NCBI RefSeq assembly: GCF_049701175.1
Contig: NZ_JBNATW010000009.1
Location: 9,904 to 73,903 of the forward strand
Length of the DNA stretch: 64,000 nt
Reading direction: 5' to 3'
From: Thermovenabulum sp.
GTDB lineage: Bacteria > Bacillota > Thermosediminibacteria > Thermosediminibacterales > Thermosediminibacteraceae
The position numbers and the translations under genes are program-made. The notes under the pieces are model-generated. The model did not search any database. It was not told the DNA's origin and was given only the letters and a program-made list of their open reading frames with translations. Positions 1 through 64,000 of the stretch are shown piece by piece. Positions within the stretch are counted from its first letter, which is position 1; every line of letters starts with the position of its first letter.

Positions 1-617
1 AATATGCAAAAAAAGCAATAATCTTCGGTACCGGTGGGCAGGCCGAAACCCAACTTTGGGCCTTGCTTTCCGTTCGAGACCTCGAAGAAGTATATGTATA
101 CGACATAGATTTTAACAGGGCAAAAGATTTTGCGCAAAAAATGAGCCAAAATTTTAAAAATTACGGAGCAAAAATAACAGCAGTCGAAAATTCCGATGAG
201 GTGCTGCCCGAAGTAGATATAATTACAACCGTAACCACATCCAAAAAGCCTGTATTCAACGGAAATCTAATAAAAAAAGGAGTTCACATAAACGGCATTG
301 GTGCCTATACCCCTGAAATGCAAGAAATACCTGAAGAAGCTGTTTTGAAAGCAGATAAGATTTTCGTGGACTCAAAGGAAGCATGCCTCGCTGAAGCGGG
401 CGACCTTATAATCCCTCTGAAAAAAGGTACCATAGGTGAAGAAAAAATCACCGGTGAAATTGGAAAAGTATTAACAGGAGAACTTCCCGGCAGAACATCC
501 GAAAACGAAATAACCCTATTTAAGTCCGTGGGATTAGCCGTTCAAGACGTAGTAACTGCAGCCAAAATATACGAAAAGGCTTTAGAATTGGGGCTCGGCA
601 GCAAAATCACCCTTTAG
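1..617 (+). CDS. ornithine cyclodeaminase / mu-crystallin family protein, 3' part (5' end outside window)
   Basis: The frame is open from base 3. Translation starts YAKKAIIFGTGGQAETQLW (Rossmann GxGxQA motif of the OCD family) and runs into the listed 63..617 ORF. Confidence 0.7.
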   Translation, partial: YAKKAIIFGTGGQAETQLWALLSVRDLEEVYVYDIDFNRAKDFAQKMSQNFKNYGAKITAVENSDEVLPEVDIITTVTTSKKPVFNGNLIKKGVHINGIGAYTPEMQEIPEEAVLKADKIFVDSKEACLAEAGDLIIPLKKGTIGEEKITGEIGKVLTGELPGRTSENEITLFKSVGLAVQDVVTAAKIYEKALELGLGSKITL

Positions 618-1032
618 CCTTACATTCGGGGCAAATACCGTATATTATAAAATTGTGCTCCATTGCAGAAAAACCGTACTCTTTTAGCTCTTTTTCGATA
701 AATTCCATAGGGCAGTAGTTTATTGCAACTGAACTCCCGCAATTTTTGCAAACAATATGATGGTGGTGTTCATCCGAAAGTTTTACACTAAATATCATGC
801 TTTTATTTTCGGATAAAACAAAGCATAATATCCCCTTTTTCGCCAGCAGATTTAAATTGCGGTATACGGTTGAAAAATTTATGTCTGGGTATTCCTTTTT
901 TACCCGATCATATATATTTTTTGCCGAAAGCATATTGCCGGACTTTAAGAGGGCATCTATTATTGCCCTTCGCTTCCCTGTAACCTTAAGTCCGGCCTTT
1001 TTTATTAAATCCTCAGATGAAATTAATCCCAT
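607..1032 (-). CDS. zur: Fur-family metalloregulator, probably zinc uptake regulator Zur
   Basis: Fur-type winged helix (FSTVYRNLNLLAKKG), an HHHH run and two CxxC pairs (CKNCG, CPECK). It is the last gene of the znuA-znuC-znuB cluster and overlaps znuB. Confidence 0.7.
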   Translation of the reverse strand: MGLISSEDLIKKAGLKVTGKRRAIIDALLKSGNMLSAKNIYDRVKKEYPDINFSTVYRNLNLLAKKGILCFVLSENKSMIFSVKLSDEHHHHIVCKNCGSSVAINYCPMEFIEKELKEYGFSAMEHNFIIYGICPECKAKG

Positions 1033-1841
1033 CGGCTTTTAACCCCCTTTAAAATGAGAACAGCTGCCAAAATAAAGGATGCAATTAAAACGATAGTCCC
1101 CCCCGGAGCAAGATCATAATAATAAGAGAGGATAATCCCTGAAACCACCGAAAAAAGGGCTACGATATTTGAAACAATAAAAACCATTTTAAAACTTTTT
1201 GAAACCTGAAGACTAACCGCAGTAGGTATGACCATCAATGCCGAGACAAGCAAGGTACCTACTATTCTTACGGATAAAGCCACCGACAAAGCAGTAACAA
1301 GGGAAAGGTATAAATTAACTAAATTTACAGGTATCCCTGCAATTTTTGCTGATTCTTCATCAAAGGTAACCGCAAAAAGTTCTCTATTTAATATAAATAG
1401 TGAAAGTATCACTGCTATCCCCATTAAAGCCATTATTCTTATGTCTTTTTCATTTACTGCGATTAGGCTCCCAAAAAGGTAAGAAAAAAGGTCAGCATTG
1501 AAGGATTTCCCCAAACTTATCATGACAACTGCAAGCCCTATACCGGCCGACATTACAACAGCTAAAGCCACTTCCGAATATTTTCTAAAGGCTTTTCGCA
1601 AAATTTCTATTAAAAAGGAAGCAATGAGAGCAAAAATCACCGCTCCATAGAAAGGATAAAAACCAAAGAGCATACCTGCAGCAACACCTGCTAAGGAAGC
1701 GTGGGAGAGGCTATCCCCTACCATTGACATACGCCTTAAGACCACAAAAACCCCTACCGTTGAAATTAATACTGACGTTAATATGCCCGCTGCTAAAGCC
1801 CTGTTAATAAGGGAAAGGCTTAAAATATCCATTTTATTCAC
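1023..1841 (-). CDS. znuB: metal (zinc) ABC transporter permease
   Basis: Polytopic membrane protein of the ZnuB/MntB ABC-3 type. Overlapping stop/start codons with its neighbours indicate an operon. Confidence 0.8.
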   Translation of the reverse strand: MNKMDILSLSLINRALAAGILTSVLISTVGVFVVLRRMSMVGDSLSHASLAGVAAGMLFGFYPFYGAVIFALIASFLIEILRKAFRKYSEVALAVVMSAGIGLAVVMISLGKSFNADLFSYLFGSLIAVNEKDIRIMALMGIAVILSLFILNRELFAVTFDEESAKIAGIPVNLVNLYLSLVTALSVALSVRIVGTLLVSALMVIPTAVSLQVSKSFKMVFIVSNIVALFSVVSGIILSYYYDLAPGGTIVLIASFILAAVLILKGVKSRWD

Positions 1842-2590
1842 TCCCTATGAATATCACACGCAGGGATTTTATACCCCATTACCTCAGCAATATGACCTTC
1901 GGTAACTTCTCTAACATTATCATGAATATATACCCTTTTTTCTTTAACACAGCCTATTTTTGTAGCTTTTTCATAGGCAAAACCTATATCATGAGTGATA
2001 ACAACCACCGTAATCCCAAAATTTTTATTTAAACCCGTTAAAAGATTATAAAAATCTTCCCGTGAAGGAGCATCCATGGCACTTGTAGGCTCATCAAGAA
2101 AAAGGATTTCTGGTTTTTTCACAAGGGCGCGGGCTAAAAAAACCTTCTGCTTTTCCCCTCCGGACAGCTCCCTTAACATTTTATTGGAAAGTTTCTTAAT
2201 TCCCACCCTTTCAAGAGCTTCCTCCACTGCTTTTTTCCGCTCATCTTTATTAATAAATCCTTTAAAAAAACCTTTATAATAATTGGAATCCACTATCTCC
2301 CATACCGTTGCAGGAAAACCCATGTTAATATCCCCCGTTAATTGGGGGATATAGCCTATCTTTTCCCACTTCTTAAAATCCTTTATATCCTCTCCAAAAA
2401 TCAATACCCTTCCGTTTTTCGGGGTTAAAAGGCCCACCATTATCTTCATAAGTGTGGTTTTTGCAGCACCATTCGGCCCAATTAAAGCCAAGAAATCACC
2501 TTTTTTTACCTTTAAATTTACATTTTCCAATACCGTATTGCCGTTATAAGAAAAATCTACATTAAAAAGCTCCAAAACAGGGATTGACAT
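1838..2590 (-). CDS. znuC: metal (zinc) ABC transporter ATP-binding protein
   Basis: Walker A GPNGAAKT, ABC signature LSGGEKQ, Walker B ILFLDEP. Confidence 0.85.
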   Translation of the reverse strand: MSIPVLELFNVDFSYNGNTVLENVNLKVKKGDFLALIGPNGAAKTTLMKIMVGLLTPKNGRVLIFGEDIKDFKKWEKIGYIPQLTGDINMGFPATVWEIVDSNYYKGFFKGFINKDERKKAVEEALERVGIKKLSNKMLRELSGGEKQKVFLARALVKKPEILFLDEPTSAMDAPSREDFYNLLTGLNKNFGITVVVITHDIGFAYEKATKIGCVKEKRVYIHDNVREVTEGHIAEVMGYKIPACDIHRE

Positions 2591-2607
2591 AAAAATTCCC
2601 CCAAAGT

Positions 2608-3507
2608 TTACTTTAAAGCTTCCTTTAAAACCTCTAAATTTTTCCTCATTAAGCTGAAGTAATCCTCATTGGCCTTTTCTTCCTCATCCGTCAACCCCTC
2701 AATGGGGTTTAAAGTAAGTATTTTTAGGCCCGCTTCTTCTGCTAAAGCTTGGGCTTCCTTAGGAGTTTCCAAACTTTCGGCAAGGATGTATTTTATTCCC
2801 CTTTCCCTGCAAAAGTCTATTAAATTTTTAATATGCTTTAAAGACGGCTCTTCCTGAGGAGAAAGCCCTTTAATTGATACCTGGTTTAACCCGTATTCTT
2901 TTGCCAAATAGCCAAAAGCTGCATGGGATACCACAAAATCCCTTAGCCTTGTAGAAGCTAACTCCTTTTTATACTCATCATCTAATTTTTTAAGTTCCTC
3001 AATTAACCGATCATAATTTTTTTCATAAACGGCTTTGTTCTTTTCATCGACCTTAACCAATAAGTCGTATATCTTTTTTGCCATTTGCATTGATTTTTTC
3101 GGTGAAAGCCATATATGGGGGTCATTTCCTTCTATCAAACCTTCTCCTACCTTCAATACCGCTATTCCTTTTTGGGCTAAATCCCCCCTTAACTTTTCTG
3201 CCCATGGATCCATAGGTTCACCCAAATATATAAAGGCATTGCTCTCATATATTTTTGAAATTTTACTTATAGAGGGCTCAAATTCGTGAGGCTCAACCCC
3301 TGTAGGTGTTATGTTTTCTACAACTATGTAATCCTGCCCTATCTTTTTCGTAAAATCGTATAAAGGGTAAATGGATGTATAAACTACAATCTTATCCTTA
3401 TTGCTCATTTTTTTGCTTTGACAGCCAGCTGTACTTAAAATTAAAATCAGCACAAAAATAATTACCAAAATTTGAGTCAGCCTATTTTTATAAAGCTTGC
3501 CTTTCAT
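2608..3507 (-). CDS. znuA: metal (zinc) ABC transporter substrate-binding lipoprotein
   Basis: ZnuA/TroA-like sequence with a lipobox LSTAGC. I prefer the ATG at 3507, preceded by GGAGGA at 3521-3526. The longer ORF start at 3546 would read through the palindrome at 3531-3545. Confidence 0.75.
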   Translation of the reverse strand: MKGKLYKNRLTQILVIIFVLILILSTAGCQSKKMSNKDKIVVYTSIYPLYDFTKKIGQDYIVVENITPTGVEPHEFEPSISKISKIYESNAFIYLGEPMDPWAEKLRGDLAQKGIAVLKVGEGLIEGNDPHIWLSPKKSMQMAKKIYDLLVKVDEKNKAVYEKNYDRLIEELKKLDDEYKKELASTRLRDFVVSHAAFGYLAKEYGLNQVSIKGLSPQEEPSLKHIKNLIDFCRERGIKYILAESLETPKEAQALAEEAGLKILTLNPIEGLTDEEEKANEDYFSLMRKNLEVLKEALK

Positions 3508-3530
3508 TTTATTTATTTTTTCCTCCTTTT

Positions 3531-3545
3531 TGCAAATGATTTGCA
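3531..3545. promoter_or_regulatory. candidate Zur/Fur-family operator (perfect 7-1-7 palindrome TGCAAATGATTTGCA)
   Basis: Perfect inverted repeat TGCAAAT-G-ATTTGCA directly upstream of znuA. The 7-1-7 layout is the architecture of Fur/Zur/PerR boxes. Confidence 0.45.
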
Positions 3546-3615
3546 TTTACTTTGTATACTAAAATTATATTCTTTATTTTAAAAATGTCAAATTATATGC
3601 TGAATTTTGCTTATC

Positions 3616-3645
3616 TTATTATGAAGGATTTTATTATGAAGGATT
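3616..3645. repeat. perfect 15-bp tandem duplication (TTATTATGAAGGATT x2)
   Basis: Read directly at 3616-3630 and 3631-3645, in the intergenic region between the MBL gene and znuA. Confidence 0.9.
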
Positions 3646-3677
3646 TTGAATCATTTATAAATCAAATAAATAAATTA

Positions 3678-5279
3678 TTAATTTAATAATTTTAGCGTTT
3701 TACTCCTTTCGGGCAATATCACCTTGCAAGTTCCTTCAAACCGCTTAAAGAATTCTTTATCTTGTGTATGAACAGGGATAAGCACCTTGGGCTCTATAGT
3801 TTCCACCATCTCCTCTATGCCGGCACCGTGGATGTGCCCGCTGGCGTGAAAACCAGACCTTTCTCTGTCCCTTCCAAGGGTGCCGTACAATTCAAAACCG
3901 AAATAATCAATCCAATTTTTGATTCGATTGTGGTCGATAAGCATTTCCTCATCGTATGCCTCGCTGGAAGAATAAATATATGTCCCCCCTTGGGGTTCTA
4001 TATCCAAAAAAGCGTGAAAATCGTAATAGGAAAAACACAATATATAGCCTTTGGGTTCTTTTTTTATATCTTCTGCCGATACCATCTTTGAAGGATTAAA
4101 ACGGCAAATTAAAGCTTCCTCCCATTTTTCTTTGCGCGCCTTTGGTTTTATGTATAGCATTATGCGGTCATCTTTATGTGGGTTTGGTACACCCTTTTCT
4201 CCTGCTGCAGTAAGGGCTTCTAAAAGGTATATATCCTTAGCAGTAAGCACCAATTGGCGTCCCGTGCTACCTGCTATATCGAGAAACGAAAGTAGCCGTT
4301 CTACGTTGCGGGGACCAAAATCTGCTACAACAAGGCCTCGAGCTTTTTTTACCACATCAAAGCAGTTTTCCGCAACTTCTTTTTCCGTAACTGGCTTTTG
4401 AGTCCCCGGATGAGTACCTTCACATATAAGGGCAATGGGTTTTAATTTAGAGGCTTCTTCAAAAAACCGCCGGGTGAGTGCAGCGTTTTTGCCGTGAAGC
4501 CTTAAGTCCCCTGTGTACACTATCCATCCTTCGGAAGTTTTGATGCCGAATGCACAAGCTCCGGGAATGGAGTGGTCCACAGGCCACAAACGTATTGTAA
4601 GATCTCTTATTTTAAATTCACTTCCACAGCTTTTTAAAGAACAGCATTCCAACCCCCGCGAGCTTTCTACGTTTTCCCAAAATTCACAGGCACTTTCTGG
4701 AATAGCATCGGTTCCTGCAATATGGTACTTGCGCTGCTTAAAAGGTGATGTTTTATAATGTGCTGTCTGTAAAAGCCCATCCTTTAGTTCCCTTGGAGTT
4801 GTGTAACAAATTTCCTGCAGCCTGTTTCCCCCTCCCGTGTCCTGGAGGGCTTTGCATATAAGAGCGCTGGTAAGTCCCGTTATTATAGGGACTTCTTCGC
4901 TAATATAAGAAAAATGCCCGCAGTGGTCAAAGTGGGCATGTGAAAGGAGCACACCGCTAATTTCTGCTTCCCTGTAAAGTTGATGGGATGAGAATTTATC
5001 CCAAACCCCTGGATATTCTAAATCGGACCTGTAAAACCCCCTTAACGGTGGAAGGATATTTAAGCAAAGAAGGTCGTAAAAGCCGAAAGTGGCCCTTGGT
5101 GCAAGAAATTCATCAAAAAACATGCCCTCCGCTTTAAAGTTAGTGCCGAAATCCAAAAAAAGCGATGTCTCGCCATCTTCCAAAAGTATCTTGTTGCCCC
5201 CTATGCAGTCAGCTCCATCGTAAAAGGTAAGATAAACCGGCAAGGTTTTCACCTGCTTTCGTCTTCCATATTGTATCAA
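3678..5279 (-). CDS. metallo-beta-lactamase fold hydrolase, beta-CASP / RNase J-like
   Basis: HxHxDH motif (SHAHFDHCGH), later conserved D and H motifs (VDHSIPG, GFHASGH). Size (533 aa) and layout resemble beta-CASP nucleases. Confidence 0.55.
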   Translation of the reverse strand: MIQYGRRKQVKTLPVYLTFYDGADCIGGNKILLEDGETSLFLDFGTNFKAEGMFFDEFLAPRATFGFYDLLCLNILPPLRGFYRSDLEYPGVWDKFSSHQLYREAEISGVLLSHAHFDHCGHFSYISEEVPIITGLTSALICKALQDTGGGNRLQEICYTTPRELKDGLLQTAHYKTSPFKQRKYHIAGTDAIPESACEFWENVESSRGLECCSLKSCGSEFKIRDLTIRLWPVDHSIPGACAFGIKTSEGWIVYTGDLRLHGKNAALTRRFFEEASKLKPIALICEGTHPGTQKPVTEKEVAENCFDVVKKARGLVVADFGPRNVERLLSFLDIAGSTGRQLVLTAKDIYLLEALTAAGEKGVPNPHKDDRIMLYIKPKARKEKWEEALICRFNPSKMVSAEDIKKEPKGYILCFSYYDFHAFLDIEPQGGTYIYSSSEAYDEEMLIDHNRIKNWIDYFGFELYGTLGRDRERSGFHASGHIHGAGIEEMVETIEPKVLIPVHTQDKEFFKRFEGTCKVILPERSKTLKLLN

Positions 5280-5357
5280 AAATTTTAAAAAGTTCCTTTC
5301 TCAAAGATTCATTCTAATTTTACCAAAAAATTTTATTTATTTTAACTCTACTTTTAA

Positions 5358-5390
5358 ACAAAAAAGACCGCACGTATAAGCGGTCTTTTT
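5358..5390 (-). terminator. rho-independent terminator downstream of trxA (bidirectional shape)
   Basis: AGACCGC-acgtataa-GCGGTCT hairpin flanked by an A-run and a T-run. Confidence 0.8.
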
Positions 5391-5411
5391 TATTAATCTT
5401 CTATTTGAAAT

Positions 5412-5726
5412 TTATATTCCAAGCTCAGCAACTATATCGTTTTTAGGTCTAAAACCGATAAGCTTTTTAACAGGTTTTCCGTCTTTAAATAATATAAGTG
5501 TCGGGATGCTCATTATACCGTATCTTGCCGGTGTATCCGGGTTTTCATCCACATTCATTTTGCATACCTTTAATGTATCCTCGTATTCGTTAGCTATTTC
5601 GTCTATTACTGGCCCCATCATGCGGCAGGGTCCACACCACGCTGCCCAAAAGTCTACTAAAACAGGCTTATCGGAGTTTAAAACCTCCTCGTTAAAATTT
5701 GCATCGGTAACATTTATAGGTTTCAC
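5412..5726 (-). CDS. trxA: thioredoxin
   Basis: 104 aa with the WCGPC active site and typical TrxA sequence throughout. Confidence 0.9.
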
Positions 5727-5869
5727 CTTTTATTCCTCCCCACTAATTTTAATTTTCTTAAATTTATTATGTCCTTTCTCTTTTAAAAAGTAAACAAATT
5801 CTTTTTTATTTGACCATCCATTTAATTTATTCTATAATTTTATTAAAGTATTTTTAAATATAAAGGAGA

Positions 5870-6649
5870 ATGGCTATGGAAGGTTCTCTTATACGCCAGC
5901 TTCGCAAAAACCGAAAAATATCTTTAAAAGAGCTTGCTGAAAAAACAGGGCTTTCCGTATCCTACTTAAGCGAAATTGAAACAGGAAAAAAGCAGCCTTC
6001 TTTAGAGGTTATTCAAAAGCTCGCTGATGCTCTGAATGTGTCCAAGGAAGCCTTTTTCCAAAAGGATAATGACGATGTAAGCTTAGAAAAACCCTTATCC
6101 ATAGGTGAAAAATTAAATCTTTTACGCCAAAAGAAGAATCTATCATTAGAAAAGCTCGCCGAATTGGCAGGCATATCTGCATCCTATCTATGTCAAATCG
6201 AAAAGGGTATTGTCCTTCCATCAATTTCTACATTAAACAATTTAGCGAAAGCTTTGGGTGTAGAGCCCCAACAAATTTTTGCAAGCAATGCTAATATAGG
6301 TTTTAAGCTGAAAAAGCTAAGGACTGAAAGAGGTTTAACTCAAGTTGAATTAGCAAAGAAAGCAGGAGTATCACCTGCACTCATAGGGCAGTTAGAGAGC
6401 GGTAAAGTTGAACCTTCTATTAAAACCTTAGAGAAAATAGCCCAAGCCCTTTCCGTAACACCATGCTATTTCGTAACCGATGACGACAGTGTAGAAAATA
6501 TATTCAAAATTATGAACCCATCTCTAAAGCAGCTTTTTTTGGATCCAAAGGTAAAATCGGTTTTAGAAATGATAGCAGACTGCACCCCTGAAGAACTTGC
6601 CTTTATTTTGAAATTTATAGAACTTTATAAGTCTCACAGGAAGTTTTGA
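5870..6649 (+). CDS. XRE-family transcriptional regulator with three tandem Cro/C1 HTH domains
   Basis: Three repeats of the pattern LRxxRxxSLxxLAxxxGxSxSYLSxIExGxxxPSxxxLxxLAxALxV, then a non-HTH C-terminal tail. An RBS (AAGGAG) precedes the ATG. Confidence 0.75.
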   Translation: MAMEGSLIRQLRKNRKISLKELAEKTGLSVSYLSEIETGKKQPSLEVIQKLADALNVSKEAFFQKDNDDVSLEKPLSIGEKLNLLRQKKNLSLEKLAELAGISASYLCQIEKGIVLPSISTLNNLAKALGVEPQQIFASNANIGFKLKKLRTERGLTQVELAKKAGVSPALIGQLESGKVEPSIKTLEKIAQALSVTPCYFVTDDDSVENIFKIMNPSLKQLFLDPKVKSVLEMIADCTPEELAFILKFIELYKSHRKF

Positions 6650-6653
6650 ACTC

Positions 6654-6938
6654 TTAATTTATAGGCGCTACTGCAAGACCTTTAAACAAGCTAAAGCCAG
6701 AAAGATAAATCTTTAAACCTCTTCTCATATCTATAAATGGGCTTACAAATACCTTTACCCCATCTACTTCATATACATCGTAGTTGGATGCATCTTGTGG
6801 AGTGCCTGCATACACGGCAGGTATATATCTGCACCCTGCTCATCCTCCACCGTATTTCTCCAACTTTACAGTTATTTCTGTGAGCCCTTTCTCCTCTAAA
6901 TATTTTTTTGCTTTTTCTTCTATAATAACATTTGCCAT
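6654..6938 (-). CDS. candidate small selenoprotein (HesB/IscA-related style, UxxC motif); in-frame TGA at 6840-6842
   Basis: ATG 6938 sits 6 nt after GGAGGTG. Translation is MANVIIEEKAKKYLEEKGLTEITVKLEKYGGG-TGA-AGCRYIPAVYAGTPQDASNYDVYEVDGVKVFVSPFIDMRRGLKIYLSGFSLFKGLAVAPIN-stop. The frame stays open for 61 codons after the TGA. A consensus promoter lies upstream and a hairpin just downstream of the TGA. Confidence 0.5.
6807..6833 (-). other. hairpin 7-33 nt downstream of the in-frame UGA (possible bacterial SECIS element)
   Basis: UGC[AGAU]AUAUAC-CUGCC-GUGUAUGCA: 9 pairs including G-U wobbles, with a 4-nt bulge. An alternative hairpin, CCUGC-CGUGUAU-GCAGG, overlaps it. Confidence 0.3.
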
Positions 6939-6964
6939 AATTTTCACCTCCTAATTTTATTTTA

Positions 6965-6993
6965 ATTATACTATTAAAAATTTTCGCTGTCAA
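6965..6993 (-). promoter_or_regulatory. consensus sigma-A type promoter for the TGA-containing small gene
   Basis: On the minus strand: TTGACA, 17-nt spacer, TATAAT. It lies about 25 nt upstream of the RBS. Confidence 0.55.
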
Positions 6994-6994
6994 T

Positions 6995-7036
6995 ATAAAA
7001 ATAAAATAGGGGCTATATTTCAAAATCCCCTATTTT
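6995..7036 (-). terminator. rho-independent terminator of the mannitol operon
   Basis: AAAATAGGGG...CCCCTATTTT hairpin followed on the minus strand by a T-rich run, just after the mtlD stop. Confidence 0.75.
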
Positions 7037-7051
7037 ATTTTTTCCGCGGAA

Positions 7052-8206
7052 TTACTTTTTTATATTCAATAGATAATTGTAATTTTCCAAAATCAAATTA
7101 ATTAAATCCCCATCATCCCTTGATAGGCCCAAAACATAATAAATTACATATTCCAAACCGTTTTTTTCTATCATTTGCTTTAATTTTAAGGCTTCGCTGT
7201 CACTTTCGCAGTCAAAAAGTAAGGCAGCAGCAATGCCTTTGGCCAAGTTTTCAGGTTTCAGTCCAAGGTCTATTGCCTCTTTTGCCGGATATACAAGCCT
7301 TTCATTGTGGGAAAGCTTCCTTATGGGCTCCCTTCCCACCCGTTCTACACTGTCATCAATTGCTGGATTATTAAATCTTTCTAAGGTCTTTTTAATATAT
7401 TCTTCCAATCCCGTAAGACCGTATTTTTTCGAAAGGTAATAGGCAGATTCGTTCATGGCTCCTACTACGGTATTGTAAATTTCTCCATCCTTTAGTGACT
7501 CTCTTATGGTCTTATATCCTTTCAAGAACCCCAGATATGCGCATACAGCATGACCGGTATTTAATATGAATATTTTCCTCTCGATGTATGGTTCCAAATC
7601 ATCCACCAAGGTCATCCCTGTAACTTCAGGGACATCACCTTTAAACCCCGGCCTTTCCACAATCCATTCAAAGTAGGGTTCAACAATTACCTTGGAGTAA
7701 TCTCTTCCCTGAGGCGGTACAATCCTATCTACTGCAGCATCAGGAAATCCTGCCACATTATTTACTTTCTCTCTATCTTTTTTATCCAAATCTTTCAAAA
7801 TATATTCTTTTAAATGAGATGAAGCCCTTATTAAATTTTCGCAGGCAATTACATTTATGGGTATATCTTTTCTCTCTGCCCTTTTTAATATACCCTTCCC
7901 TATTATTTCAGAAATTTTCTCTAAAACCTTTGGGCCTACGGAGGTTGTAATTATATCGGCCTTTACTATTTTTTCAACTATTTTTTCTTCATCGTAAAAA
8001 TTTATAGCCTCCAGGCCTTCCACTAAAACTTCCTTTTGTTTCTCTCCCTGCTTTTCAACAACAAAATACCTTTTATTGCTGTTTAAATAATCAATGAGCC
8101 CTTGGTCAATATCCACAAAATTAACCTTAAAACCCGATTTCGAAAGCAAAAGTCCTATGAAACCCCTGCCTATGTTTCCTGCTCCAAAATGAACCGCTTC
8201 CCTCAT
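7052..8206 (-). CDS. mtlD: mannitol-1-phosphate 5-dehydrogenase
   Basis: N-terminal HFGAGNIGRGFIG dinucleotide fold; MtlD-like throughout; sits within the mtl operon. Confidence 0.9.
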   Translation of the reverse strand: MREAVHFGAGNIGRGFIGLLLSKSGFKVNFVDIDQGLIDYLNSNKRYFVVEKQGEKQKEVLVEGLEAINFYDEEKIVEKIVKADIITTSVGPKVLEKISEIIGKGILKRAERKDIPINVIACENLIRASSHLKEYILKDLDKKDREKVNNVAGFPDAAVDRIVPPQGRDYSKVIVEPYFEWIVERPGFKGDVPEVTGMTLVDDLEPYIERKIFILNTGHAVCAYLGFLKGYKTIRESLKDGEIYNTVVGAMNESAYYLSKKYGLTGLEEYIKKTLERFNNPAIDDSVERVGREPIRKLSHNERLVYPAKEAIDLGLKPENLAKGIAAALLFDCESDSEALKLKQMIEKNGLEYVIYYVLGLSRDDGDLINLILENYNYLLNIKK

Positions 8207-8207
8207 C

Positions 8208-8684
8208 CTAAATCCTCCCGTTTAGAAATTCGTAAATCCCTTTTTTCGAAGCATTATTTATCAATTTTTTTACCCTATCCTTATCATCAAAAAGGGTTGC
8301 TATGTTGGCTAATATATTTAAATGTTCATCTCCTAAGGCTGCTATTCCTATAACAAGATGAGCAGTATTATTGTCTCCAAAATCTACACCATCGGGTATG
8401 TGCACCACAGAAATGCCGGTTTTTTTAATATATTTTCTTGATTCCCCAACACCGTGGGGAATAGCTATAAAATTGCCTATATAGGTGGAAATCTGTTTTT
8501 CCCTTTCAAACATGGCGTCTATATATTCGGGCTCAACATATCCTTCCTTTACTAAAATTTCACCTGCTAACCTTATAGCTTCAAATTTATCCTTAACCTT
8601 TGCGCCTACTAATATCATGCTTTCTTTTATAATTTCACCATTTTTATTCTGTGAATTGTTTTTCTTTAAAAAACCAAATACCAT
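8208..8684 (-). CDS. mtlF: PTS mannitol-specific EIIA component
   Basis: EIIA(Mtl/Fru) family sequence (GNFIAIPHG, TAHLVIGIAA); operon context. Confidence 0.85.
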   Translation of the reverse strand: MVFGFLKKNNSQNKNGEIIKESMILVGAKVKDKFEAIRLAGEILVKEGYVEPEYIDAMFEREKQISTYIGNFIAIPHGVGESRKYIKKTGISVVHIPDGVDFGDNNTAHLVIGIAALGDEHLNILANIATLFDDKDRVKKLINNASKKGIYEFLNGRI

Positions 8685-8701
8685 TTTTATTTTCTTACCT
8701 C

Positions 8702-10789
8702 CTACTTCAGCTTCTTTATCAGTGTTTTTATCAATAACGATTCGCTCTCGCCCTTTAATGCTTTTAAAAATTCTTGATCTTCCAAAATTAGAACACTTAT
8801 CTTCCCAAACAATTCTGCAGCTTTTTTATAGTCCTCTTGAGGTAATAACATCAGGGCAAAATCTTTGTAATTTTCAAATTGGCCATCCATATTTTTTAAT
8901 AAAATCTCTTTTTTTGTGCCAAAAACTCCAAAAAAGGGTTTACTTACTGCTGATGACCTCGCATGAAGCAAGAAAACACCCTTTCCGGGGACTCCACAGC
9001 CACCTAAATCCATTCTCTTTTTTAAATCCTTTTTTAATAAATCCTCGTCTTTTATCAAATCCCTGATGTTTTTTATAATTTCCTCAATTACTCCCTCAAT
9101 AGTGCTCTGCTCCATATTTTTCAAAAAAACCGTCCCCTCTATTATATCAAAAAGAGTATCCTTTGAATCTTCTTTTTTGGATTTACTGCTGTATTGAATG
9201 CCTATATCTATATTCCCCCCTTCATCCCCTTCAAACTCCTTGAGCAGCACATTTATCTTTTCTACATCCTTTTTATCCAATAGCGGTGAAACGGTTACTG
9301 ATTTTATATTAGGAATTTCAACAGGTATTGTGGAAATAATAAAATCCACTCTACCATATTTTTTTAGTGCCTTTTCCAATTCAAGAATAGATATGGCATC
9401 AAGGACTTTTAAATTGGGAAGCTCTTTTTCAACCCGGCTTAAAAGCATTTTTGAACTGCTAATTCCCGTGGGGCAAACAAGAATCACATTGTATTCCTTT
9501 TCTTTTTTCATCCTCTCTAAGGATGCCCCTACATGCATTGCAATAAACCCCAATTCCGATTCGGGAAATTTAATGAGCAGTTTGTTTTCTAATGGTTCAA
9601 CGGCTCTTTTGCATACATTCATTAAATCATTATATTTTTCTTTAAGTTGATTGATCAGTGGGTTTCTTATTTCCATCTTCAACCTTAGCCTTGCTATAGC
9701 AGGCTTTAGGTGCAAAGCCAAATCTTTAATTGCCTTCTCATCTTTGTAAATTTCCCTTTTAAGTATCTTCCCAACATTTAAAAATATTTCCCTAGCTATT
9801 GTTAAAGCCTCATCATCATTTATAAAATAAAATATTTCATCAAAGCCTTCCCCGGCCCTCAATTTTGCTCCCAAAAGGTGCATGGTAATAAATCCTAATT
9901 CTTCTTCGGGTATCTCAAATATGCCCTTTTCCTTCATCTTCCTGCTTAACTCTTCAGCGATGCGAAATTCTTTGGTCATCTTCAAGGTAGACAGTATGTT
10001 TTTCTCCATCGAAATTTTTTCTCCGTTCCTGAGCCTTGCAACGGATAAAACAATATGAACTAAAAGTCCTGCAAAGGCGCTGTCTGCCAGATTTAATTCA
10101 AAGCTATCCGTTATTTCTTTCAACACTCCCTCTATTTTGTTAATTAAATCCCTTTCTATAAATTTCAAAAGTCTCAATTTAACTTCATCAATGATGCCGT
10201 TATTATCTTTTTGCTCTTTTTTCTCCACATCCCCAAATTTAGATCTCAAAAGCTCAATTAATTCGGTTTCATCAAATTGTTCGTAAATTAGATCTGCTAA
10301 AAGGGCCCTTTTATTTTTTTCATCTCCCTCTAAATATACCCCAAACCCCGGCCTACGGATTACCTTTAAGTCGTATTTTTCAAGAAACCCTTCCAATTGG
10401 TTAAGGTCGTAGCTTATCGTGGCTTCGGTTACACCGAGCTCCTTTGCAAAGGTGTATAATTTTTCAACATCTTTTTTCTCAAGAAGATTGAGAAGCACCA
10501 TTAACTGCCTTTCTTTTGCCGAAAACTTTCCCGATGTGGAACCCTTTTGAACAATTTCTTTAATTATCTCATTAATGGCATTTTCATTACCTTTAATTTC
10601 GATTCCCTTCCCTGCTTTTCTTTGCAAAAAAAGCCCTCTTTCCTTCAATTTTCCTTCCAACGATGGCAAAATCCTTAAAATTGTCCTTCGAGAAACGGAC
10701 AACTCCTTGGCCAAATTTTCTGCTGTCTTTGGCCCTTTTAAAAGAAGTTCTATTATCTTTTTTTCTCTTGTTTCTAGTTCAGCAGTCAT
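8702..10789 (-). CDS. mtlR: PRD-containing transcriptional activator of the mannitol operon
   Basis: N-terminal HTH/Mga-like region, two PRD-like regions, then EIIB(Gat)-like (ILVCPTGISSS) and EIIA(Mtl)-like C-terminal domains; located between mtlA and mtlF. Confidence 0.85.
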   Translation of the reverse strand: MTAELETREKKIIELLLKGPKTAENLAKELSVSRRTILRILPSLEGKLKERGLFLQRKAGKGIEIKGNENAINEIIKEIVQKGSTSGKFSAKERQLMVLLNLLEKKDVEKLYTFAKELGVTEATISYDLNQLEGFLEKYDLKVIRRPGFGVYLEGDEKNKRALLADLIYEQFDETELIELLRSKFGDVEKKEQKDNNGIIDEVKLRLLKFIERDLINKIEGVLKEITDSFELNLADSAFAGLLVHIVLSVARLRNGEKISMEKNILSTLKMTKEFRIAEELSRKMKEKGIFEIPEEELGFITMHLLGAKLRAGEGFDEIFYFINDDEALTIAREIFLNVGKILKREIYKDEKAIKDLALHLKPAIARLRLKMEIRNPLINQLKEKYNDLMNVCKRAVEPLENKLLIKFPESELGFIAMHVGASLERMKKEKEYNVILVCPTGISSSKMLLSRVEKELPNLKVLDAISILELEKALKKYGRVDFIISTIPVEIPNIKSVTVSPLLDKKDVEKINVLLKEFEGDEGGNIDIGIQYSSKSKKEDSKDTLFDIIEGTVFLKNMEQSTIEGVIEEIIKNIRDLIKDEDLLKKDLKKRMDLGGCGVPGKGVFLLHARSSAVSKPFFGVFGTKKEILLKNMDGQFENYKDFALMLLPQEDYKKAAELFGKISVLILEDQEFLKALKGESESLLIKTLIKKLK

Positions 10790-10815
10790 AAGTCATCACC
10801 GTACGTAAAAAATTT

Positions 10816-10841
10816 AAAGTAACGGCAAACGCCGTTACTTT
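10816..10841 (-). terminator. hairpin between mtlA and mtlR (partial terminator/attenuator)
   Basis: AAAGTAACGGC-aaac-GCCGTTACTTT, followed on the minus strand by AAATTTTTT. Confidence 0.5.
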
Positions 10842-10862
10842 ATTTTATTATGGATTATTATA

Positions 10863-12227
10863 TCACTTCTTAAGCCTGTTTACTATTTCATCGTAAATAG
10901 GATTGTTTACAAAGGTTTCTATTGAAATATGCTCTGCTTTTGGAGCTTTAGCTTTAGCCCTTTCTGTAAGTTCTTTGTGAGAAATTACTATATCTGCATC
11001 TTCAGGGATTTCATTAATAGCCGAATGAACAACCTCTACTTTTAAGCCTGCTTCCTGAATTTTCTTTCTCAAGACGGTAGCTCCCATGGCTGAAGAACCC
11101 ATACCGCCGTCACATGCAAATACTATTTTTTTGACATTTGCGGGCTTTTTAACTGCATGGAAGGCTTCCTTACCCTTTAGCTGGTCAACCATATCCTGTG
11201 CAGCAAAAAGGTCGCCTTCTTCCTGCCCGAATTTCTTTAAAAGTGCCGAAGAAACAAGGAAGGAAATCAGCGCAGAGAGCGCAATACCTGAAAGTACCGG
11301 GATATAACCTCCTTTAGGAGTCATGGCAAGCTCTGCAAAAATGCTTCCGGGCGATGGTGTTGCAACAAGCCCTGCCCCGAGTAAAACAAAGGTGAATACA
11401 CCTGTTGCACCGCCTAATATAACTGCTAATATTAGAATGGGATTCATTAAAACGTAGGGAAAATAAATCTCGTGTATACCACCAAAGAAGTGGATAATAA
11501 TAGCACTTAGTGCTGATTCCTTTGCAATTCCTTTACCTACTAGCCAGTAAGCGAGAAGAACTCCAAGACCGGGCCCGGGGTTTGTCTCCAAAAGGAAGAA
11601 TATTGATTTTCCCGTTTGAGCTGCCTGCTGGACGCCCAAAGGTGCCAATATTCCGTGGTTTATAGCGTTATTTAAAAACAGGATTTTGCCAGGTTCGATG
11701 AAGAGCGAAGCAAGAGGCAAAAGCTTTGCATTGACTATAGCCTGAACTCCTGAGGCAAGAGCATTGTTTAAAGCCTGCACAACCGGCCCAATGCCTAAAT
11801 AAGCAAGAAGGGTTATAACCATACCAATTATACCGGCAGAAAAATTGTTGACAAGCATTTCAAAACCTGCAGGGATTTTGTCCTGAAAGGCTTCGTCGAA
11901 TTTCTTAATAACATAACCGCCTAATGGCCCCATAATCATTGCTCCCAAAAACATGGGAACATTAGAACCGACTACAACCCCCATTGTGGCAACTGCACCT
12001 ACTACACCGCCGCGAACCCCATGAACCATTTTCCCACCTGTGTAGCCAATTAAAATAGGCAGAAGGTAGACAATCATTGGACCAACCAGTTTTGCTAAGT
12101 TTTCATTAGGCATCCACCCGGTAGGGATAAAAAATGCAGTTATTAGTCCCCATGCAATAAAAGCACCTATATTAGGCATCACCATACCGCTTAAAAAGCG
12201 GCCAAAACTTTGAATTTTTGTCCTCAT
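10863..12227 (-). CDS. mtlA: PTS mannitol-specific EIICB component
   Basis: EIIC membrane domain plus a C-terminal EIIB (IVFACDGGMGSSAMG). I prefer the ATG at 12227 (MRTKIQSFG...), preceded by AAGGAGG. Confidence 0.9.
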   Translation of the reverse strand: MRTKIQSFGRFLSGMVMPNIGAFIAWGLITAFFIPTGWMPNENLAKLVGPMIVYLLPILIGYTGGKMVHGVRGGVVGAVATMGVVVGSNVPMFLGAMIMGPLGGYVIKKFDEAFQDKIPAGFEMLVNNFSAGIIGMVITLLAYLGIGPVVQALNNALASGVQAIVNAKLLPLASLFIEPGKILFLNNAINHGILAPLGVQQAAQTGKSIFFLLETNPGPGLGVLLAYWLVGKGIAKESALSAIIIHFFGGIHEIYFPYVLMNPILILAVILGGATGVFTFVLLGAGLVATPSPGSIFAELAMTPKGGYIPVLSGIALSALISFLVSSALLKKFGQEEGDLFAAQDMVDQLKGKEAFHAVKKPANVKKIVFACDGGMGSSAMGATVLRKKIQEAGLKVEVVHSAINEIPEDADIVISHKELTERAKAKAPKAEHISIETFVNNPIYDEIVNRLKK

Positions 12228-12254
12228 ATTAGACCTCCTTCTTTTATTTGACAT

Positions 12255-12275
12255 TGTCACTATATGTTAGTGACA
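12255..12275. promoter_or_regulatory. inverted repeat TGTCACTA-N5-TAGTGACA in the mtlA upstream region (candidate MtlR or other operator)
   Basis: Perfect 8-bp arms. A related ATGTTCTGGTGACAT copy lies at 12361-12375. Confidence 0.3.
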
Positions 12276-12626
12276 TATTTTAATTTTATTTATTTATCCT
12301 GAATTAATAATATATTTAATTTTGGTGTTTTTCAAGGAAAACATATTTATATTACAACATATGTTCTGGTGACATTTTTTAATAAGTTGTTTCCATTTTT
12401 ATAATTTATAGAATTAATCTTAATACAATAAAATTTTGTAACATTTCGTATTAATCTTTACTTTTCTGTTACTTTTTGTGGTTTTAATTTATATTTTGTG
12501 GTAAAGATGATATAATATTTTAGTTGCAATTTTTACTACAGGGGGTGAGGAAAAAAATAAGAAAAAATATAAAAATCAAAAATAAATATAAATTCATTCT
12601 ATTTATTTCCAAAGGAGGGTGTCAAT

Positions 12627-13847
12627 GTGAAGAAGCTTAATTTAACAACTAAGATTTTCATCGGACTTATACTTGGTATAATAGTCGGACTCTTCTTCCA
12701 GTCAGCACCCGATGCAGCAAAAACCTATATAAAGCCTTTTGGCGACCTTTTCCTGAATTTAATCAAAATGATTATTGTGCCCCTCGTGCTTTCTTCATTG
12801 GTTGTAGGTGCCGCAAGCACAGGCGATGTTAAAAGGCTCGGCAGGATAGGCGTAAAAACCCTTGCATATTACCTCTTAACCACCGCTTTTGCGGTTACCC
12901 TCGGCCTTATCTTAGGAAACCTTTTAGACCCCGGATTAGGCCTTACTCTACCGGCTGATGCAAAAGTTGAGGTAAGCAAAGCTCCATCGGTGGTAGAAAC
13001 ACTCCTCAACATCATCCCTACAAACCCTGTAAAAGCAATGGCTGACGCCAATATGCTCCAGATAATAGCCTTTGCCATCTTTTTGGGCATTGGAATAACC
13101 ATAGCCGGTGACAAAGGCAAACCTGTCCTGAGCTTTTTTGACAGTTTAGCAGAAGTAAGCTATAAAATAGTTGGCATTGTAATGGAATACGCCCCTATTG
13201 GTGTTTTTGCATTGATAGTGCCCGTTGTAGCAGCAAACGGTCCGAAAGTGCTGCTTCCCCTTTTAAAAGTAATTATTGCCGTTTATTTGGGTGTAGCACT
13301 CCATGCAGGTTTAGTTTATTCCACACTTGTCCGCATCTTTGCTAAAATGAGTCCTGCCAAATTTTTCAAAGGAGCCGCCCCTGCAATGCTCGTCGCCTTT
13401 ACCACCTGCAGCAGTTCGGCTACACTTCCCGTAAGTTTGGATATCACCGAGAAAAATCTCGGGGTTTCAAAATCCGTATCGAGCTTCGTCCTACCCTTAG
13501 GTGCGACAATAAATATGGACGGTACAGCTTTATACCAGGGTGTATGCGCCCTTTTCGTAGCCCAAATTTTCGGTATTAACCTTACTATTTCCCAACAGCT
13601 GACAATAATACTGACCGCAACCTTAGCATCCATAGGCACAGCAGGTGTCCCCGGTGCCGGCTTAATCATGCTCTCAATGGTATTGCAGTCGGTAGGTCTG
13701 CCTTTAGAAGGTATTGCACTAATTGCTGGTATTGACAGAATCCTCGATATGCCGAGGACCTGCGTAAATGTAACTGGTGATATTGCAGGCTCTGTAGTTG
13801 TTGCAGCTACTGAAGGGGAATTAAACAAGGAAGTTTTGAAGGATTAA
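12627..13847 (+). CDS. dicarboxylate/amino acid:cation symporter (GltP/DctA family)
   Basis: DAACS family motifs (TCSSSATLP, INMDGTALY, VNVTGD). GTG start 7 nt after GGAGGG. Confidence 0.85.
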   Translation: MKKLNLTTKIFIGLILGIIVGLFFQSAPDAAKTYIKPFGDLFLNLIKMIIVPLVLSSLVVGAASTGDVKRLGRIGVKTLAYYLLTTAFAVTLGLILGNLLDPGLGLTLPADAKVEVSKAPSVVETLLNIIPTNPVKAMADANMLQIIAFAIFLGIGITIAGDKGKPVLSFFDSLAEVSYKIVGIVMEYAPIGVFALIVPVVAANGPKVLLPLLKVIIAVYLGVALHAGLVYSTLVRIFAKMSPAKFFKGAAPAMLVAFTTCSSSATLPVSLDITEKNLGVSKSVSSFVLPLGATINMDGTALYQGVCALFVAQIFGINLTISQQLTIILTATLASIGTAGVPGAGLIMLSMVLQSVGLPLEGIALIAGIDRILDMPRTCVNVTGDIAGSVVVAATEGELNKEVLKD

Positions 13848-13854
13848 AAAAGCA

Positions 13855-13893
13855 AAAAGCTGGTCGGTATTTATATCCGGCCAGCTTTTTTTT
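13855..13893 (+). terminator. rho-independent terminator after the symporter gene
   Basis: AAAAGCTGGTCGG...CCGGCCAGCTTTT hairpin plus a T-run. Confidence 0.8.
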
Positions 13894-14203
13894 AATATAT
13901 TTTTGTTTCTCTTATCTCATTTTGTAGTGCTTTTACTGTTGCTTTTAATTCTTGAATCTCCCTTTTTAAATCCACTTCTTCCTCAGCAGTAATTTCATTA
14001 GTGTTCTGCTGATCCTGTGCGTTTTCAATTTTCTCATTGAAGTTTTTTTTTAATATTTGTTTGCCCTTTTCTGCCAGCATCTTTGCCTCATCCATGCCTT
14101 TTGAAACCATTGGTTCCATCTTTTTCTTCATTTTATTAGGCATCAACATATAGGCAAGGGTTGCAATACCAATCCCGTAAAAAAATTTTCTTATTATAGA
14201 CAA
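13892..14203 (-). CDS. YtxH-like small membrane-anchored coiled-coil protein
   Basis: N-terminal hydrophobic helix followed by a charged helical region. TTG start after GAGGAGGG. Confidence 0.45.
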   Translation of the reverse strand: MSIIRKFFYGIGIATLAYMLMPNKMKKKMEPMVSKGMDEAKMLAEKGKQILKKNFNEKIENAQDQQNTNEITAEEEVDLKREIQELKATVKALQNEIRETKIY

Positions 14204-14280
14204 CGGGCATCCCTCCTCTAAATTTCAGGATGCCCTTTTTAATTTATAAAATTCGAGGTAATTTTTGTAAACATTCCACT

Positions 14281-14850
14281 TTATAACTTTATCCCATTAT
14301 AAAGATTCATCGCTCTTTCTATACCTTCTTCTATAATACAAAAAGTAGCTCTTGCAGCTATTTTAATAATTTCTTTAACCTTATTTTCTTCTTCCGCATC
14401 AAAGGTACCAATTACATGGCTTATTGTATCCTGTCCAGGTTTTGGCTTGCCTATCCCTATTCTGATTCTTAAAAAATCCTCGGAAGCAAGCTGGTAAATT
14501 ATAGATTCTACTCCTTTATGGCCTCCACTGCTTCCGCTTCTTTTAATCCTTATCTTGCCCAAAGGCAAATCCATATCATCATATATTACTATTAGATTAG
14601 AGAGAGGCAGTTTATAGAAACTTACAGCCTCTTTTACGCTTTCCCCTGAAAGGTTCATGTAAGTCATAGGTTTTAAAAGAATCAACTTTTCATTTTTATA
14701 AAATATATCATTGTACAGTGCTTTAAATTTTATTTTGTCTATATTTGTACCTAATTCTTTTGCTATAAAGTCCACTACAATAAAGCCTATATTATGCCTC
14801 GTATTCTCGTATTGTTTGCCAGGATTGCCCAAACCAGCAATTAAATACAT
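14281..14850 (-). CDS. pth: peptidyl-tRNA hydrolase
   Basis: MYLIAGLGNPG...TRHNIGF signature; conserved position next to ctc. Confidence 0.9.
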   Translation of the reverse strand: MYLIAGLGNPGKQYENTRHNIGFIVVDFIAKELGTNIDKIKFKALYNDIFYKNEKLILLKPMTYMNLSGESVKEAVSFYKLPLSNLIVIYDDMDLPLGKIRIKRSGSSGGHKGVESIIYQLASEDFLRIRIGIGKPKPGQDTISHVIGTFDAEEENKVKEIIKIAARATFCIIEEGIERAMNLYNGIKL

Positions 14851-14855
14851 TTACA

Positions 14856-15488
14856 CTACTCCTCTTGTTTCTTTTCCTTTCCCTTTGCAATAACTTCGGG
14901 TTCTTCTTCAGCAGCTTCTGCACCTTCCTCTTCTTCAATAGTAGGTGCGAGAACTGCTACCACAATTTCGTCAGGGTCGTCAAGCACAGTTATCTTATCG
15001 CTGAGTTTTATCTCTTTGACAGTAAGCACATCGCCTATCTTTAAATGAGAAATATCAACTTCGATGTGTTCAGGAATATCCTGCGGTAATGCCTCTATAG
15101 TGAGCTCATCTAATTGATGCTGCAGTACTCCACCCATTTTAACACCTTCGGGTTCGCCTTTTAAAACAATAGGTACGTCCACTTCTATTTTATCCGTCAT
15201 AGACACCCTGTAAAAGTCAATATGGTTTATAACATTATTTAAATAATCCTTTTGAATCTCTTTAATAATCACTGTATGTTTTTCGTTGTTGAGAATAAGG
15301 TCAATAAGCACGCTTTCCCCATGGCCCTTAATGGCTTTTAGAAACTCCAATTCGTCAACAGCCAAATACTTATTTTCCATATTCTTACCGTATAAAACAG
15401 CAGGAATTTTTTTAGCCCTTCTTAAAGCCTTCAATGCGCCTTTGCCCTCAAGCTTTCTCTCAGCAGCTTTTAAAGTAACCTGTGCCAT
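14856..15488 (-). CDS. ctc: 50S ribosomal protein L25 / general stress protein Ctc
   Basis: L25/Ctc two-domain sequence with an acidic C-terminal tail; synteny prs-ctc-pth. Confidence 0.9.
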   Translation of the reverse strand: MAQVTLKAAERKLEGKGALKALRRAKKIPAVLYGKNMENKYLAVDELEFLKAIKGHGESVLIDLILNNEKHTVIIKEIQKDYLNNVINHIDFYRVSMTDKIEVDVPIVLKGEPEGVKMGGVLQHQLDELTIEALPQDIPEHIEVDISHLKIGDVLTVKEIKLSDKITVLDDPDEIVVAVLAPTIEEEEGAEAAEEEPEVIAKGKEKKQEE

Positions 15489-15594
15489 GTTAATCCCCCT
15501 TTCAAAATTGTGGAATTTTGTGGCTGTTACACATATATAATAGTATATCCTCTTTTTCGGAAATAATCAATATTTGAATGTTTAAAAAAATCAA

Positions 15595-16536
15595 TTAATC
15601 AAACAATGTGCTTACTGAAAGGTGCTGATGAATCCTTTTTATAGCTTCAGCAAAAAGCGGAGCTACCGACAGCACCTTTATCTTTTCTATCTTTTGATGC
15701 TCTCTTAGAGCAATAGTATTCGTCACAACGACCTCTTTTATGGGCGATTTGCTGAGCCTTTCAATAGCAGGCCCCGAAAGCACAGGATGGGTACAGCAGG
15801 CGTAGACCTCTTTTGCCCCTTTTTCTAAAAGGGCTTCTGCCCCAAGGGTTATTGTCCCAGCAGTATCGATGATGTCATCTATCATTATAACTGTCTTTCC
15901 CTTTACATTTCCGATTATGTTCATAACTTCCGCCACATTAGGTTCAGGCCTTCTTTTATCAATTATAGCAATAGAAGCCTTAACCCTGTTAGCCAGTTCC
16001 CTTGCCCTTGTTACTCCTCCTAAATCCGGTGAAACAACGACCACATCTTCTAACTCTTTTTTTCTAAAATAATCGGCAAGAATAGGCACTGCAAGGAGAT
16101 GATCTACAGGAAAATTAAAAAATCCCTGAATCTGTCCCGCATGAAGATCCATTGTTAATACCCTGTGGGCTCCTGCTGTTGAAATAATATCTGCAACAAG
16201 TTTTGCTGTAATAGGGTCTCTTGCCCTGATTTTTCTATCCTGCCTTGCATATCCGTAATAGGGTATAACCGCCGTTATCCTCCACGCTGATGCCCTTTTA
16301 AAAGCATCGAGCATTATCAAAAGCTCCATAATATGGTCATTTGCAGGGTATGAAAGGGGCTGGACCACAAAAACGTCTGCACCCCTTACACTTTCATTTA
16401 TCTTTACCTGAATCTCGCCATCGCTGAAGGTATTGACCACAGCATCCCCTACGTTTATTCCAAGTATTTCAGCAATTTCCCTTGCCAATTCCGGATTGGC
16501 ATTTCCTGTAAAAATTTTAAGCTTATTTTCCGCCAT
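15595..16536 (-). CDS. prs: ribose-phosphate pyrophosphokinase
   Basis: PRPP synthetase motifs ([24 protein letters not shown]). Confidence 0.95.
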
Positions 16537-17921
16537 CAGTTTTCCCCTCCTTCAAACAACTTCTTTCTTTTTTCAACCCATCCCAATTTGTTTTCTTGCA
16601 TGGCTCTCGCAATTGCTAAAGCCTTGGAAGGCACGTCCTTCGTGAGGGTAGAGCCTGCTGCCACATAAGCACCTTCTTCTACTGTAATGGGAGCAATTAA
16701 ATTTGAATTGCACCCTATAAAAGCTTTGTCCTTTACAACCGTTTTGTGTTTTTTGTATCCATCATAGTTTACAAAAATAACCCCTGCACCAATATTTACT
16801 TTTTCTCCAATTTCTGCATCACCGATGTAAGAAAGGTGCGGCACCTTTGTGCCCTCACCGATGCTGCTGTTCTTTATCTCCACAAAATCACCTATCTTTA
16901 CATTTTTACAAATTTTTGTACCGGGCCTCAAATTGGCAAAAGGCCCTATTTTGGCACCATCTCCTATTTCGCTTTCCGCTATAAAGCTTGCCGATATTTC
17001 CACATTATTACCTATTTTTGAATTTCTTATAACAGTATTGCCTACAATTGTACAGTTTTCACCGATTTCGGTCTCTCCTTCAATTACCACATTGGGATAT
17101 ATCACAGTATCCCTGCCTATCTTTACTCTCATATCCACAACACAGCTTTCGGGATTAATAAAAGTAACCCCTTCTTTCATTAAAGCCTCTATTATTTTTC
17201 TTTGCATTATAGTCTGAGCTTTTGAAAGCTGCACCCGATCGTTTATGCCCTGAACCTCATCCGAATTTTCTACTTTAAAAGCAAGCACTTCTTCTCCTTC
17301 GCTGTTTAAGATTTCAACAACATCGGTAAGGTAGTATTCTCCTTGGCGGTTATCATTTCTTACCTTTTTTAAAGCTGAAAAAACTTTTTCGGTGTTAAAA
17401 CAGTAGATTCCCGAATTTATCTCTTTTATTAGTTTTTCCTCCTCACTCGCATCCTTTTCCTCCCTTATCGCAATTACCTTTTCATTTTCCCTTATTATTC
17501 TTCCGTATCCATAAGGATTATCAAAGATACAGGTTAAAACCGTAGCTGCAGGTTGTCTCTCAATGTGAAATTCAAAAAGTCTTTCAATAGTGTCTGGCTC
17601 TATAAGCGGCATATCACCGTATAAGACAATTAAATTTTCGCTTCCCTTTACCGCTTCTTTTGCTTGTAAAAGGGCATGTCCAGTACCTTTTTGCTCAGCT
17701 TGAAGCACAAATTCTACGCCTTCATCCTGAAAAGCCTTTTTTACTTCACCGGCCCCTTTTCCCACTACTACTACGATTTTATCAGCTTTGGCTTTTTTCG
17801 CACTATTTATTACATGAAAGAGCATCGGATAACCGCAAACCTTATGTAAAACCTTTGGAATCCCAGATTTCATCCTCGTTCCTTCACCTGCAGCAAGTAT
17901 TACCGCAGTAAACCCAGCCAT
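16536..17921 (-). CDS. glmU: bifunctional UDP-N-acetylglucosamine pyrophosphorylase / glucosamine-1-phosphate N-acetyltransferase
   Basis: N-terminal [11 protein letters not shown] nucleotidyltransferase motif plus C-terminal hexapeptide repeats. Confidence 0.95.
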
Positions 17922-18001
17922 ATCTTACCCTCCTGAAAAAACAAAAAATATTTACCTCTAATAATATATCATAAAAATGAGCATTTGTAAGAAATATAGT
18001 C

Positions 18002-18032
18002 AAAAAAAAACATAGGGACAGTTTTGCCCTAT
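18002..18032 (-). terminator. rho-independent terminator after spoVG
   Basis: ATAGGG...CCCTAT hairpin followed on the minus strand by a run of nine T. Confidence 0.65.
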
Positions 18033-18057
18033 ATTTTTTTCAATTTTATACCTGAAT

Positions 18058-18315
18058 TCAGCTTATTGCCGCTTGATAAGATTTAAGTACAGCCTCCTGA
18101 ATTTTGGCCCTCATCGAGGAACTTAAAGGATGAGCTATGTCCTTAAACTGCCCATCCGCAGTCTTTCGGCTCGGCATAGCTATAAAAAGCCCACTGTCCC
18201 CTTCAATAATCCTGATATCATGTACAACAAATTCATTATCGAAAGTAACAGAAACAATAGCTTTCATTTTGCCTTCATCTGAAATCTTTCTAATTCTTAC
18301 ATCGGTAATTTCCAA
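18058..18315 (-). CDS. spoVG: septation regulator SpoVG
   Basis: [38 protein letters not shown] is the classic SpoVG N-terminus. I prefer the TTG start at 18315, 7 nt after GGAGGTG. Confidence 0.9.
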
Positions 18316-18407
18316 AAACCGCACCTCCAACAATATTATCATCTTTAAAGATACTTCTATAAAAATAACCAAAGTCCTCCTAATTTTTAATAATTTTTAT
18401 ATATTTT

Positions 18408-19211
18408 TTAAAAAATCCCGGGGCGAATCTTAATCAACCCTTTCATTGTCTCCACCTTTTCAAGCACTAAAAGGGTTGTATAATTTTTTACAAGCTTTTC
18501 CTTCGGTTCTTCTGTGGCTATAAAAACGGCTATGCCTACAGTCTCGGCATTGAATTCCCTCACAAGTTCCGTCATCCCCCTTGCGGTGCCTCCGCCCTTC
18601 ATAAAATCGTCGACTATTAAAACCCTTGCCTTTTCCGATAAAGCTCTTTTCGGAAGCGCCATATTTTGAATCCTGCCGCTTGAACCCGAAATATAGCTTA
18701 TATTTACCGAAGGCCCTTCAGTTACTTTAATATCCCTCCTTGCCACAACAAGGGGGACATTTAAAGCCCGAGCCGTCATCAAAGCAAGGGGAATCCCTTT
18801 TGTCTCAACCGTAAGCACGCAGGTAGGTTCTTCATCAATAAACCTCTCCGCTATTACTTCTCCAATCCTTAGAGAATACTCCGGAGAAAAAATTATATCC
18901 GTCAAATAAATATAATCACCCGGGATTAACCTATTTTTGTCGCTTATTAAATCGCAAAGTTCTTGTAAAAAAGCCTTTATTTTTTCTTCTGAACTCTTTA
19001 CCTTATACCTTACACCTCCAGCTGCACCTGGAATAGTTTCTAAAATGCCTTCCCTCGCATCAGAAAAAGAGCTTTTTATAATATTTAAATCTTCACTTAT
19101 TGAAGATTTAGCGGCATTGAATTTCTCTGCAAAAAATTTGAGGGGAATTATTTTATTGGGATTTTCGGTGAGGTGCTTTGTAATAAGGACGAGCCTTTGG
19201 CTTCTTCTCAT
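18408..19211 (-). CDS. purR: pur operon repressor
   Basis: PurR N-terminal domain plus a phosphoribosyltransferase fold (VLIVDDFMKGGGT). Confidence 0.9.
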   Translation of the reverse strand: MRRSQRLVLITKHLTENPNKIIPLKFFAEKFNAAKSSISEDLNIIKSSFSDAREGILETIPGAAGGVRYKVKSSEEKIKAFLQELCDLISDKNRLIPGDYIYLTDIIFSPEYSLRIGEVIAERFIDEEPTCVLTVETKGIPLALMTARALNVPLVVARRDIKVTEGPSVNISYISGSSGRIQNMALPKRALSEKARVLIVDDFMKGGGTARGMTELVREFNAETVGIAVFIATEEPKEKLVKNYTTLLVLEKVETMKGLIKIRPGIF

Positions 19212-19957
19212 AATCCGCCCCCTTTTGTGAGCACTTTCTCAGCAATCTCAAGGTCGCTCAACTTGTCCACATCCGTTCCTATCTCCGGATAATCGCTTAT
19301 AATAGCCTTTGCTTTAATACCAAAAAGTTCAAGCACCCTTTTTTCTAATTCCTCAATCTTTAAGGTGCCGAACAAAAACTTTAATAAAAAAACAGAACCA
19401 AAAATCATAGCCAATTTTAGTGGATTTTTTCTGTATTTAAAAAAAGACTCCACTTTGTCTACCGCATTTACAACCTTTTCTATTTTAATATAAACCACAT
19501 TCCCACCTGTAAAGGTGCCTTCTTTAACCTTTACATATGTCCTTTTGACTCCGGGGAATTTTTTGTCATTGATTTCTTTTCTAACTATCGGATAGCAAAA
19601 ATCTGCACCGGATTTTTTAGCTTTATCTATAAAATCTTCCAATGCCTCCTTAGTAATCATGGGAATATCGGAAGTCAAAACGAGAATCTCCTCTTCCTTT
19701 GGAAAAATTGAGAGACCTTTCTTAACATTTTCAAAAAGCGAACCTTCCTCCTCCACAACACTGAAAAGCCCCCTGGAAATTCCTTCGAGCCTTTTAGGAC
19801 CTATTGCAACAATTTCATCTATATCTTTAATGGTTTTTAGAACTTCTGCAATATACAATATCATTTCCTTTTCGCCAATTTTTATCAAGGCTTTATTATC
19901 CCCTTTATCCTTTAAACTTTCATCGGTGCTACCCCCTGCAAGTATTAAAGCCTTCAT
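19208..19957 (-). CDS. MobA-like / NTP-transferase family nucleotidyltransferase
   Basis: N-terminal LILAGGS...nucleotide-binding motif; substrate unknown. Confidence 0.55.
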   Translation of the reverse strand: MKALILAGGSTDESLKDKGDNKALIKIGEKEMILYIAEVLKTIKDIDEIVAIGPKRLEGISRGLFSVVEEEGSLFENVKKGLSIFPKEEEILVLTSDIPMITKEALEDFIDKAKKSGADFCYPIVRKEINDKKFPGVKRTYVKVKEGTFTGGNVVYIKIEKVVNAVDKVESFFKYRKNPLKLAMIFGSVFLLKFLFGTLKIEELEKRVLELFGIKAKAIISDYPEIGTDVDKLSDLEIAEKVLTKGGGL

Positions 19958-20652
19958 TAAATATCATCTCCAATATCCATTTGTTTTCTCAATATATTCA
20001 TTACATTGTTTTCCACTTTCTCTATATGCTCCTCTGCCAGTTTTTTAGCCTTTTCGACGTTTCTTTCCGATATAGCTTCCACTATTTTTTTGTGTTCCTC
20101 TACCAATTTTTTCAGCCTGCCAGGGTTTTCAAAGGACTGTATTCTGAACCTGTCAATCTGTTCTTTTAAATTATTTATTATCTGCACCAATTTATCGTTC
20201 CTGCTTGCCTTAAAAAGGATATTATGAAATTCCGCATCCTTTTGAATAATGAGATTTAGATCATTTTTTTCTGCAGCATCGTTGATCTCCAAAAGGATCC
20301 TTTCCAAGGCCTCTATTTCCTCATCGGTTATCCTTTCGGCGGCAAGGGCTGCAGCAAGGCCTTCCAAGCTTTGCCTTACCTCAAAGACATCGGCGGCATC
20401 CTTCATAGAAAGCCCCGCTACATAAGCTCCTTTCCTCGGCACCATAACAACAAGCCCCTCGAGTTCCAGCTTCCTTATAGCTTCCCTTACCGGGGTGCGT
20501 GATACCCCCATTTCTTCAGCAAGCTGGACCTCCATCAATCTCTCTCCAGGTTTTAATTCGCCAGAAATTATGGCTTCTCTTAAAGCCTGGAAAACAATTT
20601 CTCTTAGAGGCTTATAATTGTCCAATCTTATAGCTTTAAATTTACCTGCCAA
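19957..20652 (-). CDS. GntR-family transcriptional regulator (FadR/FCD C-terminal type)
   Basis: GntR winged HTH (GERLMEVQLAEEMGVSRTPVREAIRKLELEGLV) and a helical FCD-like C-terminus. Confidence 0.8.
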   Translation of the reverse strand: MAGKFKAIRLDNYKPLREIVFQALREAIISGELKPGERLMEVQLAEEMGVSRTPVREAIRKLELEGLVVMVPRKGAYVAGLSMKDAADVFEVRQSLEGLAAALAAERITDEEIEALERILLEINDAAEKNDLNLIIQKDAEFHNILFKASRNDKLVQIINNLKEQIDRFRIQSFENPGRLKKLVEEHKKIVEAISERNVEKAKKLAEEHIEKVENNVMNILRKQMDIGDDI

Positions 20653-20664
20653 AATTTCCCCTCC

Positions 20665-21519
20665 CTACTGCATTTCGGTTATAATAATCATGCTTTTAAA
20701 TTTTGAAAGTTTTTCAGCGGTTTTTTCCGCATCCCTGCGGTTTTCAAAAATGCCGTATATTGTTGGGCCGCTCCCCGACATTAAACTTCCCAAGGCTCCT
20801 TTTTCCTTCAATTCCCTTTTTATTCCTTCAAGTTCAGGATGCATTTTAAAGGTTACCTCTTCTAAGACATTGCAAAGGCCCTCTGCTATTCCATAAATAT
20901 CATTATTCTTTATTCTTTCTATCATATTTGCAGTATCCGGCCTTTTTTTTATAGTTCCTACATTCAGTCTACTGTATACTTTTTTTGTTGAAACAAAATA
21001 AGGCGGTTTTATCAATAAAACGCCGATGTTTTCGAGTTTGGGAAGTTTTTCCAATTTTTCACCTATGCCTTTTGCAAGGGCTGTGCCACCTATTATTGAA
21101 AAGGGCACATCTGCTCCTATTATTTTACCAAATTCTATTAGTTGTTGAGTGCTCTTTTTTAAATCAAAAAGTTCATTTATGCCAATTATTACAGCAGCAG
21201 CATCGGCACTTCCCCCTGCAAGCCCGGCTGCAACAGGAATATTTTTTGTTATCTCGATTTCTATTCCCGCATCCAGCTTATAGGTTTCCATTAACAGTTT
21301 TGCTGCTTTATATGCCGTATTCTCTTCATTTAGCGGAACCCCAGCCATATCGCAGAATACTCTTATCTCCCTTTGGGGTAGTAATTTTATTTTTACCCTA
21401 TCGCATAAAGAAATTGACTGCATTATCATCTCAACTTCATGGTATCCGTCTTGCCTCTTATAAAGTACATCAAGGGTTAGATTTATCTTTGCCTTTGTCT
21501 CTATTTCAAAATAGTGCAA
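20665..21519 (-). CDS. ispE: 4-diphosphocytidyl-2-C-methyl-D-erythritol kinase
   Basis: GHMP kinase motifs (KINLTLDV, PVAAGLAGGSADAAA). Confidence 0.9.
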   Translation of the reverse strand: MHYFEIETKAKINLTLDVLYKRQDGYHEVEMIMQSISLCDRVKIKLLPQREIRVFCDMAGVPLNEENTAYKAAKLLMETYKLDAGIEIEITKNIPVAAGLAGGSADAAAVIIGINELFDLKKSTQQLIEFGKIIGADVPFSIIGGTALAKGIGEKLEKLPKLENIGVLLIKPPYFVSTKKVYSRLNVGTIKKRPDTANMIERIKNNDIYGIAEGLCNVLEEVTFKMHPELEGIKRELKEKGALGSLMSGSGPTIYGIFENRRDAEKTAEKLSKFKSMIIITEMQ

Positions 21520-21619
21520 ACCTATCCCCGCCCTTTATTCGTCCTAAATATATATTTCACATTTTATTTAAAAATCCTCCTAAAAGATATAATTTAAAAA
21601 AAATATTTAATTAAATAAT

Positions 21620-21649
21620 GTAAAAAAGAGGACCATTTTTGGTCCTCTT
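21620..21649 (-). terminator. rho-independent terminator of the RND/TetR operon
   Basis: AAGAGGACC-attttt-GGTCCTCTT hairpin starting at the TetR stop codon, followed by a T-run on the minus strand. Confidence 0.7.
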
Positions 21650-22235
21650 ATATTTTATCATATCCGCGTAAGAAGATATTAACGATCTTTTCCGAAACTT
21701 CCTCTATATCAAATTCTCTATTGTGGAACACCTTTTCCTGAATCACAGAAATCATCATCCCGAAAAAGCAATAGGCAGCAAGATTTATATCATTGACGTT
21801 TTGTGGGGTTTTCTCCGTGTTTTCAGCAATTATTTTCGAAATAAGGCTTATCACTTTGGTTTTTCTATCGTATATCCATTTCATCGTATTTTCATCAACT
21901 ATACTGCGGTGGCTCGCTATCATCCTTAACACATGACCGTGCTTTTCCATAAAAGAAAAACTGAATTTAACAATCACTTTCAATATCTCTTTAAGATCGG
22001 AATAACCTTTTATTTCATTTTTGATACCATTTAAATAAAAATTCATTCCTTCCTTTATCACCTGTCGGAAAAGGTGTTTTTTACTCTTAAAATACTGGTA
22101 AATAGTGCCCTTGCCTATTCCAGCTTTTTCTGCAATATCCTGCATTTTCGTATTTGGATAACCTTTATTTGAAAATATCGAAGCAGCAGCCTCAAGTATC
22201 GAGGAACGCTTTTCTTCCTGTTTCTCACCTCTCAA
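21648..22235 (-). CDS. TetR/AcrR-family transcriptional regulator
   Basis: TetR HTH (ILEAAASIFSNKGYPNTKMQDIAEKAGIGKGTIYQYFKSK); last gene of the efflux operon. Confidence 0.85.
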   Translation of the reverse strand: MRGEKQEEKRSSILEAAASIFSNKGYPNTKMQDIAEKAGIGKGTIYQYFKSKKHLFRQVIKEGMNFYLNGIKNEIKGYSDLKEILKVIVKFSFSFMEKHGHVLRMIASHRSIVDENTMKWIYDRKTKVISLISKIIAENTEKTPQNVNDINLAAYCFFGMMISVIQEKVFHNREFDIEEVSEKIVNIFLRGYDKI

Positions 22236-22262
22236 AGAATTTCACCCCTGAAAAATGTAATC

Positions 22263-23462
22263 TTATTCTAAACCTTTCCCGGCCCAGTTATCAAGCTGTG
22301 CCCTTGCCACATTATAATCAAAGACAGCAGATGTGTATAAAAGCTCGGCTTGTCTCAAGTTCTCCATTGCTTGAAGCACCTCTGCCATTGTAGCAACCTG
22401 AGATTTATACTTTAGGACAGTTATCCTGTATATCTCCTGTGCTGCCTCCTTTGCCTTTTCTGCTGATTTTAATTTTTCCGCCGCCTCTTTTACTGTCAAA
22501 TGTGCCGACCTTACAGCAAGGGTAATTTGGTCCTCCGCTTCCTTTACTCCTAATATAGCCTTTTCCAGCTCTATTTTAGCCTTTTTATAAGTAAAAGTGT
22601 TTTCAGCGTAGTATTTTAATGCGAGTTTGCAGTTCAGTTCTGCAACTTCCTTCATTTCTCTAACACTTATGACTTCAGGCCTTAGGGCTAAGGCGCTTTT
22701 GACCATTTCTTCAACATCCGGTACCTCAGCAGGTGTATAGGTGAAAGTAGTTGTGAGTTCCAGAGGAGCCGTAAGGCTGCGGCCCATAATTTTGTTGAGG
22801 TTCATTTTTGCAAGTTGGAGGTTTTTTTCTGCAGAAACCTTGTTTGCTTCTGCGCTGGCAACCGCAGATTCTGCCATCAGCACAGAATCCTTCGCCACAA
22901 CGCCGTGCTTATAGCTTTCCTGAGCGTTTTTTAGCTGTTCTTTAGCTCTCTGAAGCTGAACCTCGGCATTTTTCAGGTTGTCCTGGGCTTTCAGCACATT
23001 AAAATACGCTTTTTCCACCTCTATCCTGAGGTTTTGCTCATCAAGTGCAAGGTTCTTCTTTGCTATCAGCTCATTTGCTTCTTTCAACTTGGGAGCCAGG
23101 TCTTTGACCTGTGCTCCCTCAAAGCTGAAAGCTGTTGGAACATAATTTCTCAATATCTTATCATCTCGAATATCTTCTATCTTCTTTGCTTGAAATTCAG
23201 CTTCTTCTCGCTCCACTATTGTTTTTTCGTATTCCTGCCAAGAAATTTTTAAGTTTATATTGTTTTGAAGCGCAGTATTTATGCATTCTTCAAGCGAAAA
23301 GCTTGTTTTTTCTTCAACTTCAGGACTTTCGGACACACTGTTTGCGATTTCGGCTGTATTAGCAGAAACATCTCCGCGAGCTTTGGATTCCGCAAAACCT
23401 GCAAGCGGTATTAAAAAACATAAGACAGCCGCAAGGAAATATATGATTTTTTTATTCTTCAT
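22263..23462 (-). CDS. TolC-family outer-membrane-efflux-protein-like protein
   Basis: Signal peptide; long coiled-coil-rich OEP-type repeats (LEECINTALQNN..., LQRAKEQLKNAQ...). Confidence 0.7.
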   Translation of the reverse strand: MKNKKIIYFLAAVLCFLIPLAGFAESKARGDVSANTAEIANSVSESPEVEEKTSFSLEECINTALQNNINLKISWQEYEKTIVEREEAEFQAKKIEDIRDDKILRNYVPTAFSFEGAQVKDLAPKLKEANELIAKKNLALDEQNLRIEVEKAYFNVLKAQDNLKNAEVQLQRAKEQLKNAQESYKHGVVAKDSVLMAESAVASAEANKVSAEKNLQLAKMNLNKIMGRSLTAPLELTTTFTYTPAEVPDVEEMVKSALALRPEVISVREMKEVAELNCKLALKYYAENTFTYKKAKIELEKAILGVKEAEDQITLAVRSAHLTVKEAAEKLKSAEKAKEAAQEIYRITVLKYKSQVATMAEVLQAMENLRQAELLYTSAVFDYNVARAQLDNWAGKGLE

Positions 23463-23464
23463 TT

Positions 23465-26400
23465 TCAGGACCTCCCTGGTTTTATCAGCTTTAATATCCT
23501 TATTCTTCTTACCACCCTTGCCGACAGGTCTTCAAATATAGAGTAAAGCACAGGCACAACCACAAGGGTCAAAAGGGTTGAGACGGTCAATCCTCCCAGC
23601 ACGGTAACAGCAAGGGGCGCCTGGATTTCACTGCCTTCACCAATTCCAAGAGCAAGGGGTAAAAGGCCGAGAACTGTCGTAAGTGTTGTCATCATGATGG
23701 GCCTGAGCCTTCTTGGGCCGGCTTCAACTATCGCCTCTTTAACCGTCTTTCCTTTTGCCCGCAACTGGTTAATGTAATCCACCAATACAATGGCGTTGTT
23801 AACCGCAATACCGGCCAGCATTATAACACCGATAAATGCAGGCACGCTAAACGCCCTCCTGCTTAAAAGCAGGCCAAATACAACGCCCGTTATGCAGAAC
23901 GGTATTGCAAACATTATGGTAAATGGATGAAGGAGCGACTCGAACTGGGCTGCCATTACTGCATAAACAAGGAATACCGCAAGAAGCAGGGCTTGGAATA
24001 GATCCGCAAACGATTCCATCATTTCTTTATTCTGGCCTTCAAAACTTATACTGTAGCCCTCTGGCAGATTGATTGAAGAAACTGCTGACTTGATGTCATT
24101 TGTTACTTCACCCAAACTCCTCCCGTAAATATCGGCCGTCACATACACTACTCGCTCCTGATCAACACGATTGATCACATTTGGGCCTTCAGTAATCGTA
24201 AATTTAGCTATGTTTCTAAGCGGCACATTGACGCCCGACGGAGACATCAACGTCATCCCTTCAAGGTCTTCAAGGGTTTTCCTTGAAAGCTCATTTAGTT
24301 GGACGTTTACTTCCACCTCTGTCCCGGCAACCCTGTATTTGGTCGCTTCAACTCCGTTTATTGCAATTCTTACTGTTTGCGCCACCTGGCTTGCATCCAG
24401 GCCGTAGTATGAAGCCCTGTCCTTATCAACTTTTATCCGGACTTCAGGTCTCCCTTCATCAATGGATGTCTCAACATCCCTGGTGCCCGGCACTTTTTTG
24501 ACTATAGCTTTAATTTTTTCGGCAAGGCTCTCAAGTGTAGCAAAATCATCTCCCTTTATGGCAATTTGGACTGGTTTACTGCTTCCTGCCATAGCAGAAC
24601 CCATAGTGCTTATCATAGATGCGCTGTTTATCTCGATTTTTGCCCCGGGGACTTCTCCTATTTTTTGCCTGATTTCTTCAACTACATCCTTAGTTGACCT
24701 CTTCCTTTCGCTGACCGGGACAAGGCGCACGTCCATGCTCGCTATCTCGCCGCTTCCACCCGCCCCAAGGAAGCTCCTTTTTGTATCCGTTCCAACCTGT
24801 GAGGAATACATTTGAACTTCTGGTATTGAAGCAACTATATTTTCTATGGATTTAACCAACTCGTCGGTCTTCTCAACTTTTGTGCCAAGAGGATATTCCA
24901 CACTGATTGATATCCTGCCCTCATCGGTCTCCGGGAAAAATTCCGTCCCCACTAAAGGAACCGCCATTATGCTTATAACAAGAAGCACAACAATTGCAAG
25001 TATTACAATCTTCCTGTGCCCCAGGGCCCACGCAAGAAGCTTTCCATACTTTTCATCTACACTATTGTAAAATCTGTCCATTCCATCGAATATTCTGGCA
25101 AGAAAGCCCTCTTTTTTCTCTTCTGCAGGGGTTACTTTGACCAGACGGGAACTCAGCAAAGGTACGATTGTAATCGCAACAATCAGAGAAGACATGAGAG
25201 AGAATGTGATGGTGAGGCTCATTTCCTTGAATACTACTCCTGCCAGTCCTTTTACAAAGACTATCGGTAAAAATACAGCAACTGTAGTCAGTGTCGATGC
25301 CACTATAGCAAGAGTAACCTCACTTGCTCCAACAGATGCCGCTTCCATGCCGTTAAGGCCTAATTCTCTGTGATGATATATGTTTTCAAGCACAACTATG
25401 GAGCTATCCACCAGCATACCTATTCCCAGGGCAAGGCCGCCGAGGGATATGAGGTTTAGCGTAATGCCGCTGAAATACATTACGACAAATGTGGCTATAA
25501 TTGAAATAGGTATTGATATAGCAATAACTACTGTAGACCTGAAATTATGCAGAAAAAGATATAACACTACCACTGCAAGAATAGCGCCAGCCAGTGCATT
25601 TGACTTGACTCTATTTATCGACCTGTTTATAAAGTCCGATTGGTCCAATATTTGATATAGCTCTATGCCCTTCGGAAGCTCTTTTTTAATTGTTTCAAGT
25701 TCTTTTTTTACTCCATTTGCCACCGCAACCGTGTTAGCGTCACTGGATTTTTGTATAAGTATTCTTAATCCTTCATACTTGTTTATTCTGGAATGGGTCT
25801 TTACATCTTCTGTAGCATCTTTAACATTGGCTATATCGCTTAATCTAACTATAGCCCCCTGTCTGTTAGCTACAGGAAGGTTTTTTATTTCATCGACATT
25901 TTCAAATTCGCCCGTAGTCCTCACTATAAGCTCTCTGCTACCGTAATCTACAGTCCCGCCAGGGAGGTTCAGGTTATTTGCTGCTAGTGCCTGCACAACC
26001 TGGCCAATGCTTATCCCGTACCCGTTCATCTTTTGTGGTGAAAGCAGTACCCTTATCTGGCGCTCTACTCCACCCGTAACCTGGACGCTTGCAACTCCCG
26101 CTACCCTCTCAAGCCTTTTTTCTATCATATCTTCAGCAATCTGCTTCATCAAAAGCGGATCTCTGTCACCCGTCATGCCGTAAATAAGCACCGGCATCAT
26201 AGACGGGTCAAACTTAAACACCAGTGGTTCATCTGCATCGTCCGGCAATCTTTTTTTAACCATATCCACTTTCTCTCTTATATCCGTCACCGCTGTATCG
26301 AGGTCTGTCCCCCAGTTGAAACTCACCGTAATCATCGAAACGTTGGCTTCACTTGATGAAGATATGCTTTTTATGTTTTCTACCCCTGCTATTTCTTTTT

Positions 26401-26602
26401 CAATCGGCTTTGTTATCATTGTCTCTATTTCTTCAGAGCTTGCCCCGGGGTATGTTGTTACAATAACGGCCGTCGGAAGCTGTATATCCGGCAGCAAATC
26501 AACCTGCATTTTGCTAAGTGAAACAAATCCGAGAATAAGAACGATAAGTACTACCATGAGTGTTGTTACGGGCCTTTTTATCGCCGTATCCGTAATTCTC
26601 AT
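23465..26602 (-). CDS. RND (AcrB/AcrD/AcrF family) efflux permease
   Basis: 1045 aa with 12-TM RND topology and two large loops; typical N-terminus MRITDTAIKRPVTTLM. Confidence 0.9.
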   Translation of the reverse strand: MRITDTAIKRPVTTLMVVLIVLILGFVSLSKMQVDLLPDIQLPTAVIVTTYPGASSEEIETMITKPIEKEIAGVENIKSISSSSEANVSMITVSFNWGTDLDTAVTDIREKVDMVKKRLPDDADEPLVFKFDPSMMPVLIYGMTGDRDPLLMKQIAEDMIEKRLERVAGVASVQVTGGVERQIRVLLSPQKMNGYGISIGQVVQALAANNLNLPGGTVDYGSRELIVRTTGEFENVDEIKNLPVANRQGAIVRLSDIANVKDATEDVKTHSRINKYEGLRILIQKSSDANTVAVANGVKKELETIKKELPKGIELYQILDQSDFINRSINRVKSNALAGAILAVVVLYLFLHNFRSTVVIAISIPISIIATFVVMYFSGITLNLISLGGLALGIGMLVDSSIVVLENIYHHRELGLNGMEAASVGASEVTLAIVASTLTTVAVFLPIVFVKGLAGVVFKEMSLTITFSLMSSLIVAITIVPLLSSRLVKVTPAEEKKEGFLARIFDGMDRFYNSVDEKYGKLLAWALGHRKIVILAIVVLLVISIMAVPLVGTEFFPETDEGRISISVEYPLGTKVEKTDELVKSIENIVASIPEVQMYSSQVGTDTKRSFLGAGGSGEIASMDVRLVPVSERKRSTKDVVEEIRQKIGEVPGAKIEINSASMISTMGSAMAGSSKPVQIAIKGDDFATLESLAEKIKAIVKKVPGTRDVETSIDEGRPEVRIKVDKDRASYYGLDASQVAQTVRIAINGVEATKYRVAGTEVEVNVQLNELSRKTLEDLEGMTLMSPSGVNVPLRNIAKFTITEGPNVINRVDQERVVYVTADIYGRSLGEVTNDIKSAVSSINLPEGYSISFEGQNKEMMESFADLFQALLLAVFLVYAVMAAQFESLLHPFTIMFAIPFCITGVVFGLLLSRRAFSVPAFIGVIMLAGIAVNNAIVLVDYINQLRAKGKTVKEAIVEAGPRRLRPIMMTTLTTVLGLLPLALGIGEGSEIQAPLAVTVLGGLTVSTLLTLVVVPVLYSIFEDLSARVVRRIRILKLIKPGRS

Positions 26603-26626
26603 GATTTCACCCCACTTGCTAAATCT

Positions 26627-27874
26627 TCATTGAATTTTCACGGTAGAACCTTCCATCAGCATGTTTTGCCCGCTTATCACAACCATTTCGCCTTCATTAA
26701 GGCCTTCCGTTATTTCAACTCTGTCTCCGTTTGTTACTCCGATCTTGACAAGCCGTTCTTCTGCTTTGCCTTCCTTTACAACATATACCACATTGCCATG
26801 TTTTTTAATCAGCACAGCATCCTTTGGAACCGTAATCACATTTTCCTTTATGCCCCTGACGACATTCACACTTGCAAACATGCCGGGCTTTAAGGTGTGA
26901 TCTTTGTTTTCCATCTCGATTTTTACCTTAAAAAGCCTGCTTGAACCCGATGCCGGCGAAATAATGCTTATTTTCCCCTTTATTTTACCTTCATCCCCAA
27001 GGGCATCTATATTCACTGTTGTTTCCTGCCCATCTTTTATTTTATTAATATCCTCTTCAGGCACATCTATAACTACTTTAACTTTATCTATATTAACTAT
27101 TAAACCAAGCGCCGCTCCTGCCTGGCACATTTCCCCGGGATTTATTTGCTTTGATGAAATCATGCCCGATATAGGCGCCCTTATCACCGAATTCTTTATA
27201 TTTGTTTTTATAAGCTCCACCTGAGCCTGTGCCTGAGCAACCTGTGCTCTCAGTGCTTCAATATTTTTGGGCAGGCGCTCTTCGGTCAGCCTCAATTGTT
27301 CTTTTGCGCTTTCATACTGGCTTTTTGCCACTTTATACTTCAGTTCCATGCTGTCGAATGCCTGCTTAGAAATTGCATCCGCCTCATACAGCGCCTTCAT
27401 GCGCTCATAATCAGCCTTGACGTTTAAATAGTTTGCCTCGGCCTGCTCAAAAGCAGACTTTGCCTGCTCAAGCTGCTGAGGCAGCGTCCCCGATTCATTG
27501 GCAGCAAGGTTTGCTTTTGCCGACGCTAAAGCAGCCTCCGCCTGGGAAAGCTGGTCGTACAGTTCATCTGTCTCAAGTATTACGAGAGGCTCTCCTTCTT
27601 TTACGTAATCACCCACTTCAAAATTTACTTCTTTTACCTTTCCTGAAATTTTGCTTACAATTTTGACCTCAACGCCTGCCTCAATCTGGCCCGTAAAAGT
27701 CGCTATGTCTTCTATTTTATCCTTTTTTGTTTTCATCACTTTTACCGGCACTGCTGTATCATTTTTTGCTTCTTCTTTCTTTTTTGAACATCCAGCAAGA
27801 AGGAATATTGACGCCACAAAGAAAATTAGCAATAGCGGAGCTATTATGTTGGTGTTTTTTCTGCAAAACTTCAT
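26627..27874 (-). CDS. efflux RND periplasmic adaptor (membrane fusion protein, HlyD/AcrA family), lipoprotein
   Basis: Lipobox LLAGC, coiled-coil hairpin, beta-barrel C-terminus. I prefer the ATG at 27874 (MKFCRK...) after GGGGTG. Confidence 0.85.
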   Translation of the reverse strand: MKFCRKNTNIIAPLLLIFFVASIFLLAGCSKKKEEAKNDTAVPVKVMKTKKDKIEDIATFTGQIEAGVEVKIVSKISGKVKEVNFEVGDYVKEGEPLVILETDELYDQLSQAEAALASAKANLAANESGTLPQQLEQAKSAFEQAEANYLNVKADYERMKALYEADAISKQAFDSMELKYKVAKSQYESAKEQLRLTEERLPKNIEALRAQVAQAQAQVELIKTNIKNSVIRAPISGMISSKQINPGEMCQAGAALGLIVNIDKVKVVIDVPEEDINKIKDGQETTVNIDALGDEGKIKGKISIISPASGSSRLFKVKIEMENKDHTLKPGMFASVNVVRGIKENVITVPKDAVLIKKHGNVVYVVKEGKAEERLVKIGVTNGDRVEITEGLNEGEMVVISGQNMLMEGSTVKIQ

Positions 27875-27939
27875 AAAATGCACCCCTTTTACTTTTATGT
27901 AATTGTTATTTTTAATTGTTTTTTAGTCATAACAGAACC

Positions 27940-27951
27940 GACCGTTCGGTC
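27940..27951. promoter_or_regulatory. palindrome GACCG-TT-CGGTC overlapping a putative -35/spacer (candidate TetR operator of the RND operon)
   Basis: The minus strand reads TTGACCGAACGGTCGGTTCTGTTATGAC, about 60 nt upstream of the adaptor gene. Confidence 0.4.
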
Positions 27952-28021
27952 AATTTGCCTTTTAAAAAAATATCCCCCCTTTGATTGCTCAAATAATAAA
28001 TCGTTTGCTGCAAAAATCAGA

Positions 28022-28044
28022 CCGAGGTAGCATATCACCCTCGG
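28022..28044 (-). terminator. short GC hairpin with a weak T-tract in the RND operon leader (possible attenuator)
   Basis: CCGAGG-gtgatatgcta-CCTCGG followed by TCTGATTTTTG on the minus strand. Confidence 0.3.
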
Positions 28045-28067
28045 CTTCCCTTATTTTTATTTAAATC

Positions 28068-28094
28068 CTACGGGAGGGAAATAATAAAAAACAT
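28068..28094 (-). other. 8-codon mini-ORF (MFFIISLP-stop) with a good RBS in the RND operon leader
   Basis: AAGGAG, 6 nt, then ATG TTT TTT ATT ATT TCC CTC CCG TAG. It lies between the upstream promoter/operator and the hairpin at 28022-28044. Confidence 0.3.
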
Positions 28095-28108
28095 ACTATA
28101 CTCCTTAT

Positions 28109-28128
28109 GTAAGTGAGTGCTTACTTAC
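28109..28128. promoter_or_regulatory. operator-like palindrome GTAAGTGAGTGCTTACTTAC
   Basis: Arms GTAAGT/ACTTAC. The core AGTGAGTGCTTACT is a one-mismatch copy of the AGTGAGTGCTCACT motif found twice at 44.6 kb. It sits immediately downstream of the -10 at 28130-28135. Confidence 0.4.
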
Positions 28129-28129
28129 T

Positions 28130-28158
28130 ATAATAATAATTTAAAAGTCGCGTGTCAA
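28130..28158 (-). promoter_or_regulatory. putative distal sigma-A promoter of the RND operon leader
   Basis: Minus strand TTGACA, 17 nt, TATTAT. Confidence 0.4.
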
Positions 28159-28227
28159 TAAGCTATATTTATTTTTACCTCTTCTTCTATGCAAGTCAGA
28201 TAATATCTCATTCTTTTTTCCTATCAA

Positions 28228-28272
28228 TATGAAAACCTCTTACAGTAGTTTTTTACTCTACTATAAGAGGTT
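28228..28272 (-). terminator. terminator of the riboswitch-controlled ECF operon
   Basis: 13-bp stem (CCTCTTACAGTAG / CTACTATAAGAGG, one mismatch) with T-runs on both strands, just after the S-component stop. Confidence 0.7.
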
Positions 28273-28286
28273 TTTTGTAAAATCAT

Positions 28287-29006
28287 CTATTTAATGCTTT
28301 CCTCATAGTTTATAATCATTTTGTGTTTAAACCGATTTAATATTTTAATAAAGCCTGTGCCGAAAAGCAGGTAAAATGCCGCATTGCCTATGGCGTGAAA
28401 AGTATCAAACCAGAAACTTGCCGCACAGACGGCGATAAAACTCTGCCAGTTTAATGGTTTAACGAAGGTAGTCCACGACCACAAGTTTAAAATCCATCCA
28501 AAAAAATACCCCCATAAAAAGCAGAAAACAGCCATTCCCCATCTGCCTATGTGCGGGAAGAGACGTTTAACGATACCTGCGGATGAGCCAGCAAGACCCC
28601 AAGCAAACATCTGCCACGGTGTCCACGGCCCCTGCCCCAGAAAAAAGTTTGAAACCAAGGCTGCAGTGGAACCTGTCATAAAACCGGCGCTTGAGCCGAA
28701 GACATAACCGGAAGCGATTGCTATAAATGTAGTAGGCTGTATGTTGGGCAGGGCGGCAAAGGCAATCCGGCCTGCTGCGCCAACGGCTCCCAGCACCGCT
28801 ATTACGGCAATTTCTCTAGGAGAGGAAGCGTCCAGTTCAAAACCCAGGTACATCAAACCAACAGCAACGAGGATGATAATAGATGCTGCCAGCCCCCATT
28901 CCCGGGTGATGGAAGCCTTCCCCGACATGGCGACCACCAGAAACACCGGGATAATTGCAAAACCGAGCCAGAATAGAATTCTTGACAACAATTTTTTCAT
29001 AAGCAT
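28287..29006 (-). CDS. ECF-transporter substrate-capture (S) component candidate, corrinoid-related by context
   Basis: 239-aa small polytopic membrane protein rich in G/A/W/F; last gene after EcfT and EcfA-A'. It lacks the CbiM-type MHxxEG N-terminus. Confidence 0.55.
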   Translation of the reverse strand: MLMKKLLSRILFWLGFAIIPVFLVVAMSGKASITREWGLAASIIILVAVGLMYLGFELDASSPREIAVIAVLGAVGAAGRIAFAALPNIQPTTFIAIASGYVFGSSAGFMTGSTAALVSNFFLGQGPWTPWQMFAWGLAGSSAGIVKRLFPHIGRWGMAVFCFLWGYFFGWILNLWSWTTFVKPLNWQSFIAVCAASFWFDTFHAIGNAAFYLLFGTGFIKILNRFKHKMIINYEESIK

Positions 29007-30700
29007 CTTCCTTTTAACTTTCTTTCCCGCTTTCCAGACGACGCCGGTTTTAACACGGCCAGAGCTTCCTCCGGAGTTAGAATACCGTCAGCAAACCCCC
29101 GGCACATCCTGCCGATCTGGGTAGAATAAAAAATTGACTCTGATAGGACCTGATGTACCGGACCGTCACATATTACTCTGCCACAGAACATCATGATAAC
29201 TCTCGATGCGTATTCTGCTGCAAATTCCATATCGTGGGTAGTCAGCACAACACTTGCCCCCTGCCTGCAATATTCCACCAGCACTTTCCCCATTTCGATC
29301 TTCTGGCGATAGTCCAGCCCCCTGGTAGGTTCATCCAGCAGCAAAAGCTTTGGCCTCGTGACCATCACCGAAGCAAGGGCCACCTTCTGGCGTTCTCCAC
29401 AGCTCAAATCCCGTGGGTTTACATGTCGGAAATCCTGCAATGAAAGCTTATCCATTATTTCATCAACTACACCGTTCGGGCTGATACCGAAGTTTTTTAA
29501 AGTATATAATAATTCTTCTTCTACCGTATCATGAAACAGGTAATCGCTGGGATTCTGGGAAAGGTAACCCACACAGGAATTCCAGGCTCCCCGACTAATG
29601 CTGCTCCCCGGTTCCCTGCCCATCAACATAATCCGGCCGCGCCCTGGTTTTAACAGGCCTGCCATGGTTTTGAGGAGTGTGGATTTGCCTGCTCCGTTGG
29701 CTCCCAGCACGGCAACCAGCTCTCCGGCAAAAAATTGTAAATTTATATCCTGTAATGCTTCCCTGCCATCGGGATATGCAAACCATACTCTGTCCATGCG
29801 TAAGATCGGTTCTTCTTCTCGCACCACAACGGGATGCTTTAAATAAAAATCTCTCGAAGGAGGGCTAAAGTTTTCTCTTAGCATCCGCCGTCCTTCCTTT
29901 ACTGTGACGGGAATCGTATTAAAACCCGTTTTGGCGAAGAAGCGGGCAACAGGCGGGATAAAAGGGTTTTCACAATGCGCCGCCCGGCGTGCCACCTGCT
30001 CAGGCGTGCCCTCATACTTTATTCTTCCACCTTCCATAATCACAACTCTGTCGGCTAAATGAAAACATCTTTCCAGCCGCTGTTCGATTAAAATCACGGT
30101 CATGCCTATGTCTTCATTCAAACGTTTTACAAGATTGAAAAAATCCTCCGCCGCTACTGGGTCCAGTTGAGAAGTGGGCTCGTCAAGGATTAAAACCGAA
30201 GGCTGCATAGCAAGTACTGCAGCAAGGGCGAGTTTTTGTTTTTGACCGCCGGATAGTTTTACTGTAAATTCTTGCCTTAGCTCCGCAAGCCCCAAAAAAC
30301 TCATGACTTCGGCAATACGACGGGCCATCTCCTGCCGTGGAAGGCCCAGGTTTTCCAGACCAAACGCAATTTCGGCTTCCACGCTTGTCATAATCAGCTG
30401 TTTTTCCGGATCCTGGAAGACTATCCCCACCTCCCTGGCTATACTGCGTTGGTCAAGCTGCTTAATATCCTTGCCCCGAAAGAAAACGCTGCCACCTATG
30501 CGGCCACCATAAAAGCCGGGGATTAAGCCAGCGAGCACCCGAGCAAGAGAAGATTTTCCCGAACCAGAACCGCCAGCGATGAGCAAAAACTCCCCTTCTT
30601 CAATATTCATATTTACGTCTTTTAATGCAGGCCTCTGGCTGTCGGGGTAAAAATAAGTCAGATTTTTGATTTGATAAAGGGGCAATTGTGCCACCCCCAA
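28997..30700 (-). CDS. ECF transporter fused double ATPase (EcfA1-EcfA2)
   Basis: Two complete ABC cassettes (GGSGSGKSS...LSGGQKQ...ILDEPTS and GANGAGKST...LSCGERQ...LLDEPTR). Confidence 0.85.
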   Translation of the reverse strand: MGVAQLPLYQIKNLTYFYPDSQRPALKDVNMNIEEGEFLLIAGGSGSGKSSLARVLAGLIPGFYGGRIGGSVFFRGKDIKQLDQRSIAREVGIVFQDPEKQLIMTSVEAEIAFGLENLGLPRQEMARRIAEVMSFLGLAELRQEFTVKLSGGQKQKLALAAVLAMQPSVLILDEPTSQLDPVAAEDFFNLVKRLNEDIGMTVILIEQRLERCFHLADRVVIMEGGRIKYEGTPEQVARRAAHCENPFIPPVARFFAKTGFNTIPVTVKEGRRMLRENFSPPSRDFYLKHPVVVREEEPILRMDRVWFAYPDGREALQDINLQFFAGELVAVLGANGAGKSTLLKTMAGLLKPGRGRIMLMGREPGSSISRGAWNSCVGYLSQNPSDYLFHDTVEEELLYTLKNFGISPNGVVDEIMDKLSLQDFRHVNPRDLSCGERQKVALASVMVTRPKLLLLDEPTRGLDYRQKIEMGKVLVEYCRQGASVVLTTHDMEFAAEYASRVIMMFCGRVICDGPVHQVLSESIFYSTQIGRMCRGFADGILTPEEALAVLKPASSGKRERKLKGRCL

Positions 30701-31587
30701 CTCAACATTAATGGGAAGGATAACAGAAAAATTACGGTGAAAAAGAACACAATTCCCGTATACCCGTCAATAAGATAAGCGAGCCGCGGGTAAAAGCTGA
30801 ATGTGCCCAAGCCTTTGGCCCAACCGTATGTCGCCGCCCCCAGGGCGAGCAGGCTTGCGGTAAGGCAGACGCTATCTCTAAGCCTCCAGACATCACGGAC
30901 ATAGTGTGAACGTCTGCCGCTACCAAAGGCCCTCGCATACATGGCTTCTGCTGTTTCCTGGGAATCTTCCAGTGAAGTTAAAAGCAGTATTTTTATCAAC
31001 ACGGCGTATTTTCCCATTCTTTCTTTTAATGTTCCGGCATTAAAATTGATTCCTCTTGCCGCCTGTACTTCTCTGATACTATCCAGTCGAATTACCATGG
31101 CGGGATACATCCTGGCGGCGAGGGAAAGCACCAGTGCGGACTTGGAAGAAAAGCGAGACAGCAAATCCATTACCCGGTCGGGATGAATCATAAAATTGTA
31201 AAGACAAAAAATACTCATTATATCAAGAAGCCTTAATCCCATGTCCGCACCATAACAAACGGCCTCCAGTGAGACATCCAACTTCCCGAAAACCGGGATA
31301 TACGGTCCGTGCCATATAACGGTTTCGCCGGCGCGCACAGTAACCGCATTTACAATTATGATAACAAAAACTGCCCCCAGGCTTACTTTAAAAAAAGTTT
31401 TCCAGGCATCTATCCCGTCAACAGCTCTTATAGCCGTAACTGTTACCGCCAGCAGCCCCAGTAGGTAAAGCGGGTGGTTGAACATCAATGTCAGCACCAG
31501 CAAAACTGCAATATACATTAATGCCGACAGCGGATGAAGACTCTGCAGAAAGAGCCCTTTTTCTCTATAAAAAAAGCGGTCCAGCAT
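30658..31587 (-). CDS. ECF transporter transmembrane (T) component, CbiQ/EcfT family
   Basis: Polytopic protein with an EcfT-type coupling-helix region (ARMYPAMVIRLDSIREVQAARG). Confidence 0.75.
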   Translation of the reverse strand: MLDRFFYREKGLFLQSLHPLSALMYIAVLLVLTLMFNHPLYLLGLLAVTVTAIRAVDGIDAWKTFFKVSLGAVFVIIIVNAVTVRAGETVIWHGPYIPVFGKLDVSLEAVCYGADMGLRLLDIMSIFCLYNFMIHPDRVMDLLSRFSSKSALVLSLAARMYPAMVIRLDSIREVQAARGINFNAGTLKERMGKYAVLIKILLLTSLEDSQETAEAMYARAFGSGRRSHYVRDVWRLRDSVCLTASLLALGAATYGWAKGLGTFSFYPRLAYLIDGYTGIVFFFTVIFLLSFPLMLSWGWHNCPFIKSKI

Positions 31588-31602
31588 GATAATCTTCTCC
31601 TA

Positions 31603-32382
31603 TCAATTTTGTGGTGCATTCCCTTCCAGACTCTCCCAGGTGGGAGAGGGGGTATTGATGCTCTCGCTGTACCACCAGATTATTCTGTCGCCAGGTTTAA
31701 TCTTTTTCTCACTTGCGGCAGCCATTGGAACTTCATCGTTTACCTTGTACATCCATCCCGACATGCCTTTGTTTGCCTGTCCTGCTATACTTATAACAAA
31801 ACCAGCATACGTCGGGCTGGTGTTATATTCAATTCCGGTGGTATCCAGAGCGCCAAGCACCGTTAAACCCCACCTGTTGTTTTCTTTTACTGCTACGGTT
31901 GCGGGGCCGTATACTATTCTGCCTTCCTTTCCGATAATGGCAATTTCTACCCGACATTCCCCGCTCCCGGCGGATGTTGATTCTGTATCTTTTGTTGCAT
32001 CACCGCTATCAACAGCCGACTCTTTTTTTTCAGAAGCGGTACGAGGCGTATTTACCTCAGAGGAAACCGCAGCACTGCCCATGGGAGTATCCCCTCCACC
32101 GGCAGGCGCAGATTTAGCATTAGAAGTCTGTTTTATTTTTGTCTGTGATGACACATTGACATGCTTTGCCTCTTCAACAACCTTTTTTTCAACGGTTATA
32201 CTCCCCGGACCAGTGCTTGTTTCCTTCTTTATCGAACCATCCGAAAGCGTGCTTTTTTCAACCGTAGCAAGTAACTCTGTATTCCTGGTATGAAAAATTT
32301 TTTGAGTGTATATTACATGCCCCGTTATTATGACAAGCAATAGTGCTATAATAATTGAAAGCTTTACAGCTTGTTTTTTCAC
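31603..32382 (-). CDS. membrane-tethered DUF4430 (transcobalamin beta-domain-like) protein
   Basis: N-terminal TM anchor, S/T/A/G-rich linker, then CRVEIAIIGKEG...GQANKGMSGWMYKVN...GDRIIWWYSESINTPSPTWESL, the DUF4430 signature. Confidence 0.7.
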   Translation of the reverse strand: MKKQAVKLSIIIALLLVIITGHVIYTQKIFHTRNTELLATVEKSTLSDGSIKKETSTGPGSITVEKKVVEEAKHVNVSSQTKIKQTSNAKSAPAGGGDTPMGSAAVSSEVNTPRTASEKKESAVDSGDATKDTESTSAGSGECRVEIAIIGKEGRIVYGPATVAVKENNRWGLTVLGALDTTGIEYNTSPTYAGFVISIAGQANKGMSGWMYKVNDEVPMAAASEKKIKPGDRIIWWYSESINTPSPTWESLEGNAPQN

Positions 32383-32424
32383 TTATATCCCCCACTGTGC
32401 CAAAGTCTTAAAATAAATAGAAAT

Positions 32425-35400
32425 CTATTCGCCTCCCATAATCCGGTAAATTATAACTGCGGTTTCGGCCCTGCCGGCTGCAGCTTTAGGCCGGAATGTA
32501 CCATCTTCAAACCCCTTGAGCAACCCCCCGGCTACGGCGGCTGCTATACTTTCCTCGCTCCAGGACGAAATCAATTTTTTATCTTTAAAATCCGGCTTTT
32601 TCCCTGATGAGGCAAGCCCCAATGAACGGGCGAGGATGACCGCAATTTCTTCCCTCGTAATGGTGCTGTCGGGGCGGAATGTGCCATCTTCATAGCCGTT
32701 GACAATATTCCAGTCTGCAGCGATGTGTACTGCTCTTGCATACCATGCGTCTTCCTTTACGTCTTTGAATTGTCTTTTTCCGCCTGTCTTTGGCTCAAGG
32801 CCCAGCGCTTTGACCAGAAGGCAGACAAACTCGGCCCTGGTCACAGCACGGCCAGGCTCAAAGCGTGTTCCATCAACTCCTGTCACAATTCCGGCTCCGC
32901 CCAGAGCTTCAACAGCATCCATGGCCCATCCGAAAGATGCCTCGTTAACATCAGTAAATGACTTTTTTACCTCCTTTGCAAACACGGCAATTTCGGAGAA
33001 ATGTTCTAACTTGGCCAGAATAACACCTTTTTGCAAGTCCACCACAGCAGGGATAACCGCCCACCTGCCGCCTGCTTTATCGTACCAGGCAAGGGCCAGG
33101 TTTTCCGGTTTTACCAGGGGTGGAATGGCAATTCTTATGGCCACTGTTACAGGCACAGTAAAAGAGGTTCCATCCGGGCCAAATTCATAAATCCCCGATA
33201 AAGCTTTGTATCCGGCAGGAACTGCGCTCAAGCCTCTATTGCCAGCGATTTTCTCAGTCGATGGCAGACTGGTCTCTTTGATCGATATTACCTCATCCTT
33301 TTTCAATGCACCAGCCGGAATGATAAGGGCTATTTCCTCTTTGTTATCGACAATGATTGCCCCTGTTGAAGCGGTTACCTTCTTCTCCAGATCAACCGTA
33401 TTTTGAAGAAGCATTTCCTTTAAATTCAAAAATTCACTGCGTTTAAACGGTTCACGGTTTCCAACGATCACTACCGATTTGTTTATTTCTTCAAAGCCCG
33501 CCGCATCTTTCGTATTCGCTTTTATTTCAAGCAATTGGTCGATTTTTTCAAGTGCCTTCAGCGCTTCATCGGAAACCTGCAAAGCCTGCGGGAGTTTTTT
33601 ATTCTGTTCTACAAAGTTGGGAGAGATCGCGTCTTCCTGTTGCTGAATCACTTTTTTGTTTACCAGTTCTTCCCACGTGGGGCCTGTAGAATTTATGTCT
33701 GTACTGTACCACCAGATGATTTCATCACCGTCATTTATAGCAAATTTGGAGGCCAGGACAGAAGGTACCTTGCCGTTGACTTTATACATCCATCCATTCA
33801 TGCCACTGTTGGCCTGGCCTTCAATGCTCTTGACAAAGCCGTTATCATCAACATAATCAAGGCCAGTAGCGTCAAGGGCTCCCAGTGCTGTCAGCCCCCA
33901 TCTTCCATCTGCCATTACGGTGACTGAACGGGGGCCAAAAAGCAGCTCACCATCTTTGCCCACCACCGCGATATCTACGGTGCACCTAACCTGATTAGAA
34001 ACGGGCTGCGAAGATCCCATCGGTTCAACTTCCCCATCAATGAGAATAAATGCGCTTAGAGCTTCCGCAGCGTCAAGAATATTCCCCATTGCACCGAAAC
34101 TGCCATCGGAATTCAGTGCTTTCTGCATCATGTAGTCAACAGGAATGAAGCCCTGGCTGCTTTTCCAGTCTGCAGGGTCCATGCCCAATTTCTTTAACGT
34201 AACAATTACCTCGGCCGTATCCACCACCGGATCATCCGGATAGGGTTGTGTGGTATAGACGCTACCGTCGGGCTGCAATTGTTTTTTAAGATAAGCAAGC
34301 CCTTTTTCTACGGCATCCTGGACCTGCTTGTCTTCGGAAGCGTTGGGCAGGTATGTCAGTGCCCGAATAGCCTGGGCTGTTGACATAAAGTCGGGGAAAA
34401 ACACACCATCCCATACTTCTCCCCAGGCACCGGACGTATCTCCGGATGAGCTCTGCTTCCCCAGTATGTAGCTTCGCGCTTCAGCAGTATTTATTTCATT
34501 TATCTTTTCCGCTTCTCCCAGCGCGATATACGCCCACATGTCGCTGTAAACGCTGTTGTCAAAGCCTTTTGAAGAATGCCTTTCTTTTAAAAGATTTACA
34601 AGCCTGTTTACCCTGTCCGCATCCCCCCAGAGGTTTAAAACCAGTATTTGCTGGGCAATGGTCTTTGTCTTCGATCTTTTTACCCAGGCGGAATCGGCAC
34701 CGGCGTAATCATTATATGTCTTTCCCAGTGATTTCAGGGCTATGAGGGTTTCGGCCGTTGCAAAGGTGCTGTCCCACTGGGCTTTTATGGCCGCGGTCTC
34801 GGCGTCCTGGATGTCCTGCAGGTAAGTGAGGCCGCCCTGAATGGCATTATAGATATCGCTGCTGGTATCGCGAGCCGCGTCAAAATAACTGAGGGCCGTG
34901 AGCACCTGTGCCGTCAAGTCGGGCTCTTCAGGATAATAGCCGCCCCAGGCGACCCCTGCTTCATTACCCCAGCTATCCTTATGCGGGCGTCTAAATTTAT
35001 TTAGATAGTTAAAAGCCTGTTGCTGGTCTATCAGGTTGAGTTTACCTGCCTTGCCAAGGGCGGTCAGGACCATCACATTGTCATAAATGCTATTACCAAA
35101 ATAAATTGAATCGCCGTCAGTTTTCTTTTTTTCCGCAATAGCTTGGGCAAGAGTGTCAATATTATTAGATTTCGGGTCTACCGCTCTAAGGGCGATCAGC
35201 TCTTTTGCAAGGTAGACGGCATCGAGAACGGTGGCGTTACTCGCAGCAGCGTCAGCGGAGGTGATGACTATATCCTTTAGAGACTTCCCGCCGTATACCC
35301 ATTTGGACAGGTCTTCCCCTGCGTCGGATAGAGCTTCCACACAGCGGTAGTCGAAGCTCCACCCCTGCGCATCATAAGCCAGAGACCCTTTTAAATAACG

Positions 35401-35901
35401 ATCCTTGAAATATGTTACGGCTTTTGAAACACTATTCTGCACCTGATCTTTTACATTGCTATCGGTTATTTCATTCTTTACCATCGCCAGCGCCTGCAGA
35501 GGAGCTTTGGTTCCGTATTCGTTGGCGTAAGGTCCGAAACTGCCATCGGCGTTCTGTGTAGCCAGGATATATGTAATCAGGCTGTTATGATTGCCAAGGA
35601 GATCGGCAATTTTCTGAATTTCCTCCTTCAGACTTTCACCATTCCTGGACCATTTTTCCGACGAAAGATCTTCTCCAGCAAGGGTAAGGACGTATGCAGT
35701 GTAGCCGTCAATTTTTTCCCCGGCTTTGTATCTGTCGTTAATAAACTGCACAGCCTTATCAGCTAATTGCTTAGCGGTATAACTTTCAGTCTGCGTGGCA
35801 GCCTGAGCTGCAGTCAGAGCCCCTCCACCAATAGTGATGCTTAATAAAAGGCAAAATACCAGAATAATCGATACCGTACGCTTTTTGGTTTTATATAACA
35901 T
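32425..35901 (-). CDS. very large secreted SLH-anchored protein: alpha/alpha-toroid (prenyltransferase/terpene-cyclase-like repeats) + DUF4430 + linker + 3 SLH domains; candidate surface corrinoid-capture protein
   Basis: Signal peptide. Repeated QxxDGSF/G motifs (QNADGSFG, LQPDGSVY, LNSDGSFG). DUF4430 block at about 33660-33995 (CTVDIAVVGKDG...GQANSGMNGWMYKVN...GDEIIWWYSTDINSTGPTWEEL). Three C-terminal SLH repeats (FTDV..., FKDV..., FKDKK...). Confidence 0.7.
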   Translation of the reverse strand: MLYKTKKRTVSIILVFCLLLSITIGGGALTAAQAATQTESYTAKQLADKAVQFINDRYKAGEKIDGYTAYVLTLAGEDLSSEKWSRNGESLKEEIQKIADLLGNHNSLITYILATQNADGSFGPYANEYGTKAPLQALAMVKNEITDSNVKDQVQNSVSKAVTYFKDRYLKGSLAYDAQGWSFDYRCVEALSDAGEDLSKWVYGGKSLKDIVITSADAAASNATVLDAVYLAKELIALRAVDPKSNNIDTLAQAIAEKKKTDGDSIYFGNSIYDNVMVLTALGKAGKLNLIDQQQAFNYLNKFRRPHKDSWGNEAGVAWGGYYPEEPDLTAQVLTALSYFDAARDTSSDIYNAIQGGLTYLQDIQDAETAAIKAQWDSTFATAETLIALKSLGKTYNDYAGADSAWVKRSKTKTIAQQILVLNLWGDADRVNRLVNLLKERHSSKGFDNSVYSDMWAYIALGEAEKINEINTAEARSYILGKQSSSGDTSGAWGEVWDGVFFPDFMSTAQAIRALTYLPNASEDKQVQDAVEKGLAYLKKQLQPDGSVYTTQPYPDDPVVDTAEVIVTLKKLGMDPADWKSSQGFIPVDYMMQKALNSDGSFGAMGNILDAAEALSAFILIDGEVEPMGSSQPVSNQVRCTVDIAVVGKDGELLFGPRSVTVMADGRWGLTALGALDATGLDYVDDNGFVKSIEGQANSGMNGWMYKVNGKVPSVLASKFAINDGDEIIWWYSTDINSTGPTWEELVNKKVIQQQEDAISPNFVEQNKKLPQALQVSDEALKALEKIDQLLEIKANTKDAAGFEEINKSVVIVGNREPFKRSEFLNLKEMLLQNTVDLEKKVTASTGAIIVDNKEEIALIIPAGALKKDEVISIKETSLPSTEKIAGNRGLSAVPAGYKALSGIYEFGPDGTSFTVPVTVAIRIAIPPLVKPENLALAWYDKAGGRWAVIPAVVDLQKGVILAKLEHFSEIAVFAKEVKKSFTDVNEASFGWAMDAVEALGGAGIVTGVDGTRFEPGRAVTRAEFVCLLVKALGLEPKTGGKRQFKDVKEDAWYARAVHIAADWNIVNGYEDGTFRPDSTITREEIAVILARSLGLASSGKKPDFKDKKLISSWSEESIAAAVAGGLLKGFEDGTFRPKAAAGRAETAVIIYRIMGGE

Positions 35902-36050
35902 ATCTCAACCCACCTTCTCAGATTTAATTTTCTGCAATTATCAAAATTGATTTTAACTCCAGCATGCTAATATGCTGTTTTTCTTAAAACACCTCCCCTC
36001 CCCAGGGCTCCCCTCAGAGGTGGGTTGAAACAGACCCAATGATGAAATAA

Positions 36051-36084
36051 AATAAAAACCCTGGCTCCTTAAGATAAGCCAGGG
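36051..36084 (-). terminator. intrinsic terminator forming the expression platform of the cobalamin riboswitch
   Basis: CCCTGGCT-tatcttaagg-AGCCAGGG followed by TTTTTATTTTATTT on the minus strand. Confidence 0.65.
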
Positions 36085-36089
36085 GACAT

Positions 36090-36285
36090 AAGCCAGTGGT
36101 AAACTGTTCCCCATCCTGCGTAGGGAGCACCAGTTTGACAGCAGGCCTCAGGTCTCCTGGCTCGGATTCACTGCTCCCCCACGCCTTCCCAGGTTATTCC
36201 CAGTGGCATGATGTGGGGTCGCTCCTCCTCACAGTGGCGCGACCGCGCCGGATTTTCACCGGCTTCCCTTGTTACCTGCCCGAAT
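36090..36285 (-). promoter_or_regulatory. cobalamin (adenosylcobalamin-type) riboswitch aptamer
   Basis: The minus strand reads AAGGGAAGCCGGTGAAAATCCGGCGCGGTCGCGCCACTGT...GCCACTGGGAATAACCTGGGAAGGCG...AGCCAGGAGACCTG. That is the conserved GGGAA/GGTGAAAATCC core, GCCACTG, and the B12 box. Confidence 0.85.
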
Positions 36286-36300
36286 TATTCATTTGTACAT

Positions 36301-36329
36301 ATTATATTAATAATTCATAGAACCGTCAA
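36301..36329 (-). promoter_or_regulatory. consensus sigma-A promoter driving the riboswitch operon
   Basis: Minus strand TTGACG, 17 nt, TATAAT, about 15 nt upstream of the riboswitch. Confidence 0.6.
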
Positions 36330-36333
36330 TAAG

Positions 36334-37476
36334 TCATCGCTCACCACCAGCAATTCCTGCCTTTTCTTTGTTGCTTGTAGGAAGTAAAATTATAAATATG
36401 TTCAATAAAAACACAAAAACACTTATTAAGCCCAATCGCTTTATAGCCCATAGTATTTCCTCTTCAGATGACCCGAGCAACATTATATTCCGAAGGGGAA
36501 TTATAAAGGAATATAAAGGCCAAATCGCTGCAAATTTCTTTATAGGCTCCGGCATCATATGATAGGGCCATGTAAAACCCGAAGCGAGAAAAGTCGGCAT
36601 AGATAAATAAGCTGTAATCTGAACAGAAAAAAGCGGGTTTTTAGTTAAAATCCCCAGAAATGCACCTATATTGAGACATGAAGTTATAAACGCTGCCGAA
36701 AGTAGAGTTATATCAAATACCTTTTCCCTAACAGGAATTTTAAATAATTTATTGACTGCTAAAATACAAACCAAAAACACAAATATTAATATGGCTAAAT
36801 ATATAAACATTCTTGTTATATAAATTTCCATTAGCTTTTTGCCGTTTTTTTCTTGAGAAGCGTCAACAGCAATTGTCCTCGCCATATTTAGAACAGATAT
36901 TTCTAGAAATATTGCTCCTATTAGGCCGGGAATCAGAAAATAGCTGTAGTTATATGCAGGATTCCCGAGAACCCTTGTGGTAAAGCCAAGAGGCATTGCT
37001 AAATTCTTGCTGTATTCGGGCGGATAACCTAAGGACTCAATCTTTTTTATAAGAATTCCCACTCCCAGGCTTTGAAGTATTTCGGAGGCTCTGGTTAAGG
37101 CATTGTTTCCAACAATCAGGTTGTTTTCGTTACATATAACAAGAACTCTCGTATCCTCGCCTTTTTTTACTTTAGAAGAAAATTCCGGAGGGAATACTAA
37201 AGCCATTCTCACACTGCCCTGCTGTATCAAATTTTTAAGCTCAACCTCATCCTTAGGGAAATACCTTATATCGTATTTTTCATTATTCTCAAAGTAATTT
37301 ATGATCATTCTGCTCAATGAAGAATTATCAAGGTCTAAAATCGCCGTAGGTATAGATTTTACTACACCAGGGCTGTAATACCAGGAAAAAAGCACGGTAA
37401 AAATTACGGGTGTTATAACAAGTGCTATCACAAGTAATTTATCTTTCTTCAGATTCATCAACTCTCTTTTAAGCAT
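36334..37476 (-). CDS. ABC-2 type transporter permease
   Basis: N-terminal TM, large extracytoplasmic loop, C-terminal 5-TM bundle (YhhJ/YbhS-like layout). Confidence 0.7.
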   Translation of the reverse strand: MLKRELMNLKKDKLLVIALVITPVIFTVLFSWYYSPGVVKSIPTAILDLDNSSLSRMIINYFENNEKYDIRYFPKDEVELKNLIQQGSVRMALVFPPEFSSKVKKGEDTRVLVICNENNLIVGNNALTRASEILQSLGVGILIKKIESLGYPPEYSKNLAMPLGFTTRVLGNPAYNYSYFLIPGLIGAIFLEISVLNMARTIAVDASQEKNGKKLMEIYITRMFIYLAILIFVFLVCILAVNKLFKIPVREKVFDITLLSAAFITSCLNIGAFLGILTKNPLFSVQITAYLSMPTFLASGFTWPYHMMPEPIKKFAAIWPLYSFIIPLRNIMLLGSSEEEILWAIKRLGLISVFVFLLNIFIILLPTSNKEKAGIAGGER

Positions 37477-38657
37477 TATTCAACCACCGCTTTCCTTTTT
37501 CTCCCAAAAAGAATAAGAGCTAAAAAGATAGCTGCAAAAACTGCAAAAAAATATATTAAAAGAGCGTTGAAGTTGTAAATATATACATCCTTATTTATTC
37601 CCGTCGCCATAATGCTTTTAACAGGATCAGCAAAATAGTATAAAGGTATTAGTTTTGCAAGTTTGCCTAATAAAGGAGGCATTGCAAGGGTTGGCCAGGT
37701 ATAACCGCAGTAAATAAGGGTAGGAAGCACTAAAAACATAGCCACTTCTGTTGAAGAAATCTGATCGCGGAAAATTATTGATGATATTACCCCAATAGCC
37801 GAGATAGTAAGAGTAAAAGGCAGGGATAAGACAGCAATACCTTTTACAGCTTCAATTTTCCCGAGCAAAAAGTATTTTATAGAAAGGAAATATGTTAGAT
37901 TTAAAAAGAATGCTCCTGTCATCGCATGAAAGACAAGTTTTCCCATAACAAATTGAAGCCTATCTAAAAAATTCATTTCTTTTGAAAAAACTTTGTATTT
38001 TGAGCCATTGATTGAAGTCGCTGCTCCGAGAACGATAGAAATCTGAAATAAAGAAGCTATTGCACCAGGCATTAAAAACTTGCCGTAATTTCTCGTTGGA
38101 TTATACCAAACCCTTTTTTCGAAGGGCAGGCCCAACACAAAATTTTTTGCCTTATCCGGCTGCACTCCTTTTGCCTCTAAATAATTTACCGCAATCCCGG
38201 CATTTACCGTCATCAAGATTTCAGCACTTTTTTCAAGGCAAATGCTTGAAATAGACATGTTTGTTCCGTTAACAATGATAAGAACCTTAGGCGACTTTTG
38301 ATTTTTTACATCCTTTTCAAGGCCTTCAGGTATAAAAACAACCACGTCCACTTTCCCGGATTTTATTAGACCTTCTAAATTTTTATCCTCATCAAGATAA
38401 TAATTCACTTTAAAAGTTTCATTGTTTTCAAAATACCATATTATCTTCCTGCTGAGAGAAGTGTTGTCCAAATCTACTACTGCTGTACTTACACCCTTTA
38501 CAACGCCGGGCAAATACATATAGCAGAGCACCAATGAAACCAGAGCTGGTATCAAAATAACCGCCAAAATATACTTTGGGTCTTTAAATATCCTTAAAAT
38601 CTCTTCCTTTAAGCTTTTTATAAAATAAATCAATTCGAATAACCCCCTGAAATCCAT
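37476..38657 (-). CDS. ABC-2 type transporter permease (paralog of the neighbour)
   Basis: Same architecture as 36334..37476, with shared motifs (DLDNSSLSR / DLDNTSLSR). Confidence 0.7.
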   Translation of the reverse strand: MDFRGLFELIYFIKSLKEEILRIFKDPKYILAVILIPALVSLVLCYMYLPGVVKGVSTAVVDLDNTSLSRKIIWYFENNETFKVNYYLDEDKNLEGLIKSGKVDVVVFIPEGLEKDVKNQKSPKVLIIVNGTNMSISSICLEKSAEILMTVNAGIAVNYLEAKGVQPDKAKNFVLGLPFEKRVWYNPTRNYGKFLMPGAIASLFQISIVLGAATSINGSKYKVFSKEMNFLDRLQFVMGKLVFHAMTGAFFLNLTYFLSIKYFLLGKIEAVKGIAVLSLPFTLTISAIGVISSIIFRDQISSTEVAMFLVLPTLIYCGYTWPTLAMPPLLGKLAKLIPLYYFADPVKSIMATGINKDVYIYNFNALLIYFFAVFAAIFLALILFGRKRKAVVE

Positions 38658-39685
38658 TAAAATCTCACAAAGGCTGTCATCCCCGGCCTCATTAATTCTC
38701 TGCCTTCCAATAATTCAACCTTCACCTCAAAGGTCATTATATCCTGTGACCCGTTATCATTGGTTGCTCTTTTTACAGCAAAATCAGGATTTTCGCTTAT
38801 CCTTTTCACTTTACCTCTAAAAGACTTGTCAGGATAAGCCATCACCTTTATCACAACTTCCTGACCGACCTTCACCTTGGATAAATCTTTTTCACTGACA
38901 TTAACCTTTATCCAAACATCATCAAGGTTTGTTACAGTAGCTATGGGCATCCCTGTAGAAACAAGTTCACCTTCGTCGCAATAAATCTCCGTTACTGTAC
39001 CATTTATTGGTGACAATACCTTTGTGTCTTTAAGATAGCTGTCTACTTCCTGAATCCCTGCAAGTGCCTGCTGATATTTGTCTTTCGCAGCTTCATAAGC
39101 GGCCTTTGCCTGCTCTACAACCGCCTGAGCCGCCTCTATATCTTCCTTGCGCGCCCCTTCTTTTGCCATATCGAGCTTTTGCTTTGCTATGTTCATTTGT
39201 GTTAAGGCTTCATCCAATTTCTGTGCAGGCACTGCTCCATGCTCATAGAGGTCTTTAACCCTTTCATAAGTTTTTACGGTGAGTTCATAATAATCCTCTG
39301 CTTCCTGAATTTCCTGACGCCTTGCACCGTTTTTTGCCTTTTCAAGGGTTGCCTCTGCTGCTTTTAAAGCAGCATAAGCCATATCCACCTGTCCTCTTGC
39401 AGCTTCTGCTAAAGCTTTCGCCTGCTCCCTTTTTGCCTTTAATTCATTGCTTTCGATCTCTGCAATGACCTGCCCTGCATTTACTTTTTGACCCTCTTCA
39501 ACATAGATCTTAGAAATCTTCCCCGGTATTTTTGTGTTAATGTCAACCTCTTTTGCCTCTATTATTCCCCTCACTTCACTGCCCTGCTCTCCCATTACAT
39601 TCGCACTGCTTTTTGCTGTGCATCCTTGAAGAAAAAGTGAAGTAACTATGATTGCTATTGGCAATATTATCCATTTTTTTCTCAT
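38657..39685 (-). CDS. HlyD-family secretion/adaptor lipoprotein
   Basis: Lipobox LQGC, biotinyl-lipoyl-like domain, long coiled coil, beta-barrel C-terminus. Confidence 0.8.
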   Translation of the reverse strand: MRKKWIILPIAIIVTSLFLQGCTAKSSANVMGEQGSEVRGIIEAKEVDINTKIPGKISKIYVEEGQKVNAGQVIAEIESNELKAKREQAKALAEAARGQVDMAYAALKAAEATLEKAKNGARRQEIQEAEDYYELTVKTYERVKDLYEHGAVPAQKLDEALTQMNIAKQKLDMAKEGARKEDIEAAQAVVEQAKAAYEAAKDKYQQALAGIQEVDSYLKDTKVLSPINGTVTEIYCDEGELVSTGMPIATVTNLDDVWIKVNVSEKDLSKVKVGQEVVIKVMAYPDKSFRGKVKRISENPDFAVKRATNDNGSQDIMTFEVKVELLEGRELMRPGMTAFVRF

Positions 39686-39709
39686 ATTCCCTACTTCCTC
39701 CCCACCGTA

Positions 39710-41089
39710 CTAATTTAAAGGCCTGCCTATTGCATTATCGTAATTAGCTTTTGCCAGATTGAAGCTGTAAACTATTTCTACTACTTTTTCTTCCACATCC
39801 GTAAGCCTTTCCTGGGCCGCTAATACCTCTACTATTGTTCCGGACACATCTTCTAAGTCCATAGTTTTTAAATTTTTTGTGGGATAAGGATAGCCTTTTT
39901 GGTACTTGTATTCTGCTATTTTTAAAACTTCCTGGGCATTTTTTACGCAGTTTTCTATATAATCAAGCATATTCTGAGCGTACATAAGTGAATCATACGC
40001 ATTTCTAATATCACTTTCTACATCGAGAAGTGCCTTCTGGTAATTGTCCCAGGCTTTATTTGCCTGTAAAAGGGCTTCACGGTACTGAAAGGTGTTTTCA
40101 GGGTAAATCCTTTTTACTATGTCAAAGTTGAGTTTGTAGACCAAATATTCTCCTTTTGCTTTTCTTATTTCAAGCCTGTTTTCCAATCCCTCTTTTATCC
40201 CTTCCTCCAGATTTGGAAAGTATTTTTCTGTCGTAAAAACATCCTCCACCTCAATATCCTTTTCCAAAGGATATCCTATGCTCTTTTTAAGTTCCATTTT
40301 CGCCTTGCTTAAATCTATCTTTGCTTTTTCTAAATCAGCCTTCATTAAAGAGACCTGTGTTTTTGCAAGTAAGACATCATCCTTTGCCACCATCCCGGCA
40401 TTATACCCTGCTTGGGCAATGTCGAGCTGCCCTTGAGCCCTTTCTAATGCTTTTTGTTTCACTTCGAGGATTTTTTGGGCTTTCAACACATCATAGTACT
40501 CTTTTTCCACTAAAAGGGCTATCTGCCTTTCTGCAAGAGACCTTGCAGTTGTAGCCACATCCAAAGCTACCCCAGCTTTAATATTTATCAAATCCTGCGC
40601 AGATTTTACATTATTTAGACCTGCAATAATCTGATCAAGGGATTTGTCCAAAAGTTCCTCCCCTTTTTCCAAAAGGGTTTCCCCCTCTGTTATTGCAGAT
40701 TCTAATTGTTTTTTTATTCCTTCAAGATAAGCTTTTTTCTCGGGAGGCAGGTTTGGGTCTTCCAATGCTTTTTCTACCTCGGAAAGCTGTTTTTTCGCTT
40801 CTGAAAGCTGTTCTTTTCCTGCGCTAATACTGTCTTTCCCGCTTCCCAATTTTCTTGATAAAAAATCCGCTTTCTCATCCTGCAGTTTTGCCATATCGAG
40901 CTCATCCTGAACTAATCTGAGATTTATATTGTTTTTTAAAGCCATTTCTATGCACTTTGAGAGGTTTAATTTTTCAACCTTTTCATTTGGATTCTGTAAA
41001 GAAAAAGCTTGAGTTCTTATTCCTCCTATTGTAAAAGCTACCAAAACTAAAAATGTCAAAATCCTTCTAATTCGCTTTGCCATGTTCAT
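39710..41089 (-). CDS. TolC-family outer-membrane-efflux-protein-like protein
   Basis: Signal peptide and OEP repeats (LSKCIEMALKNNINLRL...). Confidence 0.7.
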   Translation of the reverse strand: MNMAKRIRRILTFLVLVAFTIGGIRTQAFSLQNPNEKVEKLNLSKCIEMALKNNINLRLVQDELDMAKLQDEKADFLSRKLGSGKDSISAGKEQLSEAKKQLSEVEKALEDPNLPPEKKAYLEGIKKQLESAITEGETLLEKGEELLDKSLDQIIAGLNNVKSAQDLINIKAGVALDVATTARSLAERQIALLVEKEYYDVLKAQKILEVKQKALERAQGQLDIAQAGYNAGMVAKDDVLLAKTQVSLMKADLEKAKIDLSKAKMELKKSIGYPLEKDIEVEDVFTTEKYFPNLEEGIKEGLENRLEIRKAKGEYLVYKLNFDIVKRIYPENTFQYREALLQANKAWDNYQKALLDVESDIRNAYDSLMYAQNMLDYIENCVKNAQEVLKIAEYKYQKGYPYPTKNLKTMDLEDVSGTIVEVLAAQERLTDVEEKVVEIVYSFNLAKANYDNAIGRPLN

Positions 41090-41096
41090 CGTTCAA

Positions 41097-41579
41097 TCAC
41101 CCGTTTTCAAATATTCTTTTTTCTATTTTTTTTAGTATCATTATCAAGTAATCTTTTTCCTCATTTTCAAGAGCAGAAATTATCCTCTGCCACTGCTCTT
41201 TGTATTCCGGGAAAATTACCCTAAAAAGCTCTTTCCCCTTTAAAGTAAGCTCTGCTCGGACTATCCTCCTATCCCTTTTATCGTATTTTCTTTCCACGAG
41301 ATTTTCTTTTTCCATCCTGTCTATGAGCTTTGTTATATTTGCTTTGCTAACCTTCATCCTTTCCCCAATCTGAGAAAGGCTTAGCCCTTCTTCTTTTTCC
41401 TTTCCCAAAATTAAAAGGACGTTAAATTTGCTTCTTGAAATCCCGTATTTCTTAAATATTTCGTCAAAGGAATCAACTATAACCCTGAAAAAATTGCTCA
41501 ATTCTACCAATAAATCATCTGAATTGTTCATTTTTTCTTCATAAGGTATTACGCCATCAAAAGCAAGGCTGTTATTCAT
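41097..41579 (-). CDS. MarR-family transcriptional regulator
   Basis: MarR winged HTH (LSLSQIGERMKVSKANITKLIDRMEKENLVERKYDKRDRR). Confidence 0.85.
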   Translation of the reverse strand: MNNSLAFDGVIPYEEKMNNSDDLLVELSNFFRVIVDSFDEIFKKYGISRSKFNVLLILGKEKEEGLSLSQIGERMKVSKANITKLIDRMEKENLVERKYDKRDRRIVRAELTLKGKELFRVIFPEYKEQWQRIISALENEEKDYLIMILKKIEKRIFENG

Positions 41580-41662
41580 GAAATCATCTCCATTAACACA
41601 TTTTTAATCTATTAAATTTAAATATGTTTATAATTAATTGGTTAACTTTTTGTTCAAGCAGT

Positions 41663-41694
41663 AAGCGGATGGGGTTAAATTTCCCCATCCGCTT
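41663..41694. other. strong 12-bp hairpin between the SLH gene and marR (terminator-like; T-tract only on the plus strand)
   Basis: AAGCGGATGGGG-ttaaattt-CCCCATCCGCTT. Confidence 0.5.
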
Positions 41695-41703
41695 AATTTT
41701 TCA

Positions 41704-44466
41704 TTAATATGGGCTCTTTTTGTCAGTTAAAACAGCTTTTTCTTCATCATCAACTAATCTTTCGATTACCCTGATGTTCACACCGTCTTCAACTATGAAG
41801 TATACTGCATCTCCACTATGGATGCTTGAAGCAGACTTCTTCTCGTCTTCTTCGTAGACGATAGCATTTGCAGGCAGCTTGTATTTAGGATATGAATATG
41901 TGCCAGTGCTGCTATTATATACTTCTATCGTCACTGTATCGCCAGATTTTGCATAAACTTTGCCATATACTTCCTGGTAGTCTTTGCTGCTTGTTACAAT
42001 CTCTAATTCTCCGTCAGCCTGGATCTTTACTACATATGGTCTTTCATCTTTAATGCTGCTCTTATACGCTGAATCAACTTTTACATCTTTTGTGCTTTCA
42101 CCATACGGATGAATGGTTACGTATACATCTCCAGATTTCTTCCACATGTCTACTACGTATACAGGCATTTCATCGCTTGAAGAATCTGTTACACCTGTGC
42201 TGGTGCTGCTCACAAAGAATATGGCTTTTGCATCAATGCCGTTGTCGTCAAGGATTACGTAGAACGGTATATCAACCTTGTCGTTTTCTGCAAGGTCGCT
42301 CCATTTTACTACATCAAAATCGTCATCAACGTCTGCGCCTGTTATATCTAAGTTATATTGTGTGGCATATACAGAATTTTCTACTTCTATTTCATCATCT
42401 TCATCGGTATTGATTCCTATATATGCTTTAACATTTCTCAAATCAAATATTGCTGTCTTGCTGTCTACATGAATTGATCCACTTGTTGTTTTAATACTGT
42501 CTTTGCCAAAGTCATCATCCATTACATAATATTTAGAGAGATCCACTACATAAATTTCGTTTTCAGCAATTTCGCCATTCTTGTTGAGCTTGAATTTTAC
42601 AAGGCTACCTGCCGCTATTGGCTTACCGTCTTTATCTTCTGTTAAGTTCTTTGTTTTTTCTACAGGATATACGATTTCGTCGCCTTCGCCATCGTTTGTC
42701 ACGGTGTAAATCTTAATTTTTTCGCTTTCTGTATAAATCTTTGTGACAATACCGTATTTATAGCCTGAAGATTCTGTCGTATTCCCTACAAAGTATGCAA
42801 TCCTTCCTGCAGCATCGAGGTACGCGGTGACAGTTACATCATCTAAGTCTTCCATGTCGTTGTCTTTGTCTGGATTATTATACTCTTTTATGTCATCTCC
42901 GCCATTTGCACTGTATTTAATTCCGTTAACCGATAATTTTATATATTTCCCATCTATTCCAACCCTGTCATCTTTATATCCTGTTAATTTTCCAGTAACA
43001 ACGTTGTCCTTTACAACCCTTACTATAGCGTAAGTATCTCCATCAATATCCTGTTTGCCTACGTAAATTACATTGCCCTTTTTGATATCATCCACTGTAA
43101 GAGCATTGCCGTTGGTATCAAGGACTATTACCTTATCGAAGGTTTCATCTTCTCTTAAGTCTATTTCGCTTACATTGTCAAGTTTGTCGGTGTTTGGAGT
43201 AATACCCTTGATAACACCCTTATTGTTCTCTGTTACTACCATCCAGCCGTCATCGGTTTGATCGGGGTTGAGCAAATCGGCAAATACTATTTTGCTGTTT
43301 TTGACAACAAATTTACCGGGTTTACCGACAAACATTGATAGATCAACAATTAAATTACCCTTTTCATCATAAATTTCATACTTTTTAGCACCATCAGCGT
43401 CAGAAACATATACTACTGCATTGTTGTCAAACTTATAATCGTCATCAAATTTGACGAGGCTCAATGTATTATCATCCTTAGCGGAAGAGGCATAGTCGAA
43501 CATCGCCTTGTCGTCGTATTCTCTTTCAGCGTATACAATTTCGTCATCGTCGTTTAAGTAAATGGTTACTTCTTCACCCAATACTGGTTCAACATTATAA
43601 CCTGCTACAACATCATAATCTTTTGCATTGCCATTGTCTTTTGCATCGACTACAGTAACTTCATTATTATCTTCATTCAGCGAATCATCAAGCCTGTTGT
43701 TTGCAATTATTCTCTTATCTTCAAGTTTTGTAATGTTAAGTTTATCCTCAAGCAATGTCTTCTCTGATTCAGAGTATTTTACGTTTCCAATTTCATAGGT
43801 GTCTACTTTTACAACTTTTGCATCGAGGGTGTTGTTCACTAATATTGCACATTCGCCCCTGTTTGCAAAGCCGTTTACATCAGCAAATTTTACATACTTT
43901 GTTATTTCCTTTTCCGCAGCTTTTGCAAGGTAGTTGCCGGGCCATTTACCGGGTAGGAATTCATCCTTGTAGCCCAAAGCCCTTACAAGCATCGTTATGG
44001 CTTCAGCATAGGTGACACCTTTATCGGGTTGGAAGGTGCCATCGGGGAATCCTTTTACAAGCCCTTGGCCAGCTGCAACGCTTATGTAACCGCTGGACCA
44101 TCTCGTAGGAGCTACATCTTTAAATGGAGTATAACCTGAAGCTGCTTTTGCTGCTGATTCCATGCCAAGTGCTACGACCAATAGTTTTGCAAACTGTTCC
44201 CTTGTGACCTTTTCATCGGGATGGTATTTCCCATCTTCCATTCCATTTACAATTCCGAATGCTGCAAGCCTCATTACAGCATCTTTTGTGTTTTTATCTG
44301 ATACATCTGATATTAGTTTGTTGATGTCAACAGCCGGAGCTTCTTTTATTGTGGCAGCGTATGCTGTCTTGACTTTTGCAAACGGCACCACAAAAACAGA
44401 ACCGGCTACGAAGAACAGGATTGTGAGCAAAGCAAGTAATTTCTTTGCTCTCTTCATATTAACCAT
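41704..44466 (-). CDS. large secreted SLH-domain cell-surface protein (S-layer-like)
   Basis: Signal peptide and three N-terminal SLH repeats, then about 700 aa rich in D/E/K/N/V/Y with beta-rich character. Strong RBS GGAGG. Confidence 0.8.
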   Translation of the reverse strand: MVNMKRAKKLLALLTILFFVAGSVFVVPFAKVKTAYAATIKEAPAVDINKLISDVSDKNTKDAVMRLAAFGIVNGMEDGKYHPDEKVTREQFAKLLVVALGMESAAKAASGYTPFKDVAPTRWSSGYISVAAGQGLVKGFPDGTFQPDKGVTYAEAITMLVRALGYKDEFLPGKWPGNYLAKAAEKEITKYVKFADVNGFANRGECAILVNNTLDAKVVKVDTYEIGNVKYSESEKTLLEDKLNITKLEDKRIIANNRLDDSLNEDNNEVTVVDAKDNGNAKDYDVVAGYNVEPVLGEEVTIYLNDDDEIVYAEREYDDKAMFDYASSAKDDNTLSLVKFDDDYKFDNNAVVYVSDADGAKKYEIYDEKGNLIVDLSMFVGKPGKFVVKNSKIVFADLLNPDQTDDGWMVVTENNKGVIKGITPNTDKLDNVSEIDLREDETFDKVIVLDTNGNALTVDDIKKGNVIYVGKQDIDGDTYAIVRVVKDNVVTGKLTGYKDDRVGIDGKYIKLSVNGIKYSANGGDDIKEYNNPDKDNDMEDLDDVTVTAYLDAAGRIAYFVGNTTESSGYKYGIVTKIYTESEKIKIYTVTNDGEGDEIVYPVEKTKNLTEDKDGKPIAAGSLVKFKLNKNGEIAENEIYVVDLSKYYVMDDDFGKDSIKTTSGSIHVDSKTAIFDLRNVKAYIGINTDEDDEIEVENSVYATQYNLDITGADVDDDFDVVKWSDLAENDKVDIPFYVILDDNGIDAKAIFFVSSTSTGVTDSSSDEMPVYVVDMWKKSGDVYVTIHPYGESTKDVKVDSAYKSSIKDERPYVVKIQADGELEIVTSSKDYQEVYGKVYAKSGDTVTIEVYNSSTGTYSYPKYKLPANAIVYEEDEKKSASSIHSGDAVYFIVEDGVNIRVIERLVDDEEKAVLTDKKSPY

Positions 44467-44631
44467 ACACTGACCTCCTTATAAGATATATTTTTTATTT
44501 AATTTTTAGGATAAAATCTTTTTCCATCCTCACCCCCTACATGTTTTTAAAACATTAAATATTATTTTTTCAAGGACCCTCCCCTTTTTAAAGGGGAGGG
44601 CAAAATAAAGAGGATTTGGGTATGAATTTTG

Positions 44632-44661
44632 GTGAGTGCTCACTTGATAGTGAGTGCTCAC
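44632..44661. promoter_or_regulatory. two copies of the palindrome GTGAGTGCTCAC (18-bp spacing): candidate repressor operators
   Basis: Copies at 44632-44643 and 44650-44661, directly downstream of the putative -10 of the SLH gene promoter. Confidence 0.45.
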
Positions 44662-44666
44662 TTTTA

Positions 44667-44695
44667 AATATAATGCGTCTTTATCTTCAAGTCAA
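44667..44695 (-). promoter_or_regulatory. putative sigma-A promoter of the SLH protein gene
   Basis: Minus strand TTGACT, 17 nt, TATATT. Confidence 0.45.
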
Positions 44696-44781
44696 TAGAT
44701 TTTTTTCATTTGTAATCCATTTGTAATTTACTTGTAAAAAAATAGAAATAGGTTTTTTAAAAATAAAATTTTATAACTATA

Positions 44782-44810
44782 TTGACCTTTAAAGGTTTCA
44801 GGAATAAAAT
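44782..44810 (+). promoter_or_regulatory. putative sigma-A promoter of the 78-aa ORF
   Basis: TTGACC, 17 nt, TAAAAT. Confidence 0.4.
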
Positions 44811-44826
44811 AATTAATAACGGTGAG

Positions 44827-44840
44827 TAAGTAATTACTTA
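44827..44840. promoter_or_regulatory. perfect 14-bp palindrome TAAGTAATTACTTA (candidate TetR operator)
   Basis: It lies between the promoter at 44782-44810 and the RBS of the 78-aa ORF. An imperfect copy (AGTAATATTATA on the minus strand) abuts the -35 of the TetR gene promoter at about 45794-45811. Confidence 0.45.
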
Positions 44841-44872
44841 ATTTTTATTAAAAAATAAAAGAGGGTATAGAA

Positions 44873-45109
44873 ATGGATAATGATTTTTTTTATACACAGA
44901 TTAAAGACATGGCTTTGGTTATTGAAAAGTACATAAAAAAAGAATGGGAGTTGGATAGAAAAGATATTTCCTTTGCTTCCCATCTTTTAAGCGGTGCATT
45001 TTTTTATATTCTATTAAAAAAAATGGAATCGGGAGAAGTGCCTACTGAAGAAGAAATTAGAAACCTAACAGGACTGTGGTTGAACGGCATTAAGCCTTTA
45101 TACCGTTGA
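44873..45109 (+). CDS. 78-aa protein resembling a TetR C-terminal (ligand/dimerisation) domain without an HTH
   Basis: Has its own promoter, operator and RBS. The C-terminal ...LTGLWLNGIKP parallels ...LIDIFFNGIKA of the convergent TetR. Its 3' end overlaps that gene by 20 nt. Confidence 0.4.
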   Translation: MDNDFFYTQIKDMALVIEKYIKKEWELDRKDISFASHLLSGAFFYILLKKMESGEVPTEEEIRNLTGLWLNGIKPLYR

Positions 45110-45740
45110 AAAATATATCTATCAGCTGATGCAGCACTTTCTCTTCATCTATATCATTTTCTAAAGGACCTTCAGTTTTAAGCCATATTAAAGTGGCAAT
45201 CACCATACCCATAAATGCTTTTACAGCTATCCTGGGATCAACCTGTCTAAATTCCCCTTTCTTTATTTTTTCTTTTATTAATTCTTCACATAAATATGTA
45301 ATTTTTTTATCTACCTTTTCAAGAAATTCTTTTTTTAAATCTTCATGAAACTGACTTTCATAAAATATGAGTTTCATTAATTCAAAATTATTTTTTACAA
45401 ACTCGGTGTACTTCTTTAAAAAACTTACCAGCACTTCCTGAACGTCTTTTTTTTCACTTTCAGCTTCTTGAATCATTCTCATCAAAAAATCAATAGAAGA
45501 AGTGTTTAAAAGATCAAGCAATATATCTTTTTTGGTTTTGAAGTATTTAAATACCGTACCCTCCGAAACCCCTGCTCTTTCCGCAATTTCTTTTGTTTTT
45601 GTGCCGTGGTATCCTTTTTCCGCAAAAACTTTGATTGCGGCCTCGAGTATCTCTCTTTTTCTTTTTTCGGTAAGCTTTTCTTCTCCCGATATATTACTTT
45701 TTAATTCCATTTTCATACCCCACTTTATTCTTAAAAACAT
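45090..45740 (-). CDS. TetR/AcrR-family transcriptional regulator
   Basis: TetR HTH (ILEAAIKVFAEKGYHGTKTKEIAERAGVSEGTVFKYFKTK). The true start may be an internal Met (MKMELK...). Confidence 0.85.
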   Translation of the reverse strand: MFLRIKWGMKMELKSNISGEEKLTEKRKREILEAAIKVFAEKGYHGTKTKEIAERAGVSEGTVFKYFKTKKDILLDLLNTSSIDFLMRMIQEAESEKKDVQEVLVSFLKKYTEFVKNNFELMKLIFYESQFHEDLKKEFLEKVDKKITYLCEELIKEKIKKGEFRQVDPRIAVKAFMGMVIATLIWLKTEGPLENDIDEEKVLHQLIDIFFNGIKA

Positions 45741-45837
45741 TAAAATAACCCTAAATATATAATATCTTATTTCTTAGTTTTTACAATATCTTTTATAATA
45801 TTACTTGTCAATTTTATTTAAATAAATGAAATTCAAA

Positions 45838-45866
45838 TACAAAAAGCCCGCTTTCTATCGCGGGCT
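45838..45866 (-). terminator. rho-independent terminator after the SipL-like gene
   Basis: AGCCCGC-gatagaaa-GCGGGCT followed by TTTT on the minus strand. Confidence 0.8.
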
Positions 45867-45872
45867 GAAAAA

Positions 45873-47474
45873 TCACCTCGGGATTATGAGCTGTTGACCG
45901 GGCATAATCATATTGGGATTTTCGAGTTTATTTGCTTTTACTATGGATTCTACTGTAACATTGTAGCGCTTGGCTATTTTCCAGAGAGTATCCCCTTTTT
46001 GCACTATATAAATGGTTAAAGAGGGCTTTTCCTCGGGTTTTTCTCCCGGTTTTTCAGGTGCTTCTTCCTCAGGCTCTATAACCTCAGTAACAACCTCAAG
46101 TTCTACTGTCTCCGTAACCTTGGCAAAAAGTTTGATAATTGCCCTGATTTCCATTTTTCTGGGTGAGTTGGGATCAAAGCTTGCGGTAACATGTTCAACA
46201 ATTAAGTCAAAATCCAGCATCATGTTTTCTTCAGCACCGGGAACTTCTACGAAAGTTGTGAAAGGTATTTCATGCTCCATAAAATGCACGGGCTGCTGCG
46301 GTTGGCCTTCAGGAACTTTCGCCACATAAAGCGTTTCTACGAGCAAAGTCCCTTCTACTATAACCTTGCCGTCTATTATTCTGGCATTGTCTACCCTTGC
46401 AGTAGCGTTTGTTGAGTAAATTTCTAAAATATCGGGTTTTGCGTCGGGTACCATTACCGTTTCTTTTACGATTATTTGATTTTCATTTTCTCCTACAACC
46501 TGATCTATTTTTAGCTCAACCTTCTTGACATCTAATTTTTCGGAAGGGCTAAAAAGATCTGTAATCACATCTAAAACCTTTGTTTCGTATACCCTTACCA
46601 TAACCTTCAAAACTGCCTCTACTGCAACGGTTCTGTCATCCTTCTTTCGACCCCTTATATGTTCTACTTCAACCCTTACTATCTTGGTCATCGATTCTTT
46701 TGCTCCGGGTATTTCAACAAATTGAGTAAAGGGGATCTGCCCTTCCAAAAAGTGCACAGGCTGCTGCGCCTGCCCTTCCGGAACCCTTGCCACATAAAGT
46801 ACTCCAACATCGAGAACTCCTTCTACAATTATTTTGTTGTCAAGCACTTTTATCTGTGTGGTCCTCGCCGTCCCTTGTACTTTTACTATATCCAATATAT
46901 CGGGTTTTACAACAGGAACGCTGATATCACCTTTCGCAATGCTTTGTGCAGCAGCATCCCCTACTATATGGTCCAGCTTAACGGTTTCTTTTAATACCTG
47001 CAGATCTGCAGGCCCAGTGGCATCTACAGCGATTTCAACTTCAACCCTTTGCAACACTTTCACTAAAAACTGTATTACGAAACTCGCTGTAATCTCTCTT
47101 GGTTTTTGCGGGTCAAAAGAATATTTACTGTACTCTATTTTGGGCATTACCTTTACTGCCATATCCTTTTTTGCTCCCGGAACCTTGGCAAAAAAGTTGA
47201 AACCTATCCTGCCTTCAACTGCGTGAACGGGCTGAGATGCAATGTTTGCAACATACATTGCATCAACTTCAAGTTCTCCCTCTACCATTATCTTCCCATC
47301 CAGAATGCTAATTTTCAATGATTCCATATCTACATCGGCTTTTACGGAAATTACCCGGCTTATATCGGGTTTGCCTGCCGGAAGGTTTATAACACCTTCA
47401 ACCACCGCCTGGGCTTTGTCTTCTCCTACGACCTGGTCTACTCTAACAATTTCCTTAGTTAAGACTACTCCCAT
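45873..47474 (-). CDS. 3x DUF3794 (SPOCS) + C-terminal LysM protein, SipL-like spore-coat morphogenetic protein candidate
   Basis: Three internal repeats, each with VGE...KPDI...DGK(I/V)(I/M)VEG...LYVA...QPVH..E..IPF..FVE.PGA. An acidic/Pro linker follows, then LysM (YIVQKGDTLWKIAKRYNVTVESIVKAN). Confidence 0.65.
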   Translation of the reverse strand: MGVVLTKEIVRVDQVVGEDKAQAVVEGVINLPAGKPDISRVISVKADVDMESLKISILDGKIMVEGELEVDAMYVANIASQPVHAVEGRIGFNFFAKVPGAKKDMAVKVMPKIEYSKYSFDPQKPREITASFVIQFLVKVLQRVEVEIAVDATGPADLQVLKETVKLDHIVGDAAAQSIAKGDISVPVVKPDILDIVKVQGTARTTQIKVLDNKIIVEGVLDVGVLYVARVPEGQAQQPVHFLEGQIPFTQFVEIPGAKESMTKIVRVEVEHIRGRKKDDRTVAVEAVLKVMVRVYETKVLDVITDLFSPSEKLDVKKVELKIDQVVGENENQIIVKETVMVPDAKPDILEIYSTNATARVDNARIIDGKVIVEGTLLVETLYVAKVPEGQPQQPVHFMEHEIPFTTFVEVPGAEENMMLDFDLIVEHVTASFDPNSPRKMEIRAIIKLFAKVTETVELEVVTEVIEPEEEAPEKPGEKPEEKPSLTIYIVQKGDTLWKIAKRYNVTVESIVKANKLENPNMIMPGQQLIIPR

Positions 47475-47572
47475 ACTATTCCTCCCTTCAATAAAATACT
47501 CCTTTTACTTTTATTAATATATGTCGTTATCTACAAATATGTTACTATTTTAATTCTTCTTTGTTTTCAAAC

Positions 47573-47752
47573 TTACCATTTATTAGAATCTATATCGGAA
47601 CAATCAGCATGCTGATTATTATATTCATCTTTTTCTACAAATTTTTTTTTAAAACCCGTAATAATACCTTCCTTGAAAAATTTCATAAGGTATAAATAAA
47701 ACAAAATCACGGCAATTCCAATGAGCACTATAAATGCCAAAATATTATCCAT
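47573..47752 (-). CDS. unannotated 59-aa single-pass membrane protein
   Basis: GAGGGAGGG RBS 5 nt before the ATG. Sequence is MDNILAFIVLIGIAVILFYLYLMKFFKEGIITGFKKKFVEKDEYNNQHADCSDIDSNKW. It falls below the 60-aa cutoff of the ORF track. Confidence 0.5.
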   Translation of the reverse strand: MDNILAFIVLIGIAVILFYLYLMKFFKEGIITGFKKKFVEKDEYNNQHADCSDIDSNKW

Positions 47753-47823
47753 TTTAACCCTCCCTCATAATTTGTCGGCATAACCTTAGTATTAATATAT
47801 TAGTCTTCTAAGATAAAAGTTCA

Positions 47824-47853
47824 TAAAAAAAAGGCAGGCTTTTAACCTGCCTT
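47824..47853 (-). terminator. rho-independent terminator after the CAP-domain gene
   Basis: AAGGCAGG-ttaaaag-CCTGCCTT followed by a T8 run on the minus strand. Confidence 0.8.
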
Positions 47854-47902
47854 TTATCCACATTATCCACAGAATTATCCACATATAATACACATTTCCA
47901 CA
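47854..47902 (+). promoter_or_regulatory. DnaA-box cluster: three perfect TTATCCACA boxes plus one degenerate box, all in the same orientation
   Basis: Perfect boxes at 47854-47862, 47863-47871 and 47875-47883; ATTTCCACA at 47894-47902. Confidence 0.6.
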
Positions 47903-47913
47903 AATTTTTTTCA

Positions 47914-48570
47914 TTAATTTGTCCCTATAAAAGTCTGTGTAAACATTTTTCCGTAAGGCCCCCCATCAACAATTCCGATGCCAACTTTATTAAAATTGGG
48001 ATTTAAAATATTTGCCCTGTGGCCAGGGCTATTCATCAATGCTTCATGAGCCTTTTCTACAGTAGGTGCCCCAGCGATATTTTCACCAGCATATCTATAC
48101 GATATGCCTGCATTTTTTAAAGCATCAAAGGGCGAACCATAGGTCGGAGATATATGGCTGAAATAATTCTTTTCAATCATATCCTTGCTCTTTTTCCTTG
48201 AAATATCCACAAGCCTCATATCAACCTCGAGGGGTTTTAAACCTGCCTTAACTCTTTCTTTATTTACAAGATCGAGCATAAGCTTTTCATCTTTTGTTAA
48301 ACCTATAATAGTATGTGCTTCTTTCGTTTGAGAAGTATTTGAGGCACCATTATTGTTTGATGTAGAAGTAGTTTTAGAATCAATATTTTTCAGAAAGGTT
48401 TTTAAGTATTCTACTCCGTTATACTTTATGTAGACAACATATTTAATCCCCGGCAATAATTTTTCAATTTTAAGGTTTAAATTAACAGTGGTTGCTGCAA
48501 AGGCTGTTGATGAAATTAAAATTGAAAATAACAACAGTAATAATATTATTTTATTTTTCATCCTCTTCAT
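47914..48570 (-). CDS. secreted CAP/SCP (YkwD-like) domain protein
   Basis: Signal peptide; C-terminal CAP domain (HSQDM-like FSHISPTYGSP...YAGENIA...GHRANILNP). Confidence 0.75.
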   Translation of the reverse strand: MKRMKNKIILLLLLFSILISSTAFAATTVNLNLKIEKLLPGIKYVVYIKYNGVEYLKTFLKNIDSKTTSTSNNNGASNTSQTKEAHTIIGLTKDEKLMLDLVNKERVKAGLKPLEVDMRLVDISRKKSKDMIEKNYFSHISPTYGSPFDALKNAGISYRYAGENIAGAPTVEKAHEALMNSPGHRANILNPNFNKVGIGIVDGGPYGKMFTQTFIGTN

Positions 48571-48763
48571 TTGTATACCTCCTCATGCTACTTTGTTTTT
48601 TTAATTATAAAAAACACAAAAATTATAGACAAACCCCGTATTTAACTAAATATATAAAAAAAAAGCCCTGAGGCCATATAAAATAAAATACCGTTGCTGT
48701 TATATAATATACATGGTATTGACAATGAAATAAGCAATCATGGTAATTTGCGGTTTTATAACC

Positions 48764-49768
48764 TTAAAAAGTAAATCTTAAAAGTTTCATAACTGTTAAA
48801 ATAGGATTTATTAAAGTAGCTTCCTCAGAACCTGCAAATAAAAGCCCAACTGCCTCGTTTTTTTCCGTCAATACCAAAGAACCGCTGTCTCCAGGTTTAG
48901 CCATTGGTCCCGTCAATATCTGGTCGTAAAAGGTTGCCTCTTCGTTATCCCCAAGCATTACTTTAATAACCACGCTTAGTGCCTTTATTTCACTTTTCGT
49001 TATTCCGCTCGTCCTTCCGCTCTTTATTACAGGAAGTCCAATTTGAGGTGTGGTTTCACCCCTGACAAAACCCAGTTCTAATATTTCCTCGGAAACATCA
49101 GAAGGATTCAGAGGTTTTGCTAAAGCAGCATCCACAAGATTTTGAAAGGATTTCTTTTTAAAAAATTTAACATCGTAATTGGGTCTTACAATTTTAATAG
49201 CCCTATCTACAATCCTTTCACCAGCCTTTGCCACAGGGCATTCAATCTGAGAAAGGTCCTTCTCTATGGGGATAAACCTGTAAAGGTAGCCTATGACATC
49301 ATCTTTTTTCCCACCGTCGTATGCTCCTGGTTGCAGTATAGGGTCTTTTATACTTGCCTTTTTATCCCTTCCATTAGTGGCATTTGCAAGCACATGGTTA
49401 TTAGAGAGTATCAAGGGTTCTTTGGTAACGGCATCCCTTACTAAAGCCCCAAAAGTACCGGCTGTAACTTTATAATGTCCAATACTTACACCCGGTTTTG
49501 CTGGCCTCATTTTCCCCGTCCTTAAATTCAAAAGCCTTATTTCTCCAACTTCTACCACATCTGTCTCTACATCTTCTATTTTTTGGGGTATAATTTGGCT
49601 TCTTTTTAATACCTCTTTTGGCAGTTTTTTCTTTACAAAAACCAACAAAGCCTTTGTATGCGTTCTTTCCCCTCTGACAGTTTTATAGCCAATGCCGGCA
49701 CCTATCACATTATCTATTAAAAATAGTTTTTTCGTGTATTTTTTTAATATTCGTTCTTCTCTATCCAT
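48764..49768 (-). CDS. chymotrypsin-fold (S1-like) serine protease candidate, no signal peptide
   Basis: His motif SNNHVLAN and Ser motif KPGDSGSLV in the correct order. I prefer the ATG at 49768, 8 nt after GGGGGAGG. Confidence 0.55.
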   Translation of the reverse strand: MDREERILKKYTKKLFLIDNVIGAGIGYKTVRGERTHTKALLVFVKKKLPKEVLKRSQIIPQKIEDVETDVVEVGEIRLLNLRTGKMRPAKPGVSIGHYKVTAGTFGALVRDAVTKEPLILSNNHVLANATNGRDKKASIKDPILQPGAYDGGKKDDVIGYLYRFIPIEKDLSQIECPVAKAGERIVDRAIKIVRPNYDVKFFKKKSFQNLVDAALAKPLNPSDVSEEILELGFVRGETTPQIGLPVIKSGRTSGITKSEIKALSVVIKVMLGDNEEATFYDQILTGPMAKPGDSGSLVLTEKNEAVGLLFAGSEEATLINPILTVMKLLRFTF

Positions 49769-49829
49769 AAAAACAGCCTCCCCCATGAATCTTTATAATT
49801 ATATTATTCATGAGAGAGGCTTTGGTGCC

Positions 49830-50102
49830 TTAATGTTTAATTTTTATCGCCTTTCCATTGCCTGAGCAAAAAATCAATTCTACCGAATCGGTCAATACAT
49901 CCGAATAACTATAAGAAACCCTATTTATAAACTCGGGGGATTCTTCTATCCTAATAACAAATATGTTTGGGTATACCTTCTCGAGTATTCCTATCTTTTC
50001 ATAAGTCTTTTTTCTACCTCTATTGGCTTTTATCTTAACTTTTTTCCCTACAAAAGGTTCGATGCTTTTTCTTATTTTGAGGAGAGCATTATCTTTAACC
50101 AA
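49830..50102 (-). CDS. veg: Veg (biofilm/sporulation-associated small protein)
   Basis: GKKVKIKANRGRKKTYEKIGILEKVYPNIFVIRIEE...VSYSYSDVLTDSVEL matches the Veg family. TTG start after GAGGTGA. Confidence 0.9.
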   Translation of the reverse strand: MVKDNALLKIRKSIEPFVGKKVKIKANRGRKKTYEKIGILEKVYPNIFVIRIEESPEFINRVSYSYSDVLTDSVELIFCSGNGKAIKIKH

Positions 50103-50140
50103 ATCAACTCACCTCTTTATTATACAAAATACACGATTGT

Positions 50141-50169
50141 ATTATAACACCCCTTGTCCTAAATGTCAA
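50141..50169 (-). promoter_or_regulatory. consensus sigma-A promoter of veg
   Basis: Minus strand TTGACA, 17 nt, TATAAT, with an A/T-rich upstream element. Confidence 0.7.
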
Positions 50170-50228
50170 ATAAAAAGTTCAAATATTTTATCAGTAATAT
50201 CGTAGTTTGTCAAATATCATATATGAAA

Positions 50229-50258
50229 TAAAAAACGGCCTTTTATGGCAATAGGCCG
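50229..50258 (-). terminator. rho-independent terminator overlapping the stop of the SpoIID-amidase gene
   Basis: CGGCCT-attgccataaa-AGGCCG followed by TTTTTTATTT on the minus strand. Confidence 0.65.
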
Positions 50259-51664
50259 CAATAATATTGAATAATACCCGATAATATCGATTTTACTATG
50301 TTTTTTCTGTATTCCTCGTCTGTCAATCTTTTTTCCTCTTGTGGATTATTAAGATTTGATACAAATATAACAACAGAGGGGCATTTTGATTCCCGTAGTA
50401 TAAAAAGGTCAGCCTCACTTATTACTGCCTCCACTTCTAAAGTGTTGATTAAGATTTTTCTAATACATTCCGAGAGCCTTTTGCTTTCTTTATCTCCCGG
50501 AAAATAGTAAATTTCAATGTATTTTTCTTTTTCTGGCTTTAAGAAGTATTGATGAATGCTTATTAAAAGGTCTGGTTCATAATTATTTATTAGATTTACC
50601 CTTTCAATTAGGTTTTTATTTTCATTGCTGTTTCTCGTTAAAATCACTTGCGCTCCTTCTTTTTTTAACACATCCATTAAATTTTTGGCTATTTCAAAAT
50701 TGATAAACCCTTCTGAAATCCCCATCGGGCCGCATAAATCTTCCTTTGACCCCCGCCCGGGATCTATAACAATTTTTTTTGATATTAATGGTTTATTCCG
50801 CGGGGGTATCAAAATTTTTTTTATTTCTACCCCTGTAAAATAGTAATTTAAAATATCCTGAAAACTATACCCTTTTAATGCCATGCCTCTTGCTCCATAC
50901 TGGCACATCCCGAGTCCATGCCCCTTGCCCATCACTTCAAAATCTACTGTTACAATCTTCCAGTTAAATTTATTCGAGGGAAAAGAAAGGAGTTCTTTTA
51001 TATCATCTCCCGTAAATTCTCTGTCACCAATTTTCATTTTTTTTATTCGGCCAGTCCCGGTAGTCTTTACTTCCTCGAAAATTCCTTTTATTTCATCTCT
51101 TGCAGCTTTATAGCCCAAATTAATCCCTAACTTTTTTTCGAGATTTTTTAAAGTAATAATTTTTGTTGTGCTGTAATTTGGAGAATCCTTGCAGAATCCA
51201 CACTCTACGCGCCTTAAATAACTTATCTTATTCCCCAATACATTTTCCGAATCTTCTGTAAAACCTCCGCAGGTATCATGATATAAGGCTTCAATGGGGT
51301 TGTTGTTGTAAGTCAAAATTAATCCTGATGTATCACTTACTGCCTTTTTTATTTTTTCCGAGTTTTTTGGCCAGTCGTCACCCCATAAGACCTTTTTACT
51401 ATCTTCCTCTAAGAATCCCTGACAATGCCGAAAATCTGTGCAAATATCATAATCGGGGAACCTAATGCACCCGCTTCCTCCAAATATCCTCATTCTCTTT
51501 ATTGCAATCGTCCTGCAGCATACAGCCTGAGATTTTAAGGCCTCCAAAGGAAAATGTGCAGGCATTGCCCATGCGACTGCCCCTTCTACATATTCTTCAA
51601 TATCCAATTCATAAACCTTATCTTTTTGGGGATCATACGCTTTAAGAATAGCTCCCTCCTTCAT
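50243..51664 (-). CDS. SpoIID/LytB-domain protein fused to a degenerate MurNAc-L-alanine amidase (Amidase_3-like) domain
   Basis: SpoIID motifs (KSQAVCCRT, YHDTCGGFTE). The C-terminal block VIDPGRGSKED...ISIHQYF resembles Amidase_3, but Arg sits where the DPGHGG His is expected. The ATG at 51664 is preferred over the GTG at 51673. Confidence 0.7.
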   Translation of the reverse strand: MKEGAILKAYDPQKDKVYELDIEEYVEGAVAWAMPAHFPLEALKSQAVCCRTIAIKRMRIFGGSGCIRFPDYDICTDFRHCQGFLEEDSKKVLWGDDWPKNSEKIKKAVSDTSGLILTYNNNPIEALYHDTCGGFTEDSENVLGNKISYLRRVECGFCKDSPNYSTTKIITLKNLEKKLGINLGYKAARDEIKGIFEEVKTTGTGRIKKMKIGDREFTGDDIKELLSFPSNKFNWKIVTVDFEVMGKGHGLGMCQYGARGMALKGYSFQDILNYYFTGVEIKKILIPPRNKPLISKKIVIDPGRGSKEDLCGPMGISEGFINFEIAKNLMDVLKKEGAQVILTRNSNENKNLIERVNLINNYEPDLLISIHQYFLKPEKEKYIEIYYFPGDKESKRLSECIRKILINTLEVEAVISEADLFILRESKCPSVVIFVSNLNNPQEEKRLTDEEYRKNIVKSILSGIIQYYCGLLP

Positions 51665-51681
51665 ATAAATCACCGCCTGTT

Positions 51682-52542
51682 TTACTCGTAGGGCGAGCGT
51701 GGAAGTCCTTCCCTGTACTTTCCTCGGGTCTCTATTCCCCCAATACCCTTTGTACCGGTAATAGTCGCCTCTATGGCCTCTTTTAGCGAGATAATTTTAG
51801 AAATCGGCGTAAAGGCAACCCTTTCTATAACCATAACAGGATCTAATGCATGAATAAAAACCCTATGAGGTGAGCTTGCAAAATTGGCCCCCGCCTTGAT
51901 TAAGCCCTCGTAGTAGGACTGGCATGCACCGGCAAAAATAATAAGTTCATCTTTGGAGGGCTGTATTTTCCTTGCTTCCTTTACCGATTCAATAAAAAAC
52001 CTCGAATTTCTATAAGAATTCACATTGTTAAAGTCCTTTGCACTTTTTAAAAGTCCATCATGTCCTGTTATAACCAGAATATCCGGAGCGTATTCCAGTA
52101 ATAAAGACCTAATATTTTTGGGCTGTTCTTTCTCAGCAATGTTAAAACCTACCGCCTCAATTTCCAGCTGCTTATAGGTATTTAAGCATATTTCAAGGTA
52201 GTCTTCATCCCCATCCAAATGTAAGACCCTTGCCGGCATATAAAAAAAACCGTTTTCTTCTTTGTTATTCCTTATTAATTTTCTTTCATTCTCCAATTCC
52301 CTTCTGTAATAAATTCTTTCCAAGCATTCATTGTAGGTCTTGATAAGATTTATTTTGTATTCTCTGACTTCACTCTTTGAAGGTATCACGAGATCGTCAA
52401 GCGGGGCATCGGCTAAAACCCTTATATTAATGCCCTTTAAAAGGGCTATATTTTTATCTTCATAAACTTCAACCACTTTGAAAAGTAAGTCCCCTCCATA
52501 AGACAGCCTTTTCACAATATCTCCTGCTTTTACCTTAGCCAT
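51682..52542 (-). CDS. yabG: sporulation-specific protease YabG (peptidase U57)
   Basis: YabG-like sequence throughout (GDIVKRLSYGGDLLFKV..., ITGHDG..., FAGACQSY) and conserved position next to veg/ksgA. I prefer the ATG at 52542 after GGGGGTG. Confidence 0.85.
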   Translation of the reverse strand: MAKVKAGDIVKRLSYGGDLLFKVVEVYEDKNIALLKGINIRVLADAPLDDLVIPSKSEVREYKINLIKTYNECLERIYYRRELENERKLIRNNKEENGFFYMPARVLHLDGDEDYLEICLNTYKQLEIEAVGFNIAEKEQPKNIRSLLLEYAPDILVITGHDGLLKSAKDFNNVNSYRNSRFFIESVKEARKIQPSKDELIIFAGACQSYYEGLIKAGANFASSPHRVFIHALDPVMVIERVAFTPISKIISLKEAIEATITGTKGIGGIETRGKYREGLPRSPYE

Positions 52543-52643
52543 GTTCATCACCCCCTTAAATCCTTTTAAAGTCACACTTTCGTGTTTTAATACATAATAT
52601 GCTACCAGAAAATCACATGTTAATTAAAATAGGAGGGGACAAC

Positions 52644-53435
52644 GTGATTGCGGCAGTTGTACCTGCAAAAAATGAGGAGGGAAGAATAATAAAGGTTCTA
52701 ACTAATTTAATCAAAACTGGAGTGGACAGGGTTTTCACGGTCATCAACGGTTCAACAGATAATACCCTTTTTGAAGCGGAAAAAGTGCGTTCGATTTTTG
52801 ATGACAAAATAGAAATAATGTACTTTAAAGAAGCATTAGGATATGATGTGCCCAAAGCTATCGGAGCTTTTCGGGCATTTAAAAAAGGGGCTAATTGTGT
52901 GATTTTTATTGATGGTGATATGCAGGGTAAAATGAATGATAAATTAAAAACCCTGATAAGATCAATATTAAAAGAAAAAGCCGACCTTTCTTTGACCAGG
53001 TTTTACCCCGAATACATCAAAGAAAATCGGCTTTCATTAGAACTTTACTATTACAAAAAAATATTTAACCAGACGATAAATTTATATAACAAGGTTTTAA
53101 CCGCAATACCCTCTCACGGTCCCCACGCTGTATCGAAAAAATTTTTGGAAAACGTTGACTTCAGTTTCTTTGCGGTGCCTCCTTTAGAATCGGTTTTTGC
53201 AGTAAAGGAGGGGCTTAAGGTTCAAGCGCCCGTGGTAATGCGCGTTGAGGAACCGGGTTCTAAGCCTCGCGGATTTACCCATGCAAAAAAAATGGCCGAT
53301 ACAATCATCGGCGACATTGCAGAAGCATTAAATTTTTATAAAGGCCTGCCTAAAAATCGAATTGTCAACAGCAAAGAATATATAGGATACCACAGTGAAA
53401 GGAGGTTCGATATTTTAAAGCAATTCATTTCGTAA
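52644..53435 (+). CDS. GT-A fold (family 2-like) glycosyltransferase-like protein, function unknown
   Basis: AAVVPAKNEEGRI...INGSTDNT...FIDGDMQ resembles the GT2 nucleotide-sugar/DxD layout. I prefer the GTG at 52644, 5 nt after AGGAGGGG. Confidence 0.45.
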   Translation: MIAAVVPAKNEEGRIIKVLTNLIKTGVDRVFTVINGSTDNTLFEAEKVRSIFDDKIEIMYFKEALGYDVPKAIGAFRAFKKGANCVIFIDGDMQGKMNDKLKTLIRSILKEKADLSLTRFYPEYIKENRLSLELYYYKKIFNQTINLYNKVLTAIPSHGPHAVSKKFLENVDFSFFAVPPLESVFAVKEGLKVQAPVVMRVEEPGSKPRGFTHAKKMADTIIGDIAEALNFYKGLPKNRIVNSKEYIGYHSERRFDILKQFIS

Positions 53436-53895
53436 ATCGGTCAGCTACTTTTGTAGCTCCATAAGCTTGAGGCTTTATCTTAACCCTAAATCCGCTGCCC
53501 ATAACCCAGCCCACAACCTCTTTTATTAACTCTTTTGTATCTCCATTCTGCCCTATATCCACATGAATCTCTACATCCATATTTTTGTAATTTGTTTTTT
53601 CAAGCTCGTTTTTTATGGAATTTACAGCTTCCAAAGACAAAGAGGTCTCGGTATAAACCCTTTGTCTTAAATTTTTTATAAGGGCCATCACTTTTTTTCT
53701 GTAATAATATCGGGCACCCTTTCCGACTCTGTGGATTATTATAGCTGTTACAAAACAGGTGTTGTCTTTTTCCTGGGAATCGGTTCCGATGATCAATTTG
53801 TATTGGGCTTTCGGGTCTTCTTCCATGTATCCTATGATATCCTCTACGGTTTCTCTAAGGGTAAGTTTGCCTTTTGTCGGGCTAATGAAAAACAT
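53425..53895 (-). CDS. DUF458 / YkuK-like (RNase H-fold) protein
   Basis: LIIGTDSQ...CFVTAIIIHRVGKGARYYY matches the YkuK family signature. Confidence 0.6.
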   Translation of the reverse strand: MFFISPTKGKLTLRETVEDIIGYMEEDPKAQYKLIIGTDSQEKDNTCFVTAIIIHRVGKGARYYYRKKVMALIKNLRQRVYTETSLSLEAVNSIKNELEKTNYKNMDVEIHVDIGQNGDTKELIKEVVGWVMGSGFRVKIKPQAYGATKVADRFTK

Positions 53896-54754
53896 TTTTA
53901 TCCCATCCTTTCATCCCCTTAAGCTCCATAAAAACCCGACAAATTGATGCAAACTCTTCTATGCTCAAAGTTTCCGCCCTTCTCTTGCCATCAATATCCG
54001 TTTTCTGAAAAATGGTATCCACTTCCTCAGGGCTTAACTCTAAATTATTTTTCAATGAATTTCTAACGGTTTTTCTCCTCTCTGCAAAAGCAGCCTCTAC
54101 TATTTTAAAAAATATTTTCTCATCAGGTATATCCACCTTGGCCTTTTTTTGAAGGTCGAGTTTAACTATGGCCGAATCTACCTTGGGTGGAGGGAAAAAT
54201 GCCCCTTTTTTAACCAAAGATACGATTTCCACATCCGAATAAAGCTGCACTGCTATGCTCAGTATGCCGTAGCTCTTGCTGCCCGGTAGGGATGCAAGCC
54301 TTTCTGCTACCTCTTTTTGAACCATTACCACAGCTTTAGAAATAATATCCCGGTTTTCTATAACCTTCATCAAAATAGGGCTGGTGATATAATACGGTAA
54401 ATTCGCCACAATTTTGAAACAATTATTTGTAAAATAATCTTTTTTTATTCTATTTAAGTCTAATTTTAGCACATCTTCATTTATCAAACAAACATTTTTC
54501 CGGTCTTTTAGCAGGTCTTCCAAAATTTTTATCAAAGACCCATCCTTTTCCACAGCAACGACTTTTCTCGAATAATCAGCCAATTTTAGAGTCAAAACCC
54601 CAAGGCCAGGACCAATCTCCAAAACCTCATCTTCCTTAGTTATCTCCGCAGCTTTTATCATTTTGTATAAAAAGGATTCATCCATTAAAAAATGTTGGCC
54701 GAGCCTTTTACTCGGCCTTATATCGTACTTTTTCATTATCTCTTTTATTTTCAA
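53882..54754 (-). CDS. rsmA: 16S rRNA (adenine1518/1519-N6)-dimethyltransferase
   Basis: KRLGQHFL, EIGPGLGVLT and ANLPYYITSPI motifs. Confidence 0.95.
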   Translation of the reverse strand: MKIKEIMKKYDIRPSKRLGQHFLMDESFLYKMIKAAEITKEDEVLEIGPGLGVLTLKLADYSRKVVAVEKDGSLIKILEDLLKDRKNVCLINEDVLKLDLNRIKKDYFTNNCFKIVANLPYYITSPILMKVIENRDIISKAVVMVQKEVAERLASLPGSKSYGILSIAVQLYSDVEIVSLVKKGAFFPPPKVDSAIVKLDLQKKAKVDIPDEKIFFKIVEAAFAERRKTVRNSLKNNLELSPEEVDTIFQKTDIDGKRRAETLSIEEFASICRVFMELKGMKGWDKNVFH

Positions 54755-54769
54755 AAATTACCACCTCAA

Positions 54770-55360
54770 TTAACCCTTTTCAAACTTCCTTACCCTAAAC
54801 CCTACCCCTAATTCCTCTGCAATTTTCCTGCACTTTTCTATGTCAATTTCGGGCAGTTCTACAACGGTTAAAATCACCTTGGGCACGTAATTCTTACACT
54901 TTCTAGCAAACTCCAGTACCGCATAGAAAGCTTCCTCGCCGTAGTCGGAACGGCAGATTTTATCATATTTTTCCGCATTATCGGCATTGAGGCTTATGGA
55001 AACCACATCAATTAGACCCTTAAATTGAAGGGTTATATCTTCTCCATGAATTAGATTCCCCAAACCATTGGTATTTATTCTTATAGGAATTCCAGGATAA
55101 TTATTCTTGATATAGGAAGCTACATCCAATACCACCTGAAGCCTTAATAAAGGCTCTCCGTAACCGCAAAAAACAATCTCCTTATATTTTTCCGGCTCTT
55201 TAATTGCTTCTATTATTTCCTTTGTGGTGGGTTCCCTTTCAAGCCAAAGATCATAACCTCCTACGCCCTTTGCAAAGTTCCTAATGCAAAAACTGCACTT
55301 ATTCGGGCAACGATTGGTAATGTTTAAATACAATGAATCACCTATCTTATATGCTATCAT
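54770..55360 (-). CDS. TatD-associated radical SAM protein
   Basis: CPNKCSFC CxxxCxxC cluster near the N-terminus; small (about 195 aa); close to tatD. Confidence 0.65.
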   Translation of the reverse strand: MIAYKIGDSLYLNITNRCPNKCSFCIRNFAKGVGGYDLWLEREPTTKEIIEAIKEPEKYKEIVFCGYGEPLLRLQVVLDVASYIKNNYPGIPIRINTNGLGNLIHGEDITLQFKGLIDVVSISLNADNAEKYDKICRSDYGEEAFYAVLEFARKCKNYVPKVILTVVELPEIDIEKCRKIAEELGVGFRVRKFEKG

Positions 55361-55441
55361 ACTCGCCCCGCCCATTCTTAGAATTTTTCTATGCTATTTT
55401 AACACAAATTGATGTTTAGCACAATCAGAAATTAGAAATAT

Positions 55442-55477
55442 AAAAAATAGTGACCCATCGTTAAATATTGGGTCACT
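55442..55477 (-). terminator. rho-independent terminator after trpP
   Basis: AGTGACCCA-atatttaacga-TGGGTCACT followed by ATTTTTTAT on the minus strand. Confidence 0.75.
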
Positions 55478-55513
55478 TTAATTATTGACATCTTTTATCC
55501 TTAATATCTTGTA

Positions 55514-56023
55514 TTACGACTTGATAACCGCCCTAAAAGCCGTTTTGGCCACATTATATAAGACAAGAGCTGCAACCGTATTTATTGCTGCTGTAGGAAG
55601 GACGACCATCGTATAAAGCGCAGAAAAAGCTGCTGGCAGAGCTCCCACAACAAGCATTGCGACACTTAAAAATATGGCCCCGCTCAACATGGTCCCGACA
55701 AGGGTGATGAATGGCACTGCTATCTGCCTGTTTAAAGAAGGTGTCATCCGTATTAAAAGCGCCACTACCTGCCCTGTTATCAATTCATCGACAATATTGG
55801 CAATCTGTCCTCCGGGAAAGGTAGTAGAAAGGGCAGCAAATATTCCTCCGAGAAAACCTGCAAGCAGCGCGTTCTTTGGTTTTGGGTTTAAAAAAAGCGA
55901 AAAGAAAAGCATAATAAGAAGAAAATTGGGCCTCATCCCTGCCACAATAGGCGGTGTCACCTGATGCAAAACATAACCTACAGCCATTAAAAGTGCAGTA
56001 ATTAAGGAATCTTTTAATTTCAT
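55514..56023 (-). CDS. trpP: tryptophan transporter TrpP (ECF S-component-like)
   Basis: Collinear similarity to B. subtilis TrpP/YhaG (ALHxxxPP..GGM.P..MLIM...FP.GQI.NI.D...). It is preceded by a T-box with a UGG specifier. Confidence 0.75.
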   Translation of the reverse strand: MKLKDSLITALLMAVGYVLHQVTPPIVAGMRPNFLLIMLFFSLFLNPKPKNALLAGFLGGIFAALSTTFPGGQIANIVDELITGQVVALLIRMTPSLNRQIAVPFITLVGTMLSGAIFLSVAMLVVGALPAAFSALYTMVVLPTAAINTVAALVLYNVAKTAFRAVIKS

Positions 56024-56059
56024 AAATTAAAACCTCCTTAATGTTTTTTGAAATTTTCA

Positions 56060-56390
56060 TAAAAAAAAAGCACCCATCCCCAGCGGGACGGATGCTTTTA
56101 TCCGCGGTGCCACCCGAATTAGCCCTGCAAGAAGCAAAAACGGCATTTCACCCATCAGGATGAAATGCCGTATATGCCACCTGAAAGCAGGACTCTCTCT
56201 TAGGGTACGGCTAAATTCTGCGATACCCCGCCCTTTTTTTAACGGAGGGCTTCCCGGCAGCAGCTACTTGAACCCTCTTTCGCCACCGCATCTACAGGGC
56301 CCATTCACCCTACCTTTCGGTACCGCCTTTCCACCACCGGCAGCTCTCTTTAACCTTCCGGTAAGGCTACTCTTCCCTGTCATTGAATTT
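56060..56390 (-). promoter_or_regulatory. T-box riboswitch leader (Trp specifier UGG) with terminator
   Basis: The minus strand has AGUA, AGAGAG...GGTGGTGGAAAG distal elements and GAA-UGG-G just before helix closure (UGG at 56301-56303). The T-box sequence AATTCGGGTGGCACCGCGG is present, followed by a 12-bp terminator stem and T9. Confidence 0.85.
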
Positions 56391-56505
56391 ATCGTTTTAA
56401 TACTTTAATATTATTTTGGAATATTATATATCATTTTTCTATAGATTGCAATATGGCTTTTTACTATTTTCAAAAATTTTTCGTCACAACAGATTGTAAA
56501 AAAAA

Positions 56506-57270
56506 TTAATGTATCTTAAAAAAACTAATCGCTTTTTCCCATATTATTTTCTTTATCTCCTCTACATCCATACCTTTTAAGTTAGCATAGTAATCGTAAA
56601 TAATTTTTATCAATGTAGGGTCATTCCTCCTACCCCTGTAGGGCTCCGGAGTGAGGTATGGAGAATCGGTTTCTAAAAAAACGTTCTCTAAGGGTAAATG
56701 CCTTATTACTTCCCTTCCCGATTTATTTTTTTTAAAAGTCATCGATCCCCCGAAGGAAAAAAAGTAGCCTCTTTTTAAAGCTTCCTCCGCCATCGAAAGG
56801 TCCCCCGAAAAGCAGTGAAGCATTACATCCTTTATTCCCACTTCTTCTAAAATTTTCAAGACATCCTCATGAGCTTCCCTGTCATGGACAACAACGGGAA
56901 GTTCAAGCTCTCCTGCCAAGTAAAGCTGTTCTCTAAATACCTCTATCTGTCTTTCTTTGGGAGAAAAATTGTAATAATAGTCAAGGCCGATTTCTCCCAA
57001 AGCGACGACCTTAGGATTTTTCGAAAGCTTCCTTAATTCATTAATATAATCCTTATTCACTTTTGCAGCCTCGTGGGGGTGAACCCCCACGGCCGCAAAT
57101 ATATTGTCATGTTTTGAAAGCTCCACTGAAAACAGGCTAGAATCAATATCTACTCCTGCATTTATAAAATATACATTTTCCCTTTTTGCCTTTTCGACTA
57201 TTTCAAGCCTATCTTTATCAAAAGCCTCATCGTCCAAATGGGCGTGAACATCCAAATACAACACCATCAA
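56506..57270 (-). CDS. tatD: TatD-family metal-dependent DNase/hydrolase
   Basis: DVHAHLD N-terminal motif; TatD fold motifs throughout; synteny next to metG. Confidence 0.9.
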   Translation of the reverse strand: MMVLYLDVHAHLDDEAFDKDRLEIVEKAKRENVYFINAGVDIDSSLFSVELSKHDNIFAAVGVHPHEAAKVNKDYINELRKLSKNPKVVALGEIGLDYYYNFSPKERQIEVFREQLYLAGELELPVVVHDREAHEDVLKILEEVGIKDVMLHCFSGDLSMAEEALKRGYFFSFGGSMTFKKNKSGREVIRHLPLENVFLETDSPYLTPEPYRGRRNDPTLIKIIYDYYANLKGMDVEEIKKIIWEKAISFFKIH

Positions 57271-57274
57271 CCCC

Positions 57275-59200
57275 TTATTTGACTTTTGCGCCCGATGGAA
57301 TATCCCTTTCTACCGTGATGATTGAAAGTTTGTCCTGAGTTGATGCTGCAAGAAGCATCCCTTGAGATTCTACTCCCTTTAATCTGGCCGGTTTTAAATT
57401 TGCCACAACCACTATTTTCTTACCGATAAGCTCTTCAGGTGAATAATATTTTGCAATTCCCGCTACAATCTGCCTTTTTTCCTCACCTATTTTCACCTGC
57501 AATTTGAGGAGTTTATCCGCTCCCTCGATCTTTTCTGCCTCTACTACTTCCGCAATCCTAAGTTCAACCTTTGAAAAGTCATCAATCGTGATTATATTGT
57601 TTTCTTCTCCTTTTTGTTCTTTAATCTCTTTGTTATTGTCGTTGTTTTTATCCTTTGAACTTTCTTGAGCCTTTTCAATCCTGGGGAATATTATTTCCTT
57701 CTGGCCTATTTTTGTACCCACCGGTAAAACACCCCATTTTTTAGCATCCTCCCACGTGCAAACCTCATCGGGTATGCCGAGCTGTTTTCTGATTTTTTGG
57801 GGCGTATTGGGCATAAAAGGAGAAATATGGATTGAAATTACCCGAAGTGCTTCTGCAAGGTTAAAAAGCACCGTGTTTAGTCTATCTTTTTTGGCATCGT
57901 CCTTTGCAAGAATCCAAGGAGATGTCTCGTCTATATATTTATTTGCCCTTCCTATGAACTGCCATATCTCCTTTAAGGCTTCGGAAAATTCAAAGGAGTC
58001 CATCAACGATTCTATCTTTTGTGGCAAGGATCTCGCCATTTCTATTAGTTCCCTGTCTTCTTCGGTGAATTCACCGGCTTTGGGTATCTGTCCGCCGCAG
58101 TACTTTTCAATCATTGTCACCGTTCTTGAAAGTAAATTCCCAAGGTCGTTGGCAAGGTCATAGTTTATCCTGTCAATAAGGGCATCGTTTGAAAAATTGC
58201 CATCTGCTCCGAAGGGTATTTCTCTTAATAAAAAGTACCTAATGGCATCAACACCGTACAAATCTACCAATACCCTCGGGTCCACCACATTACCCTTAGA
58301 TTTTGACATCTTCCCGCCTTCCAATATAAGCCATCCGTGTCCGAATACCCTCTTGGGAAGGGGAAGGTCTAATGCCATAAGCATTGCGGGCCATATAATT
58401 GTATGGAACCTTACAATTTCCTTACCTACTAAATGTACATCAGCGGGCCAGTATTTATCAAAGAGCTTATTGTCGAAGGGATATCCCAAGGCAGTGATGT
58501 AATTTGACAGGGCGTCTATCCAGACGTAAACCACATGTCCTTCATCAAAGGTAACGGGTATTCCCCAGTTAAAACTGGTCCTTGAAACACAAAGGTCTTC
58601 AAGCCCGGGCTTTAAAAAGTTATTTAACATCTCATTCCTTCTCGAAGGAGGCTGTATGAAATCCGGGTTTTTTTCAATATATTCTATGAGTTTATCCCGG
58701 TATTTTGAAAGCCTGAAAAAGTATGCCTCTTCCCTTACAAGTTCTACAGGCCTCCCACAGTCCGGGCATTTGCCGTCAATCAATTCCCTTTCTGTAAAAA
58801 AGGATTCGCAGGGTGTGCAGTACCACCCTTCGTATTCACCTTTATAAATATCTCCCTTTTCGTAAAGTTTCTTAAAAATTTCCTGGACGCCTTTTACATG
58901 GTATTCATCGGTAGTCCTTATAAAATGGTCGTAAGATATGTCCAGTATCTTCCAAAGTTCCTTTATCCAGTCCACTATCTCGTCAACGTACTCCTTAGGG
59001 GTTTTCCCCTTTTCTTGGGCTTTCCTTTGAATCTTCTGCCCGTGCTCGTCCGTCCCAGTTAAAAAGAAAACGTCGTAGCCCGTAAGCCTTTTGAACCTGG
59101 CCATGGCATCGGCTGCCACAGTCGTATAAGAATGGCCGATGTGGAGTTTGTCACTTGGATAGTATATAGGCGTTGTAATATAAAAGGTTTTCCTTTCCAT
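57275..59200 (-). CDS. metG: methionine--tRNA ligase (with C-terminal EMAP/tRNA-binding domain)
   Basis: HIGH (KLHIGHSY) and KMSKS motifs, a CxxC...CxxC zinc knuckle, and a C-terminal Trbp111-like domain. Confidence 0.95.
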   Translation of the reverse strand: MERKTFYITTPIYYPSDKLHIGHSYTTVAADAMARFKRLTGYDVFFLTGTDEHGQKIQRKAQEKGKTPKEYVDEIVDWIKELWKILDISYDHFIRTTDEYHVKGVQEIFKKLYEKGDIYKGEYEGWYCTPCESFFTERELIDGKCPDCGRPVELVREEAYFFRLSKYRDKLIEYIEKNPDFIQPPSRRNEMLNNFLKPGLEDLCVSRTSFNWGIPVTFDEGHVVYVWIDALSNYITALGYPFDNKLFDKYWPADVHLVGKEIVRFHTIIWPAMLMALDLPLPKRVFGHGWLILEGGKMSKSKGNVVDPRVLVDLYGVDAIRYFLLREIPFGADGNFSNDALIDRINYDLANDLGNLLSRTVTMIEKYCGGQIPKAGEFTEEDRELIEMARSLPQKIESLMDSFEFSEALKEIWQFIGRANKYIDETSPWILAKDDAKKDRLNTVLFNLAEALRVISIHISPFMPNTPQKIRKQLGIPDEVCTWEDAKKWGVLPVGTKIGQKEIIFPRIEKAQESSKDKNNDNNKEIKEQKGEENNIITIDDFSKVELRIAEVVEAEKIEGADKLLKLQVKIGEEKRQIVAGIAKYYSPEELIGKKIVVVANLKPARLKGVESQGMLLAASTQDKLSIITVERDIPSGAKVK

Positions 59201-59247
59201 TATTTACCCTCCTCTTTTTTGGAAAAAATTTCTATTAAAACCTCATA

Positions 59248-59495
59248 CAAATCAAAAAACCCCCGCCCTTTGATAAAAGGGGCGAGGGTTGCCCGCGGTA
59301 CCACCCTAATTCGCCTTTTCGGCCTTTTTTGCTTTATCGGGCACATCCCGCCTTTGCCTTAAGGGAAAAACCTTTTGGCAAAAGTTTTCTCCGGGTCCAT
59401 GTTCGGCAAAAAAGCAGGCACCGGCTTTCACCTTCCCCGGCTCTCTTTAGCCTCTTTTTATACCTACTCAACCCTTCATTGAAGCTCTCTATTAA
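59248..59495 (-). promoter_or_regulatory. T-box riboswitch leader (Met specifier AUG) with terminator
   Basis: The minus strand has AGUA and AAAGAGAGCCGGGGAAGGTGAAAG elements. AUG-G (AUG at 59398-59400) sits immediately before helix closure. The T-box AATTAGGGTGGTACCGCGG is present, and the terminator CCCTCGCCCCTT...AAGGGCGGGGG is followed by T6. Confidence 0.85.
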
Positions 59496-59505
59496 GTTTA
59501 GATAA

Positions 59506-59534
59506 TATATACCAGTTTTTTCGGCTTATGTCAA
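59506..59534 (-). promoter_or_regulatory. putative metG promoter whose -35 overlaps the herA stop codon
   Basis: Minus strand TTGACA (containing the herA TGA), 17 nt, TATATA. Confidence 0.45.
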
Positions 59535-61366
59535 GCTTCCGTATAAAAACTGCCAAAGGGTGATTCCTCTTTTTTTAGCTTCCCTTCCCTTACCAATTCC
59601 TCCAATATATTTTTTAATGCGTTCACTTCTAAAACCACTTTTGGATTTTTACTACTTATGTTTTTAGCCGCTTTTAAAAGGTTTGTCTCATAAATGGGGA
59701 GTTCCTCGGCTATTAAATTAAAATACTCATCCTTCTCTTTTTTGCTTTGTTCCACCAGCTCATCAAAGGGATTTTTTATATGGGGGCTAATAGAATAGGG
59801 GTACCTAATCCTTATCGCAATGGTCCTTCCGAATAATGGCGTTGAAACAAAAGCGTCACCTGAGGGAAGGTAGGGAAGCCTTTTTGCCTCTTCAGAGCTT
59901 AAATCCGTCTCCTCCATTATGGTGCTGATATCGTTTCCCCTGACCGTCCTGAATATAATCTTTGTATTAAGCTGGGCAGTGACTGTCTCGTCTAAAAGTG
60001 TCGGCCTTTGGGTGGCTAAAACTAGAAATACCCCGTATTTTCTTCCCTCTTGGGCAATTTCCTTTATTATACCCTTGCTCGGAGCATCATAGCCCTTTGG
60101 CGCAAAGTTGTGGGCCTCATCAGTAGCCACAACAAAGGGCGGAAAGTATTCATGGCCTATTTCTCCTTTTAGCTCCCCGTCTTTATAATCCCTTCTTTTT
60201 CTGTACAAACTCGAGAGAATATATGTGGCAAATACCTGCAAAAGCCATATGGGCCCCTGGATGACGGAAAGCTTTCCGGATTTTAAAGCATTTACAACGG
60301 GGTTTATGTCGTGGCTGAATATGCCCGAATAGTAAAGCCTCTTTAACCTCCACGAAATCCCCTGCACTGAGGGTAGAGGAATGTTCGAGTATTCTTCAAC
60401 CAATTCCCTCAACCTTTTGTACTTTTCCCTTTCACTGTCTTTTAGCCCCTCCACGGAAAGCATCTTGTCCAATTTTGTTTTTCCCATTTCCAAGCCTTCG
60501 CATAAATCTTCAATCCTTGAAGAAAAACTGGTGTAAGTATCTCCTTTTTTAAAAAGGATTTCCACCGCACTGGACATAGCCTCCGTCAGCGGCTTCACAG
60601 CAGATAAAAGGTCCAAAAGGTCCCTTGCGGATAGTGCTGAAAACTCTACTCCTATGTCTTCCCCTATCTGGAATTTCTGAAACTCAAAAGTAAAGTCTGG
60701 GCTTTCGGGAAGGCCCGATGAATTGGAAAAATCCATTTCGTAATGGGGGTCAAGTATTATGGAAGGTATTCTTTTTTTCATCAATTCTTCCATTATTACC
60801 CTCATGCCGAAGGACTTCCCAGAGCCCGAGCCTCCGAAAATACCGATATGGGGGTACTGCTGAAAGGACCTTAAATCCAGAATAAAGGGTACACCTTTAG
60901 TTTTTTCAGCACTGCCCTTATTTAATACATAAAAGAGTCCCTTTAGCTCGTCCTCCATAGTTAGTGCGGTTTCTTCCGTATGTTTTATCTCTCCCAGCAC
61001 AAGGCCTTCTTCTTTTTTACCCCTGATAAGTAAATTTTTTACCTCAAAAAATTGAGGAACCCTTGCTTTCGAACCCGTTACTATTGGGTAGGTGGTCTCC
61101 GTCATGAGCTTTACCTTTGCCACATTCACTTCCTCTTCATCAATGCTGTAACCCAGCCTCTTTAATGACTCTATGACCTTAGCATCAAAAAAATCGTGGT
61201 TTACGGAAAAAGGGATGTATCTATTGTAGGAAAAGGTTTCCGATACCTCTCCTATTACCGGCCCCTGATTGGGGTCTTCTATAAGTATCAGTTCATTCAT
61301 CCTGAACTTTCTTTCTTTTGAGGCTATGTAAACCTCATGAGAGGTTGTAAGCCCAACCACGTTCAT
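59531..61366 (-). CDS. herA: HerA-like FtsK/HerA-superfamily ATPase (DUF87 type)
   Basis: N-terminal HAS-barrel-like region, Walker A GIFGGSGSGKS, Walker B VVATDEAHNF, and the conserved LATQRP...IIFRT segment. Confidence 0.75.
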   Translation of the reverse strand: MNVVGLTTSHEVYIASKERKFRMNELILIEDPNQGPVIGEVSETFSYNRYIPFSVNHDFFDAKVIESLKRLGYSIDEEEVNVAKVKLMTETTYPIVTGSKARVPQFFEVKNLLIRGKKEEGLVLGEIKHTEETALTMEDELKGLFYVLNKGSAEKTKGVPFILDLRSFQQYPHIGIFGGSGSGKSFGMRVIMEELMKKRIPSIILDPHYEMDFSNSSGLPESPDFTFEFQKFQIGEDIGVEFSALSARDLLDLLSAVKPLTEAMSSAVEILFKKGDTYTSFSSRIEDLCEGLEMGKTKLDKMLSVEGLKDSEREKYKRLRELVEEYSNIPLPSVQGISWRLKRLYYSGIFSHDINPVVNALKSGKLSVIQGPIWLLQVFATYILSSLYRKRRDYKDGELKGEIGHEYFPPFVVATDEAHNFAPKGYDAPSKGIIKEIAQEGRKYGVFLVLATQRPTLLDETVTAQLNTKIIFRTVRGNDISTIMEETDLSSEEAKRLPYLPSGDAFVSTPLFGRTIAIRIRYPYSISPHIKNPFDELVEQSKKEKDEYFNLIAEELPIYETNLLKAAKNISSKNPKVVLEVNALKNILEELVREGKLKKEESPFGSFYTEA

Positions 61367-61387
61367 TTTTTTTCATCTCCCTTCAAT

Positions 61388-62365
61388 TTATGGGTTTCTT
61401 TTTTCCCTTTTTGGAGTTAAAACTTCCAAAAAATCCTCCCCTAAATAGCTTTTTGCAACCATTTCCATAAAAGGATCCCGTATTTTTACCCTTTTGTCGA
61501 TTATATCCATCCAAAGGGGTATACCCCTGCTGTTTTCGGGGGTGAGGGTATATACAAGGTTTGCAACAAATTTCGCGTATTCCTTCTGCTCTTCTAATAT
61601 ATCCACACCTATGGGTTTTGGGTCAATAGAACTCCTCATGAAAAACGTCCTGAAGCCTTCTTTAAAAAGCCCCGGTTTTACTTCTAAGTATTCCCCCATA
61701 TCCATTATGCCGAGCAATATTTCCCAGTCAGCAGAATACTTAAATACGGAAGGAAGCAATTCCCTTATTAAACTGCTTATAAGCGATGTAGAAATTCCCT
61801 CAACTATGCCAGCAACTATTACATTTTTGTTTAAAGCAATATTTTTAATTTGTTCAAAGTAGTCCTTTGCTTCAATTTTAAACCTGACTAAAGAGCCGTC
61901 AAGAAAAAGCACCTTGGGATTAAATCTTTCCAAAGCCTCCTTTGCTGCCTTAGCCTCAAGCTCTGCAAGGCCCTTTTTTAATAAAGCTTTATACTCTTCT
62001 TCGTCCATAAGGTCATCCAACAAAAGGGGAGAGTCCACTTCCGAAAGAAGGATTTCCTCATGCCTTATTTCAGAAGACAAACCAAGAGCGCGCTTAATGT
62101 AAAAAAGATATGGGTATACACCCCCTATGCTGTTTATAGAACCATCGACACCCGCTATTCCACCCTTTAATTTTATTTCATCAAGCTCGCTTTCCGAAAG
62201 TTTATCGGCTTTTAAAAACTCACCTATGTAATTTTCTTCTATTATGGTTCTTATCCTCTCCCTTTTGGGCCTTTTTGAAATTCTCTCCCTCAATTTTTCA
62301 GCCGTTTCTTTAATTTTTTCCTTTAAATCTTCACTTACATCCGTGAAATTTTCCTCTTTTTTCAA
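61388..62365 (-). CDS. nurA: NurA-domain nuclease
   Basis: NurA acidic motifs IAGVDGS and VLFLDGSLV plus GIVEGIST. It lies immediately upstream of herA on the same strand. TTG start after GGAGG. Confidence 0.7.
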   Translation of the reverse strand: MKKEENFTDVSEDLKEKIKETAEKLRERISKRPKRERIRTIIEENYIGEFLKADKLSESELDEIKLKGGIAGVDGSINSIGGVYPYLFYIKRALGLSSEIRHEEILLSEVDSPLLLDDLMDEEEYKALLKKGLAELEAKAAKEALERFNPKVLFLDGSLVRFKIEAKDYFEQIKNIALNKNVIVAGIVEGISTSLISSLIRELLPSVFKYSADWEILLGIMDMGEYLEVKPGLFKEGFRTFFMRSSIDPKPIGVDILEEQKEYAKFVANLVYTLTPENSRGIPLWMDIIDKRVKIRDPFMEMVAKSYLGEDFLEVLTPKREKRNP

Positions 62366-62470
62366 AATTACCGCCTCCAGAATTTGTATAAATTTTAAAA
62401 AATGTTGACTCTTTTTTACATAAATGGTATATTTTTGTTAGAAAAATTTTGTCGAAAGGGGGCGAATTTC

Positions 62471-62713
62471 ATGAAGTCAACGGGGGTCGTTCGAAAAGTT
62501 GATGAGCTCGGCAGGGTAGTAATACCCATTGAGCTTAGGAGGGTTTTAAATATTTCTGAAAAAGATCCCCTCGAAATCTATGTAGATGGCGATAAAATAA
62601 TTCTGAAAAAATACGAACCCGGCTGCATCTTCTGCGGAAGTGCAGATGACGTAGTAAATTTCAAAGGCAAAAATGTTTGCAAAAAATGTATAAGTGAAAT
62701 GAACAACCAATAA
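62471..62713 (+). CDS. abrB: transition-state regulator AbrB (SpoVT/AbrB swapped-hairpin domain) with Cys-rich C-terminus
   Basis: MKSTGVVRKVDELGRVVIPIELRRVLNI is the canonical AbrB N-domain. The C-terminus carries CIFCG...CKKC. I prefer the ATG at 62471 after GGGGG. Confidence 0.85.
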   Translation: MKSTGVVRKVDELGRVVIPIELRRVLNISEKDPLEIYVDGDKIILKKYEPGCIFCGSADDVVNFKGKNVCKKCISEMNNQ

Positions 62714-62722
62714 TGGAAACCT

Positions 62723-62753
62723 AAGGCAGGCAATACATTTTACCTGCCTTTTT
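62723..62753 (+). terminator. rho-independent terminator after abrB
   Basis: AAGGCAGG-caatacatttta-CCTGCCTT plus TTT. Confidence 0.8.
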
Positions 62754-62757
62754 AATT

Positions 62758-63606
62758 TCATTTATGAAAATCATTGTAAATCTCATTTTTTGATATATTG
62801 AATTCCTTAGAAACCCTTCTTATGGCTTGACTTTTGGTCATCCCGTTTTTTATATATTCCTCAACCCTTTCTAAGGCTTGTTTTTTTATATCAAAGAAGG
62901 CTTCCCCTTTTAATTCCTCTTCTTGCTTTATTCCCTCGATAACAACCACAAATTCCCCCCGGGGTTCTTCTTCTTGGTATTTTGCCAGGGCTTCCTCCAA
63001 AGACCCTCTAAAGATTTCTTCATAAAACTTGGTAAGCTCTCTTGCCAAGACGATGTTCCTATTTCCCATTTTATCTTTTATTTTCCTTAGCGTCTTTACG
63101 AGTCTGTGGGGCGACTCGTATATAATAATCGTCCTTTTTTCCCTTGAAAGCTCCTCGAGGATTTTCTCCCTCTCCTTCTCTTTTTTAGGCAAAAAACCCT
63201 CGAACACAAACCTTCTTGTAGAAAACCCAGAAACGATTAATGCAAGGATAAAAGCAGAAGGGCCAGGAAGGGGGACAATATCTATGTTTTCTCTTATAGC
63301 AGCCCTTATCAAATCCTCTCCGGGGTCGGATATTCCGGGAGTCCCGGCATCTGATACCAATGCAACATCTTCTCCAGAAATCAACCTCTTTATAATCTCT
63401 TCGCCTTTTGAATCCTTATTGTGTTCATGATAGGATATCAAAGGTTTTTTTATGCCGTAGTGGTTTAACAACTTTTTTGTCACCCTGGTATCCTCTGCAG
63501 CTATAACATCAACCTCTTTTAAAACCTTCAATACCCTAAGGGTAATATCCTCTAAATTCCCTATGGGGGTCGGGCATAAAAAAAGCCTGCCCTTTTTGGA
63601 CTCCAT
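62758..63606 (-). CDS. rsmI: 16S rRNA (cytidine1402-2'-O)-methyltransferase
   Basis: LFLCPTPIGNLEDIT...AAEDTR tetrapyrrole-methylase-fold signature of RsmI. Confidence 0.9.
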   Translation of the reverse strand: MESKKGRLFLCPTPIGNLEDITLRVLKVLKEVDVIAAEDTRVTKKLLNHYGIKKPLISYHEHNKDSKGEEIIKRLISGEDVALVSDAGTPGISDPGEDLIRAAIRENIDIVPLPGPSAFILALIVSGFSTRRFVFEGFLPKKEKEREKILEELSREKRTIIIYESPHRLVKTLRKIKDKMGNRNIVLARELTKFYEEIFRGSLEEALAKYQEEEPRGEFVVVIEGIKQEEELKGEAFFDIKKQALERVEEYIKNGMTKSQAIRRVSKEFNISKNEIYNDFHK

Positions 63607-63778
63607 TAAATATCCTCCTCAGATTTTTCATAAAAATTACAACTCAAAAATTTACTTTATTTATATAATAATTATAACTTATTTTTTCCAGCTGTTGAAT
63701 TTTTCTAATATCATGTTGATTTTCTTTTATTTTTGTTACAAAATTAATTTACACGCTCAATAAAAGGAGGAGGAAAAG

Positions 63779-64000
63779 TTGACTGAAATAAAGGATTATA
63801 TTAATGAAAAAGATTACGTAGTAAGGGCTATTGATGAAAAAGCTGGAATACTTGCTTTTTGCGGGCGCACCACAATGCTTGTAGAAAAAGCAAGAACAAT
63901 TCATAATACACTCCCTACTGCTTCTGCTGCCTTCGGGCGATTGCTTACCGCTTCAGCCCTAATGGGCCTTATGTTAAAGGGAGAAAAGGATACCGTTACC
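63779..64000 (+). CDS. hslO: Hsp33 redox-regulated chaperone, 5' part (continues beyond window)
   Basis: TTG start 5 nt after AGGAGGAGG. The sequence ...VRAIDEKAGILAFCGRTTMLVEKARTIHNTLPTASAAFGRLLTASALMGLMLKG matches the Hsp33 N-terminus. Confidence 0.8.
   Translation, partial: MTEIKDYINEKDYVVRAIDEKAGILAFCGRTTMLVEKARTIHNTLPTASAAFGRLLTASALMGLMLKGEKDTVT

Follow-up and report, generated by a model that had tools for sequence, protein, structure and literature searches.

A cobalamin riboswitch-controlled operon likely to serve corrinoid scavenging through transcobalamin-like surface proteins and an ECF transporter in a thermophilic monoderm

The window analysed here, a 64,000-nucleotide stretch of a Thermovenabulum sp. 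contig (NZ_JBNATW010000009.1), contains an operon in which the genes of two extracytoplasmic proteins precede those of an ECF transporter. What does this operon import, and what do its surface proteins contribute? The source organism is a thermophile belonging to the Thermosediminibacteria. The lineage is monoderm (PMC11448272), and an SLH protein should therefore be surface-exposed. The operon is likely a corrinoid (vitamin B12/cobinamide) scavenging and import system under the control of a cobalamin riboswitch.

Five tightly packed genes lie on the minus strand between a riboswitch leader and a strong 3' terminator, as a preliminary description of the locus had proposed with coordinates that agree exactly or to within a few bases. 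The first gene encodes a secreted surface protein of 1158 residues, termed BIG (32425..35901), which was defined by its ORF, domain profiles, and an AF2 model. It is followed by the genes of a TM-anchored DUF4430 protein of 259 residues (31603..32382; ORF, PF14478, and hydropathy), a CbiQ-family T component, EcfT, of 309 residues (30658..31587; PF02361, E 7e-13), a fused EcfA-EcfA' double ATPase of 567 residues (28997..30700), and a CbrT-like S component of 239 residues (28287..29006). The ORFs are separated by gaps of 43 and 15 nt and then overlap twice (30700/30658 and 29006/28997). A sigma-70-type promoter (TTGACG-17 nt-TATAAT, 36301..36329, minus strand) is predicted by consensus match alone, at 11 of 12 positions. 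The operon closes with an intrinsic terminator (28228..28272, minus strand) whose 17-bp stem folds at -22.6 kcal/mol (z = -6.4 relative to shuffles), and none of 200 shuffles folded equally well. Both of these elements had been recognized in the preliminary description and held up.

The leader contains a cobalamin riboswitch aptamer (36127..36292, minus strand). It scores 100.8 bits (E 4.8e-24) with the Rfam model RF00174, whose gathering score is 31.5 bits, and the alignment spans the full model (positions 1-189 of 189). The scan thus bears out the textbook cobalamin riboswitch that the preliminary description had placed at 36090-36285. The B12 box AGCCAGGAGACCTG lies within it at 36149-36162 on the minus strand and occurs once in the window, with 0 occurrences expected by chance. 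Downstream of the aptamer, an expression-platform terminator (36049..36084, minus strand) consists of a 9-bp, G+C-rich stem (36084-36059) and the T-run TTTTTATTTT, so that the riboswitch has its own terminator, as claimed earlier. The 5' arm of this terminator, CCCTGGCT, has its complement in the B12-box segment AGCCAGG, a pairing read straight from the sequence that makes an antiterminator alternative possible. The riboswitch would accordingly be an OFF switch that acts via alternative pairing. In other words, sufficient intracellular adenosylcobalamin would terminate transcription and repress the operon, and B12 limitation would allow the 1158-residue secreted protein, the 259-residue protein, and the ECF importer to be made.

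Further evidence for a link to B12 comes from a comparison of 45 related loci, in which the co-occurrence of SLH- and DUF4430-containing proteins with ECF modules and B12 riboswitches was near-universal. A same-strand cobalamin riboswitch match was present upstream of BIG in all 35 loci with upstream sequence, and the 11 loci tested with Rfam all passed (89-141 bits). EcfT and EcfAA' (with or without S) followed BIG in the same order in 33 of the 36 loci with downstream sequence; BIG and the riboswitch stand without adjacent ECF genes in the other three (L015, L021, and L038). A minimal operon in the order beta-alpha-T-AA'-S, in locus L042, also lies behind a B12 riboswitch. In five loci (L006, L023, L027, L028, and L030), the riboswitch-controlled unit opens with CbiZ (PF01955, E 4e-60), an amidohydrolase specific to corrinoid salvage.

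The transporter genes themselves point to the same class of substrate. The only PDB match of the S component is 6fnp_A (E 1.3e-14 across residues 66-229), a 182-residue chain that, judging from its length, would be CbrT. 6FNP is the L. delbrueckii ECF-CbrT complex, for which transport of cobalamin and cobinamide has been demonstrated (PMC5997447). The S component also matches the ECF_trnsprt profile (28.7 bits), and its N-terminus carries about 60 extra residues with two predicted TM helices. The double ATPase has two ABC_tran stretches and exceeds the cut-offs of both TIGR04520 (392.6 bits) and TIGR04521 (380.2 bits). Could the module instead be a CbiMNQO-like importer of cobalt (or nickel) for de novo B12 synthesis, with the DUF4430 proteins as unrelated wall proteins? 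EcfT does match a family named 'CbiQ cobalt transport', the ATPase matches cbiO models, and cobalt ECF transporters are commonly regulated by B12 riboswitches (PMC11477304). However, EcfT reaches only 43 bits with the CbiQ model TIGR02454 against a cut-off of 111.8, the operon has no CbiN gene, and synteny between the DUF4430/toroid genes and the ECF genes holds across families. Moreover, the S component that matches CbrT gave no CbiM (PF01891) match in the profile search, whereas the genuine CbiM in L030 matches at E 3.6e-56. A metal importer is thus highly improbable. The preliminary description had singled out a CbiM-type S component as an argument against corrinoid uptake; the protein found is CbrT-like, and the EcfT and double-ATPase assignments stood as proposed.

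BIG consists of a signal peptide, two alpha6/alpha6 toroids, a DUF4430/SLBB beta-domain, a helical linker, a ZU5/GAIN-like domain, and three SLH repeats, and its AF2 model has a mean pLDDT of 86.8. Toroid 1 (residues 43-301; 34999..35775, this and the following domains on the minus strand) has 12 helices by DSSP on the AF2 model, a pLDDT of about 90-97, and a QNADGSF repeat motif at residue 116. Toroid 2 (residues 327-618; 34048..34923), delineated from the model and Foldseek, also has 12 helices. The tandem arrangement of toroids is a feature that was absent from the preliminary description. In the beta-domain (residues 639-735; 33697..33987; PF14478, E 1.6e-14), the motifs GWMYKVN and WWYS are conserved. 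In TCN proteins, DUF4430 is the domain at the C-terminus (PMC4350170), and a structure search with the whole of BIG supports the proposed likeness to transcobalamin and intrinsic factor. The top Foldseek matches of BIG were haptocorrin (4kki, E 1.2e-7), transcobalamins (4zrp, 2bb6, 2bb5, and 8ixt), and intrinsic factor (3kq4 and 2pmv), with E 1e-7 to 6e-5, probability 1.0, and about 400 contiguous aligned columns that cover the whole binder. Against transcobalamin, global TM-scores were low (TMt about 0.39, rmsd about 12 A); a different orientation of the domains relative to each other presumably accounts for this. At the sequence level, profiles of the toroids and the beta-domain did not match TC, IF, or HC; the beta-domain profile reached 3u7z alone (E 0.8). 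On the model, toroid 2 and the adjoining beta-domain form a predicted transcobalamin-like unit, with the same order of toroid and beta-domain as in the eukaryotic proteins. BIG differs from these in its additional toroid, its domain of the autoproteolysis type, and its wall anchor, with an extra beta-domain encoded separately.

These folds suggest that the toroid and beta modules bind corrinoids, toroid 2 and the beta-domain acting as a clamp beside one extra toroid. Residues 324-552 of BIG resemble squalene-cyclase repeats, and sequence and fold similarity extends to squalene-hopene cyclase repeats and drimenyl diphosphate synthase. A terpene cyclase or prenyltransferase-like activity on wall or lipid substrates, with a purely regulatory link to B12, is nonetheless hardly credible because BIG is secreted, lacks a DxDD motif, and has just 4 Cys in 1158 residues, no isoprenoid genes were found in the neighbourhood, and the best fold matches are non-enzymatic B12 binders.

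How would a corrinoid clamp be held at the surface? The three SLH repeats (residues 985-1158; 32428..32949; PF00395, E 3.7e-34, three stretches), the cell-wall polymer anchor already ascribed to BIG, match the Sap SLH structure 6bt4 (E 1.5e-12) and, by Foldseek, 3pyw (TMt 0.85), and would keep the clamp on the wall. Between binder and anchor lies a ZU5/GAIN-type domain, which the preliminary description had not mentioned. This 'MAIN'-type beta-sandwich (residues 810-976; 32974..33474, minus strand) scores 20.8 bits with ZU5 against a cut-off of 21. Modelled alone, it gave a pLDDT of 87.8 and a pTM of 0.82, and its structure matches were exclusively ZU5 and GAIN domains. A predicted autocleavage motif, H967-F968|S969 (32995-33003, minus strand), is placed in the turn preceding the last strand. 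Among 50 sequences, H is conserved in 42, F in 43, and S in 40 with T in a further 4; the motif is not invariant, as R replaces H in 7.

MAIN (microbial GAIN) and ZU5 autoproteolytic domains have been described by Brogan & Rudner in a 2026 preprint and by Zhang et al. 2012 (PMC3482391), and BIG shares their beta-sandwich fold (ZU5, GAIN-B). Cleavage of MAIN domains at HF|S was shown, and the domains are located between the ectodomain and an SLH or sortase anchor (bioRxiv 10.64898/2026.05.12.724683). The order of signal peptide, ectodomain, MAIN domain, and SLH anchor is common to MAIN proteins and BIG. The described proteins bear adhesins, hydrolases, or toxins, whereas the BIG ectodomain is a predicted vitamin binder; 'cobalamin' and 'DUF4430' do not occur in the text of the MAIN preprint. 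From its conserved HFS motif, BIG may self-cleave between F968 and S969, and the binder is then probably nicked and releasable. The binding module would be held non-covalently and be able to dissociate, making BIG probably more than a simple fixed anchor.

The 259-residue protein begins with a TM anchor (residues 1-30) and continues through a low-complexity linker of about 120 residues, rich in S/T/K/E, to a DUF4430 beta-domain (about residues 146-250; 31633-31947, minus strand; PF14478, E 1.6e-16), in keeping with its earlier assignment; it has no Cys available for lipidation. Its DUF4430 domain is a paralogue of that of BIG (about 50-57% identical) and would sit on a flexible, membrane-rooted tether. 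One model, suggested in the preliminary description, is a three-stage relay in which corrinoid would pass from the wall to the tether and then to the S component, where a CbrTUV-type, dedicated ECF importer of group I (CbrT-like S, EcfT, and fused EcfA-A') would move it to the cytoplasm with ATP.

Many host lineages of the related loci (Moorella, Desulfotomaculum, and Pelotomaculum) are probably corrinoid producers, so that the need for scavenging is not obvious in them. BIG could chiefly store corrinoids on the wall or shield them there by sequestration or retention, self-made ones included, with no ordered relay and an importer as independent as the L. delbrueckii ECF-CbrT, which works in proteoliposomes without an extracellular partner (PMC5997447). 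The three loci that retain BIG and the riboswitch without neighbouring ECF genes fit this possibility, as does the probable corrinoid production of many hosts. Furthermore, B12 release by mammalian binders requires proteolysis (PMC5997447), which suggests that tight clamps are poor donors. Such a role is nevertheless unlikely, given the strict gene order and tight or overlapping spacing in 33 of 36 loci, predicted B12-dependent OFF regulation that fits acquisition, and a membrane-tethered beta paralogue that is hard to account for absent a transfer role.

CbrTUV vitamin B12 importers were reportedly predicted by Rodionov et al. in 2009. CbrTUV is by now an established annotation, and its form 'CbrUVT' (PMC6593275) corresponds to the present dedicated T and fused AA' module. 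ECF-CbrT (Santos et al. 2018, PMC5997447) has a homologous S component, and both are ATP-driven ECF-type importers. The L. delbrueckii CbrT, however, uses a shared, general group-II ECF module, and the work on it involved no extracellular partners, whereas the module here is dedicated and co-transcribed with two extracytoplasmic transcobalamin-like proteins. Proteins that combine a toroid and SLBB domain, accompanied by another SLBB paralogue in operons with CbiO/CbiQ, were predicted as B12 scavengers by Burroughs, Balaji, Iyer & Aravind in 2007, in a study whose claims are all computational (PMC1796856). The present operon belongs to that predicted class, but SLH anchoring, riboswitch control, the ZU5/GAIN-like domain, tandem toroids, and a CbrT-type S component are not in its text.

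Among operons studied by experiment, the nearest is the L. sakei cluster lsa1836-1840 (Verplaetse et al., bioRxiv 10.1101/864751), which has the same core genes: S, fused AA', EcfT, and the genes of two secreted proteins, one beta-like (DUF4430) and the other alpha-like (toroid). There, two small proteins provide alpha and beta separately, with no SLH, ZU5-like domain, or riboswitch mentioned; L042 has that layout but with a B12 riboswitch. Its authors proposed that the L. sakei alpha and beta proteins scavenge heme. The experimentally supported substrate in L. sakei is heme at micromolar levels in assays without B12. With the five genes deleted, 5- to 8-fold less heme accumulated at 5-40 uM hemin, complementation restored accumulation, and the authors noted that their S component is without cobalamin-binding residues. 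An importer of heme or another non-corrin tetrapyrrole is still very unlikely here. The cobalamin riboswitch precedes the operon in this genome and in 35 of 35 relatives, CbiZ lies inside the riboswitch-controlled unit of five relatives, and the S component matches CbrT. In ECF-CbrT, cobalamin uptake showed no competition by hemin (PMC5997447), and the L. sakei effect was confined to at least 1 uM hemin. Corrinoid uptake remains the supported reading, and every computational check suggested in the preliminary description pointed the same way.

The Bacteroides BtuG/BtuH/BtuJ relay (PMC13616437) shares the concept of riboswitch-controlled, multi-protein extracellular capture feeding a membrane transporter, but it uses unrelated folds (beta-propeller, DUF4465, and others) on outer-membrane lipoproteins that feed the TonB-dependent BtuB of a diderm. 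In Gram-positive Firmicutes, according to the same review, analogous capture 'remains entirely uncharacterized'. The preliminary description had knowledge of no characterised SLH-anchored capture protein wired to an ECF module. The idea is less new than this implies, given the 2007 prediction, the CbrTUV annotation, and lsa1836-1840. If the corrinoid reading is true, transcobalamin-like surface capture would be combined with dedicated ECF import of B12-type cofactors in a thermophilic monoderm.

The best-supported account of the five minus-strand genes is that they form a B12-repressed corrinoid scavenging system. The preliminary description had listed a promoter, a riboswitch, terminators and five ORFs on the minus strand between 36329 and 28228, and all of these elements were located exactly as listed. 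A consensus promoter (TTGACG-17-TATAAT) lies at 36329-36301 on the minus strand and is followed by a cobalamin riboswitch at 36292-36127. The Rfam covariance model RF00174 matches the full aptamer (model positions 1-189 of 189) with 100.8 bits (gathering score 31.5), and the B12 box AGCCAGGAGACCTG is present at 36162-36149, its single occurrence within the window. Thus the element is a cobalamin riboswitch, as had been claimed. A G+C-rich hairpin at 36084-36059 (minus strand) is followed by TTTTTATTTT, and the 5' arm of this terminator, CCCTGGCT, reads as complementary to the B12-box core AGCCAGG. The predicted pairing of CCCTGGCT with AGCCAGG corresponds to the usual antiterminator/terminator layout of an OFF switch. 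The five ORFs that follow (1158, 259, 309, 567 and 239 aa) are separated by 43 and 15 nt or otherwise overlap, and a 17-bp hairpin at 28272-28228 on the same strand (z = -6.4) closes the operon.

The 1158-aa secreted product (large protein, gene 35901-32425) had been called transcobalamin-like, and fold comparison bears this out. It was modeled with AlphaFold2 on 50 homologues at a mean pLDDT of 86.8. The model resolves a signal peptide (cleavage ...AAQA|AT), two alpha/alpha toroids of 12 helices each at residues 43-301 and 327-618, a short low-confidence linker, a DUF4430/SLBB beta-domain at residues 639-735 that is also recognized by PF14478, a helical spacer, and a beta-sandwich at residues ~810-976. 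Three SLH repeats at residues 985-1158 complete the protein. In a Foldseek search of the PDB with this model, the top matches were the animal-type B12 binders transcobalamin, intrinsic factor and haptocorrin (TC/IF/HC). Haptocorrin bound to CNCbl (4kki) ranked first with E 1.2e-7, followed by the transcobalamins 4zrp, 7qbg, 8ixt, 2bb6 and 2bb5 and by intrinsic factor (3kq4, 2pmv); the Foldseek probability was 1.0 for 4kki, 4zrp, 2bb6, 2bb5, 8ixt, 3kq4 and 2pmv. Each alignment spanned ~400 contiguous columns, that is, the entire binder, and must therefore cover toroid 2 together with the beta-domain. The contiguity and length of the alignments are the reason for assigning toroid 2 to the binder half. 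In other words, the alpha6/alpha6 toroid (327-618), linker and beta-domain (639-735) reproduce the TC/IF/HC architecture. DUF4430 is itself known as the C-terminal domain of TCN proteins (PMC4350170).

How close is this kinship? Global TM-scores to transcobalamin-type structures are modest (TMt ~0.39). Pfam finds no match to PF01122 (Cobalamin_bind) in the large protein, which by sequence profile is not a TC/IF/HC member. TC/IF/HC chains were absent from the matches of both the single-sequence search and the 50-sequence full-length family profile, which matches SLH proteins and squalene cyclases. A 37-sequence profile of the beta-domain likewise retrieved no TC-family chain and reached 3u7z alone (E 0.8). 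Because the TM-scores are modest and no sequence profile reaches TC/IF/HC, the kinship is at the level of fold and Pfam DUF4430 only. A terpene cyclase or prenyltransferase enzyme was also considered and rejected, since the protein is secreted and lacks a DxDD motif; the absence of that motif makes a terpene-cyclase function unlikely. A Zn-binding Cys/His/Asp triad is missing as well, and none of the four Cys of the protein (residues 17, 187, 640 and 1027) lies in a toroid active-site context.

The transport genes encode a dedicated ECF module. EcfT (309 aa) belongs to the CbiQ family, and the 567-aa protein is a fused double ECF ATPase (EcfA-A') with two ABC_tran stretches according to Pfam and NCBIfam, with both TIGR04520 and TIGR04521 scoring over their NCBIfam cut-offs. 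EcfT, the two EcfA-type ATPase domains and the S component are thus encoded by adjacent or overlapping genes of one operon, as in a group I ECF transporter. The 239-aa S component falls slightly under the Pfam ECF_trnsprt cut-off. In a phmmer search of all PDB chains its only significant match was 6fnp_A (E 1.3e-14 over 164 residues), and no CbiM, BioY, RibU, ThiT or FolT chain was matched. 6FNP is L. delbrueckii ECF-CbrT, an importer of cobalamin and cobinamide that does not take up hemin (PMC5997447), and the 182-aa chain 6fnp_A appears from its length to be CbrT. Homology to a characterized CbrT, with other S-component families excluded, places the S component in the CbrT family. The dedicated T and AA' module with a CbrT-like S component corresponds to what comparative genomics has annotated as 'CbrUVT' (PMC6593275). 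Compared to L. delbrueckii CbrT, the S component of the window is longer by ~60 residues at the N-terminus, where two additional TM helices are predicted; this extension (residues 1-61; gene 28287-29006, minus strand) is alignable in closer relatives only.

A CbiM-type (CbiMNQO) cobalt transporter had been raised as the finding that would count against corrinoid import. It was ruled out because the S component matches CbrT and has no Pfam match to CbiM (PF01891), and the operon contains no CbiN-sized ORF. For comparison, a genuine CbiM in a related locus (L030) matches PF01891 with E 3.6e-56.

The remaining product (small protein, 259 aa, 32382-31603) has an N-terminal TM segment that looks uncleaved, lacks a lipobox Cys, and continues into a ~120-residue S/T/K/E-rich low-complexity linker that ends in a DUF4430 domain. 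This domain is 57% identical to that of the large protein. Homologues share the same plan with a drifting linker sequence, and the protein can be read as a flexible tether carrying a beta-domain. A lectin match of the small protein (phmmer against the PDB, E 1e-3) was disregarded as spurious, as it sits in the low-complexity linker.

The proposed coupling of SLH and DUF4430 proteins to ECF genes and B12 riboswitches recurs in other genomes. The closest homologues of the large protein are found in Thermovorax subterraneus (87% identity), Tepidanaerobacteraceae MAGs and Thermosediminibacter (72%), and remoter ones in Moorella, Thermincola, Pelotomaculum, Desulfotomaculum and heliobacteria. One genome per species was scanned, yielding 45 loci (numbered L003, L042 and so on, each with its own coordinates). 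A same-strand cobalamin-riboswitch match was present 33-2141 nt upstream of the large-protein gene in all 35 such loci whose upstream sequence reached 300 bp or more. All 11 loci submitted to Rfam passed with 89-141 bits, three of them with tandem aptamers. Of the 36 loci with sufficient downstream sequence, 33 continue with EcfT-EcfAA'(-S) genes in unchanged order. The three exceptions, L015, L021 and L038, come from Ca. Desulfopertinax, Desulforudis and a Peptococcaceae MAG; they keep the large protein and the riboswitch, and no ECF genes were found within the downstream sequence at hand.

In five loci the first gene of the riboswitch-controlled unit encodes CbiZ (PF01955, E 4e-60), an adenosylcobinamide amidohydrolase of corrinoid salvage and remodelling (L006 9235-9927, L023 9159-9932, L027 9148-9846, L028 4445-5170 and L030 9260-9991). 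In L030 the CbiM gene (8034-8879) precedes it. Both CbiZ and CbiM are absent from the operon of the window. The strongest rival to corrinoids as substrate is heme, which has been claimed for a Lactobacillus sakei (L. sakei) cluster on the basis of a deletion phenotype (bioRxiv 10.1101/864751). However, the effects in L. sakei were seen at micromolar hemin only, in a study that did not test B12 (bioRxiv 10.1101/864751), and the cobalamin riboswitch, the CbrT homology and the CbiZ linkage all speak against heme. These three lines of evidence argue for corrinoids, rather than heme or cobalt, as the likely substrate. The range probably includes cobinamide and non-cognate cobamides.

The loci vary around this core. 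The large protein contains one, two or three toroids (861, 1158 and 1474 aa), which is consistent with unequal recombination between toroid repeats. Forms of ~861 aa occur in L020, L023 and L027 and forms of ~1474 aa in L028 and L030, and a single beta-domain is kept throughout. About 20 loci encode an additional secreted protein of ~460 aa with a toroid and a Cu_amine_oxidN1 domain, that is, a stand-alone 'alpha'. A minimal riboswitch-beta-alpha-T-AA'-S layout without the large protein is found in L042. Three loci carry a second CbrT-like S paralogue of ~207 aa, 45% identical to that of the window, between the large gene and the small DUF4430 gene (L028 9734-10333, L029 13549-14172 and L030 14558-15184); it may serve a different corrinoid. 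Tandem complete aptamers precede the operon in L010 (4388-4960), L034 (9085-9625) and L035 (8960-9624), with Rfam scores of 122-134 bits each, and nhmmer also detects tandem aptamers in L006, L014, L023, L027, L032 and L040; the window has one aptamer only. A second cobalamin riboswitch lies directly 3' of the S gene and before another ECF-type ATPase gene in L003 (9301-9483) and L005 (~17581-17747), which suggests back-to-back B12-regulated transport units. In L043, from an Anaeromicrobium MAG, a group II intron catalytic-domain match (RF00029, 52.5 bits) at 55-139 stands beside the cobalamin riboswitch.

The large protein has one further feature, absent from the preliminary description: a ZU5/GAIN-like domain upstream of the SLH repeats. 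The beta-sandwich ahead of these repeats scores 20.8 bits against the Pfam ZU5 cut-off of 21. Modeled in isolation (pLDDT 87.8, pTM 0.82), it matches the ZU5 domains of ankyrin and UNC5b (E 2e-6 to 4e-5, TMt ~0.65) and the GAIN domains of adhesion GPCRs (4dlo at E 1e-3, then 8oek, 8ikj and 4dlq), and no other fold class was significant for this model. The fold is therefore that of a GAIN-B/ZU5-type beta-sandwich. In the models, H967-F968-S969 occupies the turn between the last two strands (960-967 and 970-976), that is, an H-X-(S/T) motif with hydrophobic X in the turn preceding the last beta-strand. The motif is conserved across the 50 family members (H in 42, F in 43, S or T in 44). PIDD ZU5 domains autocleave at HF|S (PMC3210808). 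Microbial GAIN (MAIN) domains are cut at F|S with the fragments remaining non-covalently associated; they connect a secreted ectodomain to a sortase, wall or SLH anchor and have been proposed to permit surface-protein release (bioRxiv 10.64898/2026.05.12.724683). ZU5 autoprocessing of bacterial surface proteins had already been suggested by Zhang et al. 2012 (PMC3482391). The order of the large protein (signal peptide, toroids and beta-domain, ZU5/GAIN-like domain, then three SLH repeats) is exactly the canonical order of MAIN proteins. From this order we infer that the B12-binding module may be nicked from its SLH anchor and potentially releasable.

Where would such a protein reside? The operon is flanked by TolC-like OEP, AcrB and HlyD genes, which raises the question of a diderm host with periplasmic SLH proteins, as for OmpM in Negativicutes. 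This was rejected because electron microscopy shows Thermosediminibacteria, T. oceani among them, to be monoderm, and BamA and LPS genes are missing; they stain Gram-negative because of their thin wall (PMC11448272). Given a monoderm lineage, surface exposure of the SLH protein is the reasonable reading. The flanking genes form two tripartite-efflux-like clusters (39710-41089 and 22263-23462, both on the minus strand, with neighbors at 36334-39685 and 23465-27883), and TolC-family OEP proteins (PF02321) belong to both. One combines ABC-2 permeases, HlyD and OEP, and the other HlyD, AcrB, OEP and TetR. The placement of a TolC-family OEP in an envelope reported to be monoderm is puzzling. Elsewhere on the minus strand of the window, a second SLH protein of 920 aa (41704-44466, PF00395 E 2e-24) has no other Pfam domain and may be an S-layer or wall protein. 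A SipL/SpoVID-like gene with LysM (45873-47474, PF12673 E 4.5e-67) indicates an endospore-forming organism; its neighbors pth, L25, prs, glmU, purR and ispE are a typical housekeeping block. Two minus-strand T-box leaders (RF00230), at 56081-56392 (119.9 bits) and 59275-59488 (97.9 bits), precede the ORFs that end at 55375 and 59200; the first aligns to the model with a long insertion.

How might the parts work together? The transcobalamin-like clamp would capture corrinoids at the level of the wall, the membrane-tethered beta-domain could accept or co-bind the ligand, and the CbrT-type ECF transporter would import it with ATP. Ligand transfer, the task of the spare toroid and autocleavage are inferred. 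In a milder alternative to this relay, the wall protein would serve to store or retain corrinoids, and no ordered hand-over would take place. A bolder and rather doubtful possibility is that the large protein acts as a releasable 'corrinophore', in which a nick at F968|S969 of the ZU5/GAIN-like domain frees a ~935-aa B12 clamp that is shed or docks at the membrane. The nicked clamp would be non-covalently held on its SLH anchor. Shear or loading might then shed it, so that corrinoids are collected away from the cell. Alternatively, it might cross the thin wall and dock with the tethered beta-domain, handing its ligand to the CbrT-like S component; together with the spare toroid, the tethered beta-domain might also make up a second binding site. 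If true, this would bring a hemophore-like logic to vitamin B12 in monoderm bacteria and give the MAIN domain its first vitamin-binding cargo.

Part of this picture is already known. Burroughs et al. 2007 predicted that CbiO/CbiQ operons encode B12 scavengers, namely surface proteins of the toroid+SLBB type accompanied by a second SLBB paralogue; they cited a Desulfotomaculum example and proposed that animals acquired the TC fold from such bacteria (PMC1796856). CbrT is experimentally proven, and the L. sakei cluster shares the core of the window's operon. In the searchable literature, no experiment showing that a bacterial transcobalamin-like protein binds corrinoids was found, and no description of the SLH-anchored multi-toroid architecture, of its systematic linkage to the riboswitch and CbiZ, or of its occurrence together with an autoproteolytic MAIN/ZU5 domain. 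According to a 2026 review devoted to the Bacteroides relay, extracellular cobamide capture on the Gram-positive side is 'entirely uncharacterized' (PMC13616437). Three questions are at stake: do bacterial transcobalamin-like proteins bind corrinoids or, as was claimed in L. sakei, heme; can extracellular partners load ECF S components; and do autoproteolytic MAIN domains serve as a release device for nutrient binders? The experimental tractability is clear, and the thermophile origin of the components should suit structural work. Extracellular capture of scarce cobamides is an acknowledged gap in what is known of single-membrane bacteria. The operon family, which spans Thermosediminibacter, Moorella, Thermincola, Pelotomaculum, Desulfotomaculum and heliobacteria and is built on the fold that animals use as a B12 carrier, is a compact, riboswitch-defined and widely conserved candidate answer to it.

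Follow-up and report, generated by a model that had tools for sequence, protein, structure and literature searches.

What a secreted protein that recalls the eukaryotic vitamin B12 carriers might do at the surface of a Gram-positive thermophile is the question raised by this locus. The window analyzed is a stretch of 64,000 nucleotides from Thermovenabulum sp. (NZ_JBNATW010000009.1:9904-73903), in which a minus-strand open reading frame encodes a secreted protein of 1158 residues. A preliminary description, based on motifs, had proposed a wall-anchored bacterial analogue of these carriers. The features of the protein and of its operon are collected in Table 1.

Table 1. Features of the surface protein, its leader and its operon (positions counted from the first letter of the window).
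Feature	Position (nt)	Strand	Residues	Description or basis
Promoter-like site TTGACG-17-TATAAT	36301..36329	-		Consensus scan 11/12; pattern match only; upstream of riboswitch
Cobalamin riboswitch aptamer RF00174	36127..36292	-		Covers model positions 1-189 of 189
Terminator-like hairpin and T-run	36049..36084	-		9-bp stem, 6 GC pairs; between aptamer and start codon
Surface protein	32425..35901	-	1158 aa	Signal peptide, nested double α/α barrel, SLBB/DUF4430, helical stalk, ZU5/MAIN domain, 3 x SLH
Signal peptide	35800..35901	-	1-34	Read off sequence
Barrel I, N-terminal part	35617..35799	-	35-95	First three helices; short natural variants, hhalign
Barrel II	34687..35616	-	96-405	Paralogous 12-helix barrel, inserted after barrel I helix 3
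Barrel I, C-terminal part	34027..34686	-	406-625	Nine helices; directly N-terminal to SLBB
SLBB (DUF4430) β-grasp domain	33664..33987	-	639-746	PF14478 match
Helical stalk	33397..33663	-	747-835	Helices in the AF2 model of the fragment (its positions 19-46, 77-88)
ZU5/GAIN-B-like (MAIN) β-sandwich	32974..33393	-	837-976	Pfam ZU5, AF2, Foldseek
HFS motif, predicted autoproteolytic site HF|S	32995..33003	-	967-969	Motif and model position
Three SLH repeats, non-covalent cell-wall anchor	32428..32961	-	~981-1158	Pfam SLH (PF00395)
SLBB/DUF4430 paralog	31603..32382	-	259 aa	N-terminal membrane anchor, ~115 aa low-complexity linker, SLBB/DUF4430
EcfT (CbiQ-family) transmembrane coupling subunit	30658..31587	-		PF02361, 49.1 bits vs cut-off 25
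Fused EcfA-A' double ATPase	28997..30700	-		Two ABC_tran domains, E 3.8e-63
ECF S-component, CbrT homologue (vitamin B12/cobinamide)	28287..29006	-		phmmer

Results

The toroid region consists of two nested barrels

The reading frame agrees with the length and the signal peptide claimed earlier: the N-terminus MLYKTKKR (with KTKKR) is followed by a hydrophobic core and, as read from the sequence, by the end of the peptide at AQA|A. The four repeat motifs from which an α/α-toroid had been proposed are found at residues 116 (QNADGSFG), 484 (SSSGDTSGAWG), 542 (LQPDGSVY) and 596 (LNSDGSFG). This motif-level reading is borne out by the AlphaFold2 (AF2) model (pLDDT 92, pTM 0.77), which contains about 24 helices across residues 43–620, by the Foldseek matches of the model to transcobalamin-family carriers, class II terpene cyclases and RabGGTase β, by profile matches to squalene-hopene cyclase (E 8e-12 and 7e-19), and by PF13243, which is present in 28 of 40 family members. 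The Pfam search of the 1158-residue protein itself gave no match in the toroid region. The profile match to RabGGTase β (E 1.4e-8) and those to squalene-hopene cyclase map to the C-terminal part of barrel I (residues 406–625), the portion that is kept across the wider family; most of the strong matches obtained from 1.84 billion representatives cover residues 375–715. In sequence, the closest likeness of the barrels is to squalene-hopene cyclase and prenyltransferases, not to transcobalamin.

It had been suggested that the region holds either two barrels or one elaborated barrel. The hhalign comparison and short natural variants support the former: the region consists of two barrels, one nested within the other. 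The inner and outer units align with a probability of 99.8 and E 4e-28 over 211 columns, colinearly across the junction; a tandem parse yields E 1.6e-12 over 104 columns. Residues 35–95 are colinear with residues 159–208 of barrel II, and in the short natural variants this segment is fused straight onto the equivalent of residues ~410–620. Conversely, two natural proteins (P0080 and P0081) possess barrel II alone, followed by the SLBB domain.

Structural resemblance to B12 carriers

The DUF4430 module, previously placed at about nt 33660–33995, was recovered at 33664–33987. PF14478 matches residues 674–733 (E 1.6e-14; 54.5 bits, cut-off 23.8), and it was matched in all 40 of 40 family members. 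In the AF2 model, the β-strands of the domain lie at model positions 605–699, with a pLDDT of about 87–95. Searched with Foldseek, the whole model finds its best matches in transcobalamin, haptocorrin and intrinsic factor (E 4e-7 to 3e-5, probability 1.0). Transcobalamin or haptocorrin accounts for eight of the top ten PDB matches, in alignments of about 400 columns that span the whole of these carriers. The ECOD classification places domain 3 of 4kki under DUF4430.

The superposition is loose, with a TM-score of 0.38–0.40 (normalized by transcobalamin) and an r.m.s.d. of 12–17 Å, and the nested barrel breaks the colinearity with carriers of the transcobalamin type. Because of these values, and of a pLDDT of about 32 in the linker between barrel and SLBB domain, a closed cleft like that of transcobalamin is no more than a possibility. 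At the sequence level, phmmer and two profiles found no match to the transcobalamin, intrinsic factor and haptocorrin chains; the Pfam family of these carriers, PF01122, has no match in the 1158-residue protein and was matched by one of the 40 family members, with E 0.006. No catalytic signature was detected by a motif scan for DxDD, DDxxD and CGEQ (thioester), and TIGR01787, with 33 bits, fell far short of its cut-off of 322.7.

Stalk, MAIN domain and cell-wall anchor

Residues 747–976, taken earlier for a spacer of about 200 residues, turn out to comprise a helical stalk and a ZU5/GAIN-like β-sandwich, as seen with AF2 and Foldseek. Pfam ZU5 reaches 20.8 bits (E 4.7e-4) against a cut-off of 21, and the domain is present in 22 of 40 family members. 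The AF2 model of the fragment (pLDDT 86, pTM 0.83) superimposes onto the ZU5 domain of ankyrin with E 1e-6, TM-scores of 0.66–0.70 and an r.m.s.d. of about 4 Å; further Foldseek matches are UNC5b, ZO-1 and the GAIN domains of BAI3 (E 5e-4), BAI2 and CD97.

The HFS motif is located in the turn between the final two strands of the sandwich (fragment positions 216–223 and 226–232), and the SLH repeats come directly after. Of 32 species-level loci, 27 retain the motif, one has HFT, and in four the motif is degenerate; among aligned homologs it is found in 31–33 of 39. In bacterial MAIN domains, Edman degradation demonstrated cleavage at HF|S (bioRxiv 10.64898/2026.05.12.724683). Domains found fused to MAIN in the supplementary tables of that preprint include DUF4430 (236) and Prenyltrans (220), and Prenyltrans-DUF4430-ZU5-SLH is one of the architectures given. 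The MAIN domain of the Thermovenabulum protein probably self-cleaves at HF|S.

The three SLH repeats, expected at about nt 32425–32980, were observed at 32428–32961, as three stretches matching PF00395 (E 3.7e-34); a profile search also matches the Sap SLH domain 6bt4, with E 6e-30. Another SLH protein of the same organism, encoded nearby at 41704–44466, is also consistent with surface display.

A cobalamin riboswitch heads an operon encoding an ECF transporter

The cobalamin riboswitch RF00174 lies 226 nt upstream of the ATG; its 100.8 bits (E 4.8e-24) exceed the gathering score of 31.5. The downstream hairpin, in which the stem is followed by TTTTTATTTT, is likely the expression platform, acting by transcription attenuation. 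Homologous genes are likewise preceded by a cobalamin riboswitch on the same strand in 37 of the 38 other loci, made up of loci L001–L004 and 33 of 34 additional loci at species level, where tandem cobalamin riboswitches are frequent.

The gene of the 1158-residue protein is the first of a five-gene operon. The second product, a 259-residue SLBB paralog (PF14478, E 1.6e-16), shares 56% identity with the SLBB domain of the first (E 2e-40), and a second SLBB gene follows in 26 of 31 related loci. EcfT is retained in L001–L004. The fused ATPase exceeds the cut-offs of both TIGR04520 and TIGR04521. The S-component scores 28.7 bits with PF12822, slightly under the cut-off, and aligns by phmmer with 6FNP_A, the S-component of ECF-CbrT from Lactobacillus delbrueckii, over 164 residues (66–229 versus 12–175, E 1.3e-14). 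ECF-CbrT is an experimentally proven importer of cobalamin and cobinamide (PMC5997447). The operon order is shared with Thermosediminibacter, Neomoorella, Moorella and one metagenome; in Neomoorella glycerini (L002), CbiZ adjoins the operon downstream.

Discussion

A proposed corrinoid-uptake system at the cell surface

We consider it likely that the 1158-residue protein is the outermost part of a B12-repressed corrinoid-uptake system in a Gram-positive thermophile. The identities of the domains, the riboswitch, the operon and the conservation of these are observed, and ligand binding, the order of hand-off, cleavage and any release are what we infer. The involvement of B12 is well supported because a cobalamin riboswitch, an ECF operon with a CbrT homologue, and transcobalamin, haptocorrin and intrinsic factor as top structural matches coincide; the same three observations uphold the idea of a wall-anchored analogue of the eukaryotic carriers, with binding as a prediction. 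In the literature searched, no ligand-binding experiment on any bacterial family member was found.

In the proposed mechanism, low intracellular cobalamin would allow the riboswitch to permit read-through of the terminator, and the five genes would be expressed. The 1158-residue protein would be exported by Sec and attached non-covalently to a cell-wall polymer by its three C-terminal SLH repeats. Its head, made of the two nested barrels and the SLBB β-grasp domain, would be held out by the stalk and the ZU5/MAIN domain. Barrel I and the SLBB domain would be the counterparts of the α and β domains of transcobalamin, and may sandwich a corrinoid, either cobalamin or an incomplete or variant form such as cobinamide. 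The ligand could then pass to the membrane-tethered SLBB paralog, possibly acting with barrel II, and on to the CbrT-like S-component, for final import by the dedicated EcfT/EcfA-A' module. After the probable self-cleavage at HF|S, one β-strand alone would join the head to the SLH anchor, and shedding would be possible. Against a catcher of this kind, CbrT itself binds B12 with nanomolar affinity (PMC5997447), and ECF transporters are not known to require extracytoplasmic binders. The low TM-scores to transcobalamin, the lack of sequence-level matches to the carriers in the searches above and the haem role assigned to a homologous operon of L. sakei also count against it, and the degenerate HFS of four loci speaks against the cleavage.

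The same architecture might instead serve to collect an incomplete or variant corrinoid for remodelling (cobinamide, cobyrinic acid a,c-diamide or pseudo-B12), not complete cobalamin. This is somewhat unlikely. In its favour, cbrUVT is annotated as 'cobyrinate diamide uptake' in comparative genomics (PMC8123684), ECF-CbrT carries cobinamide as well as cobalamin (PMC5997447), and the CbiZ that follows the operon in N. glycerini belongs to the cobinamide amidohydrolase family. The operon also occurs in B12 producers such as Moorella thermoacetica, and haptocorrin, a broad corrinoid binder, equals transcobalamin as a structural match. The sequence favours no one corrinoid, however, and such a ligand would refine the corrinoid-uptake reading without contradicting it.

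The protein could also be a scavenger of haem, or of another tetrapyrrole, that feeds the ECF transporter, as was proposed for lsa1836-1840 of Lactobacillus sakei, a homologous operon type for which haem-uptake phenotypes and docking were presented (bioRxiv 10.1101/864751). Such a role is very improbable here, as a cobalamin riboswitch governs this gene and those of 37 of the 38 relatives examined, the S-component aligns to CbrT, one relative has CbiZ next to the operon, and the operon is devoid of any haem-related gene. That the toroid could be an extracellular envelope enzyme, either terpenoid cyclase/prenyltransferase-like or a toroid-fold glycan-active one, with DUF4430 as an accessory, is suggested by its closest sequence matches (squalene-hopene cyclase, E 7e-19; RabGGTase β, E 1.4e-8) and by the database name of its relatives, 'prenyltransferase/squalene oxidase repeat-containing protein'. 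This is hardly credible for a protein that lacks the DxDD, DDxxD and thioester motifs, is secreted and wall-anchored, remote from isoprenoid diphosphate substrates, and is encoded under riboswitch control in an ECF-CbrT operon unconnected to such chemistry.

Comparison with known systems

Bacterial surface proteins combining a toroid and an SLBB domain, encoded in CbiO/CbiQ operons, were described by Burroughs, Balaji, Iyer & Aravind (2007, Biol Direct 2:4; PMC1796856), with Desulfotomaculum gi 88945170 and Moorella gi 83590303 as examples. Scavenging of B12 or a precursor was predicted, and a Firmicute origin of transcobalamin was proposed. The 1158-residue protein belongs to this group, and the idea, published in 2007, is not new. 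The context features tested (signal peptide, toroid fusion, second SLBB protein, EcfT and EcfA-A') are present, and the context is conserved in relatives. Like the group, the protein has a signal peptide, surface tethering and an N-terminal toroid joined to an SLBB domain of the transcobalamin type, and its operon also encodes a further, paralogous SLBB protein besides CbiO-like and CbiQ-like genes. Features added here to the 2007 description are a cobalamin riboswitch and an S-component of the CbrT type and, within the protein, the nesting of two barrels, a ZU5/MAIN domain that bears HFS, and SLH anchoring.

With transcobalamin, intrinsic factor and haptocorrin (2BB5, 2PMV, 4KKI), the protein shares an extracellular location, an α6/α6 toroid followed by a β-grasp domain, and the family of this C-terminal domain. 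It differs in sequence (about 15% identity, no sequence-level match, TM-score of about 0.39), in the extra inserted barrel, and in the wall anchoring by MAIN and SLH domains; corrinoid binding is predicted here. The proposed delivery target is an ECF transporter, whereas that of the eukaryotic carriers is an endocytic receptor.

ECF-CbrT of L. delbrueckii (6FNP; Santos et al. 2018), of the cbrTUV group, has a homologous S-component, the same ECF type and a B12-related genomic context. In Thermovenabulum, by contrast, the ECF module is dedicated and encoded in the operon, its ATPases are fused, and there are two extracytoplasmic SLBB proteins, the use of which is not described for L. delbrueckii. 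Lsa1836-1840 of L. sakei encodes ECF S, A-A' and T components together with secreted transcobalamin α-like (toroid) and β-like (DUF4430) proteins (bioRxiv 10.1101/864751). There, the α and β parts reside on separate proteins and haem uptake was assigned by the authors; here, they are fused and wall-anchored, and the operon is under a cobalamin riboswitch.

MAIN domains, such as that of Bacillus subtilis YfkN (Brogan & Rudner, bioRxiv 2026), likewise form a β-sandwich with HFS before the last strand, and occur in the same order of signal peptide, cargo, MAIN and wall anchor. Related ZU5 autopeptidases are known from bacterial surface proteins (Zhang et al. 2012). Here, where cleavage is predicted, the cargo would be a vitamin-binding module instead of an enzyme, adhesin or toxin; vitamin-binding cargo is absent from the main-text discussion of the MAIN preprint (bioRxiv 10.64898/2026.05.12.724683).

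The class II terpene cyclases (squalene-hopene cyclase, βγ didomain) also possess two α/α barrels, one of which interrupts the other close to its N-terminus. In these enzymes the insertion occurs after one helix, fewer than the three that precede it here. The similarity of the repeats is detectable in sequence, and Foldseek alignments extend over about 590 columns, with a TM-score of only about 0.34. The Thermovenabulum protein differs from them in having no DxDD acid motif and in being secreted, neither membrane-associated nor cytoplasmic.

A functional analogue with an unrelated fold is provided by BtuG and BtuH, surface lipoproteins of Bacteroides that catch corrinoids with high affinity, hand them over to a membrane transporter and are under B12 riboswitch control. 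They are β-propellers with a lipid anchor in the Gram-negative outer membrane, and their partner is the TonB-dependent BtuB. The Thermovenabulum protein is a good example of the kind that was predicted from genomes in 2007, with a function that is itself predicted.

Domain composition of the large protein

The open reading frame of the large protein (1158 aa) is real. Its N-terminus, examined by eye, has the features of a typical Sec signal peptide, as proposed in the preliminary description, with KTKKR, a hydrophobic core and an AQA/A site. Pfam identifies a DUF4430 domain (hereafter SLBB) at residues 674–733 with 54.5 bits, for a cut-off of 23.8, and three C-terminal S-layer homology (SLH) repeats with an E-value of 3.7e-34, both at the nucleotide positions previously assigned to them. 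The four repeat motifs that had suggested an α/α-toroid are found at residues 116, 484, 542 and 596. This motif-level guess is borne out by NCBIfam (a squalene-cyclase match with an E-value of 1.9e-8, below threshold), by the toroid Pfam families found among 40 relatives (PF13243 in 28, PF00432 in 11), by family profiles, and by the AlphaFold2 model described below. Two family profiles compared with PDB sequences matched squalene-hopene cyclase (E-values of 8e-12 and 7e-19) and the RabGGTase β-subunit (1.4e-8), as well as SLH, prenyltransferase and ZU5 entries. Residues 35–640 alone produced only noise and no domain in Pfam, and a single-sequence search of the PDB with residues 35–760 gave no match. 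Transcobalamin, intrinsic factor and haptocorrin were never reached by the two profiles in the PDB sequences, and membership of PF01122 at the sequence level is therefore not claimed. Judged by its sequence, the large protein is assigned to the DUF4430/SLBB clade and to the terpene-cyclase/prenyltransferase toroid superfamily, not to PF01122.

A nested double barrel in the head

The AlphaFold2 model of residues 35–760 (pLDDT 92, pTM 0.77) consists of about 24 helices followed by a β-domain. Foldseek comparison of the head model with the PDB returned human, rat and bovine transcobalamin and haptocorrin at the top (E-values of 4e-7 to 8e-6), and intrinsic factor with an E-value of 2.5e-5. All these matches to cobalamin carriers have a probability of 1.0 and extend over about 400 columns spanning both carrier domains. 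Class II terpene cyclases, RabGGTase β and an α2-macroglobulin-like thioester domain come next. The superposition onto transcobalamin is modest, with TM-scores of 0.38–0.40 (per transcobalamin length) and r.m.s.ds of 12–17 Å, and the linker ahead of the β-domain has a pLDDT of about 32. The likeness is therefore one of fold classes and of their order, which in the predicted model match those of transcobalamin, and a transcobalamin-like closed cleft goes beyond what the model shows. Enzymatic readings (cyclase, prenyltransferase or thioester domain) were rejected on the absence of DxDD, DDxxD and thioester motifs in the large protein.

The toroid region had been thought to hold either two barrels or one elaborated barrel. 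There are two, one nested inside the other: barrel I is formed by residues 35–95 and 406–625, and barrel II by residues 96–405. When 83 homologs were mapped by BLAST, short natural variants, P0069 among those of this barrel I plus SLBB type, were found to join residues 1–~100 straight to ~410–620, followed by the SLBB domain, and others to have residues ~91–393 as their sole barrel ahead of the SLBB domain. Alignment of the two barrels with hhalign (probability 99.8, E-value of 4e-28, 211 columns) is colinear through the junction. A simple tandem duplication (residues 35–340 and 341–625) was rejected, as it aligns over only 104 columns with an E-value of 1.6e-12, and as it is contradicted by the natural single-barrel variants of both kinds. 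From a second hhalign match (probability 90), the inserted barrel may be circularly permuted by one hairpin. The short variants, such as that of Moorella thermoacetica (932 aa), were also considered as toroid-less proteins, which the BLAST map rejects, since they retain one barrel, made of residues 1–~100 and ~410–620.

Among the 125 strong relatives found in 1.84 billion representatives, those that span both barrels number only about 19. The match of most others is to residues ~410–750, so that a single barrel with an SLBB domain is the common core. In two homologs of about 800 aa (P0068 and P0070), the double barrel nearly abuts the SLH repeats, without SLBB domain, stalk or ZU5 domain, so that toroid modules can also occur with no SLBB domain in cis.

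A predicted autoproteolytic domain ahead of the SLH repeats

The segment between the head and the SLH repeats, previously described as a spacer of about 200 aa, is no spacer. The AlphaFold2 model of residues 745–985 (pLDDT 86, pTM 0.83) shows that residues 747–976 form a short helical stalk and a β-sandwich. In the PDB, the sandwich is best matched by ankyrin ZU5 domains (E-value of 1e-6, TM-scores of 0.66–0.70, r.m.s.d. of about 4 Å), by the ZU5 domains of UNC5b and ZO-1 and by the GAIN domains of BAI3, BAI2, CD97 and latrophilin. Pfam ZU5 is present in 22 of 40 family members. An HFS tripeptide (residues 967–969) lies in the turn joining the last two strands, and the combination of sandwich and HFS turn is the signature of MAIN (microbial GAIN) domains. 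The tripeptide is retained in 27 of 32 species-level loci, with HFT in one more. Four species have RFT, RFA, RLL or RID instead (L003, L021, L025 and L028), presumably in non-cleaving ZU5/MAIN variants.

Cleavage of MAIN domains between F and S of HFS was established by Edman degradation, and both products remain stably associated (bioRxiv 10.64898/2026.05.12.724683, May 2026). The architecture reported there comprises a signal peptide, a cargo, the MAIN domain and a wall anchor, either a sortase motif or SLH repeats.

A riboswitch-controlled operon with a predicted B12 importer

The B12 reading draws its strongest support from beyond the gene on which the preliminary description was centered. 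A cobalamin riboswitch precedes the gene (see table), with a promoter-like site upstream and a terminator-like hairpin and T-run between it and the ATG. Four genes follow on the same strand, encoding the small SLBB paralog, a CbiQ-family EcfT, a fused EcfA-A′ and an S-component. In the small paralog, a membrane anchor at the N-terminus and a low-complexity linker accompany a DUF4430 domain that shares 56% identity with its counterpart in the large protein. The S-component has a match in CbrT, from ECF-CbrT, a vitamin B12 importer of known structure (6FNP_A, E-value of 1.3e-14; PMC5997447).

Coordinates of features in the window and in related loci
Feature	Sequence	Coordinates	Strand	Remarks
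Efflux-type operon	window	21648–27883		
Intergenic region	window	27884–28286		GC 0.30
Riboswitch-to-S-component operon	window	28287–36333		GC 0.45–0.49, GC3 ~0.49–0.50
Antisense ORF	window	31586–32293	+	235 aa, nearly all within the small DUF4430 gene; most likely spurious
Small SLBB paralog gene	window	31603–32382	-	259 aa; lower GC3, 0.40
Large-protein gene	window	32425–35901	-	1158 aa
Cobalamin riboswitch RF00174	window	36127–36292	-	100.8 bits, full length
Efflux-type operon	window	36334–41579		
SLH-protein gene	window	41704–44466	-	920 aa
T-box leader	window	56081–56392	-	119.9 bits
Methionyl-tRNA synthetase gene	window	57275–59200		
T-box leader	window	59275–59488	-	97.9 bits; precedes methionyl-tRNA synthetase gene
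Extra toroid protein gene	L002 (Neomoorella glycerini)	12699–14096		465 aa, Prenyltrans + Cu_amine_oxidN1; after small SLBB gene
CbiZ gene region	L002 (Neomoorella glycerini)	17531–18640		after S-component
Tandem cobalamin aptamers	L003	7041–7705		upstream of homologous gene
Extra toroid protein gene	L003	12464–13861		465 aa, Prenyltrans + Cu_amine_oxidN1; after small SLBB gene
6S RNA gene	L039 (Syntrophomonadaceae contig)	2086–2266		directly upstream of cobalamin riboswitch

The GC content of the operon is above that of the flanking efflux genes (0.35–0.45) and its neighborhood differs among relatives, which suggests that it was acquired laterally from a Bacillota lineage of higher GC. An efflux-type operon lies on either side of the B12 operon. 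Both encode a TolC-like protein, to which one adds a TetR-like regulator, an AcrB-like RND pump and a membrane-fusion protein, and the other a MarR-like regulator, an HlyD-like protein and two ABC-2 permeases. The 920-aa protein encoded further on carries a signal peptide and, as its sole Pfam match, N-terminal SLH repeats (E-value of 2e-24). Probably the S-layer protein or some other protein bound to the wall, it shows that SLH anchoring is in use in the organism.

The same operon order is found in Thermosediminibacter oceani, Neomoorella glycerini, Moorella thermoacetica and a metagenome; in some cases a further, stand-alone toroid protein is encoded, and the operon of N. glycerini is followed by CbiZ. 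A scan limited to one genome per species recovered 37 further loci, all from anaerobic, often thermophilic Bacillota. A cobalamin riboswitch is present on the same strand in 33 of the 34 loci with upstream DNA, several being tandem; with loci L001–L004 included the count is 37 of 38, and 38 of 39 with the window. A second SLBB gene lies downstream in 26 of 31 loci. Besides L003, tandem aptamers occur upstream of the homologous gene in L010, L011, L021, L030, L033 and L035, and L011 has a third aptamer on the opposite strand. Operons differ in how many barrels they encode relative to SLBB domains, with one to three barrels for two SLBB domains.

Discussion

The idea of a bacterial, wall-anchored analog of the B12 carriers is supported by the riboswitch, the ECF-CbrT operon and the carrier-like order of folds, and the large protein most likely works like transcobalamin. 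The analysis shows the domain identities, the regulation and the conservation; the following mechanism is one that we infer. At low B12, the riboswitch would open; the large protein would be exported and then held on the wall polymer by its SLH repeats. Barrel I and the SLBB domain of the head would hold a corrinoid between them, in the fashion of transcobalamin. From there the ligand would move on to the SLBB paralog tethered to the membrane, which may act together with barrel II, and would reach CbrT before being imported by the dedicated ECF module. After autocleavage at HF/S, a single strand would still connect the head, which might then be released.

The main alternative is that the ligand is an incomplete or variant corrinoid instead of complete cobalamin. 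Haem, which was proposed for the homologous operon of L. sakei (bioRxiv 10.1101/864751), is hard to reconcile with a cobalamin riboswitch. Returning to the transcobalamin-like mechanism, its parts could be joined into a releasable, two-site corrinoid catcher, a reading that we regard as unlikely. The cleaved head, tethered by one β-strand, might be shed under force or upon ligand binding and recaptured, serving as a protein "corrinophore"; barrel II and the membrane-tethered SLBB paralog might form a second binding site in trans, and the resulting bucket-brigade to the ECF transporter would span the thick Gram-positive wall.

Extramembrane capture of scarce corrinoids by Gram-positive bacteria is poorly known, and ECF transporters are the textbook case of importers that are not known to need an extracytoplasmic binding protein. 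With a transcobalamin-like head, riboswitch control and pairing with CbrT, the family is the obvious candidate for an extracellular capture step. A search of the literature on bacterial toroid-SLBB or DUF4430 proteins found no biochemical or other experimental work; the head (residues 35–746), the MAIN domain with HFS and the small SLBB paralog are well-delimited constructs for biochemistry.

The concept itself was already in the literature as a computational prediction and is unchanged by the large protein. In 2007, Burroughs, Balaji, Iyer and Aravind (PMC1796856) defined the SLBB superfamily and, within it, a transcobalamin-like clade. They described bacterial toroid-SLBB fusions, Desulfotomaculum and Moorella examples among them, and noted that the operon also has CbiO/CbiQ genes and another SLBB paralog. 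Scavenging of B12 or a precursor was predicted, and animal transcobalamin was proposed to have been acquired from low-GC Gram-positives; the family is the obvious candidate for such a bacterial ancestor. The preliminary description is thus a rediscovery. For this member, the details added here are riboswitch control that is near-universal in the family, an S-component of the CbrT type, the nesting of one barrel in the other and the MAIN domain with HFS ahead of the SLH repeats. ZU5-superfamily autopeptidases of bacterial surface proteins were recorded in 2012 (Zhang et al. 2012), and the supplement of the MAIN preprint already contains DUF4430 (236 cases), Prenyltrans (220 cases) and architectures such as Prenyltrans-DUF4430-ZU5-SLH (bioRxiv 10.64898/2026.05.12.724683). 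The nested-barrel topology of the large protein, for its part, resembles the γ-in-β insertion of class II terpene cyclases.
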